Positions 1 through 35,439 of a stretch of DNA of 35,439 bases are shown here, one piece after another; position 1 is the first letter of the stretch, and every line of letters starts with the position of its first letter. Origin of the DNA: Alphaproteobacteria bacterium (GTDB taxonomy: Bacteria; Pseudomonadota; Alphaproteobacteria; G02398745; G023898745); the NCBI GenBank assembly GCA_027366195.1, contig DAHXKW010000146.1, positions 1 through 35,439 on the forward strand, in the 5' to 3' direction. A model generated the notes under the pieces. It had not been told where the DNA came from and did no database searches. It was given only the letters and a program-made list of their open reading frames with translations. Position numbers and translations under genes: made by a program.

Positions 1-127
1 AATAATATTTATTTTATATTGTATTTAAAAAATAATTGTAATATGTGTCAAGTATCAAGAAAAAATCTCTTGTGTTACTTAACGATTATGCCCAATATAA
101 ATATAACGAGTACGTTAGTTTAGAATT

Positions 128-484
128 ATGGGATTAAAAAACCAAGAAGAAATGTCAATGGAAGAAATCTTGGCGTCTATTCGGCAATATGTATCCACAA
201 CCAATGATCGGCCATACAATGATACCGTTTCGAAGGTGGTTAAATTGACGGAAGAATTGGTAGAAGATGACGAGGAGGAAGTGACAGCACCACGTATAGT
301 GGAGACTTCGGCTAAACTGCGTTCTTCCCCTTTTTCCAAACTTCAAGAAGTAAAAAAGGTGTCCGAACAAGAGACCTTTTTTATGCAATTTTTTCGAGAT
401 ATCGTTTTAGAATGGTTAGACAGGCACCCTGACTTTGTTGAAAAAGCTGTACACAAAGCTATTAAGAAAGAATTAGAGGACTAA
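128..484 (+). CDS. popZ: PopZ-like / DUF2497 family protein (pole-organizing protein homolog), 118 aa
   Basis: The N-terminus MSMEEILASIRQYV matches the conserved MEEILASIRRII start of alphaproteobacterial PopZ/DUF2497. An acidic middle (EELVEDDEEEV) follows. The C-terminus FFRDIVLEWLDRHPDFVEKAVHKAIKKEL resembles the PopZ C-terminal LLRPLLKEWLDQNLPRIVE helix. The true start could be the internal ATG at MSMEE. Confidence 0.7.
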   Translation: MGLKNQEEMSMEEILASIRQYVSTTNDRPYNDTVSKVVKLTEELVEDDEEEVTAPRIVETSAKLRSSPFSKLQEVKKVSEQETFFMQFFRDIVLEWLDRHPDFVEKAVHKAIKKELED

Positions 485-492
485 TTTCTTAC

Positions 493-909
493 TTATTGAG
501 CTTTATTAAAGACACCAGGGGACATAGGGGCAGCGCAACCGCCGTATGATGGTTGTGGTTCACATCCTTCATGACAGATATTGCACGCTGTGCATTTTGA
601 GATGAGCATTTGTGGTGCGAAGAAGAGCATGATGGCGAGTAGGATCACAGCAACCATTCCACCTTCTAAGAATACCATTCCGAGTGTTGTTATAGGAACA
701 TCGATGTTTCCGCCAAGAGTTTGTGGGGGAGTTCCTCCTAGTAAGGTTGTTGGGAATGTGGTAATTGGTGATGACGGAGCTGGTGATCCTCCAGGTGCGC
801 TAGATGTTACGTTGAAGAATGTACCCTTATCGCCGAAGAAAAGTACGAAGAGGCAGAATAGTGCTGAAAATCCAATATACGCAAGTAGGATCCAAGCTAT
901 AGTTGTCAT
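493..909 (-). CDS. Small two-TM membrane protein with Pro/Ser/Thr/Gly-rich loop and Cys-rich C-terminal tail (paralog A), 138 aa
   Basis: Intact ORF preceded by AAGGAG-like SD (taaggagatttactcATG). Hydrophobic helices at roughly residues 3-25 and 80-100. The loop reads NVTSSAPGGSPAPSSPITTFPTTL and the tail reads KCTACNICHEGCEP..GGCAAP. A paralog lies at 1427-1801 with the same architecture. Confidence 0.75.
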   Translation of the reverse strand: MTTIAWILLAYIGFSALFCLFVLFFGDKGTFFNVTSSAPGGSPAPSSPITTFPTTLLGGTPPQTLGGNIDVPITTLGMVFLEGGMVAVILLAIMLFFAPQMLISKCTACNICHEGCEPQPSYGGCAAPMSPGVFNKAQ

Positions 910-967
910 GAGTAAATCTCCTTATTAATAGTTATTCTTTATTACACAATCTTCCGTGTACATTACT

Positions 968-997
968 ATTATATCAAAAAATTAATTAAAATTACAA
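968..997 (-). promoter_or_regulatory. Candidate sigma70 promoter for the Cys-rich gene at 493-909: -35 TTGTAA, 18 nt spacer, extended -10 TGATATAAT
   Basis: Read on the minus strand: TTGTAA (997-992), an 18 nt spacer, then TGA+TATAAT (976-968). The same arrangement is conserved almost base-for-base upstream of the paralog (1855-1884). Confidence 0.5.
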
Positions 998-1037
998 CTA
1001 TTTTTAATATTATAGTTAACCCCGTTTTAATATGAAC

Positions 1038-1110
1038 TGTCATCCTCGCGAAAGCGAGGATCCACAAACCGACCGCCGGCTAATAGATTCCCGTTTTCAT
1101 GAGGATGATA
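1038..1110 (+). repeat. Double-hairpin palindromic MITE/REP-like element, copy 1 (second hairpin degraded)
   Basis: tgtcATCCTCGCgaaaGCGAGGATc forms a perfect 8 bp stem with a GAAA loop (1042-1061). A ~25 nt spacer follows, then attcccgttttcatgaggatgata. It is collinear with the copy at 2009-2081. The ends tgtcatcc...ggatgata are imperfect terminal inverted repeats. Confidence 0.7.
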
Positions 1111-1142
1111 GTTCATTACATGATTTTTCAAAACTGATTGAA

Positions 1143-1370
1143 TGGGGGTCAAGAAGAAAAATAGCATGGAAAAGTTCGTGGTGTCTATTCGACAGTGAGT
1201 GTATGTCTAACACCAACGATCGGCCGCACAATGGATCTACCTAAAGTGGTTAAACTGACGGAAGATTTGGTGGAAGGTGAAAATGAGGAAGTGCAAGTAC
1301 CACGTATAGTGGAGACGCCTACCAAACCACGCCTTTTCCAAATCTGAAGCGGTGCTTTAGAATATTACTT
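1143..1370 (+). pseudogene. Decayed duplicate of the PopZ-like gene (premature stop, frame breaks, internal deletion)
   Basis: The nucleotide sequence is collinear with 128-~416. For example, atggaaaagttcgtggtgtctattcgacag matches atggaagaaatcttggcgtctattcggcaa, and aagtggttaaactgacggaagatttggtgga...ccacgtatagtggagac matches 233-310. The copy reads MEKFVVSIRQ then a stop, shifts frame, and lacks most of the C-terminal domain. Confidence 0.7.
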
Positions 1371-1426
1371 AAAAATGTAGGTAACATTCCATTTTATCAT
1401 AAAGAATTAGTTTCCCAACCCTTTAC

Positions 1427-1801
1427 TTAAGCAGCGCAACCACCGCAGCTTGGTTGAGGGGCTTCACATGCATTGCAGATGTTGCATGCAAGGCACTTGG
1501 AAATAAGCATGTGAGGTGCCAAGAATAGAAGAACTACAAGTAGTAGCGCAGCAATCATACCACCATCGACGAATACTAAGCCTAGTGTTGATAGTGTTAC
1601 GTCGATTGTGCCACCAAGCGTACCCGTGCCGCTTAAGGTTGTTGGGAATGTGGTAATTGGTGATGACGGAGCTGGTGTTCCTCCAGGTGCGCTAGATGTT
1701 ACGTTCAAGAATGTACCTTTATCACCGAACCAGAATACGAATAGGGTGAAGATAGCTGAAAAGCCAACGAATCCTAATAGGATCAAACCTAAAATTGTCA
1801 T
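1427..1801 (-). CDS. Small two-TM membrane protein with Pro/Ser/Thr/Gly-rich loop and Cys-rich C-terminal tail (paralog B), 124 aa
   Basis: Same architecture as 493-909. The loop NVTSSAPGGTPAPSSPITTFPTTL is nearly identical. The tail reads KCLACNICNACEAPQPSCGGCAA. An SD-like aaaggagg precedes the ATG. Confidence 0.75.
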   Translation of the reverse strand: MTILGLILLGFVGFSAIFTLFVFWFGDKGTFLNVTSSAPGGTPAPSSPITTFPTTLSGTGTLGGTIDVTLSTLGLVFVDGGMIAALLLVVLLFLAPHMLISKCLACNICNACEAPQPSCGGCAA

Positions 1802-1854
1802 AAAAAAACCTCCTTTAATTATTATTTATATACACATCTTCCGTGTACATTATT

Positions 1855-1884
1855 ATTATATCAAAAAATTAATTAAAATTACAA
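1855..1884 (-). promoter_or_regulatory. Candidate sigma70 promoter for the Cys-rich gene at 1427-1801 (same -35 TTGTAA / 18 nt / TGATATAAT)
   Basis: Minus-strand TTGTAA (1884-1879), an 18 nt spacer, then TGA+TATAAT (1863-1855). It is near-identical to 968-997. Confidence 0.5.
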
Positions 1885-2008
1885 ATATTTTTTATATTTT
1901 TTTAATTATGTTATTATATTGTTTAAGTATTTCCTTAAATAAACTTATTCAGTTTCGTGAGTTGAAGTGTTCAATGATGATACACAGAGATTTGAGCTAA
2001 GGTCTTAC

Positions 2009-2081
2009 TGTCATCCTCGCGAAAGCGAGGATCAATGAAGTGACCAACAGTCAATAGATTCCCGCTTTCGCGGGAATGACA
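2009..2081 (+). repeat. Double-hairpin palindromic MITE/REP-like element, copy 2 (both hairpins intact)
   Basis: Hairpin 1 is ATCCTCGC-gaaa-GCGAGGAT (2013-2032). Hairpin 2 is TTCCCGC-tttc-GCGGGAA (2059-2076). The termini tgtcat (2009-2014) and atgaca (2076-2081) are inverted repeats. The element lies immediately 3' of leuS. Confidence 0.75.
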
Positions 2082-2099
2082 AATTTGGGAATGAAGTAT

Positions 2100-4511
2100 C
2101 TATTGCATAACAAAACTGACCATACGTCCTGGTATGACAATGGTTTTGATTATATTTCCCGTTAAGAACGACGAGACGTGTTTTTTGGCCTCATCAATTA
2201 TATCTGATTCATTGATACCAGGACCCGCCTCAAATACAGCACGTTTTTTGCCATTTATTTGTACAACGATGGTATGTTTTTGTTCTGTAATGTAATCCGG
2301 ATTAAATATAGGCCAGAAGTGTTGATCAGAGTTAAGTAGCTCGGCCGCCAGGTGCGGCATGATAGGTGCAATGGTAATGATATAAATGTGTTTGATCTCA
2401 TTCCAAATATCAGAGTTCATGGTATCAAATCCTTTTTCAATCGCATTTCCAAGTTCACGGTGATGAGCGATAGCTTTGTTGAAAGCATGTTGTTCGTAGT
2501 CTTGGGTAATAAGTTTTAGATATTTATGGGCAATACCAAGTAATTCATCATTCCCTGTTTTTGCGGGTGGTATCATTTGAGTTAAGCGATAAATACGATT
2601 TGTATAACGCCAGCAGCCATCAAGCCCTTCGTCTGTCCATTCTAAATCTTTATCTGGTGGTGTATCTGACACAACAAACAACCGCGTTGTGTCAGCACCA
2701 TATTTATCAATGATTTCTTGTGGGTCAATGGTATTCTTTTTCGATTTGCTCATTTTTTCAGATCGGCCTATTGTTATAGGTTTTTTGGCCGTTTCTACTT
2801 CTTCCGGGTATATCCAATTTCCATCGCCATCCTTATAGGTTTTATGGCATACCATTCCCTGTGTTAACAGATGGGAGAATGGTTCGTCGAAGTTAACATA
2901 CCCCAAATCTCGTAAAGCTTTCACAAAGAAACGGGCATATAATAAATGCATAACAGCATGTTCGGGTCCACCAATGTACCAATCTACAGGATTCCACAGA
3001 TTTACAAGTGATGGGTCTAAAGGGACCTCAGCCTTTGGACAGCAATAACGAAGCCAATACCAAGAGGATTCAAAAAACGTATCTAAAGTATCCGTTTCTC
3101 GTTGTGCTGGGCTATGGCACTGGGGGCATGTTGTATGTTTCCAAGTAGGATGATGATCTAAGGGATTACCTGGTTGATCGAAAGTAACGTCGTCTGGTAG
3201 TTTGACAGGTAATCGTGTTTCAGGAATAGTCCCGCAATTTTCGCAATGTACCATTGGCACAGGACATCCCCAATAACGTTGGCGAGATATTCCCCAATCA
3301 CGTAAGCGGAATTGGATTGTTCCCTCGCCTTTATCTTCTTTTCTAAGATGCTCAACAACCTTTTTTTGCCCTTGTTCAATTGTTAATCCGTTTAAAAATT
3401 CAGAATCAAATATTTTATCCTGGTCATTGATGACAGGAATTATTGGCAAATTATATTTTAGTGCAAATTCATGATCTCTTTCGTCATGTGCGGGGCAGCC
3501 GAATAGAGCACCTGTACCGTAATCCATAACAACGAAATTAGCGACGTAGATCGGAAGTGGTTTGCCAGTAAAAGGATGTTGGGCAGTTAAATCTAATTTA
3601 TAGCCTTTCTTTTCGATTGTACTGATGACTTCTTCTGCTGTGGGGATAGCTTGGCATTCTTCGATAAATTTATTGAGCTTTGGGTCATTGATTTTTTCTA
3701 GAATAGGGTGATTGGCGGCAACAGCAACAAATGATGCGCCAAAGATGGTTTCAGGGCGTGTTGTATATATTTTGATTTTGTCATCATTACTTGTGTGAAA
3801 ATAAATATAGGCACCATGTGATTTTCCGATCCAATTTTCTTGCATTTTAACGATTCTATCGGGCCAACAGCCTTCAAGCTTTTTCAAGTTACTCAGTAGC
3901 TCATCCGCATATTTTGTTATACGCATAAACCACTGACGCATTTTTTTCTTTTCAACCATGGCTCCGGATCGCCACCCTTTACCATCGATAACTTGTTCAT
4001 TGGCTAAAACCGTATTTTCAACAGGATCCCAGTTAACATAAGATTCCTTTTGATAAATCAAACCTGCTTTATACATTTCAATAAAAAGCTGCTGCTCGTG
4101 TTTATAGTAATCTACATCACATGTGGCGAGTTCACATTCCCAGTCGTATGAGAAACCTAAAGATTTTAGCTGTTCACGCATTGTGGCGATATTAGCATAT
4201 GTCCATTTAGCAGGATGTTGTTTGTTTTGGAAGGCTGCATTTTCTGCAGGCAAACCAAACGCATCCCAACCCATTGGATGGAATACGTCGTAACCTTGCA
4301 TTCTTTTAAAGCGGGCTATTATGTCACCAATAGTGTAGTTACGTACGTGCCCCATATGGAGCTTACCGGAAGGATAGGGAAGCATTTCCAAAACGTAGTA
4401 CTTTTTATCTTTTCGCGGTGTGCCAACGGTATAAGTTTGTTCTTCAGCCCATTTTTTCTGCCACTTTTTCTCTGAGGCTTTAAATGAATAGACTGGATTG
4501 CCCGATGTCAT
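2100..4511 (-). CDS. leuS: Leucine--tRNA ligase
   Basis: 803 aa. It has the class I HIGH motif (PSGKLHMGHVRNY), KMSKS (SEKMSKSKKN) and typical LeuS blocks (RQRYWG, WDAFGLPAENAA). Confidence 0.97.
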   Translation of the reverse strand: MTSGNPVYSFKASEKKWQKKWAEEQTYTVGTPRKDKKYYVLEMLPYPSGKLHMGHVRNYTIGDIIARFKRMQGYDVFHPMGWDAFGLPAENAAFQNKQHPAKWTYANIATMREQLKSLGFSYDWECELATCDVDYYKHEQQLFIEMYKAGLIYQKESYVNWDPVENTVLANEQVIDGKGWRSGAMVEKKKMRQWFMRITKYADELLSNLKKLEGCWPDRIVKMQENWIGKSHGAYIYFHTSNDDKIKIYTTRPETIFGASFVAVAANHPILEKINDPKLNKFIEECQAIPTAEEVISTIEKKGYKLDLTAQHPFTGKPLPIYVANFVVMDYGTGALFGCPAHDERDHEFALKYNLPIIPVINDQDKIFDSEFLNGLTIEQGQKKVVEHLRKEDKGEGTIQFRLRDWGISRQRYWGCPVPMVHCENCGTIPETRLPVKLPDDVTFDQPGNPLDHHPTWKHTTCPQCHSPAQRETDTLDTFFESSWYWLRYCCPKAEVPLDPSLVNLWNPVDWYIGGPEHAVMHLLYARFFVKALRDLGYVNFDEPFSHLLTQGMVCHKTYKDGDGNWIYPEEVETAKKPITIGRSEKMSKSKKNTIDPQEIIDKYGADTTRLFVVSDTPPDKDLEWTDEGLDGCWRYTNRIYRLTQMIPPAKTGNDELLGIAHKYLKLITQDYEQHAFNKAIAHHRELGNAIEKGFDTMNSDIWNEIKHIYIITIAPIMPHLAAELLNSDQHFWPIFNPDYITEQKHTIVVQINGKKRAVFEAGPGINESDIIDEAKKHVSSFLTGNIIKTIVIPGRMVSFVMQ

Positions 4512-4667
4512 ATGTGTTTTTTTTATGATCTTGTCCTTTTATTCTACAACAGATTGAGCATAGGTTTTATCTCATGCTCCCATAAGTGACAATAGTAAAA
4601 TTTTCAGTTTTACTTTATTTATTTTTTAAATATATAATAAAAATAGGTAAATATTAATAAAAAATTA

Positions 4668-6044
4668 ATGGATCGCCTGGCGTTGGCCGCAGAGCTGATC
4701 ATCGGGCATGATTATGAATTAGCAATAGAAATGCTGAAAAAAGAACAGTCTTCAACAGGACTCTATTGGTTATCATTACTATATCGTTTATTCGATAAAT
4801 ATGCGGAAGAAAAAGAAGTTGTAGAAGCTGGCTTAAAAAGCACTTTAGAATCTGATTTGGTTGAGTATTTTTCTGCTCGGCAATATTGGCAGGATTTAGA
4901 CATTAATAAAAAAATGGTGCCACGCCAGTCTTTGCATATGCCGAGAAGTCCTTTGAAGATTCCAGATCCTGAAGATATAAGAAAGATGTGTTTTGTGACG
5001 GGTGGGGATTCAAATTATTTTCCACTTTTTGTGGAGGCAATTGAATCAATTCGTGCAACAAATTCATATAAGAATTGTGATGTGTTCGTATTTGATTGTG
5101 GTCTTACAGAAGAACAGAAGCGACATCTTCTAGAGGACTTACAGGTTAAAGCAGTGAGTGATCCAGGTTGGGATGTTAATGTGCCAATGACCTGCCAGCT
5201 TAATGAGCAAGGTGCGATTACTCAGTACCAAACACCTATTGGTTTTAAATGTATGGTAGCTAGACCCCATATGGATAAACATTTTCCTGGATATCGTTAT
5301 TATATGTGGATTGATGCTGATGCGTGGATTCAAGATGAGCGGGCAGTTGATTTATATTTAGACTATGCCAAAAGTCAGGGAATAGGGTTATCACATCACA
5401 TCACGTTTGATACTTATGATGACCACAATTGCTATTTTGTCCCACCTGTTTTAACGCCCGAAAATAAGATTTTCTTGAAAGGTAAACCTGCTGTTATTGT
5501 TTCTGCATTCTGTATAGATATTGAATCGGGTATATTCGATCAATGGCGTGAAAATTTCTATGACAATATAAAACAACAAGGATTTTGGTGGAATACGGAA
5601 GAACAGACTTTAGGATTAACTTTTCATCAAAGAAAGTTAAAGCATTTGGTTGAGCATCAAAACCACGCAGCTTTAGTGAGAGAAGGATTACCAATTGTTT
5701 ACGATAATGACAACGTCTTGCACTCGGCGCGTTCAAATCAGGTGTTAGGTACAATCCATATGAGTTCTGGGAAATGGTACCACTATTTCCCATCCCAGAA
5801 ACGCACGCACCCTATAAGAACGAATGAAGAATATCAGCATCACGTGCAACAGTATGGGTGGGGAAGCTTACGTGAGATTTGTTTTAAACACAAAATTGCG
5901 CCGAATCAGCTTGATGTACCCAATAGACATTTAATTTCTTGTAGATTCCGTGTATGGCCTTGGGAAGATAAGCCTGAGATAAAAGAGACACTTATTCAAG
6001 AAGCTAAAAGGGTATTGGTAAAGGGGGATGTATGTCACGTTTAA
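4668..6044 (+). CDS. GT-A fold (GT8-like) DxD nucleotide-sugar transferase-like protein with N-terminal helical module, paralog 1 (458 aa)
   Basis: CFVTGGDSNYFPLFVEAIESI...FVFDCGLTEEQK...ARPHMDKHFPGYRYYMWIDADAWIQDE resembles the GT8 blocks (xxAADDNY / DxGisxExk / RLxxPxLFPxxxKVLYLDxDxxV). No signal peptide or TM segment. A C-terminal FRVWPWEDK motif is shared with the next three genes. Confidence 0.8.
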   Translation: MDRLALAAELIIGHDYELAIEMLKKEQSSTGLYWLSLLYRLFDKYAEEKEVVEAGLKSTLESDLVEYFSARQYWQDLDINKKMVPRQSLHMPRSPLKIPDPEDIRKMCFVTGGDSNYFPLFVEAIESIRATNSYKNCDVFVFDCGLTEEQKRHLLEDLQVKAVSDPGWDVNVPMTCQLNEQGAITQYQTPIGFKCMVARPHMDKHFPGYRYYMWIDADAWIQDERAVDLYLDYAKSQGIGLSHHITFDTYDDHNCYFVPPVLTPENKIFLKGKPAVIVSAFCIDIESGIFDQWRENFYDNIKQQGFWWNTEEQTLGLTFHQRKLKHLVEHQNHAALVREGLPIVYDNDNVLHSARSNQVLGTIHMSSGKWYHYFPSQKRTHPIRTNEEYQHHVQQYGWGSLREICFKHKIAPNQLDVPNRHLISCRFRVWPWEDKPEIKETLIQEAKRVLVKGDVCHV

Positions 6045-7363
6045 ATGTTGCCGCTCAGCTAATTCGGGATGAAGAATATAAAACTGCGCTTGACATGCTT
6101 AAGCGGGATAACTCTTCTCAAGAAAGTTTATACTGGCAGTCTCTGATTTGTCGTTTGTTTGATCATTATGATGAAGAAAAGAAAATAATTGATATGGGGA
6201 TGCAAAAACATCCTAATTTTGTATATATGCAGGAAAGAGTGGTTTGGCATAAAAAGCCACTTTTTGATCGTTTGGTGCCACGGCAATCCCTACGTATGCC
6301 ACGAGATCCTTTGTTAACACCATCACAGTCAGCACTTGATCAGCTTTGTTTTGTAGTTGGTGGCGATAGCCATTATTTTCATATGATTGTTGAGTGTATA
6401 GAGTCTATTCGAGGGACAAGCCTTTATAAAGATGTGGCTGTTTGTGTTTTGGATTGTGGCCTTACAGATGACCAAAAGCATTATCTTGTTGAAGCTTTAA
6501 AAGTGGCTGAGATTCTTGCCGTTGATTGGCAGTATAAGGTCGATGGCTTTAAAACTTGTGATGGACCAGCACCAGAAGGTAAGTTAACACCATTGAATCC
6601 AGGACTTAAGGCTATTATGTCCAGGCCATTTTTGCATGATCTATTTCCTAATTATCGTTTTGTTTTTTGGATGGATGCTGATTCGTGGATACATGATGAA
6701 CGTAGTATTGATCGCCATCTTGATCTTTGTTTAAGGCAAGGTGTGGCGTTTGCTTTTCCTGATCGCATGCCGTTTTGTCAAAGATTGGTTTACCAATATC
6801 CTGTTATTGAACAGCGGTACAAGGAAAAATTGGCAAATTGGTTTCATGTTTCAGGAAATCAATGGGTTATTGATGCTCAAACGAACTTTTTTGAAGATTG
6901 GAAAAAATATTTAGATTATCACGCACAAAAATATGGATTTTGGCGAGCGATTGATGAAGAAAGCGCCATGATCGTTATGGAAGAACGTGGTATGACTGAA
7001 ATGCTGACTGAAAGAGATTTGTATATGTTGTACGCTTTTGGTTTGCCTGTTGTTAAAGACCAGTCGCAAACACTTTATCATCCCTGGAATGGGCAGGTAG
7101 TTGGTATTTTTTCAATGTTCCATCATAAATTTCAATATTATTGGCCAACAGTATTGTCGCCTTCAGGCGCTTTGTCTGAAGAACAGCTTAGGCAACATGT
7201 CCAAAATTATGCTCAATTATTAAAGATGGTGCAGCAAGGTCAGGATCCCTGTGGTTTGTATCCCGGTCAACCACAAATATCCCAGCACTTTAGAGTGTGG
7301 CCATGGGCAGATAAAGTTGAAATTCGTAGACTTTTAAAGGAGGTATCGCAATGTCAAAGCTAA
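6032..7363 (+). CDS. GT-A/GT8-like DxD transferase-like protein, paralog 2 (443 aa)
   Basis: CFVVGGDSHYFHMIVECIESI...VLDCGLTDDQK...SRPFLHDLFPNYRFVFWMDADSWIHDE...FRVWPWADK. SD AAGGGGGA lies at 6021-6028. The start overlaps the stop of paralog 1 by 13 nt. Confidence 0.8.
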   Translation: MSRLNVAAQLIRDEEYKTALDMLKRDNSSQESLYWQSLICRLFDHYDEEKKIIDMGMQKHPNFVYMQERVVWHKKPLFDRLVPRQSLRMPRDPLLTPSQSALDQLCFVVGGDSHYFHMIVECIESIRGTSLYKDVAVCVLDCGLTDDQKHYLVEALKVAEILAVDWQYKVDGFKTCDGPAPEGKLTPLNPGLKAIMSRPFLHDLFPNYRFVFWMDADSWIHDERSIDRHLDLCLRQGVAFAFPDRMPFCQRLVYQYPVIEQRYKEKLANWFHVSGNQWVIDAQTNFFEDWKKYLDYHAQKYGFWRAIDEESAMIVMEERGMTEMLTERDLYMLYAFGLPVVKDQSQTLYHPWNGQVVGIFSMFHHKFQYYWPTVLSPSGALSEEQLRQHVQNYAQLLKMVQQGQDPCGLYPGQPQISQHFRVWPWADKVEIRRLLKEVSQCQS

Positions 7364-8709
7364 AATTAGCTACAGCTTTCATTGCTGATCAGAATTACGA
7401 GTCAGCCAGAGACATATTAGAGAAGGAACAAAGAAATACTCACAATGTTTACTTTTTGTCTCTGCTCTACCGTTACTTTAATCAAATGCGTAAAGAGCAG
7501 ACTCTGGTAGAACAGGCAGTATCATTGGGATTAAGTAGTCAATATATTGAGGAACGAAGAAAATATTATAGTTTGCCAATTTTCGAACAACTTGAACCTC
7601 GACAATCCTTAATTTTACCTAAGGATCCAGCCAGAATTGCATCTGCAGGATCTTTGGAACAGCTCTGTATTGTAACGGGGGGTGGTAGCGATAAGCCTTA
7701 TTTTTATTTAATGACCCAACTGTTGGAGTCTTTAGAGGCTTGTCCAACTTATAAAAATGTTAGAAAAGGTATTATCGATTGTGGCTTAACAGATGAAGAT
7801 AAAAATTATTTGCTCAAAAATTTTTCGAATGTGGAAATAAAAACACCAAATTTGAATTTCAAGTTGCCAGACAAGGTCGAGCGTTTTACGCAAAAGGGTA
7901 ATTGGGGAATTTTGGCAAGACCTTTTATGGATAAACTTTTTCCGGGATACCGTTATTACATGTGGCTTGATACAGATTCTTGGGTGCAGGACGAGAGGAG
8001 TCTAGATAATGTGTTATGCGATGCAGAAAACTATAAACTGGGTGTTGTAGCCAGCCATTGTGGACGTGTTTATGCAGGTTCTTTTTGGGAGCGTTGGCAT
8101 AAAACGCCAATTGTGCCTGAATATATGTGGCAATTTTTGCATGATAATCCCTTCCCATTATTAACGGCCTCATGCTTTTGTATTGATGCGAAGAATACCG
8201 ATTTTTTCCCTAAATGGGGTAGATATTTGGAAGATCAAATGGAAAAAAATGGGTTTGATTGGGGCAACGATGAAATTACGTTCAATTATACAGTGCATAA
8301 AGATTTTCAGGTTTCTCGGGTTAATAGTCTTAACTATAACTTTGATTTGGGGGGAAGGGGGTTACCCAGGCTTAAACTAGATGAACCTGATGTTTTATAT
8401 TCAACGCTTGATGAAGAAGTCGTGGGAATCCTTCATTTATGTGGGATGGGATTGCATAAAAGTTATCCCCTTTGGCCGTGTCTTGTGCACCCAAGCTCTT
8501 TCACTGAAGAAGTTTTTCAGGCAAACCGTCAACGTTATCAACAGATTGTTCAGTTTTGTGATGCACATAAAGTTATGCCAGATCAGGTTAATGCAGGTAG
8601 CAATAGTCAAATAACTTCTTGTCATTTTAGAGTTTTCCCTTGGCGTGATAAGCAATCAATAATGAGTGCGTTGAAAAAGGAGGCACAAATATGTCTACAG
8701 AGCAATTAG
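7351..8709 (+). CDS. GT-A/GT8-like DxD transferase-like protein, paralog 3 (452 aa)
   Basis: CIVTGGGSDKPYFYLMTQLLESL...IIDCGLTDEDK...ARPFMDKLFPGYRYYMWLDTDSWVQDE...FRVFPWRDK. SD AAGGAGG lies at 7337-7343. There is a 13 nt overlap with paralog 2. Confidence 0.8.
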   Translation: MSKLKLATAFIADQNYESARDILEKEQRNTHNVYFLSLLYRYFNQMRKEQTLVEQAVSLGLSSQYIEERRKYYSLPIFEQLEPRQSLILPKDPARIASAGSLEQLCIVTGGGSDKPYFYLMTQLLESLEACPTYKNVRKGIIDCGLTDEDKNYLLKNFSNVEIKTPNLNFKLPDKVERFTQKGNWGILARPFMDKLFPGYRYYMWLDTDSWVQDERSLDNVLCDAENYKLGVVASHCGRVYAGSFWERWHKTPIVPEYMWQFLHDNPFPLLTASCFCIDAKNTDFFPKWGRYLEDQMEKNGFDWGNDEITFNYTVHKDFQVSRVNSLNYNFDLGGRGLPRLKLDEPDVLYSTLDEEVVGILHLCGMGLHKSYPLWPCLVHPSSFTEEVFQANRQRYQQIVQFCDAHKVMPDQVNAGSNSQITSCHFRVFPWRDKQSIMSALKKEAQICLQSN

Positions 8710-10037
8710 TTGCGCAATTAATTATTGATAATGAGTGGGATGCGGCTACCCAGATTTTGAGTAAAAGGCTAGAAACATCCAGTCACGTCAAAACACTATC
8801 CTTGCTATATCGATATAACAATCAATTCGAGCAAGAAAAGCAAGTTATCAGCCAGGCGCAAGAGTCGAGTTCGTATATAAAACAAAGGCGGGATTATTTT
8901 AATAAGTCAATTTGGGAACAATTAGAGCCACGTCAAAAGCTTTATATTCCAAAAGATTTTACCAAAGTACCCACTTTGGAAACTTTAGAGCAACTTTGTT
9001 TTGTAACAGCAGCAGGTAGCGACCACCCTTATTTTAGTTTGGTTTGGCAACTTATCGAGTCGCTCAAAAATACGAGTACATATAAGGATATTCCTATTAT
9101 GGTATTTGATGCGGGATTAACCGATGATGATAAGCAGAAGCTTCTATCTACTTTTTCTAACATTACCATCGTAGATCCGGGTTGGGATGTTGAAATAAAT
9201 ATGAACGCCACACGGGTGACACAAGCGGGATTGAAGGGATGTACAGCCCGACCTTATATGGATAAACATTTCCAGGGGTATAGATATTACATGTGGCTTG
9301 ATACGGATGTTTGGATACAAGATGAAAGAGCGTTAGATTCTGTTGTAAAACAAGCTGAAGAAGAGGGTGTGGGATGTGTGCAAGACCATTTATATGATAA
9401 TTGGCAAAATAGTTTTTGGGATATGAATAATCGTGTTAAACCAATAGTTCCTAAAGACTTTAGCAATTTTTTGACAACAAAAAAGACTGTTACGGGAGGA
9501 ACATTTTGTATTGATAAGCAATCTGGTTTTTTTGAAAAGTGGCAAGCTTATTTCAAACTAGCTATCGATGAATGTGGTTTTACGTGGGGGAGTGAGGAAA
9601 TTACTTTCTTATATACTGTCAATAAAATGCTTCCTAAAATTCAGCCCATTAGTCGTGTACATCAATTTTCTGGGTGTAGAAATGGTTTTCCCATTATTCA
9701 TGAAAAAGATCAAATATTATATACACCAGACAGCAATCAAATTATAGGTATTGTGCATTTAACAGGTTTTCTTTCTTTAAAAAATGATCCGTTTATACCT
9801 GTTGTATTGTTACCTAGGGATCAATTTGTACCGGTCAATCACCTAGAACAGAATAAGCAAATTTTTAATCAGTGGTTAGCCGCTCATAAGCAAATGGATA
9901 CTCAGCATCAGATTAATGTGTTTGAGAACACAAAAATGACTTCATTTCATTTCAGGACATACCCATGGAAAGATAAATCAGCAATACGAGAGGAGTTATT
10001 TCAAAACGTCAAAGCTGTCTTGGCTCAAGAGGCGTAG
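8691..10037 (+). CDS. GT-A/GT8-like DxD transferase-like protein, paralog 4 (448 aa)
   Basis: CFVTAAGSDHPYFSLVWQLIESL...VFDAGLTDDDK...ARPYMDKHFQGYRYYMWLDTDVWIQDE...FRTYPWKDK. SD AAGGAGG lies at 8677-8683. There is a 19 nt overlap with paralog 3. Confidence 0.8.
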   Translation: MSTEQLVAQLIIDNEWDAATQILSKRLETSSHVKTLSLLYRYNNQFEQEKQVISQAQESSSYIKQRRDYFNKSIWEQLEPRQKLYIPKDFTKVPTLETLEQLCFVTAAGSDHPYFSLVWQLIESLKNTSTYKDIPIMVFDAGLTDDDKQKLLSTFSNITIVDPGWDVEINMNATRVTQAGLKGCTARPYMDKHFQGYRYYMWLDTDVWIQDERALDSVVKQAEEEGVGCVQDHLYDNWQNSFWDMNNRVKPIVPKDFSNFLTTKKTVTGGTFCIDKQSGFFEKWQAYFKLAIDECGFTWGSEEITFLYTVNKMLPKIQPISRVHQFSGCRNGFPIIHEKDQILYTPDSNQIIGIVHLTGFLSLKNDPFIPVVLLPRDQFVPVNHLEQNKQIFNQWLAAHKQMDTQHQINVFENTKMTSFHFRTYPWKDKSAIREELFQNVKAVLAQEA

Positions 10038-10077
10038 TCCGTATATACTAGGGTATCTATTTGAAAATGATCATTTT

Positions 10078-10380
10078 ATGTTTTCTTTGCTTTATGCAGC
10101 ACCAACCAATCCACTAAATGGCTTGGATATTATGAGATTTTTGCCTTTTATCCTTATTTTCATAGTTTTTTACTTCTTAATTTTCAAACCTCAAAATGAT
10201 AAAGCAAAGCAACAAAAAGAAATGCAAACAGGTTTAAAGGTAGGAGATAAAATTTTACTTAATGGTGGTATATTGGGGAAAGTATCAAAATTAACAGGTG
10301 ATGAAGAGGTCCTTGTTGAGATCGCGGAAGGTGTAAAAGTACGCTGTTTGCGTAGTGCAATAATGGAAAAGAAGTATTGA
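10078..10380 (+). CDS. yajC: Preprotein translocase subunit YajC
   Basis: A single TM segment is followed by FLIFKPQNDKAKQQKEMQTGLKVGDKILLNGGILGKVSKL, the canonical YajC signature (RPQxKRxKexxxmxxxLxxGDxVxTxGGixG). The start may be the ATG at 10132 (MRFLPF...). Confidence 0.85.
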   Translation: MFSLLYAAPTNPLNGLDIMRFLPFILIFIVFYFLIFKPQNDKAKQQKEMQTGLKVGDKILLNGGILGKVSKLTGDEEVLVEIAEGVKVRCLRSAIMEKKY

Positions 10381-10910
10381 AGATATTACGAGTTTTTCTT
10401 TTTATATTTATAGGGTATTATCTCCTTCTTATATTTATTTTTGCTTATCAGGTATATAAGCCGAGTTGTCTTCCGAATCCGCAAAATCCACCTTCGGCCA
10501 TTATTGTGGCTACAGGGCAGGGTGGGAGAATAAAGGCTGGTGAGTGTTTAGCGCAGCAATATCATTGTCCTTTATTTATTTCAGGGGCTGGCTATAAAGT
10601 TAGGGCGGGAGAAATTATAAAAAATTTTAATTTAATCTCACGTGTTTTTTTGGGGTATGATGCTAAAAATACAGAGCAAAATGGTTTGGAAATTACAAAA
10701 TGGGTGAAAGAATTTCAGTTGATGTCGATTGTTGTAGTCAGTCATAACTACCATTTGCCACGTTTGTTGCTGTATTTGCGTCATATTCCTAAATTGATGA
10801 TTTATTTTTATCCTGTACGGGCTCCATTATCCTCATGGCGTTTTATTATGGAAATGCATAAGTATTATTTTGCTTATATAAAAGACATTTTAAAAATCCA
10901 TGCGTTTTAA
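10377..10910 (+). CDS. DUF218 / YdcF-ElyC-SanA family membrane-anchored protein
   Basis: An N-terminal TM helix is followed by IIVATGQGG...LFISGAG...VVVSHNYHLPRLLLYL, resembling the DUF218 vlVTSxxHmxRA block. The TTG start overlaps the yajC stop (TTGA). Confidence 0.55.
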   Translation: MKILRVFLFIFIGYYLLLIFIFAYQVYKPSCLPNPQNPPSAIIVATGQGGRIKAGECLAQQYHCPLFISGAGYKVRAGEIIKNFNLISRVFLGYDAKNTEQNGLEITKWVKEFQLMSIVVVSHNYHLPRLLLYLRHIPKLMIYFYPVRAPLSSWRFIMEMHKYYFAYIKDILKIHAF

Positions 10911-12376
10911 AGCATAAATATCTTTTCGATCCATTTTTTCTCTTCTAGAGTTAATAGCTCAGTAGCAATCAAATTTGTATCAATAGGAGCTTGAGTTAGA
11001 TTCTGGAAGTGATACCAGTCCTCATCTAAAGCTTCTACATAGGCCAAGTTTTCAATGCGTATGCCATAAGCATTAGTTTTATAAAATCCCGGCTCAATAG
11101 ATACGACCATGCCAGGTTGTAACGGTGTAGTGGAAGCCTTCGGGCTTATTGATGGTGGAGACTCATGGACATTTAAACAAGAACCCACACCATGCCCTGT
11201 TCCATGTCCATAGTTGCGGTGTTTACGCCATAAAAATTGTCGGGCCAAGGTATCTAATTGAATTCCAGTTGTGTCTTTGGGGAATACAGCTGTCATAAGT
11301 GCCAAGAAACCTTTGAGTACTAAGGTGAAATTTTCCTTTATCTCAAAAGGAGCTGTATTCGCTTTATAGAGAATTGTTCGTGTAACATCAGTTGTTCCGC
11401 CATAATAATGCCCACCTGAATCAACAAGATAAATATCTCCTGGTGTCAAAGTCCGGTTAGTCTCTGTTTTGGCTCGATAATGTACGATAGCGCCATGATC
11501 GGCCACGGCAGAAATCGTTGGAAAACTTGGAGCGATGAAATCCTTTTGTTCTTTTCGAAAACTAAGCAGTTCCTCTGCCGCACTTATTTCAGTGAAGGTA
11601 TCATTTGTTTCTGATAGCCACGATAAAAATTTTCTGATTGCCAGACCATCTTGTTGATGGGAATTTTTGAAACCTTCTAATTCTATAGGACTTTTACACG
11701 CTTTCATAAGTGTAATAGGGTTAGGCCTTGCTTTTGCATGAGGAAACTTTTGGTATATGGCCAGAGGAGCCATAGAATCTATAACTAAATGTTTCACTTT
11801 TTTGGGCTGTTCATCAACAGAACCATCCGCATAAATAGTGCAATAGTTTTCAATGGCCAAAGAATAGGGTTTATCAAAACTACGAATATTTAAAAGCCAA
11901 GATACTGAATCAGCATCAGTAATTAATAACGCGTCTGCTTTTTCTTTTTCTAAATATTTACATACACGCTGAATTTTAGAGGCTGAGGAATCGGTGTATT
12001 TTTTATATTCAGCAGTTTTGTATACTTGTCTTTTTGGCTTATTTGGCCAGAAACGATCTAACAAATGTTCATAGTGTATATGGGATAATCCCTCTAGTTC
12101 TGACTTTGTCCAAAGCCATGGATCAACTGTGACGTTTACTTCTGGTTTAATAAACGTTTTCCAGTGTTTATAATCATGTATTTTAATATCTTTAAAACAC
12201 TCGTTCTCTGCTTGTAGAGTATAGCGTGAGTCAACAAATAAATGTTTTTCTTGCTGGTCATCTATAATCAAGATTCCAAGAGATCCTGTAAATCCCGTAA
12301 GATGATGCAACAAATTATCCGCTATTTGTGTATATTCAGAACGAAATCTATCCCATGTTGGAATGATGTAATTCAT
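10907..12376 (-). CDS. pepP: Xaa-Pro aminopeptidase (M24B, aminopeptidase P family)
   Basis: HGTGHGVGSCLNVHE, VSIEPGFY and IRIEN are metal-ligand blocks of M24B. The N-terminal creatinase-like region contains LTGFTGSLG...FVDSRYTLQAE. At 489 aa it looks shorter at both ends than typical ~600 aa family members. Confidence 0.88.
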   Translation of the reverse strand: MNYIIPTWDRFRSEYTQIADNLLHHLTGFTGSLGILIIDDQQEKHLFVDSRYTLQAENECFKDIKIHDYKHWKTFIKPEVNVTVDPWLWTKSELEGLSHIHYEHLLDRFWPNKPKRQVYKTAEYKKYTDSSASKIQRVCKYLEKEKADALLITDADSVSWLLNIRSFDKPYSLAIENYCTIYADGSVDEQPKKVKHLVIDSMAPLAIYQKFPHAKARPNPITLMKACKSPIELEGFKNSHQQDGLAIRKFLSWLSETNDTFTEISAAEELLSFRKEQKDFIAPSFPTISAVADHGAIVHYRAKTETNRTLTPGDIYLVDSGGHYYGGTTDVTRTILYKANTAPFEIKENFTLVLKGFLALMTAVFPKDTTGIQLDTLARQFLWRKHRNYGHGTGHGVGSCLNVHESPPSISPKASTTPLQPGMVVSIEPGFYKTNAYGIRIENLAYVEALDEDWYHFQNLTQAPIDTNLIATELLTLEEKKWIEKIFML

Positions 12377-12461
12377 ATTATGCCAGAGAAGATAAGGTAC
12401 TCTGAGGGTTCCATGTTTAAGATGGATGTGTCAAGTTAAGTGCTTTAGGGAAGTTGGAAGA

Positions 12462-12698
12462 TTATTTTTTACGTTTAGGAGCAGGTTTTTTAGAGATAAC
12501 GACAGCTTTAGTTTTATTTTTTGATTGTACTTTTTTTTGATTCAATTGTTTAGATGGAGTTGGTTTGTTCGTGATGCTTTTTTCATCTTCCTTATCATCC
12601 AAATCTGCAGCGCTGGCATTAATGATCATTAAAATTATGAACAATATAACAATGATTCCAATAATTACAAATGACTGCCAGTTCATAAGACTCTCCAT
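12462..12698 (-). CDS. Hypothetical small membrane protein with Lys-rich C-terminal tail (78 aa)
   Basis: It has one clear TM helix (WQSFVIIGIIVILFIILMIINA), then an acidic patch, then a strongly basic tail (KKVQSKNKTKAVVISKKPAPKRKK). Its ATG overlaps the stop of the upstream ORF (TAATG). No family was recognised. Confidence 0.45.
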   Translation of the reverse strand: MESLMNWQSFVIIGIIVILFIILMIINASAADLDDKEDEKSITNKPTPSKQLNQKKVQSKNKTKAVVISKKPAPKRKK

Positions 12699-12991
12699 TA
12701 TTTATTATTACACTGTGTTGATGATACGAGGGTTGGCGCGACAGGTGACATTTGGGTGTTTGCCATGCAACCTGTTTCACATTCTTTTATAATTTCTAGC
12801 CAGGGTGAATCATGGTTTGTGTTATGTAAAACATTTCCAGCAAGTATGTTTAAAACATTTTGGACATGTTGCATGAGCTTATCATCTGTTTTGGACGGGG
12901 TTAAGGCCGTGATCGCTGTAGCAATTGTTACAATTAGGCTTGCTATCTGAAATAGTTGATAAATTGTCTCTTTATCAAATAATCTCTTCAT
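12698..12991 (-). CDS. Hypothetical protein (97 aa) with one hydrophobic helix
   Basis: ORF with the hydrophobic segment LFQIASLIVTIATAITAL followed by TPSKTDDKLM. It is translationally coupled (TAATG) to 12462-12698. No family was recognised with confidence. Confidence 0.45.
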   Translation of the reverse strand: MKRLFDKETIYQLFQIASLIVTIATAITALTPSKTDDKLMQHVQNVLNILAGNVLHNTNHDSPWLEIIKECETGCMANTQMSPVAPTLVSSTQCNNK

Positions 12992-13172
12992 CGCCAGCGC
13001 ATCCAGAATCTTTATAATATTATTATGAATTATATTATAATTAAAGTCAACTTTATTTATATTTTACTTAAATATATTAATAATAAAAATTGACAGATTC
13101 TAAAGGTGCTTTGTTGATATTTTTCAGTTATGCCTCATTGGTTTTGAAAGAAGTCTATTGTAAAGAGTATTT

Positions 13173-13490
13173 TTAAGATGATACTTTGATGCCCAAAATA
13201 CCAATAATGACTAATATAACAAATAAAAACTGTAAGCCATTAATATGTTCACCATACAAAAAGTGGCCGCAAGCAAGCAGGCCAACAGAACCAATCCCAC
13301 CCCAGATAGCATAAGCTAGACCTAGGGGAATCTGTTTTATTGCTTGAGTTAAAAAATAAAGACTCAGGATTGAAAAACCGATCACAAGACTTGTGGCTAT
13401 TGGCTTGCGGAAACCGTTTGAAAATTTCAATCCCACAGCCCAAATAATTTCAGACAAACCAGCTAAAAACAGCATGAACCAAGCGAACAT
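13173..13490 (-). CDS. sugE: SMR family transporter, SugE/Gdx-like (guanidinium/quaternary ammonium exporter)
   Basis: 105 aa with 4 TM segments. MFAWFMLFLAGLSEIIWAVGLKFSNGF aligns with E. coli SugE [26 protein letters not shown], including the conserved membrane Glu. PLGLAYAIWGGIGSVG matches PVGTAYAVWTGIGAVG. Confidence 0.9.
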   Translation of the reverse strand: MFAWFMLFLAGLSEIIWAVGLKFSNGFRKPIATSLVIGFSILSLYFLTQAIKQIPLGLAYAIWGGIGSVGLLACGHFLYGEHINGLQFLFVILVIIGILGIKVSS

Positions 13491-13509
13491 CAGAGTCTGA
13501 TGTGTATTA

Positions 13510-14130
13510 TCATATTCTTATTGTACACTCTAATAAGGTAGAGAAGAAACTATTGCCCATGACAACACCGTCAACGCCGTATTTTTTTAATTCTTCGAAT
13601 CTTTCAAAAGTCACACCACCGTCAACCCAACATTCCCCTTTGTAGTTTTGAGATTTAGCATACATAACCTTTTCCAGATTTTGAGCGAGCATGGCTTGTC
13701 CTGAAAATCCTGGGTATACCGTCATAATAAGTAAACGATCAACTATATGCCAGAAAGGCTTTGTTTCTTCAATCGGATAATCTGGGTGAATAGCGAAGCC
13801 AACTTGTATGTTCGTTTTTTTAATATTTTCGATGTAAGGGATTACATTCGTACAAGCTTCTGGATGAAATATGATAATTCGAGGATTAATTCTTAAATAA
13901 TGATCGAGTAAAATGTCTAAACAATTAATCATCAAATGTAGGTCTAAAGGATAGGATGTATGCATGGCTATGCTGCGAACCAAATCAGGTCCGAATGCCA
14001 AATTAGGAACAAAGTGCCCATCCATAATATCAACATGTAGACCATTAATAGAACATTTATCTAAAACCCTTAACAGTCCATCAAATTTTAGCCAATCAGT
14101 ATATGCCAGTAATGATGGCGTAATTTTCAT
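13510..14130 (-). CDS. rpe: Ribulose-phosphate 3-epimerase
   Basis: The blocks HVDIMDGHFVPNLAFGP, LHLM, PGFSGQ and VDGGV are characteristic of Rpe. The ATG overlaps the ppx stop (TAATG). Confidence 0.9.
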   Translation of the reverse strand: MKITPSLLAYTDWLKFDGLLRVLDKCSINGLHVDIMDGHFVPNLAFGPDLVRSIAMHTSYPLDLHLMINCLDILLDHYLRINPRIIIFHPEACTNVIPYIENIKKTNIQVGFAIHPDYPIEETKPFWHIVDRLLIMTVYPGFSGQAMLAQNLEKVMYAKSQNYKGECWVDGGVTFERFEELKKYGVDGVVMGNSFFSTLLECTIRI

Positions 14131-15212
14131 TATGTTTGACCTTGTGCCTGAGTACGTTTTCCTTGGATCGAAAAGTGAGGGACAACGTGTTTGCGAATTA
14201 AGTCAACGATGATACCTTCTCTGATACCTCGGTCAGCAATAGTGAGTTCTGGAATTTTAAGTGTTTCGAAAATACCTAGTAAAATAGCACCACCCACATT
14301 CATAAGATCTTCTCTTTGTGCGAACTCTGGAGGAATCATCTGCGTTTTATTGCCGTCCAAATTTCGGCACAGGTTTATCATATCTTTGGTATCTACACGC
14401 AAACCATCGATGCGACGTCTATCGTAAGTTTCAAGCCCTAAATGTAAAGCGCCAAAAGTAGTTACGGTCCCTGATGAGCCAATCATTTGAATTTGATCAA
14501 TTAAGCTATCAATATTATTTTTGGCAGAAAAATGTTTAATATCTTGAGTAATTTTTTCATAGATGTAGCCAAAAATTTGTTCTGAAGAAGCGTAACCGAT
14601 GAGATTGTCATTGACAGTTACAACGCCATAGGGAAGAGAAATTGCATCTAAAATTTCATAAAATGGTTCAAACAAATAAGAATGTCTAAATTCCGGATGA
14701 AGGCGAGCCCATATGATTTCTGTGCTGCCCCCACCTATGTCAAAAATAAGAGCGTATGGTTTTCGCCAATTAAGCATTTCACAGCATCCTAAAAGTGCCA
14801 ATTCTGCTTCTTCAGGGCCGGTAATGATATCGACGGACAAATTAAAAGCATTGCGTACAGCACGTACAAGTTCTCCAGCATTTTGAGCTTTTCGGCAAGC
14901 TTCTGTAGCAACAAGGCGCATATGGTTTACGCGATAGTAACAGATTTTTTTATAGCAGATGTGTAAGGCATCAAGTGTTCTTTGAATGGCGGCTTGATCT
15001 AGAGTTCCTGTTTTGGTCAAACCATCCCCTAATTTTACAATTCTACAAAACGAATCAATCGATTTCCAAGTAATAGGAAGTGTGTTGAATTTAAGGTAAG
15101 AACGTTTCTGAGGATTGATAAATACACGGGAAACAAGAAGGCGACAGGAATTGGTGCCAATATCAATTGCCGCCATATTCATAACCCGCTCACCGCTATA
15201 GCGATATTGCAT
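14130..15212 (-). CDS. Ppx/GppA family phosphatase (exopolyphosphatase / pppGpp phosphohydrolase-like)
   Basis: AAIDIGTNSCRLLV (ASKHA phosphate-1 motif), VATEACRKAQN and IFDIGGGSTE are typical of the Ppx-GppA N-terminal domains. The start may be an internal Met (MNMAAID). Confidence 0.87.
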   Translation of the reverse strand: MQYRYSGERVMNMAAIDIGTNSCRLLVSRVFINPQKRSYLKFNTLPITWKSIDSFCRIVKLGDGLTKTGTLDQAAIQRTLDALHICYKKICYYRVNHMRLVATEACRKAQNAGELVRAVRNAFNLSVDIITGPEEAELALLGCCEMLNWRKPYALIFDIGGGSTEIIWARLHPEFRHSYLFEPFYEILDAISLPYGVVTVNDNLIGYASSEQIFGYIYEKITQDIKHFSAKNNIDSLIDQIQMIGSSGTVTTFGALHLGLETYDRRRIDGLRVDTKDMINLCRNLDGNKTQMIPPEFAQREDLMNVGGAILLGIFETLKIPELTIADRGIREGIIVDLIRKHVVPHFSIQGKRTQAQGQT

Positions 15213-15383
15213 TTATCATTGATTTTATAGGGCCTAGATCATTCTAGCGGTAAATGGATAGAAGATCTATGGAATATTAGGCGTCTGTCAAATAAAAACA
15301 AAAACGAGAAAGTTTTATTTGTTTTTAATTTAATTCATAATATTAATATATAAAACATATTTGTTTTTACATTGGGAGGCATT

Positions 15384-16379
15384 GTGAATATTCCAATTAG
15401 TAGTCATATCTTGATTACAGGTGCTGGGGGATTTATTGGGGGGTGGCTCACCAAGTGGTTTGTTGAACATGGTTATAAACATGTAAGAGCTGTGGACATT
15501 AAATCTAAAAAGGATTGGTACCAAGTTCATGAAGATGCCGAAAATTTGGTTTATGATTTATGCCGACTGGAAGCTTGTGAGTTTGTAACACAGGATGTTG
15601 ATTATGTATTTAATTTGGCAGCTGATATGGGAGGCATGGGATTTATCGAAAATAACAGAGCCGCCTGTATGTTGTCTGTTTTAATCAATACCCACTTATT
15701 GATGGCGGCACAAAGGGAGGGGGTGAAGCGTTATTTTTATGCATCTTCGGCTTGTGTGTATGCGCATGATAAGCAAACTGACCCTAATGTCACCGCTTTA
15801 AGAGAAGAGGATGCATATCCTGCCATGGCTGAAGATGGCTATGGTTGGGAGAAGCTTTTTTCAGAACGTATGTGTCGGCATTTTTCGGAAGATTTTGGTA
15901 TGGAAGTTCGTGTTGCTCGTTTCCATAATGTATATGGTCCTTTAGGTACCTATACTGGAGGACGTGAAAAAGCACCAGCAGCCATATGTAGAAAAGTGAT
16001 AGAGGCAGTAATATCTGGAAATCATGAGATCGAAATTTGGGGTGATGGAGAACAAACCAGAAGTTTTATGTATATTGATGATTGCGTGGAGGGTATTTTA
16101 AAGATATTTGATAGTAATTTTGATCAGCCCATTAATTTGGGCTCTGCTGAGCTAGTATCAATAAATCAATTGGTTAGTTTGGCAGAAAAAAATTCTGGTA
16201 TTAAGTTGCTTCGTACTTATAAAAAAGATGCGCCTCAGGGAGTGAGAGGTCGTAATTCTAATAATGAGTTGATTCAACAAGTTTTGGGCTGGGAGCCATC
16301 AATCTCTTTACAAGAAGGATTGAAGAAAACGTATGATTGGATTTTTGTTCAAATGAAGTCTGGCAGCGCGAGAGGATGA
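15384..16379 (+). CDS. GDP-mannose 3,5-epimerase-like SDR (extended short-chain dehydrogenase/epimerase)
   Basis: From memory of the plant GME sequence, the blocks match block-for-block: ITGAGGFIG, VDYVFNLAADMGGMGFIENN (plant VDHVFNLAADMGGMGFIQSN), FYASSACVY, YGWEKL (YxxxK), ARFHNVYGPLGTYTGGREKAPAAICRK (plant GRFHNIYGPFGTWKGGREKAPAAFCRK), WGDGEQTRSF and PQGVRGRNSNNELI. The GTG at 15384 follows GGGAGG, and I prefer it to the track's TTG at 15372. Confidence 0.82.
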   Translation: MNIPISSHILITGAGGFIGGWLTKWFVEHGYKHVRAVDIKSKKDWYQVHEDAENLVYDLCRLEACEFVTQDVDYVFNLAADMGGMGFIENNRAACMLSVLINTHLLMAAQREGVKRYFYASSACVYAHDKQTDPNVTALREEDAYPAMAEDGYGWEKLFSERMCRHFSEDFGMEVRVARFHNVYGPLGTYTGGREKAPAAICRKVIEAVISGNHEIEIWGDGEQTRSFMYIDDCVEGILKIFDSNFDQPINLGSAELVSINQLVSLAEKNSGIKLLRTYKKDAPQGVRGRNSNNELIQQVLGWEPSISLQEGLKKTYDWIFVQMKSGSARG

Positions 16380-16888
16380 TCTCTATAAAAATGTTCGTGT
16401 TTCAACAGCCATTTTTTTCGTTCTACACCACAGCGGTATCCGCATAGATCCCCAGAACTTTTTATAATGCGATGGCAGGGAATAATTATGGCAATAGGAT
16501 TTGATCCATTGGCATTAGCCACAGCGCGAAAAGATGTTGGGCTATTTATGCTTTTGGCTATATCAGCATAGCTTTGGGTTGTACCATAAGGTACTTTTGC
16601 AAGGGTTGTCCAAACGTGTTTTTGAAATGAGGTTCCCAAAGGCATAGTTAAAACTGTGAATTTTTTCAAATTCCCTGAGAAATAATCTGCCATTTCCTTT
16701 TTCAGTAAATTTAGTGCATCTGTGCTGCCTTCTTGAATTTCGGAATTGAAGTTTCTAGATAATTGGGTTATTTCTTTTGTCAGATCAGGATTATCAGTAA
16801 AATCTATGCGATAAATTATGCAACTGTTTCCGATTCCAATCATTGATCCTAATGGTGTTTCGAAAGTTGTGAAACGAATCTCAGACAT
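16349..16888 (-). CDS. ogt: Methylated-DNA--protein-cysteine methyltransferase
   Basis: It carries the active-site PCHR motif (IIIPCHRIIKSSGDLCGYRCG) and the YGTTQSYADIA helix-turn-helix block. I start it at MSEIRF (ATG at 16888), 2 nt after the lolC/E stop, rather than at the track's 16963, which would overlap lolC/E by 73 nt. Confidence 0.87.
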   Translation of the reverse strand: MSEIRFTTFETPLGSMIGIGNSCIIYRIDFTDNPDLTKEITQLSRNFNSEIQEGSTDALNLLKKEMADYFSGNLKKFTVLTMPLGTSFQKHVWTTLAKVPYGTTQSYADIAKSINSPTSFRAVANANGSNPIAIIIPCHRIIKSSGDLCGYRCGVERKKWLLKHEHFYRDHPLALPDFI

Positions 16889-16890
16889 TT

Positions 16891-18111
16891 TTAACGTAAA
16901 ATACGGACGGGATCTAAACGTGCAGCGCGCCAAGATGGATAAAAGGAAGCAAGTATTGAACAAGATACACTAAGGCCACAAATCAAACTCACATCTGTCC
17001 AATTTAATAGAGCAGGAAGCTGGTTAATACCATAGGCTTCAGCGCTAAAAAGTTGAGTTCCTAAAATATGTTCCACAAACAAACGTATGGTTTCTATGTT
17101 GTGTACGAATAAAATACCTAAGATGAACCCACACAAAGTTCCTAAGACACCAATAGTCATGCCATTGATTAAAAATATTCGACCTATAGCATGCTGGCTC
17201 ATTCCCATAGTGCGTAGGATGGCGATATCTTTTGTTTTATCTTTAACAAGCATCACAAGGCTGGAGACAATGTTTAAGACGGCAATCATAATAATAAGTG
17301 TTAGAACAATAAACATAACATTTTTTTCAATATGTAAAGCTCTTAAGGCTGGCGCATTAGCATGCCCCCAGTCTTGAACATCAACTTTAAATTCTGATAG
17401 TGCCTTTACTATTTTAGGTGTCATGCCTTCTGGTGGTTTTGTAAATACTTCTATATGCGAAGGTCCCATTTCATAAAAGCTATTTGCATTTTCCAGACTG
17501 GTGAAGACAAAGCGTTTATCGTATTCCCGCATACCTAAATCAAAAATTCCGACGATTTTAAAGTTGCGTTCTTTTGTGATTGTTCCCAAAACAGACTCAT
17601 CCTGACTAGGATAGATCAAAGTAATATAATCGCCCATTTGTAAATTGTACTCTTCGGCCATTCGTATACCAATTAATACAGTATCTTCTTTTTTTAAATT
17701 TAGGACAGAGCCATTAATGACTTTGCTATTAAAATACTTGTGTTGTTTTAAGCGACTAGGATCGTGTCCAAAAACAATAACACCATTAAAGCGTCCGTGT
17801 GATGACATGATTGTAGGTGTTTCTGATACAGGCATGGCTTGGGTGACAAAAGGTAGGTGATCCAACTTTTCTAGAACTTGATTCAAATTTACAGCACCTG
17901 TGGGGTAGACATAGACATGTCCCTTAATTCCAATCAGTTGTTGCATTAATTCACTACGAAAACCATTAAGAACAGAAGTAACGATGATTAATGCAGCGAC
18001 GCCCAACATAATACCAACAAAAGACAGCGCGCTGATGAGTGAGATAAATCCATCGTTTTTTGGTGAGAAAAAGTAACGAAATGCAATAAATCGTTCAACT
18101 GATTTGAACAT
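16891..18111 (-). CDS. lolC: Lipoprotein-releasing system permease, LolC/LolE family
   Basis: 406 aa. The N-terminus FIAFRYFFSPKNDGFISLISALSFVGIMLGVAALIIVTSVLNGF is the LolC/E signature. A large periplasmic MacB-like domain and a C-terminal FtsX-type 3-TM bundle follow. Confidence 0.9.
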   Translation of the reverse strand: MFKSVERFIAFRYFFSPKNDGFISLISALSFVGIMLGVAALIIVTSVLNGFRSELMQQLIGIKGHVYVYPTGAVNLNQVLEKLDHLPFVTQAMPVSETPTIMSSHGRFNGVIVFGHDPSRLKQHKYFNSKVINGSVLNLKKEDTVLIGIRMAEEYNLQMGDYITLIYPSQDESVLGTITKERNFKIVGIFDLGMREYDKRFVFTSLENANSFYEMGPSHIEVFTKPPEGMTPKIVKALSEFKVDVQDWGHANAPALRALHIEKNVMFIVLTLIIMIAVLNIVSSLVMLVKDKTKDIAILRTMGMSQHAIGRIFLINGMTIGVLGTLCGFILGILFVHNIETIRLFVEHILGTQLFSAEAYGINQLPALLNWTDVSLICGLSVSCSILASFYPSWRAARLDPVRILR

Positions 18112-18124
18112 GCACTAAAAAATA

Positions 18125-18175
18125 TTCTTCTTCCCGCTATACATAAATCCTACCGCTTTATCGATCCAATGTACA
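18125..18175 (-). repeat. Direct repeat copy 1 of the MerR-gene 3' end (flanks vapBC cassette 1)
   Basis: ttcttcttcccgctatacataaatcctaccgctttatcgatccaatgtaca is near-identical to 19513-19565 and 18783-18833. It overlaps the last codons of vapC-1 in a different frame from the MerR reading frame. Confidence 0.8.
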
Positions 18176-18544
18176 TTTTTTAGGTTGATAAGGATAATAA
18201 ATATCTGGTTCTTTTTCAGAAAAATCTTTTGTATTACGTGTAATCAAAGTAGCATTGTGTGCTTTTGCTGATGCCCAGATAAGTGCGTCTGGTAATTTTA
18301 TTTTGTGTTGTTTGCGCAAACTGACAGTAATTTCTGAAATTTTTTGATCAATATTAACAATATGAAAGCGCAGGAAAAAATCTTTAACTAATTCTTGATT
18401 AACCATGTCGTTAACACCAACCATAACTTCAATCCATGTCACAATAGAAATCATGGGAGCAGGATAGGTTATAAATATGTTGCGAGTCTCCGGCACTCCT
18501 TTGATGTAATCGATCAGAATATTTGTATCAAACAGAGTCTTCAC
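18158..18544 (-). CDS. vapC: PIN-domain toxin VapC (cassette 1)
   Basis: MKTLFDTNILIDY (the first acidic PIN residue in the FDTN context), conserved acidic residues downstream (E~39, LPDALIWASA, TRNTKDF). It overlaps the upstream small antitoxin ORF by 17 nt. Confidence 0.85.
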   Translation of the reverse strand: MKTLFDTNILIDYIKGVPETRNIFITYPAPMISIVTWIEVMVGVNDMVNQELVKDFFLRFHIVNIDQKISEITVSLRKQHKIKLPDALIWASAKAHNATLITRNTKDFSEKEPDIYYPYQPKKCTLDR

Positions 18545-18779
18545 GTTCCCACTCGGATCTTAGTTTTTGTTGAATTTCTACACCGTCTATTGCTTTATCT
18601 TTCCATAATCCGAATATAGGATCATTTATTGAGCTGGGATGTTGCGGTGACTTGAGTAGCAGTCCATCGCTTCTGAGCTCAAAGTCCAGATGGTCAGAAT
18701 CAAGATGAGCTTGCTGGAGTAAACTCTGAGGGATAGCAATATTTGTATATTCTCCAGTATAGGTAGACGTCATGAACAT
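18528..18779 (-). CDS. vapB: VapB-like antitoxin (AbrB/SpoVT-like N-terminus), cassette 1
   Basis: An 83 aa ORF lying upstream of and overlapping vapC. Its N-terminus TSTYTGEYTNIAIPQSLLQQAHLDSDHLDFEL is paralogous to the antitoxin at 19239-19505. The start may be the ATG at 18773. Confidence 0.7.
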   Translation of the reverse strand: MFMTSTYTGEYTNIAIPQSLLQQAHLDSDHLDFELRSDGLLLKSPQHPSSINDPIFGLWKDKAIDGVEIQQKLRSEWEREDSV

Positions 18780-18782
18780 TAT

Positions 18783-18837
18783 TTTTCTTACCGGTATACA
18801 TAAATCCTACTGCTTTATCGATCCAATGTACAACGTC
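18783..18837 (-). repeat. Direct repeat copy 2 of the MerR-gene 3' end (between the two vapBC cassettes)
   Basis: tttttcttaccggtatacataaatcctactgctttatcgatccaatgtacaacgtc matches 19515-19569 with only a few substitutions. It is non-coding here. Confidence 0.8.
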
Positions 18838-19242
18838 CTATTCTTGTGTCCAATCAACTAAATTTAATTCAGAAACTCGGATAAATTCATGTGTATTGTT
18901 TGTTACGCAAGTTATTTTGCGGGCTTGAGCTGTCGCAGCAATGAGAATATCAAAACTACCTATCATTTTTCCTTGTTTATGCAAAGCTGTCTTTATTTCA
19001 ACTGCTGCTATTTGTTCTGAATCTCCGAAGGGATAAGTTTGTACAACAGTACAAAAATTTTCCCATCTTTTCCTTTGCTTCTGAAAATTATTTGGATGAA
19101 GTGCAAAACCGTAATTAATTTCAAGTTTTGTAATGATTGAAATTCCTAAATCGTTAGGATCTGTCCGTTCTAGGTGTTTGGATACGCAAAAATCATCTTT
19201 TAAAAATTTCGAGACAATACAGGTGTCTAAAAGATATTTCAT
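18838..19242 (-). CDS. vapC: PIN-domain toxin VapC (cassette 2)
   Basis: MKYLLDTCIVSKF, FDILIAATA and VTNNTHEF are PIN acidic-residue contexts. It has an ATGA-type 4 nt overlap with the upstream antitoxin ORF. Confidence 0.85.
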   Translation of the reverse strand: MKYLLDTCIVSKFLKDDFCVSKHLERTDPNDLGISIITKLEINYGFALHPNNFQKQRKRWENFCTVVQTYPFGDSEQIAAVEIKTALHKQGKMIGSFDILIAATAQARKITCVTNNTHEFIRVSELNLVDWTQE

Positions 19243-19505
19243 AGATCTACTGGTTTTGGTTCTATCAATTCAGCGCGCAGCTCTGCAATACCCGGAAAAC
19301 TATCATCGTGATAAGGAGTGAAAGTTCCTTTTGGCCAATTTTTGTGAGGCTTGGAATCGGATTGGTTCGGTTCGATTTGCTGGGTGATTACTAAACGTTC
19401 TCCACATACTTCAAACGAAAGAGGCACGGAATCAAGATGTGCCTGTATAAGCAATTCGTAAGGAATAGGGATGTTCTTATATTTCCCTGTATATGTGGAT
19501 TCCAT
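19239..19505 (-). CDS. vapB: VapB-like antitoxin, cassette 2
   Basis: An 88 aa ORF. MESTYTGKYKNIPIPYELLIQAHLDSVPLSFEV is paralogous to the cassette 1 antitoxin. It begins 4 nt after the MerR-like stop codon. Confidence 0.7.
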   Translation of the reverse strand: MESTYTGKYKNIPIPYELLIQAHLDSVPLSFEVCGERLVITQQIEPNQSDSKPHKNWPKGTFTPYHDDSFPGIAELRAELIEPKPVDL

Positions 19506-19509
19506 GCTC

Positions 19510-20280
19510 TTACTTTTTCTTCCCGCTATACATAAATCCTACTGCTTTATCGATCCAATGTACAACGTCTTGCGGAATGTTATGCCAATTATCAGACTCT
19601 TTTAAAGAGGGTTCTTCAAATTTACCCTGTTTGTAACAATCCCAAATCACTTCTCCTAACTCGTGGTCTTCCCAATACCTGTTTGCAAGGTCCATCCACT
19701 GTTTTGCATAAGATTGACCCACAACTCCGTATGGATCTTCATGTATATTTAATTTAACCTCTGCTACCAAAATATCCCATTCTTTTTCATATTGGATTAG
19801 TTCTTCTCCAGAAAGCTTAGGCATGGCTGCAAATTTTTTCAGTTGTTCTGGCGTAAAAATCTTACCAGCCCATGATTGCTCTAATTCTTTTGTCATTTTG
19901 TAAACTCCTATCAAATTTAAGGTTGAAGATAAATCAACTGACCCGGTAAGTTTACTATCATCAATAACGGCTGTTAAAATGTCTATGGCTTCTTTGAGTT
20001 GCTGTGTTTTCTGCTGTAAGAAATCTTTTTGCATTTGAAGAAGCTGAGATATATCAATTTTCCCTGATAATATTGCCTTAATCTTTGATAGTTCAAAGCC
20101 AAAAGACTTTAATGCCAATATTTGCTGAAGTTTTATCAAATCAGTCTCGGAGTATACACGATAACCATTTGGCAAACGCGTTGATGCTTTCAATAAACCT
20201 ATTTTGTCATAATGTTGTAGTGTTCTGGCTGATATGCCAGTCAACTCGCAAACGTCGTGTGTATACCATCTTGTCATCAT
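19510..20280 (-). CDS. MerR family transcriptional regulator with TipAS-like C-terminal domain
   Basis: The N-terminal wHTH reads YTHDVCELTGISARTLQHYDKIGLLKASTRLPNGYRVYSETDLIKLQQILALKSFGFELSKIK (MerR signature). A coiled-coil follows, then a ~130 aa helical C-terminal domain as in the TipAL/Mta/SkgA group. Confidence 0.88.
   Translation of the reverse strand: MMTRWYTHDVCELTGISARTLQHYDKIGLLKASTRLPNGYRVYSETDLIKLQQILALKSFGFELSKIKAILSGKIDISQLLQMQKDFLQQKTQQLKEAIDILTAVIDDSKLTGSVDLSSTLNLIGVYKMTKELEQSWAGKIFTPEQLKKFAAMPKLSGEELIQYEKEWDILVAEVKLNIHEDPYGVVGQSYAKQWMDLANRYWEDHELGEVIWDCYKQGKFEEPSLKESDNWHNIPQDVVHWIDKAVGFMYSGKKK
19513..19570 (-). repeat. Direct repeat copy 3 (master copy): actual 3' coding end of the MerR/TipA-like gene
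   Basis: It encodes ...VVHWIDKAVGFMYSGKKK. The same ~50-55 nt recur at 18783-18837 and 18125-18175. Confidence 0.8.
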
Positions 20281-20298
20281 ATATCCTCCTCAATTTCC

Positions 20299-20329
20299 AT
20301 TTTCCACTATGACGCAACGTTGGGCTCAA
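20299..20329 (-). promoter_or_regulatory. Candidate MerR-type autoregulated promoter: -35 TTGAGC, 19 bp spacer containing palindrome CAACGTTG, -10 GAAAAT
   Basis: Minus strand: TTGAGC (20329-20324), a 19 nt spacer and GAAAAT (20304-20299), about 10 nt upstream of the GAGGAGG SD. The perfect 8 bp palindrome CAACGTTG lies at 20315-20322 inside the spacer. A 19 bp spacer is the hallmark of MerR-family promoters. Confidence 0.3.
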
Positions 20330-20409
20330 GGGGATTTATTAAAAAGTAGTCTTACAAGTGTGTTTTGGCAACTGTACAATAAATGTGTGCATAGATAAGT
20401 CTGTGTTTT

Positions 20410-21720
20410 ATGGGAAACGGTGAAGAAGGGTTAATTTGTACAGCATTAAGGGATAGTTTACGACAGGGGTATAGTTGGAATATTTTTAAGCATGATTTTT
20501 TGGCTGGTCTAATTGTTTCTTTTGTGGCCATACCCTTGGCTATGGCTTTTTCTATTGCTGTTGGATTGCCGCCGCAACATGGGTTGTTGACCGCAATTAT
20601 TGCAGGTTTTGTAGTGCCATTACTGGGTGGTTCTCACGTTCAGGTCAGTGGCCCAACAGCTGCTTTTATCGTTATCCTTGCACCACTTGTTGCTAAATAT
20701 GGTGTTTCAGGGTTAATTCCCATTACTGTACTGTCTGGTTGTTTACTAATTTTATTTGGTGTGAGCAGAGCAGGGTATTTAATAGAATTATTTCCCAAAA
20801 CGGTTGTTATTGGTTTTACAACTGGCATTGCTGTAGTTATTGGTACGGTATCATTAAATGATTTGCTTGGGTTGAAAATTTACCCATTGCCTAATTCTTA
20901 TTTGAATAAAATTTTTTGTATTGTTCAGCACCTACCAAAATTGTCGTTGGCAGAGTGTATCGTCAGTACCACGTCACTTTTAACCATGTGGAGCATGAAA
21001 TATTTTATACCTAAATTCCCTGCACCATTAATTGGTATCATTGTGGGAGGTGTAATTGCTTCGATGCTTCATGTGCTTGGTTTTCAGGTAAGCACCATTG
21101 GAAATCACTTTAGTTACGTCTTACCAAATGGGGTCGTAGGGTCCGGAATTCCCCCATTATGGCCAACTTTAGAGCACGCGGTAGTAACTTTGTCTTGGCC
21201 ACCTGTTGGTGAATGGGGGAGTTTTTTTATGCCAGCTTGTACAGTTGCCTTATTGAGTGCGCTTGAGTCTTTATTATCTGCTGCAATTGCTGATTCAATG
21301 ATCCACAAAAAACATAATGCTAATGCGGAGCTTATAGGGATAGGTATTGGGAATATTTTATCAGGACTGGCTTCTGGTATCCCAGCCACAGGGGCAATTG
21401 CACGTACTGCTAAAAACATTCGTAACGGTGCCAAAACGCCTATTGCTGCCTCTTTGCATGCACTATTTATTTTGTGCTATGTTTTATGGTTTAGAGACAT
21501 TTTATCTTTTGTACCAATGGCTGCTTTAGCGGCTTTGATGATTCGTGTGGCTTTTCATATGTCACACTATCGCAATTTTTTTCACATTGTTAAGACAGGC
21601 AGTATACAAGAAATTACAGTACTTATGGTTTGTTTCTTGCTAACTGTATTTATAGATATGGTTGCTGGCATTAGTGCTGGACTTTTATTATTTTTTGTTT
21701 TTAAGTTTTTTACAAAGTAG
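20410..21720 (+). CDS. SulP family anion permease (no C-terminal STAS domain)
   Basis: FLAGLIVSFVAIPLAMAFSIAVGLPPQHGLLTAIIAGFVVPLLGGSHVQVSGPTAAF is the SulP N-terminal signature. It has multiple TM helices. The 436 aa protein ends right after the membrane domain. Confidence 0.87.
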   Translation: MGNGEEGLICTALRDSLRQGYSWNIFKHDFLAGLIVSFVAIPLAMAFSIAVGLPPQHGLLTAIIAGFVVPLLGGSHVQVSGPTAAFIVILAPLVAKYGVSGLIPITVLSGCLLILFGVSRAGYLIELFPKTVVIGFTTGIAVVIGTVSLNDLLGLKIYPLPNSYLNKIFCIVQHLPKLSLAECIVSTTSLLTMWSMKYFIPKFPAPLIGIIVGGVIASMLHVLGFQVSTIGNHFSYVLPNGVVGSGIPPLWPTLEHAVVTLSWPPVGEWGSFFMPACTVALLSALESLLSAAIADSMIHKKHNANAELIGIGIGNILSGLASGIPATGAIARTAKNIRNGAKTPIAASLHALFILCYVLWFRDILSFVPMAALAALMIRVAFHMSHYRNFFHIVKTGSIQEITVLMVCFLLTVFIDMVAGISAGLLLFFVFKFFTK

Positions 21721-21814
21721 CTCGGAGGGTGCTTGAGTTGTGTGGTTTTATTTCTTTAAGATCAAACATAAACTTGAAACAAGAGGTTAAGATGCTTCTA
21801 TTTTTGTTAGTGCT

Positions 21815-22612
21815 ATGAATAAAATAATTACACACGAAACAGCTGTAGATGTTTGTGCACTTAAACCAGAACTTCGGCAAATAGCGAAAAAACTTTCTAC
21901 TTTTCCTTTGGGACAATTTCTTTTGAAAAATAGAGGGTTAAATGGCAAATGGACTTCATATTTAATTCACACAACAACTTCTGAGAATGTAACTGAGAAT
22001 CAACTTCTTTCAAGAAGTCCTGTCATTTTGGCAACACGTGAGCGATTTGATATTTTCCAAAAACAATTGATGAAATATTTAAAACCAAAAACTGTTGTTG
22101 CTTCAATTCCTTGTGGAGTGATGGATGATCTTTTGACTTTGCCTCAGGTTCCAAAAGATACAGTCTTTTTGGGTTGTGATCTTGATGCAGAAAGTCTAGG
22201 CGAAGTCGGGAAACGGCTTCTTGTAGGGCAAAATGTTCAGTTACTACGCCAAGATGCTTGGGATCTAGGAATAGATAAAAGCTTTGATATTATTGTAAGT
22301 AATGGCCTGAATATATACGAGGAGGATGATGAGCGTGTTACAGATTTATATCGTAATTTTTATAAAGCGCTTAAGTCTGGTGGAGTCTTAATTACGAGTT
22401 TTCTGACGCCTAAAGACGCATGGCATGATTATAATTCTGAAGATTTAGCTTGGCAGAAAACCATATTCGTAGATATTTTACAGGTAAAATGGCAAAGTCT
22501 AAGATCTGAAGAAATAACGCGGGAGCAATTAAAGTCAGCAGGATTTGAAGTGCTTGATGTGATATATGACAAGCAAGGTATGTTTCCAACGATCGTTGCG
22601 CGCAAAAGATAA
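21815..22612 (+). CDS. Class I SAM-dependent methyltransferase-like protein
   Basis: It has motif I-like VASIPCGVMDD, an acidic post-I LGCDLD, and a motif II/III-like region FDIIVSNGLNIY...LKSGGVLITSF. The substrate is unknown. Confidence 0.6.
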   Translation: MNKIITHETAVDVCALKPELRQIAKKLSTFPLGQFLLKNRGLNGKWTSYLIHTTTSENVTENQLLSRSPVILATRERFDIFQKQLMKYLKPKTVVASIPCGVMDDLLTLPQVPKDTVFLGCDLDAESLGEVGKRLLVGQNVQLLRQDAWDLGIDKSFDIIVSNGLNIYEEDDERVTDLYRNFYKALKSGGVLITSFLTPKDAWHDYNSEDLAWQKTIFVDILQVKWQSLRSEEITREQLKSAGFEVLDVIYDKQGMFPTIVARKR

Positions 22613-22616
22613 CAAT

Positions 22617-24332
22617 TTAAAGTTGTGTTTCAAGTTCGTCCATTAGTTTTGTGATCAATGACAATCCTTTTTCCCAAAATGTAGGATCTGAGGGGTCTAG
22701 ATTGAAAGGTTTTAATAGTTCGCGATAAGGTTTTGAACCTCCGGCTTTTAACAGGTCAATATATTGTTTTTTAAATGTCTCTTTGTCGTTAGTGTCTTGG
22801 TAAACCATAAATAAGCTATTCACTAAGCAATCCCCAAAGGCATAAGCGTAAACATAAAATGGTGCGTGGAAAAAGTGTCCCACATATGACCAAAAATTAT
22901 GGCATATAGGATCAAGGTTAACGGCTTCGCCCAATGCTTCTTTTTGTGTTTCTATCCAATAATGATTGAAATCTTCCGTAGTGAGTTCACCTGTCTCTAT
23001 ACGATGTTTATGGACTTTTTTTTCAAATTCGTAGAAAGCAATTTGCCGAACAACCGTATTGATCATGTCATCGATTTTAGCGGCTAGAAGCATGCGGGAA
23101 TCATATTTTCCGCTGTTCTTGAGATAGTTAAATGTGAGCATTTCACCAAAGACGGATGCGGTTTCTGCGATAGTTAATGGTGCATCTTGTTCTAAAGTTC
23201 CGACATCTCTGGCTAAGTATTGATGTACAGCATGTCCTAATTCGTGTGCTAAAGTGGCCACATCTCGGATACGGTTTTGATAATTTAATAAAACATAGGG
23301 ATGAGCAGAGGGGATCGTGGCGGCTGAAAAAGCACCAGAGCGTTTATCATCTTTGGCGGGCACATCAATCCATGGATTATCAAAGAATTTTTGGACAATA
23401 TCGGCGATTGCTGGCGAAAATTCCCCATAGGCGGTCAGAACTATTTTTTCTGCTTCGGCGTAAGGAATTTCGATTTCTTTATCCACAAACAAAGGGGCAT
23501 TCCTATCCCAATAATCAATTTTAGCTTTATCCAAACATCTAGCCTTTAAAGCATACCAACGATGAGATAATTTTGAATAGTTCTTTTTGACAGTTGAACA
23601 AAGTGTTTCGACAACCTCTCCTTCAATCTGATTAGCGATATGCCTTGGTTGCATCGGAGATTTGAATTTCCTTTTTTTATCAATCAGCATTTTGTCTTGG
23701 ATCAAAGTGTTGAAGATATAAGTAATCCATTTAATATCTTTCTGAAGCCCCACATGTAAGGAATCGGCAGCTGTTTTTCTTATGGTCGCATCATTACTGC
23801 TCATACCTTCTAGGACTTTTTCTAAACCAACAGTTTGTCCTTGAAAATCAAAAGTCATGTGCGCCGTCATTTCATCAAATAAGCGCATCCAGGCACTGTG
23901 TGAGGTCAGGTCTTTATCACATAGTAAAGCCTCAAGTTCTTCTGATAGTTCATAGTCTTTCATTAGACGAATATGATTGATCCAATTTTGATAGCGGGAG
24001 TTTTGGGGGGCTTGCTCTAATTTGTTAATGGCTAGGGTAAAAAATACTAAATCCTGATTGATCTGCGCTATCTTTTCCTGAATTTTGGCATAATGTTGTG
24101 CCACCTTTGTGTCCTTCAGATGTGTGCTGTAATCCAACATGGCATAGTAGGCCGAACGTTCAATCATTTCAGAAATAGACTCATATTCGCTAATGGCTTT
24201 ATCGATATCTTTTCCTAAGTCTGCTTTATAACGTGATGCAAAATATTGTGCAGCTTGTGCGGCTTTTTCTAAATTGGCATAAGCTTCGTCATAATTTTTG
24301 TGCAAATCATCTAAATTCCAACGTTTTTCCAT
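22617..24332 (-). CDS. pepF: Oligoendopeptidase F family (M3B) metallopeptidase
   Basis: It has the HEXXH zinc motif HELGHAVH with a downstream E (ETASVFGE). Its 571 aa length and N-terminal helical domain are typical of PepF. Confidence 0.88.
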   Translation of the reverse strand: MEKRWNLDDLHKNYDEAYANLEKAAQAAQYFASRYKADLGKDIDKAISEYESISEMIERSAYYAMLDYSTHLKDTKVAQHYAKIQEKIAQINQDLVFFTLAINKLEQAPQNSRYQNWINHIRLMKDYELSEELEALLCDKDLTSHSAWMRLFDEMTAHMTFDFQGQTVGLEKVLEGMSSNDATIRKTAADSLHVGLQKDIKWITYIFNTLIQDKMLIDKKRKFKSPMQPRHIANQIEGEVVETLCSTVKKNYSKLSHRWYALKARCLDKAKIDYWDRNAPLFVDKEIEIPYAEAEKIVLTAYGEFSPAIADIVQKFFDNPWIDVPAKDDKRSGAFSAATIPSAHPYVLLNYQNRIRDVATLAHELGHAVHQYLARDVGTLEQDAPLTIAETASVFGEMLTFNYLKNSGKYDSRMLLAAKIDDMINTVVRQIAFYEFEKKVHKHRIETGELTTEDFNHYWIETQKEALGEAVNLDPICHNFWSYVGHFFHAPFYVYAYAFGDCLVNSLFMVYQDTNDKETFKKQYIDLLKAGGSKPYRELLKPFNLDPSDPTFWEKGLSLITKLMDELETQL

Positions 24333-24425
24333 GTGTTATAAAATAGTCTTGCTCTAAGTTTATGGTACTATATTTTATATAGAATATTTGTTTAATCCGA
24401 TGGTCATACGTCTTACAGCCTAACA

Positions 24426-24455
24426 AGCACACGATTGAATGGTGGATCGTGTGCT
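24426..24455. repeat. Perfect 10 bp inverted repeat (AGCACACGAT-N10-ATCGTGTGCT) in the pepF / ABC-F divergent intergenic region
   Basis: Read directly from the sequence: 24426-24435 is the reverse complement of 24446-24455. No T-tract follows on either strand, so it is not a canonical intrinsic terminator. It sits ~55 nt upstream of the ABC-F start. Confidence 0.6.
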
Positions 24456-24508
24456 GGAGCCTAATCTCTCAGCACATTTCGTATTAACGATAAAAGGGAG
24501 AGTGGGAA

Positions 24509-26122
24509 ATGTTATCTTTAGTTAATTTATCTAAAACATTTGGGAATAAAGTTTTATTTCAGAATTTAACGCATAGTTTACCGGCAGGCAAAAGGATCGG
24601 TTTGGTAGGGCCAAATGGTGCTGGAAAAACGTCTTTATTAAACATTATTTGTGGTCTTGATCATAGTGACAGTAAGGGGCAAATTGTTGCACCTAAAGGA
24701 ACAAAAATTGGTTATTTACCCCAAGAAATTAATCCAACACCTTTATCTTCCGTTTTAGAAGAATGTCTAAGTGGACATAGAGAACTTTATCCTATCTTGC
24801 TTGATAGGGAAAAAGTTTTGGAAGAAATGGCGGCAAATTATAGTGAAGCGGTTCATGAACGATATGAGAAAATTGAGCATATTTTCCAGCAATTAGATGG
24901 TTACAGTCTGGAAGGAGAGGCGCACAAATTATTATTAGGGCTTGGTTTTAAGGAGCAAGATTTAACACGTAACCCTAAAGAATTTTCAGGTGGATGGCGC
25001 ATGCGTCTTGAGTTGGCGAAAGTTTTATTGAATGAGCCTGATATTTTGATTTTGGATGAGCCTACCAATCATTTGGATTTACCAAGTTTGATGTTTTTAG
25101 AGGAGTTCTTACTGAGTTTCAAAGGAACATTATTATTTGTATCTCATGATCAAGAATTGTTAGACCGCTTAGCCAATATTATTTTGTATTTAAGAAATGG
25201 GAAGATTTCTGAATATTCTGGCAATTTTTCTGATTTTCTTGAACGGCATAATCTAGAAAAATTCCAAGCTGAGTCACAAAAGAAGAGTTTAGATAAGCAA
25301 ATCCAGCATAATCAAAAATTTGTAGACCGTTTTGGAGCGAAGGCGACTAAAGCAAAGCAAGCGAATAGTCGCAAGAAATTGATTAGTCGTTTGCAAGTGA
25401 TTCAAGGTTCAATAGAAACAGAAGATGCGCGCGCTTATCCACATATTGCTATGCCTGTTACCAAGTCAAGTGCAAGGGTGGTTTTAAAAATTGAACAAGC
25501 CAGTTTTGGTTACGATAAGCCTTTGGTGCGAGGGTTAAATTTGCAGGTGCAAAGAGGTCAGAAAATAGCGATTGTAGGTGCAAATGGTATTGGAAAGTCA
25601 ACTTTATTAAAAACTTTAGTAGGAGAGGTTCCTTTGTTGTCAGGATCTTTTACCTGGGGAGAGCATGTCAGTATAGGCTATTATGCTCAAAGTCAGGTTG
25701 ATCAATTAAATATGAAACAATCTGCTTTTGATAATGTTTTGGCGGCCAATGGTAATTTAGCCGAACATCAAGTAAGAAAAATTTTGGGAAGTCTTTTATT
25801 TAAAGAAAATGATGTACATAAGCCAGTTTCAGTTATGTCAGGTGGAGAAAAAAGTCGAGTGGGTTTGGCGTGTTTGATCGCTCAGCAGGCTAATGTATTG
25901 CTGATGGATGAACCAACAAATCACTTAGACATGATTGCTATGGAAAAATTGGCCGATGCTCTATGTGATTATACTGGCACCTTATTATTTGTAAGCCATG
26001 ATAGGCGTTTTATTAATCGTGTTGCTAGCCATATTTTGGGTATTAATGCCCAAGGTAAGTATTTACTTGTTGAAGGCACGTGGCCTGACTTTTTAGAAAA
26101 ATCGGCGCATTGGTTAGATTAA
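24509..26122 (+). CDS. ABC-F family ATPase (two NBDs with linker, no TM domain; YbiT/EttA-like size)
   Basis: There are two Walker A motifs (GPNGAGKTS, GANGIGKST), two signature motifs (FSGGWRMR, MSGGEKSR) and two Walker B motifs (ILILDEPTNHLD, VLLMDEPTNHLD). A basic interdomain linker lies between them (QKFVDRFGAKATKAKQANSRKK). Confidence 0.92.
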   Translation: MLSLVNLSKTFGNKVLFQNLTHSLPAGKRIGLVGPNGAGKTSLLNIICGLDHSDSKGQIVAPKGTKIGYLPQEINPTPLSSVLEECLSGHRELYPILLDREKVLEEMAANYSEAVHERYEKIEHIFQQLDGYSLEGEAHKLLLGLGFKEQDLTRNPKEFSGGWRMRLELAKVLLNEPDILILDEPTNHLDLPSLMFLEEFLLSFKGTLLFVSHDQELLDRLANIILYLRNGKISEYSGNFSDFLERHNLEKFQAESQKKSLDKQIQHNQKFVDRFGAKATKAKQANSRKKLISRLQVIQGSIETEDARAYPHIAMPVTKSSARVVLKIEQASFGYDKPLVRGLNLQVQRGQKIAIVGANGIGKSTLLKTLVGEVPLLSGSFTWGEHVSIGYYAQSQVDQLNMKQSAFDNVLAANGNLAEHQVRKILGSLLFKENDVHKPVSVMSGGEKSRVGLACLIAQQANVLLMDEPTNHLDMIAMEKLADALCDYTGTLLFVSHDRRFINRVASHILGINAQGKYLLVEGTWPDFLEKSAHWLD

Positions 26123-26818
26123 GGTATCTTTCGTTTCAGGTAAAAGTAAAGACATTAAATCTTGTACGTTTTGAACATTAGTTAAATCATGTTTAATGCT
26201 ACCATTCTTTAAAACCAAAACTCGATCAGAATATTTTACAGCGTGATCAAGGTTATGTGTAACCATAACTGTCGTAATTTGGTATTCTTTGCAAAGTTTG
26301 AAAGTTAAATCCATAAGATTTTTGGCTGTTATAGGATCAAGCGCTGAGGTGTGTTCATCTAAGATTAAAAGTTTAGGATATGTCATAATAGCCATTATTA
26401 TACTCAGAGCTTGCCTTTGTCCTCCCGACAAAGAAGATAAGGGCTGGTTGACTTTTTCTTCAAGACCAAGATTTAATTTTTTCAGCCAGTATTCGCAGTC
26501 AACCTGAGGGTAACTTAATAACGAAGTGCTTCTTTTGTAATAAGCTAATAGCATATTTTGTTTAAGTGTGAGATTTTTGAATGTTGAACTTTGTACATCT
26601 TGCAAGACGAAGCTAACATCATTGGTATTGTAATTTCTTTCTACCTCTCCATATGTAGGTTCGATTAGATTTGTAATGAGTTTTAATAGAGTTGATTTTC
26701 CAGCCCCATTTTGCCCAACAATACTGATTTGTTCTTTATTTTTAATTGTTAAATTTACATCGTTTAAAATTTTTTTATTAGGCGGGACAGTATATATAAC
26801 GTTTTTAATTTTTAGCAT
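26114..26818 (-). CDS. ABC transporter ATP-binding protein (COG1101-type, partner of the 26805-28591 genes)
   Basis: Walker A GQNGAGKST, signature LSGGQRQ and Walker B LLILDEHTSALD. It overlaps the permease gene by 14 nt. Confidence 0.9.
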   Translation of the reverse strand: MLKIKNVIYTVPPNKKILNDVNLTIKNKEQISIVGQNGAGKSTLLKLITNLIEPTYGEVERNYNTNDVSFVLQDVQSSTFKNLTLKQNMLLAYYKRSTSLLSYPQVDCEYWLKKLNLGLEEKVNQPLSSLSGGQRQALSIIMAIMTYPKLLILDEHTSALDPITAKNLMDLTFKLCKEYQITTVMVTHNLDHAVKYSDRVLVLKNGSIKHDLTNVQNVQDLMSLLLPETKDTLI

Positions 26819-27677
26819 GTCCAGTTCCTTTTCTTAAATTGGCCAAAATAATAGATGTAATAACCATGACAGACGTAATGAGTTTTAGGTCAGAGGTTTT
26901 AAGTCCTATGAAGTCTAAATTCAAAGCAATTTGTGTAATTGTTCTATAAAGAATCGAACCTAAAATTACTAGTCCAAACATCTTAGGTATACTTTTTGTC
27001 TCTTTTGCAAACACTTCACCCAACATGATACAAGCAAGGCCTGTTACCACTACTCCAAATCCCATAGAAACATCACAAAATCCCTGGTATTGGGTCATAA
27101 GTGCGCCGATTGTGGATGCTACTCCATTACTTAGAGCAATTAAGGAAAGCTTATGATAGTTGGTATTAATTCGGTATAAATGGGAAGCTTTTTCATTTTG
27201 TCCAATGGCGACGAGAACTAGCCCTAAGTAACTTCGAAAAAGCCAAATCATAGGTGTCAAAATCATAAAGCAAACAGCAATATTAATCAGCAGTGGTGGA
27301 ATAATGTAAATAGTAGATTGCTCAAAAATAGAGACATTGGCTGCGCCTAAAATACGTAAATTAATGCTATAGAGCATTATCATCACCAATATGCTGGCAA
27401 GGATTCCATTAATACGGAATTTTAGATTTAATACGCCTGTTGTAAGGCCTGCTAAAGCACCACCTAAAAATGGGAAAACCAAAGCTAAATAGGGTGAAAC
27501 CCCCTTTTTTATAAGTAAAGCACATAGGGCTCCGCCCAATACAAAGGAACCGTCAACCGTTAAATCTGGAAAGTCTAATACTCTGAATGTTAGGTAAATA
27601 CTTATTGCTAAAAGCCCATAAGAAATACCAAGCTCTAAAACTGTGACGAGTTGATCTAACATTTTTCTGCCCCACAT
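26805..27677 (-). CDS. ABC transporter permease (COG4120-type, branched-chain/BPD family fold)
   Basis: It is polytopic and hydrophobic throughout (~8 TM). It sits in an operon between the binding protein and the ATPase. The start may be the ATG at 27662 (MLDQLV). Confidence 0.85.
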   Translation of the reverse strand: MWGRKMLDQLVTVLELGISYGLLAISIYLTFRVLDFPDLTVDGSFVLGGALCALLIKKGVSPYLALVFPFLGGALAGLTTGVLNLKFRINGILASILVMIMLYSINLRILGAANVSIFEQSTIYIIPPLLINIAVCFMILTPMIWLFRSYLGLVLVAIGQNEKASHLYRINTNYHKLSLIALSNGVASTIGALMTQYQGFCDVSMGFGVVVTGLACIMLGEVFAKETKSIPKMFGLVILGSILYRTITQIALNLDFIGLKTSDLKLITSVMVITSIILANLRKGTGHAKN

Positions 27678-28591
27678 ATTCGGATACTATAAGGAAGCTT
27701 TTCTGGGAGCGTCAAGTTAAGTTTTTTCAACATCGGTTGATTTACATACAACCTCACTTCTTCAGGTTGCTGGACAGGAATATCTTCAATTGATTTACCC
27801 TCTTCTAATATCGCCTTTATTTGTTTAGCAACAGTTGTGCCCAAGTCATATTGTGCATATCCCAGAGCTAGAGAGACGCCGCGTTTAGCTGAATCTGGAT
27901 CAGAAGATATAACTGGAATACCGTAGTTTTTTGCTGTTTCTGTTAGAATTTCCAGCGCTGACCAGACAGTATTATCTGATGGAATATAGATCATATCTAC
28001 TTTGCTTGCCAAAGTTTTTACCGCAGCTATGATATCTGTAGGGTTAGAAATGCCAATGCTTTTAATGTTTATACCTTGTGCTTGCTTTTTAAGTTCTTTA
28101 ACCGTTTGTTCTGAGTTTGATTCAGAAGGATTGTAAATTACGCCTATTGTCTTTAAGTCTTTAATAACTTTTTTAGACAACTCGAGCATTTCTTTGATTA
28201 AAGGTGCATCATAAACACCACTCATTCCTTTGGGTTTTCCATAATTCTCTACAAGCCCCACCTCTTTGGGGTAGGTTACAGAAGAAAATAAAATGGGGGT
28301 TTTATTAGGATTAGGAATGTTTTTGAAAGTTTGTGCTGATGGCGTTGAAATGGCGACGACTAAAGCTACTTTTTTACTTAATAAACGCTTTGCAATTTGT
28401 TGTGCAATAACAATATCTCCTTGGGCATCTTGATCAATAATTTCATATTGTGAATCAAGGTGATCGATAATACCCTTTTTGGCTTCATTAAGCGAAGGAT
28501 GATTTACAATTTGCGTAATTGCAATTTGTTTTTTATTGTGGCATCCCGCTACCATTAAAGATGTAACAATAGCTAATAAAATTTTTTTCAT
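27656..28591 (-). CDS. ABC transporter substrate-binding lipoprotein (ABC_sub_bind / COG2984-type)
   Basis: It has a lipoprotein signal with lipobox MKKILLAIVTSLMVAGC. Periplasmic-binding-fold blocks are present (ITQIVNHPSLNEAKKGI, VALVVAISTPSAQ, YIPSDNTV). The ligand cannot be determined from the sequence. Confidence 0.82.
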   Translation of the reverse strand: MKKILLAIVTSLMVAGCHNKKQIAITQIVNHPSLNEAKKGIIDHLDSQYEIIDQDAQGDIVIAQQIAKRLLSKKVALVVAISTPSAQTFKNIPNPNKTPILFSSVTYPKEVGLVENYGKPKGMSGVYDAPLIKEMLELSKKVIKDLKTIGVIYNPSESNSEQTVKELKKQAQGINIKSIGISNPTDIIAAVKTLASKVDMIYIPSDNTVWSALEILTETAKNYGIPVISSDPDSAKRGVSLALGYAQYDLGTTVAKQIKAILEEGKSIEDIPVQQPEEVRLYVNQPMLKKLNLTLPEKLPYSIRICGAEKC

Positions 28592-28965
28592 TTTTTCCCT
28601 CCAAAATCAAAACGTTTCCAAGCTATTGGAAAACTTGCTGTTTATAAATACTAATTTTTTCTTCGACTGTATTTTTTGTCAAAGATACGTTTGCTTGATA
28701 TCAAGCTTGCGTTGTTTAACGTGCTATAGAACTACCCTAAAAGGATATTTACAGCACGCTTATAAATCGAAAAGAGGGGAAAAATAATGAAGACAAGTGA
28801 ACAGAGGAGTATTTTTTCAATAAGGATAGTATTTTATACATCCTTAGAACTCTCTAATTCACTTAATCGTAATTACATTATAACAGATATTTGGTAAAGA
28901 GAAAATTTACACCAATTGTGGTGATCAAGCAAAAGTCGAAGAAAAAGGTATTAGTACCACCAAAA

Positions 28966-29832
28966 TTAAGCAGACTGATTGCTAATTCTTTTTTCACGCA
29001 AACGTTCGAAGTGTTCACCCGCATGATAGGAAGATCGTGTAAGGGCAGAGCATGAAGCAAGGAGGAATCCTTTGCCAGTTGCCATTTTTTGATAGAATGC
29101 GAACTCTTCATCATTAACGTAACGCATAACCTTATGATGCTTTGGAGTGGGTTGAAGATACTGTCCTATTGTCAAAAAATCAACATTGGCGGCACGTAAA
29201 TCATCCATAACTTGCAAAACTTCTTCTTGGGTTTCGCCTAGTCCCACCATGATTCCTGATTTTGTAAAGCTTGTGGGGTCGGTCTTTTTTACATGATCTA
29301 GCAACTGGAGCGAATTGAAATAACGTGCACCTGGACGGACTGATCGGTATAACCGCGGGACTGTTTCTAGATTGTGGTTAAACACATCTGGTTTGGCTGT
29401 GATAATATGTTCCACAGCGCCGTCTTTACGTAGAAAGTCTGGGGTAAGGACTTCTATTGTTGTTTCAGGAGAAGCCAAGCGGATCATTTCTATGACTTGT
29501 GCAAAATGCTGTGCGCCGCCATCATCTAGGTCATCCCGGTCAACAGATGTAATAACAGCATGTTTTAGGGAGAGTTTGGCGACAGCTTCGGCGACTCGTC
29601 TGGGCTCATCAAGGTCTAATGGTAAAGGCTTGCCTGTTTTAACGTTACAGAAACGACAAGCCCGTGTACATGTGTCACCCATGATCATAAATGTGGCGTG
29701 TTTTTGTGCCCAGCATTCTCCGATGTTAGGGCAAGCCGCTTCCTCGCAGACGGTGTGTAATTTATATTGTCTTACAAGGTCTACAGTTTCGAAATATGTT
29801 GGTGATACAGGGGCTTTAACGCGAGGTTTCAT
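28966..29832 (-). CDS. lipA: Lipoyl synthase
   Basis: It has the auxiliary cluster motif [12 protein letters not shown] and the radical-SAM CxxxCxxC motif ([10 protein letters not shown]), plus the conserved C-terminal RSSY. Confidence 0.95.
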
Positions 29833-30578
29833 GGGGATACTTTTGATAACCTGAAATAACTTTCAACACCTTCCATACTACAAATGGGGTTATTCTGACT
29901 ATCAAACAAGTGTGCGTCGAAAACATACTGAAGTCCGGAAATCTTATGAAAAATAAGGTGTGCATAACATGTTTCTTCTTTAAATTTTTGATAGAGGACA
30001 GCGCGTTTTATTTTTGAAGGTAAAGACGCTTTGTGTTTCACCATAAAGGCAAGTTGGCATCCCATTTGTAAAGCACCATCACAGGCGAAAGGATCGAAAA
30101 ACCAGTCTGTTTGATTATTGTTCATACCTAATGCTGTTTTTAAGATGCCTATTGTTTGACTGCCCGTTTTATCTTTCTTGATTTTGACAATGCTATGAAG
30201 CTTCGGACCATGGAATAAAAACTGATAATTTCCTGGAAATTCTTGCACCACACTTAAGTCAGACCACAAGGGTTTTTCAATACCGTCATGAAATAAAGAA
30301 TAGTGTGCTTTGTAGTGTACATTGTGGCGAATATCTAAAAGCTGTATTAACTCTTGTTCTTGATTAATATCAATAATGACAGGATGATCTGTAAAATCTG
30401 AAAGGATAATGCCTTTGATAAGACGAATATCTTTGAGAATGCACGGGCCAATATATTCTTTTAATTTTCCATAAAAAAGGTCAAGAATGCTTACGAATGG
30501 AATTACTGGGACGTTTTCAGGGCAGTGATCTTCTACAAATGCATATCTTTCTTTCTTGAACACAAATGAAACTTGCAT
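29829..30578 (-). CDS. Hypothetical protein, polyketide-synthase-dehydratase-like double-hotdog fold (tentative)
   Basis: 249 aa. The N-terminal half has [14 protein letters not shown], an HxxxNxxxxP variant of the PKS-DH HxxxGxxxxP motif. The C-terminal half has [13 protein letters not shown] (DxxxQ motif), then [11 protein letters not shown]. The stop overlaps the lipA start (ATGA). Confidence 0.6.
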
Positions 30579-30644
30579 GACTGATTACACGATCCTTCCC
30601 TAATTGAGGTTTATCATAAGGTTATATTTATATGCAATCCTCTT

Positions 30645-31256
30645 TTAATGTAGCCAGCCAATAATACCTAGTCCTAACATGCATGTAATAATGACCGACA
30701 CGATAAATACAGCGAAGTATGTTCTAAATTGATTACCAAATTTAGGGCCGAAAGTTTTGACAGCATATGACAGTAAAAAGAATCGTGAACTGCGCGCGAT
30801 TGCTGCTGCCAATAGAAATGTCGTGAATTTTAATTGGGTCATGCCGGCGCATAATGATACAACCTTGAAAGGGATGGGCATTAATCCTTTCAAACTAATA
30901 ATCCAAAAGCCCCATTTTTGTATATCAGCTTGAAATCTTAGAAAAACATCTTGATATCCATAAAAATCAAGCAGGCGTTCTCCTATAAGCTGGAAGAAAG
31001 CAAATCCAATGTAATAACCAATAGCGCCGCCTATTAAAGAAGCGACAGTTGTAATAAAGGCCATTTTGAAAGCCTTATGGGGTTGAGCTAATACCATGGG
31101 TATTAAAAGAATATCTGGAGGAATTGGGAATATAAAACTTTCAAGGCATGAGACAGCAAATAGTAAAAAGCTGGCTCTAGGGCGTTGTACGCGTATAATT
31201 AGCCAATCGTGTATACGATGGGATATTTTTTTTGGTGGTGTCTCTTTACTTAACAT
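30645..31256 (-). CDS. DedA superfamily / YqaA-like membrane protein
   Basis: LFAVSCLESFIFPIPPDILLIPMVL is the YqaA/SNARE-associated signature. It has ~5 TM helices. Its ATG overlaps the pgsA stop (TAATG). Confidence 0.8.
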   Translation of the reverse strand: MLSKETPPKKISHRIHDWLIIRVQRPRASFLLFAVSCLESFIFPIPPDILLIPMVLAQPHKAFKMAFITTVASLIGGAIGYYIGFAFFQLIGERLLDFYGYQDVFLRFQADIQKWGFWIISLKGLMPIPFKVVSLCAGMTQLKFTTFLLAAAIARSSRFFLLSYAVKTFGPKFGNQFRTYFAVFIVSVIITCMLGLGIIGWLH

Positions 31257-31828
31257 TAGCGTGACCCTAACAATAGACGTAAAAACTGATTAACATACCT
31301 AAAACAACTTAGTAATGACAAGAAGGCAGCTAGCCATAAGAAACCACTACCTAATTTATAAAGCTGGGGGTAAAAAAAGGCGCACAATACGACAATTATA
31401 CCGATCATTTGGGCAACTGTTTTAACCTTTCCCCAATAATCTGTAATAAGTTCCAAGGAGAGCTTGGCTGATAATTCTCGAATGCCTGATAATAAAATGT
31501 CGCGTCCCATCATAATAATGGTGGGAATATTATCAATAGGTCTTAAAAATCCTAAATAACCGATAGCGAGCAAAGTTAGAGCAATTAAAAATTTGTCAGC
31601 CGTGTGGTCTAGTACAGCACCAAGGCGTGTAATGCCGAACAATCGAGCAACTCGCCCATCTAAATAATCTGTAAAACAGGCAAAGGTAAATAGTATGATG
31701 CCAAAAAATATGGTGGTTGGTTGTTTTATGCAAAGTAGAATTGCAACTACGGGCGCAAGTATAATGCGTGTCACACTAATCAAGTCTGCCAGGGTTCTGT
31801 GGGTCATTTGTCGTTGAAGAATTGCCAA
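31256..31828 (-). CDS. pgsA: CDP-diacylglycerol--glycerol-3-phosphate 3-phosphatidyltransferase
   Basis: It carries the CDP-alcohol phosphatidyltransferase motif DYLDGRVARLFGITRLGAVLDHTADK (D-x2-DG-x2-AR-x8-G-x3-D-x3-D). It is 190 aa and lies downstream of uvrC, as in many proteobacteria. Confidence 0.92.
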   Translation of the reverse strand: MAILQRQMTHRTLADLISVTRIILAPVVAILLCIKQPTTIFFGIILFTFACFTDYLDGRVARLFGITRLGAVLDHTADKFLIALTLLAIGYLGFLRPIDNIPTIIMMGRDILLSGIRELSAKLSLELITDYWGKVKTVAQMIGIIVVLCAFFYPQLYKLGSGFLWLAAFLSLLSCFRYVNQFLRLLLGSR

Positions 31829-33576
31829 ATTATTTTCGCCAAAGTTGGACTGATACCTCTAACTAATTGTAAATCATCTATGCCCGCAGAGGCCAGTGAT
31901 TTTACACTGCCAAAGTGTTGAATTAGTTTTTTTTTGCGTCCAGGGCCAATACCTGGGATATCATCAAGACGAGATACAGTTCCTATATCACGTTTTTTTT
32001 TATGTGTAGAAATAGCAAAACGATGTGCTTCATCTCGCAATCTCTGCAAGAAATACCGAACAGGAGATTGGTCATCCAATATCATTTCTGTTGAATCATT
32101 TACATAGAAACGTTCATGTCCGTCATTTCTTTTTTCCCCTTTAGCGATGCCGACGATGGTAATGTTCAGGTTTAATTCATTTAAAATGCCTTGTATTGCA
32201 GTTATTTGTCCTTTGCCGCCATCCACTAAAATAAGATCAGGGTAAGGCCATTCTTTATGCTGTAACCGTCTGCGAAGTACTTGACGCATCATAGCGTAAT
32301 CGTCACCTTTCGTAATATTTCGCAATTGGAACTTTCGAAAAAGAGATTTTATGATACCTGCAGGAGTTGCAGCCACCATAACGCCATAAGCGTGGATGCC
32401 TTGTGTGTGGCTATTATCATAACATTCTATTCTGTTAATCTGGCAGGCAAGTTGTCTTGATAATTCTTGGAAAACGTATTCTGTTTGTTCTTCGATCTTC
32501 CCAATATTTTTTTGTACTAGTTTCATAAGCTGATGGCTGTTATCGACAATTTGAATATTTGGAGGGCATTTATATTTTTCTTCAAGATACTGTTTTACAA
32601 GTTGAACATCGGACGGTTCTTTATTGACAACTATTTTTTGTGGTATTGGGTATTTATCGTAGAACTGCAGCAAAAAAGAAGACATGCCTTCGGCAAGTTC
32701 TGAAAATTCTGAATGATCTAGCTGAATGGATTGGTGTCCAAGGTCTCGGCCATAACGAATTAACAGAATTTCTATGAAAAGTCGTTCTTGGTAACTATGG
32801 ATGTAAATAAGATCAGCTTCTTCTATGTTCAAGGTTTGCTTTGTTTTAAGGTGGCTGAGTAGCTTTAGTTTGTCACGATATTGGGCAGCTCCCTCAAATT
32901 CAAGGGCATCACTGTGCTTATTCATCTTATCTGTAAGATACTGTTGAACATCACTTGTTTTGCCTTCTAGAAATTTTTTGGCCTGGAGGACTGTTGTCAT
33001 GTATTCTTTTTCATCGATATATTTTACGCAAGGGGCTGAACAACGCTTGATAAAATACTGCAAGCAAGGCCTAGATCTATTGCTAAATTCATAATCGCTA
33101 CAATTACGCAAGCGAAAGATTTTTTGCAAGTAAGTCAAAGTCATATCAGCAGCTATACCAAAAGGATAGGGGCCAAAATAGTAGGCGTCGTCTGAGCGCG
33201 TGCCGCGAAATTTTATGAGGCGTGGAAAAGGATGATTTTTGGATACTTGTAGATAGGCATAGCTTTTGTCGTCGCGCATTAAAATGTTAAAAGGCGGTCT
33301 CAGTGTTTTAATAAGGTGGCATTCTAAGATAAGAGCTTCCATTTCATTATTTGTAACGATATGATCCACAGAAGAAATCTGTGTGATCATTCTTTTTATT
33401 CTGTTAGATAGATTGTTGATTTGTGTATATTGATTGACGCGATTAACTAGATTCTTAGCTTTTCCTACATAAAGGATCTCTCCTTTTGTATTAAGCATTT
33501 TATAGACACCGGGTTTTTTAGGTAGAAAAGGGATGGTTTTTTTTAGGATTGTAATGCCAGTTTCTAATAGCTGCAT
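31804..33576 (-). CDS. uvrC: Excinuclease ABC subunit C
   Basis: It has the GIY-YIG N-terminus (PGVYKMLNTKGEILYVGKAKNLVNRV), a UVR domain, an RNase H-like endonuclease domain and a C-terminal (HhH)2 (IPGIGPGRKKKLIQHFGS). Confidence 0.95.
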   Translation of the reverse strand: MQLLETGITILKKTIPFLPKKPGVYKMLNTKGEILYVGKAKNLVNRVNQYTQINNLSNRIKRMITQISSVDHIVTNNEMEALILECHLIKTLRPPFNILMRDDKSYAYLQVSKNHPFPRLIKFRGTRSDDAYYFGPYPFGIAADMTLTYLQKIFRLRNCSDYEFSNRSRPCLQYFIKRCSAPCVKYIDEKEYMTTVLQAKKFLEGKTSDVQQYLTDKMNKHSDALEFEGAAQYRDKLKLLSHLKTKQTLNIEEADLIYIHSYQERLFIEILLIRYGRDLGHQSIQLDHSEFSELAEGMSSFLLQFYDKYPIPQKIVVNKEPSDVQLVKQYLEEKYKCPPNIQIVDNSHQLMKLVQKNIGKIEEQTEYVFQELSRQLACQINRIECYDNSHTQGIHAYGVMVAATPAGIIKSLFRKFQLRNITKGDDYAMMRQVLRRRLQHKEWPYPDLILVDGGKGQITAIQGILNELNLNITIVGIAKGEKRNDGHERFYVNDSTEMILDDQSPVRYFLQRLRDEAHRFAISTHKKKRDIGTVSRLDDIPGIGPGRKKKLIQHFGSVKSLASAGIDDLQLVRGISPTLAKIIWQFFNDK

Positions 33577-33906
33577 TTATTTCTGATTGGGTTTGCCAGT
33601 GCCAAAAGCAATATTTTTTTCTGTGATAAGGCGTTTGACTATTTTGTGGGCAGCTTCATCCCATTTTTTATAATCATCATAAGAGATAGCTTGTAATTGA
33701 ACAGCAAGTTTCAAAAGCCCCCTCATATCATCAGAAAGCAAAATAGCATCAGTTAAGGCGTGTTTCTGCATTTTGTGATTTTTATGCCTTTGATAATTAA
33801 GGTAAATACCTAAAGCTGTATCTTGTAATTGTTTGAATAGTCTACTATCTGATGTTTGTTTCCAAACAGATTCGGTCAGTTGATAGATGTCGTCGTTTAG
33901 GTTCAT
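33577..33906 (-). CDS. Hypothetical helical protein (109 aa), possibly four-helix-bundle (23S rRNA IVS protein/Avd-like)
   Basis: The ORF ends one nucleotide before the uvrC ATG. Its predicted all-helical pattern and segment order loosely resemble the four-helix-bundle family. This is a weak, by-eye call. Confidence 0.5.
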   Translation of the reverse strand: MNLNDDIYQLTESVWKQTSDSRLFKQLQDTALGIYLNYQRHKNHKMQKHALTDAILLSDDMRGLLKLAVQLQAISYDDYKKWDEAAHKIVKRLITEKNIAFGTGKPNQK

Positions 33907-34010
33907 TATTTTTTGATGCTTGTGTCCAGTAACTCGATCATATCATGTATAGTTCTGGGTTTAAATCGTGATATAGTAAGCCTAAGTGGCAGGGAAATAT
34001 ATTGTTACAC

Positions 34011-34397
34011 ATGGCATATAGTAACAAAGTTGTTGACCATTTTGAGAATCCTCGTAACGTTGGAAAATTAGATAAAAATTCTAAAAACGTTGGCGCTGGG
34101 CTTGTAGGCGCGCCGTCCTGTGGTGACGTAATGTGCCTTTATATTGAAGTGGAAGATGATATTATTAAAGATGCAAAATTTCAGACCTTTGGGTGTGGTT
34201 CGGCTATTGCTTCATCTTCTTTTGCAACTGAGCTGATTAAGAATAAAAGTTTAAATGATGCTTTAAGTATTAATAACACAGCTATAGCACGTGAATTGGA
34301 GTTGCCTCCTGTAAAGTTGCACTGCTCTTTATTGGCCGAAGATGCCATCCGGGCAGCTGTTGCTGACTATCAAAAGAAGCAAGCAGCTGTGAACTAA
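34011..34397 (+). CDS. iscU: Fe-S cluster assembly scaffold IscU
   Basis: MAYSNKVVDHFENPRNVG...GAPSCGDVM...FQTFGCGSAIASSS...LPPVKLHCSLLAEDA contains the three conserved Cys and the LPPVK motif of IscU. I prefer the ATG at 34011 over the track's TTG at 34002. Confidence 0.92.
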   Translation: MAYSNKVVDHFENPRNVGKLDKNSKNVGAGLVGAPSCGDVMCLYIEVEDDIIKDAKFQTFGCGSAIASSSFATELIKNKSLNDALSINNTAIARELELPPVKLHCSLLAEDAIRAAVADYQKKQAAVN

Positions 34398-35045
34398 ATG
34401 TCAAAAGATATTACGCTGTCTGCTAAAAATCTATCGAAGTCAATAGAGGGAACCTCTATATTAAGAGATATTTCATTAGACTTGCATGCAGGTGAAGCTG
34501 TTGCTTTGGTGGGGCCTTCGGGGGTGGGAAAGACAACTCTTCTTCATCTTCTTGGATTGCTTGATGAGCCAACAACAGGTTCAATCTACATTTTTGGAAA
34601 AGACACGCAAGGTTTGTCTGAAAAAGAACGAACCGAACTGCGGCGTGATAGCATGGGATTTGTTTATCAGTTTCATCATTTGCTTCCCAATTTTAGTGCG
34701 CTGGAAAATGTAGCTTTACCACTTTTAATTCAGGGTAAGAGCAGAAAAGCGGCTTATGCTGAAGCTGAAAAAATACTTAAAGAAGTAGGTCTTGAACATC
34801 GTTTGGCACACAGAAGCCATCAGCTGTCAGGAGGGGAACAACAACGCGTTGCCATTGCAAGGGCAATTGTTCACAAGCCTAAAATTTTGTTGGCTGATGA
34901 ACCAACAGGTAATCTAGATAGTAAAAATTCTCAGCATATTTTTGACATGTTGGTTGGTATTGTTAAAAAAAGAAAAATAGCAGCGCTGGTGGCGACCCAT
35001 AATGAGGTGTTAGCAAGACAGCTTGACCGAATTGTTACTTTATAA
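34398..35045 (+). CDS. lolD: Lipoprotein-releasing system ATP-binding protein LolD-like ABC ATPase
   Basis: Walker A GPSGVGKTT, signature LSGGEQQRVAIARA and Walker B ILLADEPTGNLD, with the LolD/MacB-subfamily Q-loop region (GFVYQFHHLLPNFSALENV). Its ATG immediately follows the iscU TAA. Confidence 0.82.
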   Translation: MSKDITLSAKNLSKSIEGTSILRDISLDLHAGEAVALVGPSGVGKTTLLHLLGLLDEPTTGSIYIFGKDTQGLSEKERTELRRDSMGFVYQFHHLLPNFSALENVALPLLIQGKSRKAAYAEAEKILKEVGLEHRLAHRSHQLSGGEQQRVAIARAIVHKPKILLADEPTGNLDSKNSQHIFDMLVGIVKKRKIAALVATHNEVLARQLDRIVTL

Positions 35046-35047
35046 CC

Positions 35048-35419
35048 TTATTCCCGTTCAAACATTTCCAAATATAGATATTGGCCTAAAATTTCTTCCA
35101 AATCAAAGCTATGGTTATTATCTAAAATTTCAAAATCATCTGTAATTTCAAAAAACGCTTCTTGTGTTTGTGAAGTTAGTAGGAACAAGACAATAGGTTC
35201 AGATATGGCTATTGTTTCGCCATTTAGTATCATCGTGCTTTTATAATTACCCTTCAAAACAAAATAATCTTTTTCCGAATTTAATTCGAACTCACCAGAA
35301 AGATCAATGACTTGATCAAAATCAAAGCGCTGGGCTAATTGATCACAGATTTCTTTAGATGCTGTATAGCATATTTTTTCAGGAATTTTGCTTTCATACA
35401 CATTAATAAAACAAGGCAT
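35048..35419 (-). CDS. Hypothetical acidic protein, possibly DUF177/YceD-like
   Basis: A 123 aa ORF. The layout (an early Cys-containing segment and an acidic C-terminus with FDLEEILGQYLYLEM) resembles the C-terminal 'idLeellreelllalP' of DUF177. This is a weak assignment. Confidence 0.45.
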   Translation of the reverse strand: MPCFINVYESKIPEKICYTASKEICDQLAQRFDFDQVIDLSGEFELNSEKDYFVLKGNYKSTMILNGETIAISEPIVLFLLTSQTQEAFFEITDDFEILDNNHSFDLEEILGQYLYLEMFERE

Positions 35420-35439
35420 GTTTTCTAGTCTTTTGATTA

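Follow-up and report, generated by a model that had tools for sequence, protein, structure and literature searches.

The 35,439-nt contig analyzed here in full (the window), from an uncultured alphaproteobacterium, carries four consecutive genes between leuS (2100 to 4511, minus strand) and yajC (10078 to 10380, plus strand), whose products, P1 to P4, raise the question of what diverged copies of one putative glycosyltransferase do side by side. ORF coordinates were checked, and the four plus-strand frames were confirmed at the expected positions from 4668 to 10037 (Table 1). Because successive genes overlap by 13 (P1/P2), 13 (P2/P3), and 19 nt (P3/P4), AGGAGG-type Shine-Dalgarno sequences lie within the upstream genes, and terminator prediction returned no internal terminators above chance, P1 to P4 are read as a single translationally coupled operon. 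The candidate promoter is a consensus match only, in a region where the total of such matches does not exceed that of shuffled sequences. No terminator was predicted between P4 and yajC, and yajC and the DUF218 gene are possibly cotranscribed with the array; their adjacency to arrays is not conserved in other loci.

Table 1. Coordinates of features in and around the P1 to P4 array
Feature	Coordinates	Strand	Remarks
Candidate operon promoter, sigma-70-like TTTACT-18-TATAAT	4609..4638	+	Best match, 10/12; leuS/P1 divergent intergenic region
Paralog 1 (P1)	4668..6044	+	458 aa; best-conserved array member
P1 TPR-like N-terminal cap	4668..4913	+	Residues 1-82, five to six helices; model and Foldseek
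P1 linker PRQSLHMPR	4920..4946	+	Residues 85-93, invariant R86; motif alignment
P1 GT-A catalytic core	4980..5807	+	Residues ~105-380; structure match and profile alignments
P1 DxD motif, D216-A-D218	5313..5321	+	Alignment
P1 C-terminal signature FRVWPWEDK	5946..5972	+	Residues 427-435, then terminal helix 435-453; alignment and model
Shine-Dalgarno-like AAAGGGGGA for P2	6020..6028	+	Within P1 3' end; translational coupling
Paralog 2 (P2)	6032..7363	+	443 aa; Ser at canonical His position (GIFSMFHHK), DxD kept
Shine-Dalgarno AAGGAGG for P3	7337..7343	+	Within P2
Paralog 3 (P3)	7351..8709	+	452 aa
Shine-Dalgarno AAGGAGG for P4	8677..8683	+	Within P3
Paralog 4 (P4)	8691..10037	+	448 aa; best Pfam matches of array, still subthreshold
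yajC and DUF218 gene	10078..10910	+	40 nt 3' of array
GDP-mannose 3,5-epimerase (GME)	15372..16379	+	GDP-L-galactose/GDP-L-gulose supply; 5.3 kb downstream of array

The four products are full-length paralogs (28 to 35% identity, E values of 7e-55 to 6e-75), a similarity far beyond chance. Identity to P1 was 34 to 35% by MAFFT, and BLASTP gave an E value of 6e-75 for P1 against P3 (33% over the full length) and 7e-55 for P2 against P4 (28%). Coordinates and both alignment methods agree with the preliminary description, which had called these same-strand genes clearly paralogous, and the shared motifs it quoted were found with small deviations. The linker reads PRQSL in P1 to P3 and PRQKL in P4, while the first-strand motif is CFVTGGDSNYF in P1, CFVVGGDSHYF in P2, CIVTGGGSDKPYF in P3, and CFVTAAGSDHPYF in P4. 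D(C/A)GLT(D/E)(D/E)xK and the C-terminal FR(V/T)(W/F/Y)PWxDKxxI are present in all four; P2 deviates around ARPxMDK and YRYYMW, with SRPFLHD and YRFVFW instead. The DxD, described as intact, is invariant (D216/D218 in P1). All four proteins are acidic (pI 5.8 to 6.1) and, as had been stated, soluble, with no transmembrane segment or signal peptide (maximum 19-residue Kyte-Doolittle values of 1.0 to 1.3, versus 2.6 for the YajC control) and no obviously basic tail for membrane binding like that of LgtC.

When the AF2 model (pLDDT 91.8, pTM 0.90) was compared with known structures using Foldseek, the top matches were all retaining GT-A enzymes, including UGGT (GT24; E 5e-7), LARGE1, GT6 enzymes, glycogenin, LgtC, and XXYLT1. 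The best of them, namely UGGT, the GT8 members LARGE1, XXYLT1, and glycogenin, and the GT6 alpha-Gal/GalNAc transferases (E values of 5e-7 to 4e-5, target-normalized TM of ~0.5 to 0.58), belong to the same retaining GT-A subclade but are eukaryotic luminal proteins with other accessory domains and 8 to 13% identity. Judged by the model, the core of P1 to P4 falls within the retaining GT-A clade of UGGT, LARGE1, LgtC, glycogenin, and GT6.

In Pfam, the window proteins stayed below the GT8 cutoff of 24.3 bits (best score, 15.0), and none had a direct PDB sequence match; P4 gave subthreshold Pfam matches to GT2 (E 3.9e-4) and GT8 (E 0.018). The link to GT8 is made by proteins of ~300 aa from Reyranella, Stellaceae, Azospirillum, and cyanobacteria that contain the core only. 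Their profile aligned with residues 102 to 369 of the family profile (hhalign probability 100%, E 4e-63), and they share VLDxGLT, ARPF...FPGY, WIDADxWxQD, and an ...R(F/Y) tail strand with P1 to P4. Pfam GT8 was matched by 22 of 63 core-only relatives (best E 5.5e-10), whose profile also matched LgtC (E 6e-7) and WbbM (E 6e-6). LgtC, the Neisseria LOS alpha-1,4-galactosyltransferase of CAZy family GT8, has a retaining GT-A fold and, like P1 to P4, is soluble without a transmembrane helix. Its catalytic D8/Y11, D37 (VLDxG), R86, and D103xD105 were matched in the core-only alignment; read off the printed alignments, the P1 equivalents are D114/Y117 (the nucleotide motif), D143, R199, and D216-x-D218, which all four paralogs keep. 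H364...K369 of P1 pairs with LgtC H244...K250 in a nonsignificant subalignment. Because of this profile bridge and the matching catalytic residues, P1 to P4 appear to be distant GT8 relatives, with homology that is transitive only, through the core-only proteins. The profile searches and structure comparison that the preliminary description had proposed thus bear out its GT-A/GT8-like core and place it in the retaining type, with Pfam itself remaining subthreshold. Compared with GT8 enzymes, P1 to P4 are ~130 to 150 residues longer, owing to an N-terminal cap and a C-terminal extension, and the HxxGxxKPW signature has shrunk to HxxG...K; they also lack the basic C-terminal membrane anchor of LgtC. 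Core-only proteins, some of which are annotated "glycosyltransferase family protein," differ in being usually single copy, standing alone amid housekeeping genes or fused into multidomain proteins of 900 to 1,100 aa.

The Ser of P2 at the canonical His position and its altered ARPxMDK and YRYYMW context might indicate that some paralogs, P2 especially, are noncatalytic pseudoenzymes scaffolding or regulating the active ones in a cap-held hetero-oligomer, for which the strictly co-occurring N- and C-terminal modules could provide the contacts. We regard this as very improbable, given that the DxD, the D114/Y117 motif, D143, and R199 are kept in four of four, that two His residues follow in P2 at three to four positions further on (FSMFHHK), and that its 77% identity to a true ortholog points to strong purifying selection over the whole length.

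The cap comprises ~80 residues in ~2.5 cryptic repeats, with S36, R40, Y67, and R71 (P1 numbering) invariant in the family. No Pfam TPR match was obtained for it, and all of its top 50 Foldseek matches were TPR domains, in keeping with the TPR-like module proposed earlier. The C-terminal extension, also ~80 residues, consists of two helices, a strand, RxWPWxDK, and the terminal helix. This motif, suspected to be foreign to canonical GT8 enzymes, is indeed absent from them and from the core-only relatives as well. Cap and extension co-occur near-perfectly (91 proteins with both, 89 with neither), and both are missing in 89 of 94 core-only relatives; together they may provide acceptor or partner recognition. 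What is new is this architecture, a TPR-like cap and RxWPWxDK extension on a GT8-like core, the kind of enzyme being already known.

TPRs also precede the glycosyltransferase domain in OGT (GT41) and in cyanobacterial TPR-GT61, -GT9, and -GT41 proteins, but those carry long canonical Pfam-recognized arrays on mostly GT-B domains, whereas P1 to P4 pair ~2.5 cryptic repeats on a GT-A core with a dedicated C-terminal extension. Such fusions are typically found in enzymes that modify proteins, OGT being one. The paralogs could accordingly glycosylate the bacterium's own proteins in parallel (e.g., surface, pilus, or flagellar), each cap recognizing a different substrate. The TPR fold, the acidic, soluble proteins without a membrane-binding tail, a cyanobacterial core encoded amid TPR-GT61, TPR-GT9, and MT24-TPR-GT41 proteins, and the glycoprotein glucosyltransferase UGGT as top structural match are all consistent with this. 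It nevertheless seems rather unlikely: no candidate substrate gene is conserved beside the arrays, UGGT ranks first by catalytic fold only (9 to 12% identity), and associations with sugar O-methyltransferases, GME, and other glycosyltransferases point to multisugar glycans. The cap itself may be structural, since it has only ~2.5 repeats and, in the model (pTM 0.90), forms a single compact unit together with the core.

A survey of neighborhoods and phyletic distribution, also suggested at the outset, showed the long form to be rare, with ~90 clusters out of 1.84 billion representatives and two loci across 185,579 species genomes; it has never been named. Core-only relatives are common, at 557 loci across the species genomes. 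Family members lie on contigs of 37 to 61% GC, including Verrucomicrobiota and Myxococcaceae MAGs. Arrays of 4 to 6 copies occur in six contig lineages, with common orthogroups, conserved order, and differing flanks. P1 orthologs in the five other arrays are 75 to 77% identical; array position 1 overall is 75 to 86% identical, comparable with LeuS (74 to 79%), and the other positions are 41 to 88% identical with presence/absence variation. In one array (L104), orthologs of P1/P2/P3/P4 are 76/77/64/63% identical within different flanks, and P2 is only 41 to 44% identical to the position 2 genes of the remaining arrays. The paralogs thus fall into ancient orthogroups, which fits the subfunctionalization previously suggested.

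The preliminary description had also raised an effector or toxin role. Clostridial glucosylating toxins (GT44) and Legionella Lgt1-3 (GT88) are soluble retaining GT-A enzymes of host-associated bacteria, with a DxD and a preceding helical domain, and a helical domain before such a core gives a superficial likeness to Lgt1. P1 to P4 would then be secreted or translocated (T4SS or T6SS) and glycosylate eukaryotic host proteins, the cap selecting targets that differ between paralogs. Their soluble, helix-capped architecture would suit this role, as would the fast divergence shown by P3, by P4, and by the nonorthologous array positions, and also the F-type tra genes and orphan tssK adjoining relatives' arrays. 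A host-associated organism is plausible, as the nearest named LeuS sequences are from Holosporales/Paracaedibacteraceae, protist-symbiont lineages (Finniella, Paracaedibacter, Odyssella), at only 52 to 55% identity. We nonetheless consider effectors improbable, and the idea gained no direct support. Sequence and profile searches gave no toxin or Lgt link even at E ≤ 10 (PDB) or E ≤ 1 (Pfam), and none of these enzymes was among the top 50 structural matches. The family is not confined to host-associated taxa, its long form occurring in Verrucomicrobiota and Myxococcaceae MAGs and, within ordinary glycan clusters, on contigs of 50 to 61% GC, while being absent from named Holosporales/Paracaedibacteraceae species among the 185,579 genomes scanned. 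Tight translational coupling and housekeeping-like conservation of P1 and P2 look more like a pathway than like an arsenal. Close relatives share the tssK/uvrD adjacency as a single synteny block, which the window lacks, and the tra genes, some of them split, are of the conjugative F type.

Elsewhere, many family members cluster with GT2, GT4, GT8, GT14-like, GT47-like, and FUT8-like genes, sulfotransferases, MT24 sugar O-methyltransferases, and GME. Examples are GT4, GT2, sulfotransferases, and GT1 (L095); a bona fide GT8 (E 1.7e-42), a kinase, a GT8-like gene, a sulfotransferase, PF03407, and a methyltransferase/GHMP-kinase fusion (L004); overlapping GT2, two GT47, two MT24, and an acyltransferase (L098); two family genes with MT24, FUT8-like, and GME (L087/L103); and one family gene with GT14-like and MT24 (L102). 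In a cyanobacterium (L066), a single protein joins the core to MT24 and TylF O-methyltransferase domains.

On balance, and with moderate confidence, we favor a reading of P1 to P4 as an assembly line in the cytoplasm, its product being a glycan of the cell itself that varies between lineages. They would be soluble, metal-dependent, alpha-linking enzymes of a deeply diverged GT8-like clade, binding nucleotide, sugar, and Mn2+ through LgtC-equivalent ligands, and each would extend, by one sugar taken from a nucleotide-sugar donor, the glycan being built on a lipid-linked or envelope glycoconjugate. A conserved inner linkage would come from the conserved first enzyme, and an outer part that varies between lineages from the later ones, which evolve faster or can be swapped. 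Here we infer that configuration is retained, as well as the type of donor, the order of the steps, and the acceptor; the conserved array order could stem from shared ancestry alone, and the acceptor may be a protein, because TPR domains bind proteins more often than glycolipids. Precedent exists in WaaO, WaaR, WaaT, WaaI, and WaaJ, tandem GT8 paralogs of the LPS outer core in E. coli and Salmonella, each of which contributes one hexose in turn, although the window array lies outside any waa-type locus. No export or polymerase gene adjoins the array, as had been noted, and the 35-kb window as a whole showed no flippase, polymerase, ligase, or lipid-A/core gene. The preliminary description had concluded that this is not a typical LPS or capsule locus; neither the missing neighbors nor the missing transmembrane helix counts against an envelope-glycan role, since LPS-core GT8 enzymes are likewise soluble or peripheral and encoded away from the flippase. 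Counting against an assembly line are P2 without the canonical His metal ligand, the acidic proteins without an LgtC-type basic tail, the window array without another adjoining glycan gene, some distant members beside radical-SAM or B12-radical-SAM genes instead of glycan genes, and the stand-alone core-only genes of Reyranella and Azospirillum.

P1 to P4 might instead decorate a metabolite, a peptide (RiPP), or a compatible solute. Distant members (L097, L098, and L099) have as neighbors small ORFs and genes for radical-SAM, B12-radical-SAM, racemase, AMP-binding, and methyltransferase proteins. Some retaining GT-A enzymes make solutes, e.g., glucosyl- or mannosylglycerate, and the TylF domain fused to the L066 core resembles macrocin O-methyltransferase. 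Such a role is decidedly improbable, as 4 to 6 paralogs for a single metabolite would be unusual, polysaccharide-type genes accompany most loci, and the arrays of the window and close relatives have no PKS, NRPS, or precursor peptide nearby. For an assembly line making a cell-own glycan, the window GME is a possible functional partner: it matches plant GME (E 6e-94) and is 80% identical to the GME that closes a family-containing glycan cluster of relatives.

The window carries, between leuS and yajC, four consecutive same-strand genes (P1 to P4) whose positions agree exactly with those in the preliminary description. Their paralogy, also proposed there, extends over the full length of the proteins, with 34 to 35% identity to P1 in a MAFFT alignment and BLASTP E values of 6e-75 for P1 versus P3 and 7e-55 for P2 versus P4. 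The motifs quoted earlier are present, apart from minor differences (PRQKL in P4 and an altered ARPxMDK/YRYYMW context in P2); DxD and FRxxPWxDK are invariant across the four. As had been noted, the proteins lack a hydrophobic segment or signal peptide, with maximal KD19 values of 1.0 to 1.3 compared to 2.6 in YajC. Successive genes overlap by 13 to 19 nt, strong Shine-Dalgarno sequences (GGGGGA, AGGAGG, and AGGAGG) lie inside each preceding gene, the top promoter-like match falls within the leuS-P1 gap, and no terminator was predicted between P4 and yajC; therefore, P1 to P4 form a translationally coupled operon. The yajC gene, found here away from its usual tgt-yajC-secDF setting, starts 40 nt past the array, with no predicted terminator between them, and shares a 4-nt overlap with a DUF218 gene; both may be cotranscribed with P1 to P4.

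Coordinates of the features discussed, in the window and in other contig loci (L numbers) that carry family genes; "eukaryote-type" marks partner-cluster genes of families better known in eukaryotes (the FUT8-like one weakly so)
Locus	Feature	Position	Strand	Remark
Window	leuS	2100-4511	-	Upstream flank of array
Window	P1-P4 array	4668-10037	+	
Window	P1	4668-6044	+	ORF, 458 aa
Window	P2	6032-7363	+	ORF, 443 aa
Window	P3	7351-8709	+	ORF, 452 aa
Window	P4	8691-10037	+	ORF, 448 aa
Window	yajC	10078-10380	+	Downstream flank of array
Window	yajC and DUF218 pair	10078-10910	+	
Window	GDP-mannose 3,5-epimerase gene	15372-16379	+	5.3 kb downstream of array
Window	PIN-domain (VapC-type) toxin gene	18158-18544	-	Close pair with next; room upstream for short antitoxin ORF
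Window	PIN-domain (VapC-type) toxin gene	18838-19242	-	Room upstream for short antitoxin ORF
Window	Likely lipoyl-synthase gene	28966-29832	-	Sequence inspection only
Window	160-aa ORF	29372-29854	+	Antisense, almost wholly within likely lipoyl-synthase gene
Window	Stand-alone 249-aa protein	29829-30578	-	Polyketide-synthase dehydratase (PS-DH hotdog) domain, E 3.7e-7
L087	Eukaryote-type glycosyltransferase gene	14064-14948		
L102	Eukaryote-type glycosyltransferase gene	5531-6376		
L098	Eukaryote-type glycosyltransferase genes	78-1016, 7154-7708		
L066	Eukaryote-type glycosyltransferase genes	7297-9894, 16260-19319		
L099	88-aa ORF	5735-6001	+	Overlaps start of family gene
L099	Region noted with the 88-aa ORF	2056-5334	-	
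L104	tra/tssK neighbors of array	661-5522, 10952-14444		
L092	tra/tssK neighbors of array	1371-2651		
L084	tra/tssK neighbors of array	17902-19218		
L090	tra/tssK neighbors of array	7498-8838		

No earlier description of proteins of this type was found in the searchable literature, and no Pfam or NCBIfam library profile covers P1 to P4 above threshold. The best sub-threshold Pfam matches both belong to P4 (GT2, E 3.9e-4; GT8, E 0.018), which scores 15.0 bits against the GT8 (PF01501) gathering cutoff of 24.3 bits, and P1 to P3 gave no GT8 match. An NCBIfam scan returned nothing relevant, and a PDB sequence search with a profile of the four paralogs (E ≤ 10) returned only noise, with all E values above 1. 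An AF2 model built from a 30-sequence family alignment was predicted as a confident single body (pLDDT 91.8, pTM 0.90) composed of six short N-terminal helices (residues 3 to 82), a GT-A core (about 105 to 380), and a C-terminal extension of two helices, a strand (420 to 424), the RVWPW motif, and a terminal helix (435 to 453). The best-ranked Foldseek matches in the PDB were exclusively retaining GT-A glycosyltransferases, led by UGGT/GT24 (E 5e-7) and followed by LARGE1, GT6 enzymes, glycogenin, LgtC, and XXYLT1, with identities of 8 to 13% throughout. All of these lie within the top 50 matches. The model bears out the GT-A core that had been read from motifs and places it in the retaining sub-clade. 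The BFVD viral structure library yielded generic GT-A/GT8-like matches only, none nearer than those in the PDB.

The relationship to GT8 runs through core-only relatives, proteins of about 300 aa lacking both the N-terminal cap and the C-terminal extension of the full-length (long-form) members. An hhalign comparison of the family profile with the core-only profile gave a probability of 100% (E 4e-63) over residues 102 to 369. Pfam GT8 is matched by 22 of 63 core-only relatives (best E 5.5e-10), and the profile of these relatives matches LgtC (E 6e-7) and WbbM (E 6e-6) in the PDB. Judged from sequence, P1 to P4 would belong to GT8 transitively only, by way of the core-only relatives. The DxD, previously described as intact, is D216-x-D218, invariant in P1 to P4 and nearly so in the 30-sequence family alignment, and the bridge profile aligns it in P1 to LgtC D103/D105. 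Read from alignments, P1 D114/Y117 correspond to the nucleotide-binding D-x-x-Y of LgtC (D8/Y11), R199 to the sugar-binding R86, and D143 to D37, all of which are kept in the four paralogs. P1 H364...K369 is probably equivalent to LgtC H244...K250, a correspondence taken from a non-significant sub-alignment; the arrangement H364-x-x-x-G-K369 has similar counterparts in P3 and P4, and in P2 a Ser replaces the His, with two His just downstream. P1 to P4 differ from the GT8 signature H-x-x-G-x-x-K-P-W, which provides the third metal ligand and phosphate-binding Lys, in that KPW is absent. Since the LgtC-equivalent residues are kept in all four, apart from the His-to-Ser change in P2, P1 to P4 look catalytically competent, and we regard an array that is partly made up of non-catalytic paralogs as very improbable.

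Modeled alone, the N-terminal 98 residues reached a pLDDT of 85.6, and all of the 50 best Foldseek matches were TPR domains with an antiparallel helix-hairpin fold, in keeping with the TPR-like pattern first noted by eye. These matches had TM scores of 0.5 to 0.66 and rmsd values of 2 to 3 Å over about 78 columns, with E values of only 0.15 to 0.9 because the domain is short. The sequence profile of the cap weakly matched kinesin light chain and CTPR among PDB sequences (E 0.008 to 0.1), and no Pfam TPR model matched P1 to P4 at E ≤ 1. Together, these data predict that the cap is TPR-like, cryptic at the sequence level, and about 2.5 repeats long. It contains invariant Arg and Tyr residues, which might line the active site together with the WPW motif. 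Of the 188 retrieved family proteins whose core is complete, 91 have both cap and C-terminal extension and 89 have neither, while the 8 mismatched proteins are probably fragments; the strict RxWPWxDK motif was never seen without the cap in the retrieved proteins. Core-only relatives terminate in a short ...R(F/Y) strand, which probably corresponds to the "FR" of this motif, and the WPWxDK-plus-helix segment and an insertion at residues 380 to 418 are specific to the long form. A search of 5.8 billion proteins with the cap-alone profile returned only two short fragments, without any further architecture, and its sensitivity is doubtful, as full-length members were unexpectedly not relisted. On present evidence, P1 to P4 are a new architectural variant of a well-known kind of enzyme, not a new kind of system. 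If confirmed, they would define an uncharacterized, rare subfamily of retaining GT-A glycosyltransferases, possibly a new CAZy-level family, whose novelty is the constant association of a cryptic TPR cap with an RxWPWxDK extension at the C terminus. This pairing may give a GT8-type core a new way to recognize its acceptor or partners.

A word-seeded search of 5.8 billion proteins returned about 28 relatives, all named only "hypothetical protein," and no other name was found for full-length members in any source. Exhaustive HMMER analysis of 1.84 billion representatives placed the long form in about 90 clusters at 50% identity. Across 185,579 species-representative genomes, a set that excludes the window's own lineage, the long form is rare, with only two loci, in one MAG each of Verrucomicrobiota and Myxococcaceae; the core-only form is common there (557 loci), mainly in Reyranella, Stellaceae, Rhodospirillales, and cyanobacteria. 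In Reyranella, a core-only gene stands alone between ffh and dapF/ftsY and gives no functional clue, and the only matches in a plasmid collection were core-only homologs from Azospirillum, whose context was uninformative. The window LeuS is 74 to 79% identical to metagenome proteins, 59% to an alphaproteobacterial MAG, and 52 to 55% to Finniella, Paracaedibacter, Odyssella, and Holosporales sequences, which indicates an uncultured alphaproteobacterium of low GC content (37%), for which host association is plausible.

Arrays in close relatives hold six (L084), five (L090, L092, and L093), or four (L104, on contig Ga0074198_1000404) family genes, and a tree and identity matrix showed that the orthogroups are ancient and their order conserved. 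Position 1 is 82 to 86% identical among relatives and 75 to 77% identical to P1, close to the conservation of LeuS between the window and its nearest metagenome homologs (74 to 79%). Position 2 is 68 to 87% identical among relatives and only 41 to 44% identical to P2, two middle orthogroups of the relatives' arrays are missing from the window, and P3 and P4 share at most 42% identity with any gene in the L084, L090, L092, and L093 arrays. L104 carries true orthologs of the whole window array (76, 77, 64, and 63% identity) flanked by F-type TraD/TraG genes and tssK/uvrD instead of leuS/yajC; the array is thus conserved as a unit but varies in location and composition. Such arrays of four to six ancient paralogs, with one member conserved and the rest swappable, would provide a compact natural system for the diversification of glycosyltransferase specificity. 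In relatives, genes for F-type conjugative transfer adjoin the arrays (TraG_N, TraH, and a TraD divided into ORFs of 333 and 183 aa), and an orphan tssK (TIGR03353, E 2e-53) lies beside uvrD downstream; neither adjoins the window array. This setting suggests that a decaying integrative conjugative element may carry or adjoin the array.

A second cluster lies about 15 kb from the array on the 47.8-kb contig Ga0074198_1000404 and was also found as L087. It comprises two more family genes (products of 427 and 409 aa), a 265-aa protein, a Methyltransf_24 (MT24; sugar O-methyltransferase) gene, a weakly FUT8-like protein, and, at its end, a GDP-mannose 3,5-epimerase (GME). The window GME is 80% identical to this GME and matches the Arabidopsis enzyme (2c59) at E 6e-94, with a bit score three-fold that of the next SDR family, which implies GDP-L-galactose/GDP-L-gulose synthesis in the window organism. 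It is the sole match, as no homolog of the 265-aa, MT24, or FUT8-like genes was found in the window. Bacterial GME is little studied, the first having been characterized only in 2019, and its role in LPS is a hypothesis only (PMC6678494). Elsewhere, a family gene is accompanied by a GT14 "Branch"-like gene and MT24 (L102); by an overlapping GT2 gene along with two GT47-like, two MT24, and one acyltransferase gene (L098); by GT4, GT2, sulfotransferase, and GT1 genes (L095); and, in Verrucomicrobiota (L004), by a bona fide GT8, a kinase, a GT8-like gene, a sulfotransferase, PF03407, and a methyltransferase/GHMP-kinase fusion. In Phormidium (L066), a fusion protein combines the core with MT24 and TylF O-methyltransferase domains, and its gene neighbors TPR-GT61, TPR-GT9, and MT24-TPR-GT41 genes. 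The genes that recur beside the family are thus those of further glycosyltransferases and of sugar-modifying enzymes, above all MT24. The link to bacterial GME and sugar O-methyltransferases hints that this uncultured alphaproteobacterial lineage makes unusual glycans (with L-galactose and methylated sugars).

Partner clusters are also rich in glycosyltransferase families better known in eukaryotes (FUT8-like, weakly; GT14 Core-2/I-branching; GT47 exostosin; GT61; and GT41), and eukaryote-like glycans are a possibility. L097 and L099 have radical-SAM genes in place of glycan genes: in L099, radical-SAM, B12-binding radical-SAM, and Asp/Glu-racemase genes accompany the 88-aa ORF in a RiPP-like arrangement, and L097 has a similar radical-SAM/B12-radical-SAM context. 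As the preliminary description held of LPS loci, the array does not lie in a waa-type LPS/LOS core locus: Kdo transferase, heptosyltransferases, core kinases, and ligase are all absent from the 35 kb of the window; L004, with its GT8, kinase, and GT8-like gene, is the sole family locus resembling one.

Most likely, these genes serve ordinary glycan biosynthesis by an unusual enzyme architecture. We lean, at somewhat better than even confidence, toward a cytoplasmic assembly line in which four Mn2+/DxD-dependent retaining glycosyltransferases would successively extend a glycan of the cell's own. The analysis shows the fold, motifs, coupling, orthogroups, and gene associations; donor, acceptor, order of action, and module roles are inferred. 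P1 would catalyze a conserved inner step, later members would build a lineage-variable outer part, and the TPR cap and C-terminal extension would recognize the acceptor or a partner. The same enzymes might instead glycosylate bacterial proteins in parallel, which we consider rather unlikely, or glycosylate metabolites, which is a good deal more doubtful.

The preliminary description had also raised host-directed effectors or toxins, a role that we now judge improbable. No sequence link to toxin (TcdA/TcdB) or Lgt families emerged: the four-paralog profile found no such PDB chain at E ≤ 10, and no Pfam toxin family matched at E ≤ 1. Unlike GT44/GT88 effectors, the family is not limited to pathogens or symbionts; full-length members are present in MAGs of Verrucomicrobiota and Myxococcaceae and, within glycan clusters, on contigs of 50 to 61% GC. 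The pathway-like operon also argues against effectors. As evidence of translocation, the tra genes and tssK beside relatives' arrays are circumstantial only, and tssK as a T6SS-effector signal was set aside, being an orphan gene in one synteny block common to close relatives and absent from the window. PADLOC and PHROGs searches gave no match and thus no link to a defense system or phage family. A bolder but quite unlikely reading takes the array together with the relatives' partner cluster (GME, FUT8-like, GT14-like, and MT24), in an uncultured, possibly protist-associated lineage. The array would then either encode a diversifying set of protein glycosyltransferases that are targeted by their TPR caps and reach, or act on, a eukaryotic host, or build a eukaryote-like surface glycan that contains L-galactose and mimics the host; in both cases, the TPR-capped long form would constitute a new glycosyltransferase family at CAZy level that recognizes acceptors by a new mechanism.

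Scanning the window for Rfam families and tRNAs gave no match. The 160-aa antisense ORF falls in the highest-GC kilobase of the window (43%) and is probably spurious. The PS-DH gene shares 4 nt with the beginning of the likely lipoyl-synthase gene that lies downstream of it.

Follow-up and report, generated by a model that had tools for sequence, protein, structure and literature searches.

The window, that is, the whole stretch of 35,439 nt analysed here, contains a compact array in which merR, vapB2, vapC2, vapB1, vapC1, and lolC/E follow each other in this order, all on the minus strand, and into which three direct copies (A, B, and C) of a 52–57-nt repeat, R, are set. The first gene (19510..20280, −) encodes a MerR/TipA-like regulator of 256 aa with Pfam MerR_1/MerR matches, and its final 19 codons, which specify the C-terminus common to the orthologues, constitute repeat copy A (19513..19569, −; GACGTTGTACATTGG...GAAGAAAAAG), encoding DVVHWIDKAVGFMYSGKKK. 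The TAA stop codon of merR lies at 19510–19512, and 4 nt further on begins the ATG of vapB2 (19239..19505, −), which encodes an antitoxin of 88 aa (“type 2”) and lacks its own leader. The PIN toxin VapC2 (134 aa; Pfam PIN 3.7e-11) is encoded at 18838..19242 (−), and the TAG stop of its gene directly abuts the intergenic copy B (18781..18837, −), which shares its left end, GACGTT, with copy A and with the R stub of locus L033. The “type 1” antitoxin gene vapB1 (18528..18779, −) specifies 83 aa from its first ATG or 81 aa from an alternative ATG at 18773, the start with which the homologues align. The PIN toxin VapC1 (128 aa, GTG start; 18158..18544, −; Pfam PIN 2.9e-15) is followed by copy C (18124..18175, −), whose left end is TGTACA and which stops 12 nt short of the ATG of lolC/E, the gene of a lipoprotein-release permease (16891..18111, −; Pfam MacB_PCD and FtsX).

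The gap between an R copy and the next start codon (vapB2, vapB1, or lolC/E) is 1–12 nt in each case, and an R-vapBC unit measures 0.66–0.73 kb with one toxin–antitoxin (TA) pair as its cargo. vapB and vapC overlap by 4 nt (vapB2/vapC2) and 17 nt (vapB1/vapC1), and the same pairing is found in the modules of L034 and L035. A foreign origin on grounds of base composition was rejected, as the 33–40% GC content of the cassettes is the same as that of the flanks. Independent assemblies from other samples were 100% identical to the window and covered every junction: L007 extends from merR to vapB1, L039 from within copy B to lolC/E and beyond, while L040 and L041 include copy C and lolC/E. L041 begins 1 nt past the sole base in the left half of R that distinguishes copies A and B from copy C. 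Samples containing this organism are SRR13201268, SRR13203278, and the runs underlying ERZ27237304. The four assemblies of this organism all carry the same array, with no variation in cassette number.

The repeat and its source

Precise alignment of the three copies over 50 nt (from TGTACA to GAAGAA) gave identities of 48/50 for A/B, 47/50 for A/C, and 45/50 for B/C, that is, 90–96%, which bears out both the direct merR-tail repeats in the order R-vapBC2-R-vapBC1-R-lolC/E and the identity of about 90% reported in the preliminary description. Zero such copies are expected by chance: the 36-nt core, identical in A and B (36/36), occurs with at most one mismatch exactly three times in the window versus 0 in 100 shuffles, and a profile search of the 35 kb detected no additional copy. 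The earlier statement that the boundaries are better conserved than the cargo also held, since R is 92% identical versus 60% (72/120 nt) for the first 120 nt of vapB1 and vapB2 (Fisher p = 5e-6). The similarity around copies A and B extends 159 nt into the N-terminal part of vapB, where it is 74%. The repeats differ at their left ends, copy C beginning 6–9 nt further in than A and B, and the junctions can be read with short microhomologies (AA, CAA; 1–5 nt), which fit illegitimate joins.

The C-terminus of MerR (...HWIDKAVGFMYSGKKK) is kept in orthologues down to 44% identity. As judged from these alignments, R is the native 3′-end of merR and the source of the other copies. The merR genes of the window and of L001 are 77% identical overall, and their third positions match at 19 of 23 sites in the last 23 codons, which underlie the signal, versus 131 of 232 elsewhere (p = 0.015); the raised value at the tail would fit exchange or conversion at R. 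The merR tail of L001 is equally conserved, yet no same-strand gene follows it.

Folding of the three copies on both strands gave free energies between −1.0 and −3.3 kcal/mol, z-scores between −0.44 and +0.97, and no hairpin; thus, an attC-like hairpin was rejected, the structure of R being no better than that of shuffled controls. Neither a convincing inverted-repeat core within R nor an Rfam match at E ≤ 1 in or near R was found. The 1.5-kb array had no blastn match in PLSDB, on which grounds a plasmid origin was rejected, and a phage origin was discarded as well, because the single match to R in viral contigs was not merR-like by tblastn and represents no R copy. Scanning of a genome collection, which does not include this species, revealed the R pattern at 14 loci, as single matches only; a merR homologue is present at just one of them (L019, 49% identical) and a vapB or vapC homologue at none. 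Across the genome and metagenome scans, R-vapB junctions were limited to two organisms.

The VapBC modules and their replaced leaders

VapBC1 and VapBC2 are predicted type II VapBC TA modules. Both toxins contain the PIN domain PF01850 with acidic residues readable at the usual PIN positions. No Pfam domain was matched in the VapB antitoxins; remote relatives found by a family profile search carry PF04014 (MazE_antitoxin), and the top matches of a low-confidence VapB model (pLDDT 65) were MazE, SpoVT, and AbrB, none of them significant (E about 1). The C-terminal tail of VapB1 resembles those of YiiF/CopG-family VapB proteins (2k5j and 7by2). The antitoxin family is tiny, with 6 proteins among 5.8 billion clusters.

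As described previously, the two antitoxins are alike only at the N-terminus (23/40 residues) and the toxins are very divergent, being barely alignable and without a relationship detectable by BLASTP (E = 0.1). The nearest relative of VapBC2 is the module of L035 (VapB 58% over the full length, VapC 65%), while that of VapBC1 is the module of L034 (VapB 58%, VapC 55%); VapB1 is 57–58% identical to the antitoxins of L033 and L034. Since each cassette is closer to a module elsewhere than to its neighbour, an old local tandem duplication, already disfavoured in the preliminary description, is contradicted, and the two vapBC cassettes are of independent ancestry rather than copies of each other.

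The modules of L034 and L035 belong to other uncultured bacteria and carry promoter-like leaders. Their native leader is CATGCTACAATTTTTCATTRGGT, with the extended −10-like TGCTACAAT (the antitoxin's own leader in L035 reads CATGCTACAAT), and it is identical at 23 of 24 nt between the two loci, far above the conservation of the genes. In the window, R occupies the place of this leader, 4–5 nt from the vapB ATG; both cassettes are promoterless and lie on a single strand, with R abutting the start codons. A role of R as native promoter/operator was therefore rejected for this antitoxin family, whose homologues in L034, L035, and L036 share another conserved leader. The 3′-end of vapC1 is altered, too: direct reading of the sequence supported the earlier claim that its final codons (CTLDR) and stop are provided by R, namely copy C, in another frame. 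The VapC of L034 ends in ...YPYYL*, and the native C-terminus of VapC1 is replaced by copy C sequence.

A similar replacement is seen at lolC/E, the leader of which is conserved in L037 and L038, whereas in the window copy C stands in its place and the nucleotide similarity to relatives begins at the ATG. Its nearest relatives (82% and 79%) have no adjacent merR and other genes upstream. No minus-strand terminator was found between merR and lolC/E. R as a clear sigma-70 promoter was rejected because the scan detected no site common to A, B, and C; the best hexamers found by eye, TTGGAT-18-TATGTA, match at 3/6 positions each, and Shine-Dalgarno-like bases vary among the copies.

The merR neighbourhood in other lineages

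The merR-type promoter/operator upstream of merR is conserved, also in L001, L002, and L034. The slot between a tRNA_bind-domain gene and a DUF2948 gene has variable contents across related lineages: merR alone in L001, phd(-yoeB), merR, and relB/parE in L002 and L003, a type 2 vapBC with a merR-operator remnant (GATCAATGTAACATCGTAGAG) after vapC in L035, and R-vapB in L033. The similarity among these slots breaks exactly at the stop codons of the flanking genes. In L034, a type 1 vapBC is situated immediately upstream of a merR. Regarding the merR orthologues, there is no cassette in L001, other TA modules are present in L002 and L008, and an R stub remains in L033; no flanking repeats surround the relB/parE module behind merR in L002. 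These comparisons show that the merR surroundings are a TA hot spot with module turnover in related lineages.

The Hainich groundwater contigs (L033, L025, and L042–45) lack merR, and the stop codon of the tRNA_bind-domain gene is followed by GACGTT...R (64 nt) and a type 1 vapB, with the left end of R and the R-to-ATG spacing being the same as at copy B. L033 has one R only and a vapC reduced to 9 codons, which also fits a plain merR deletion; a third contig set for its antitoxin showed the arrangement unchanged. Between L045, a contig of about 1x coverage that may be chimeric, and L042, the sequence to the left of R differs at 60/338 positions and the first 21 nt of R at 5/21, while the following stretch is free of differences (0/376). 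The Hainich reads are ERR3858138 and the runs underlying ERZ1292625. The distribution of these differences points to a sharp breakpoint within R. L045 also has a frame-breaking 2-nt indel in the first 20 nt of R.

Comparison of about 38 ORFs of the 35-kb window with Pfam revealed no integrase or transposase domains, in agreement with the preliminary description. No tRNA gene was found in the window, nor were intI and attI beside the array.

Formation of the array

We give about an even chance to the explanation that recombination at the tail of merR led to a build-up of promoterless R-vapBC units. The following is inferred as to how the units were inserted, in which order this happened, and how they are expressed. 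Units of the form R-vapB-vapC, cut back to a few bases from the start and stop codons, would have been added successively at the merR tail. An R-bearing unit would pair with the resident tail, and the unit would be inserted and R duplicated either by one crossover of the Campbell type or by unequal exchange between alleles of merR-vapBC; two such rounds would result in R-vapBC2-R-vapBC1-R-lolC/E. The C-terminus of MerR would stay intact after insertion, and any R × R deletion would again create a functional merR-R-gene junction. As 36–48 nt of near-perfect identity suffices for RecA-type recombination, a dedicated recombinase would not be needed. Expression of lolC/E and the cassettes probably relies on transcripts reading through from merR or on signals located in R. 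This explanation is favoured by the origin of R in the native merR tail, the closer relatives of each cassette in other organisms, the variable contents of the tRNA_bind-domain/DUF2948 slot, the third-position matches at the merR tail, the replaced native leaders, the recurrence of the R-vapB junction in a second organism, the L045/L042 breakpoint in R, and the reproduction of the array in independent assemblies. Counted against it are the occurrence of R-vapB junctions in two organisms only, the tiny antitoxin family, the L033 locus, for which a plain merR deletion would do as well, the possible chimerism of L045, the small number of codons (23) behind the third-position signal, the non-uniform left ends of the copies, and the fact that no recombinase was seen in the 35-kb window and neither a circular form nor a differing cassette number in the four assemblies. 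It gives no account of the first R duplication.

Exchange of cassettes at hot spots between conserved flanking genes is characteristic of the “minimal mobile elements” of Neisseria. The tRNA_bind-domain/DUF2948 slot resembles these in its varying cargo (L001, L002, L003, L033, and L035), while the window array differs in its internal repeats, which come from a cargo gene and are not needed in that model. In Microcystis aeruginosa, a ParE/ParD-like module located behind the orthocaspase gene MaOC1 lies between two direct repeats of 152 bp, which are identical (PMC7935541). It is likewise a chromosomal TA pair downstream of a gene with direct repeats on either side, but it is a single module, and its intergenic repeats contain an inverted repeat and are not a copy of the upstream coding end. 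Integrative elements and CIMEs, such as the ICESt1-type elements at fda in Streptococcus thermophilus, are known to accrete in tandem at target-gene 3′-ends (PMC5704250). Those elements and the present units share tandem stacking, an intact target gene, the possible absence of an own integrase, and, as the units here are bounded by direct repeats copying the target-gene 3′-end, the type of boundary. Unlike them, the units of this locus are of 0.66–0.73 kb, carry a TA pair only, and have uneven repeat ends, with no integrase in the 35-kb window and no variation in occupancy among the four assemblies.

Alternatively, copies of R could be stubs of lost merR genes. Starting from larger merR-vapBC segments or merR duplicates, deletions would have left about 55 nt before vapBC1 and lolC/E, and gene conversion would keep the remnants alike. 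Such decay is suggested by L033, which retains the merR tail only plus the 9-codon vapC, by L035, where only the operator remnant is retained, by the pseudogene-like indel in the R of L045, and by the microhomology at the junctions. We nevertheless consider it unlikely, as merR would have to have been present three times and deleted three times, with each deletion ending only a few bases from neighbouring start or stop codons, two independent deletions would have had to share the GACGTT endpoint, and the non-coding stubs are 90–96% identical beside anciently diverged genes.

Serial site-specific insertion, proposed in the preliminary description, stood in part: the origin of R from the merR tail, the separate origins of the cassettes, the TA hot spot, and the occurrence of R-vapB elsewhere without merR are in line with it, while site-specificity itself was not borne out, there being no recombinase in the 35 kb, no inverted repeat, hairpin, or dif-like layout in R, differing left ends, and no variation in cassette number among the four assemblies. 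A dedicated system would use R as the attachment site of a recombinase of the tyrosine or serine type whose gene lies elsewhere in the genome and which inserts and excises the promoterless cassettes as circles. Tandem accretion at a target-gene end is already established (PMC5704250), and several features would suit such a system: compact cassettes that lack promoters and point the same way, repeats that are better conserved than what lies between them, the identical left ends of copy B and the L033 stub beside a stop codon, and the L045/L042 breakpoint. The absence of integrase and transposase from the 35 kb, the unfolded R (z −0.44 to +0.97) lacking a convincing inverted-repeat core, the displacement of the copy C start by 6–9 nt, the 1–5-nt microhomologies, the relB/parE module of L002 lying behind merR without a repeat, and the viral contigs and plasmids without R copies make it quite unlikely.

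Still less probable is that the merR tail serves as the site of an undescribed cassette system, in which a recombinase with its gene elsewhere in the genome captures TA cassettes without promoters behind a regulator gene; this would be integron-like functionally, but with a non-palindromic, protein-coding site. Integron arrays include TA cassettes in chromosomal superintegrons, integrase-less attC clusters are referred to as CALINs, and attC is an imperfect palindrome (R''-L''...L'-R') folding as a single-strand hairpin. The present array shares with them the promoterless, trimmed cassettes in one orientation, the TA cargo, and the inter-cassette repeats more conserved than the cargo, and differs by R being a non-palindromic, unfolded, coding gene tail, by the absence of intI and attI from the window, and by containing two cassettes only. 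The dif modules of Acinetobacter plasmids are Xer-dependent, small, often TA pairs, and without an element-encoded recombinase, and their 28-bp pdif sites (XerC arm, 6-nt spacer, XerD arm) alternate in orientation (PMC6449649, PMC13141974). Here, too, short sites bound small TA modules, but R is about 55 nt long and all copies are direct. Compared with the dif site of Escherichia coli, R matches the two arms at 5/11 and 3/11 positions.

Even less weight is given to R being kept as a portable leader (a promoter, ribosome-binding, or coupling signal) through selection for expression rather than as a recombination site, a reading that accounts for the conservation of R, not for its origin, and is compatible with the other explanations. 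Each copy lies 1–12 nt from a start codon and displaces a native leader, the native antitoxin leader of L034 and L035 is likewise far better conserved (23/24 nt) than the genes, no minus-strand terminator separates merR from lolC/E, and lolC/E, which is normally essential, must be expressed. Opposed to this are the lack of a shared promoter in the sigma-70 scan, the by-eye hexamers with 3/6 matches each, the unequal Shine-Dalgarno-like bases, the absence of an Rfam match, and the L001 merR tail, which is as conserved without a following same-strand gene. Finally, a simple tandem duplication of the merR tail plus vapBC with subsequent divergence, or a repeat assembly artefact, was rejected as highly improbable: although the A/B likeness continues 159 nt into vapB (74%), the cassettes have nearer relatives elsewhere, the VapC toxins have only the PIN fold in common, one event yields two R copies, not three, R is 92% identical versus 60% for the adjoining vapB codons, and several independent assemblies are 100% identical across all junctions.

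TA modules are known to move and accumulate in hot spots, while, to our knowledge, little is understood about how small chromosomal TA modules travel if they lack their own element. Accumulation at the merR tail would provide a concrete route, in which promoterless vapBC units take along the tail of a resident gene, and this tail acts as both recombination substrate and junction. Because the gene tail would travel with the units as a junction, modules could pile up behind the gene and leave it unharmed. The normally essential lolC/E has lost its own leader and stands behind two toxin modules, an arrangement by which its expression could be tied to the array. The locus would represent a new cassette-capture system should a dedicated recombinase be found, and a simple and general way to build TA arrays from gene-tail repeats should RecA be sufficient.

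Copies of the merR tail in the vapBC array

All genes of the array region lie on the minus strand: the merR/TipA-like regulator gene (256 aa, 20280..19510), vapB2 (19505..19239), vapC2 (19242..18838), vapB1 (18779/18773..18528), vapC1 (18544..18158), and lolC/E, which encodes a lipoprotein-release permease (18111..16891); both VapC toxins have a PIN domain. The repeat R occurs in three direct copies: A (19513–19569) lies within the coding end of merR, B (18781–18837) begins immediately 3′ of the vapC2 stop codon, and C (18124–18175) overlaps the end of vapC1. With at most one mismatch, its 36-nt core was found at exactly these three sites in the window and at none in 100 shuffles, and a profile built from R detected no fourth copy in the window. 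The copies are 90–96% identical over 50 nt (A and B do not differ across the core), while the first 120 nt of vapB1 and vapB2 are 60% identical (Fisher p = 5e-6 vs. R) and the similarity of the PIN toxins is not significant. Based on these values, the preliminary description was right that the repeats are better conserved than the cargo, and it was also correct in stating that vapC1 takes its final codons and stop from R, read in a different frame. The base composition of the array is uniform, and no terminator-like site was found on the minus strand between merR and lolC/E.

An assembly artefact was rejected, since other samples containing the same organism, assembled independently, gave contigs 100% identical to the window: L007 runs from merR through cassette 2 and copy B into the start of vapB1; L039 starts within copy B and runs through cassette 1, copy C, and lolC/E and further; L040 and L041 span copy C and lolC/E. 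Position 1 of L041 (a Logan contig) corresponds to 18153 of the window, 1 nt past the base separating C (G) from A and B (A), their sole difference in the left half of R. The R copies have no common 31-mer at this point, which could be an assembly-graph branch from a recombinant R allele in that sample.

Copy A encodes a C-terminus (...HWIDKAVGFMYSGKKK) that merR orthologues have retained even at 44% identity, and most of the loci with the conserved tail show no vapBC. R is hence the authentic merR tail, from which copies B and C originate. A MerR-type promoter/operator (TTGAG..CAACGT/ATGTAACGTC.TAGTG...GGAATTGAGGAGG) is conserved upstream of all merR orthologues examined (20281–20340 of the window, and 2150–2206, 4225–4282, and ~1790–1840 of the compared loci L001, L002, and L034, respectively). 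Another locus, L026 (3755–4870), has a more remote merR homologue (44% identical) with a partial second match to the C-terminal domain, covering query residues 128–247, directly behind it; this double match may correspond to the ~314-aa long forms among merR homologues.

Antitoxin family and the merR neighborhood

The vapB antitoxin family is very small: it comprises six proteins in 5.8 billion clusters, and the antitoxin search gave four matches below 1e-10 in 1.84 billion representatives. The common N-terminal domain (~40 aa) is probably a divergent DNA-binding domain of MazE/AbrB type, since remote relatives carry PF04014 and the best matches of a low-confidence model were MazE, SpoVT, and AbrB, none of them significant. 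This domain is joined to differing C-terminal tails and toxins. "Type 2" includes VapBC2 of the window and L035 (VapB 58%, VapC 65% identical), "type 1" includes VapBC1, L034, and the orphan antitoxin of L033 (55–70% identical), and L036 has a PemK-partnered version, in which the rare domain with a different tail accompanies a PemK/MazF-type toxin, not PIN (958–1,517). The family is modular and only sparsely represented in public data. Simple tandem duplication, previously considered less expected, was excluded because each cassette is closer to a module of another organism (in L035 and L034) than to its neighbor.

Scanning metagenomes for the R pattern identified a Hainich groundwater locus (L025/L033; L042–L045 are additional contigs of it) lacking merR, where the stop of a tRNA_bind-domain gene is directly followed by GACGTTGTACACTGGATTGATAAAGCGGTAGGATTTATGTATAGCGGGCAGAAGAAAGGATAA, 5 nt, and a type-1 vapB, and vapC is shortened to nine codons (MKALFDTNY..., L033 minus strand 383–420). 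The left end of R (GACGTT) and its distance from the ATG are the same as in copy B of the window, suggesting that R and vapB move, or are retained, as a pair. In related lineages, this slot, which lies between the tRNA_bind-domain and DUF2948 genes, contains only merR in L001; phd(-yoeB), merR, and relB/parE in L002/L003; and, in L035, type 2 vapBC with its own leader and, after vapC, a remnant of the merR promoter/operator (GATCAATGTAACATCGTAGAG, 1,704–1,760). This remnant and the nine-codon vapC of L033 are decay products in this slot. In L008, a relB-like gene lies behind merR, and in L034, type 1 vapBC is located directly upstream of a merR. By the content of these loci, the surroundings of merR are a TA hot spot, from which merR itself has repeatedly disappeared.

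Trimmed units and possible signals of exchange at R

The vapB genes of L034 and L035 have a nearly identical leader (CATGCTACAATTTTTCATTRGGT), containing the extended −10-like TGCTACAAT, to which the leader of L036 is related. This leader is absent in the window: similarity to the vapB homologues starts at the ATG, located 1–7 nt from the end of R (for vapB2, 4 nt past the merR stop codon). Likewise, the closest relatives of lolC/E, L037 and L038 (82% and 79% identical), have a common conserved leader and unrelated genes upstream, while the similarity of the window gene starts at the ATG, 12 nt downstream of copy C. Both cassettes end at the native vapC stop or within about 12 nt. With its leaders replaced by R and with such ends, the array is a chain of closely trimmed units that lack promoters and have only R between them.

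Two observations hint at exchange at R. The merR genes of the window and L001 are 77% identical overall, and their third codon positions match at 19 of 23 sites in the tail vs. 131 of 232 elsewhere (p = 0.015). Between L045 (1–742) and L042 (3,248–3,990), the tRNA_bind-domain gene differs at 60 of 338 positions (17.8%) and the first 21 nt of R at five, including a frame-breaking 2-nt indel, while from mid-R on no difference occurs in 376 positions. If real, this switch marks a recombination breakpoint within R; alternatively, L045 (~1x coverage) could be chimeric.

Explanations for the array

The best supported reading, to which we give an even chance, is that promoterless R-vapBC units accreted stepwise via recombination at the merR tail. 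A unit could be added through one crossover of Campbell type or if merR-vapBC alleles exchanged unequally; every insertion would duplicate R and leave merR preserved, and RecA acting on 36–48 nt of identity would be sufficient. It is rather unlikely that the R copies are stubs of decayed merR copies: the remnants in L033 and L035 are in favor of this, but it demands precision, and the stubs are highly identical. The preliminary description proposed serial site-specific insertion, of which the best supported reading keeps the stepwise gain of units at the merR tail; a dedicated system with a recombinase acting in trans is improbable, since it has no direct support, the left ends of the R copies are non-uniform, and the junctions show microhomologies. 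That R is conserved for serving the genes behind it as a leader seems improbable too; this reading can be combined with the others.

As previously stated, neither integrase nor transposase was found in the 35-kb window, nor was a tRNA gene, and no plasmid or phage relative of the array was found. R does not fold and was therefore ruled out as attC-like; it matches no Rfam family, is unlike the E. coli dif sequence, and its three copies have no common consensus promoter. The rest of the window contains housekeeping genes (leuS, yajC, uvrC, a NifU-like gene, and ABC transporters). Four tandem paralogous ORFs (443–458 aa, about 1.3 kb apart) at 4668–10037 (+) have a common 95-nt block (66–76% identity), only the fourth giving a weak Pfam match (Glycos_transf_2). 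The 1–2100 region, whose ORFs have no Pfam match, contains a ~0.9–1.0-kb tandem duplication (several blocks 79–87% identical) with a GC-rich hairpin-like element, ACTGTCATCCTCGCGAAAGCGAGGAT, at 1036–1108 and 2007–2079. A small ORF by uvrC (33577–33906, −) weakly matches the 23S rRNA intervening-sequence protein family.

Integron cassette arrays carrying TA cargo and cassette exchange at hot spots between conserved flanking genes are among the closest analogues, as are integrative elements and CIMEs, which accrete in tandem at gene 3′-ends (PMC5704250); Xer-dependent dif modules (PMC6449649) and the Microcystis ParDE module between 152-bp direct repeats (PMC7935541) belong to them too. The locus shows none of the defining molecular features of CIME accretion or integrons (recombinase, attC structure, demonstrated mobility), but, like these, it consists of tandem repeat-bounded units with repeats better conserved than their cargo. 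The R-vapBC array is a real and unusual arrangement.
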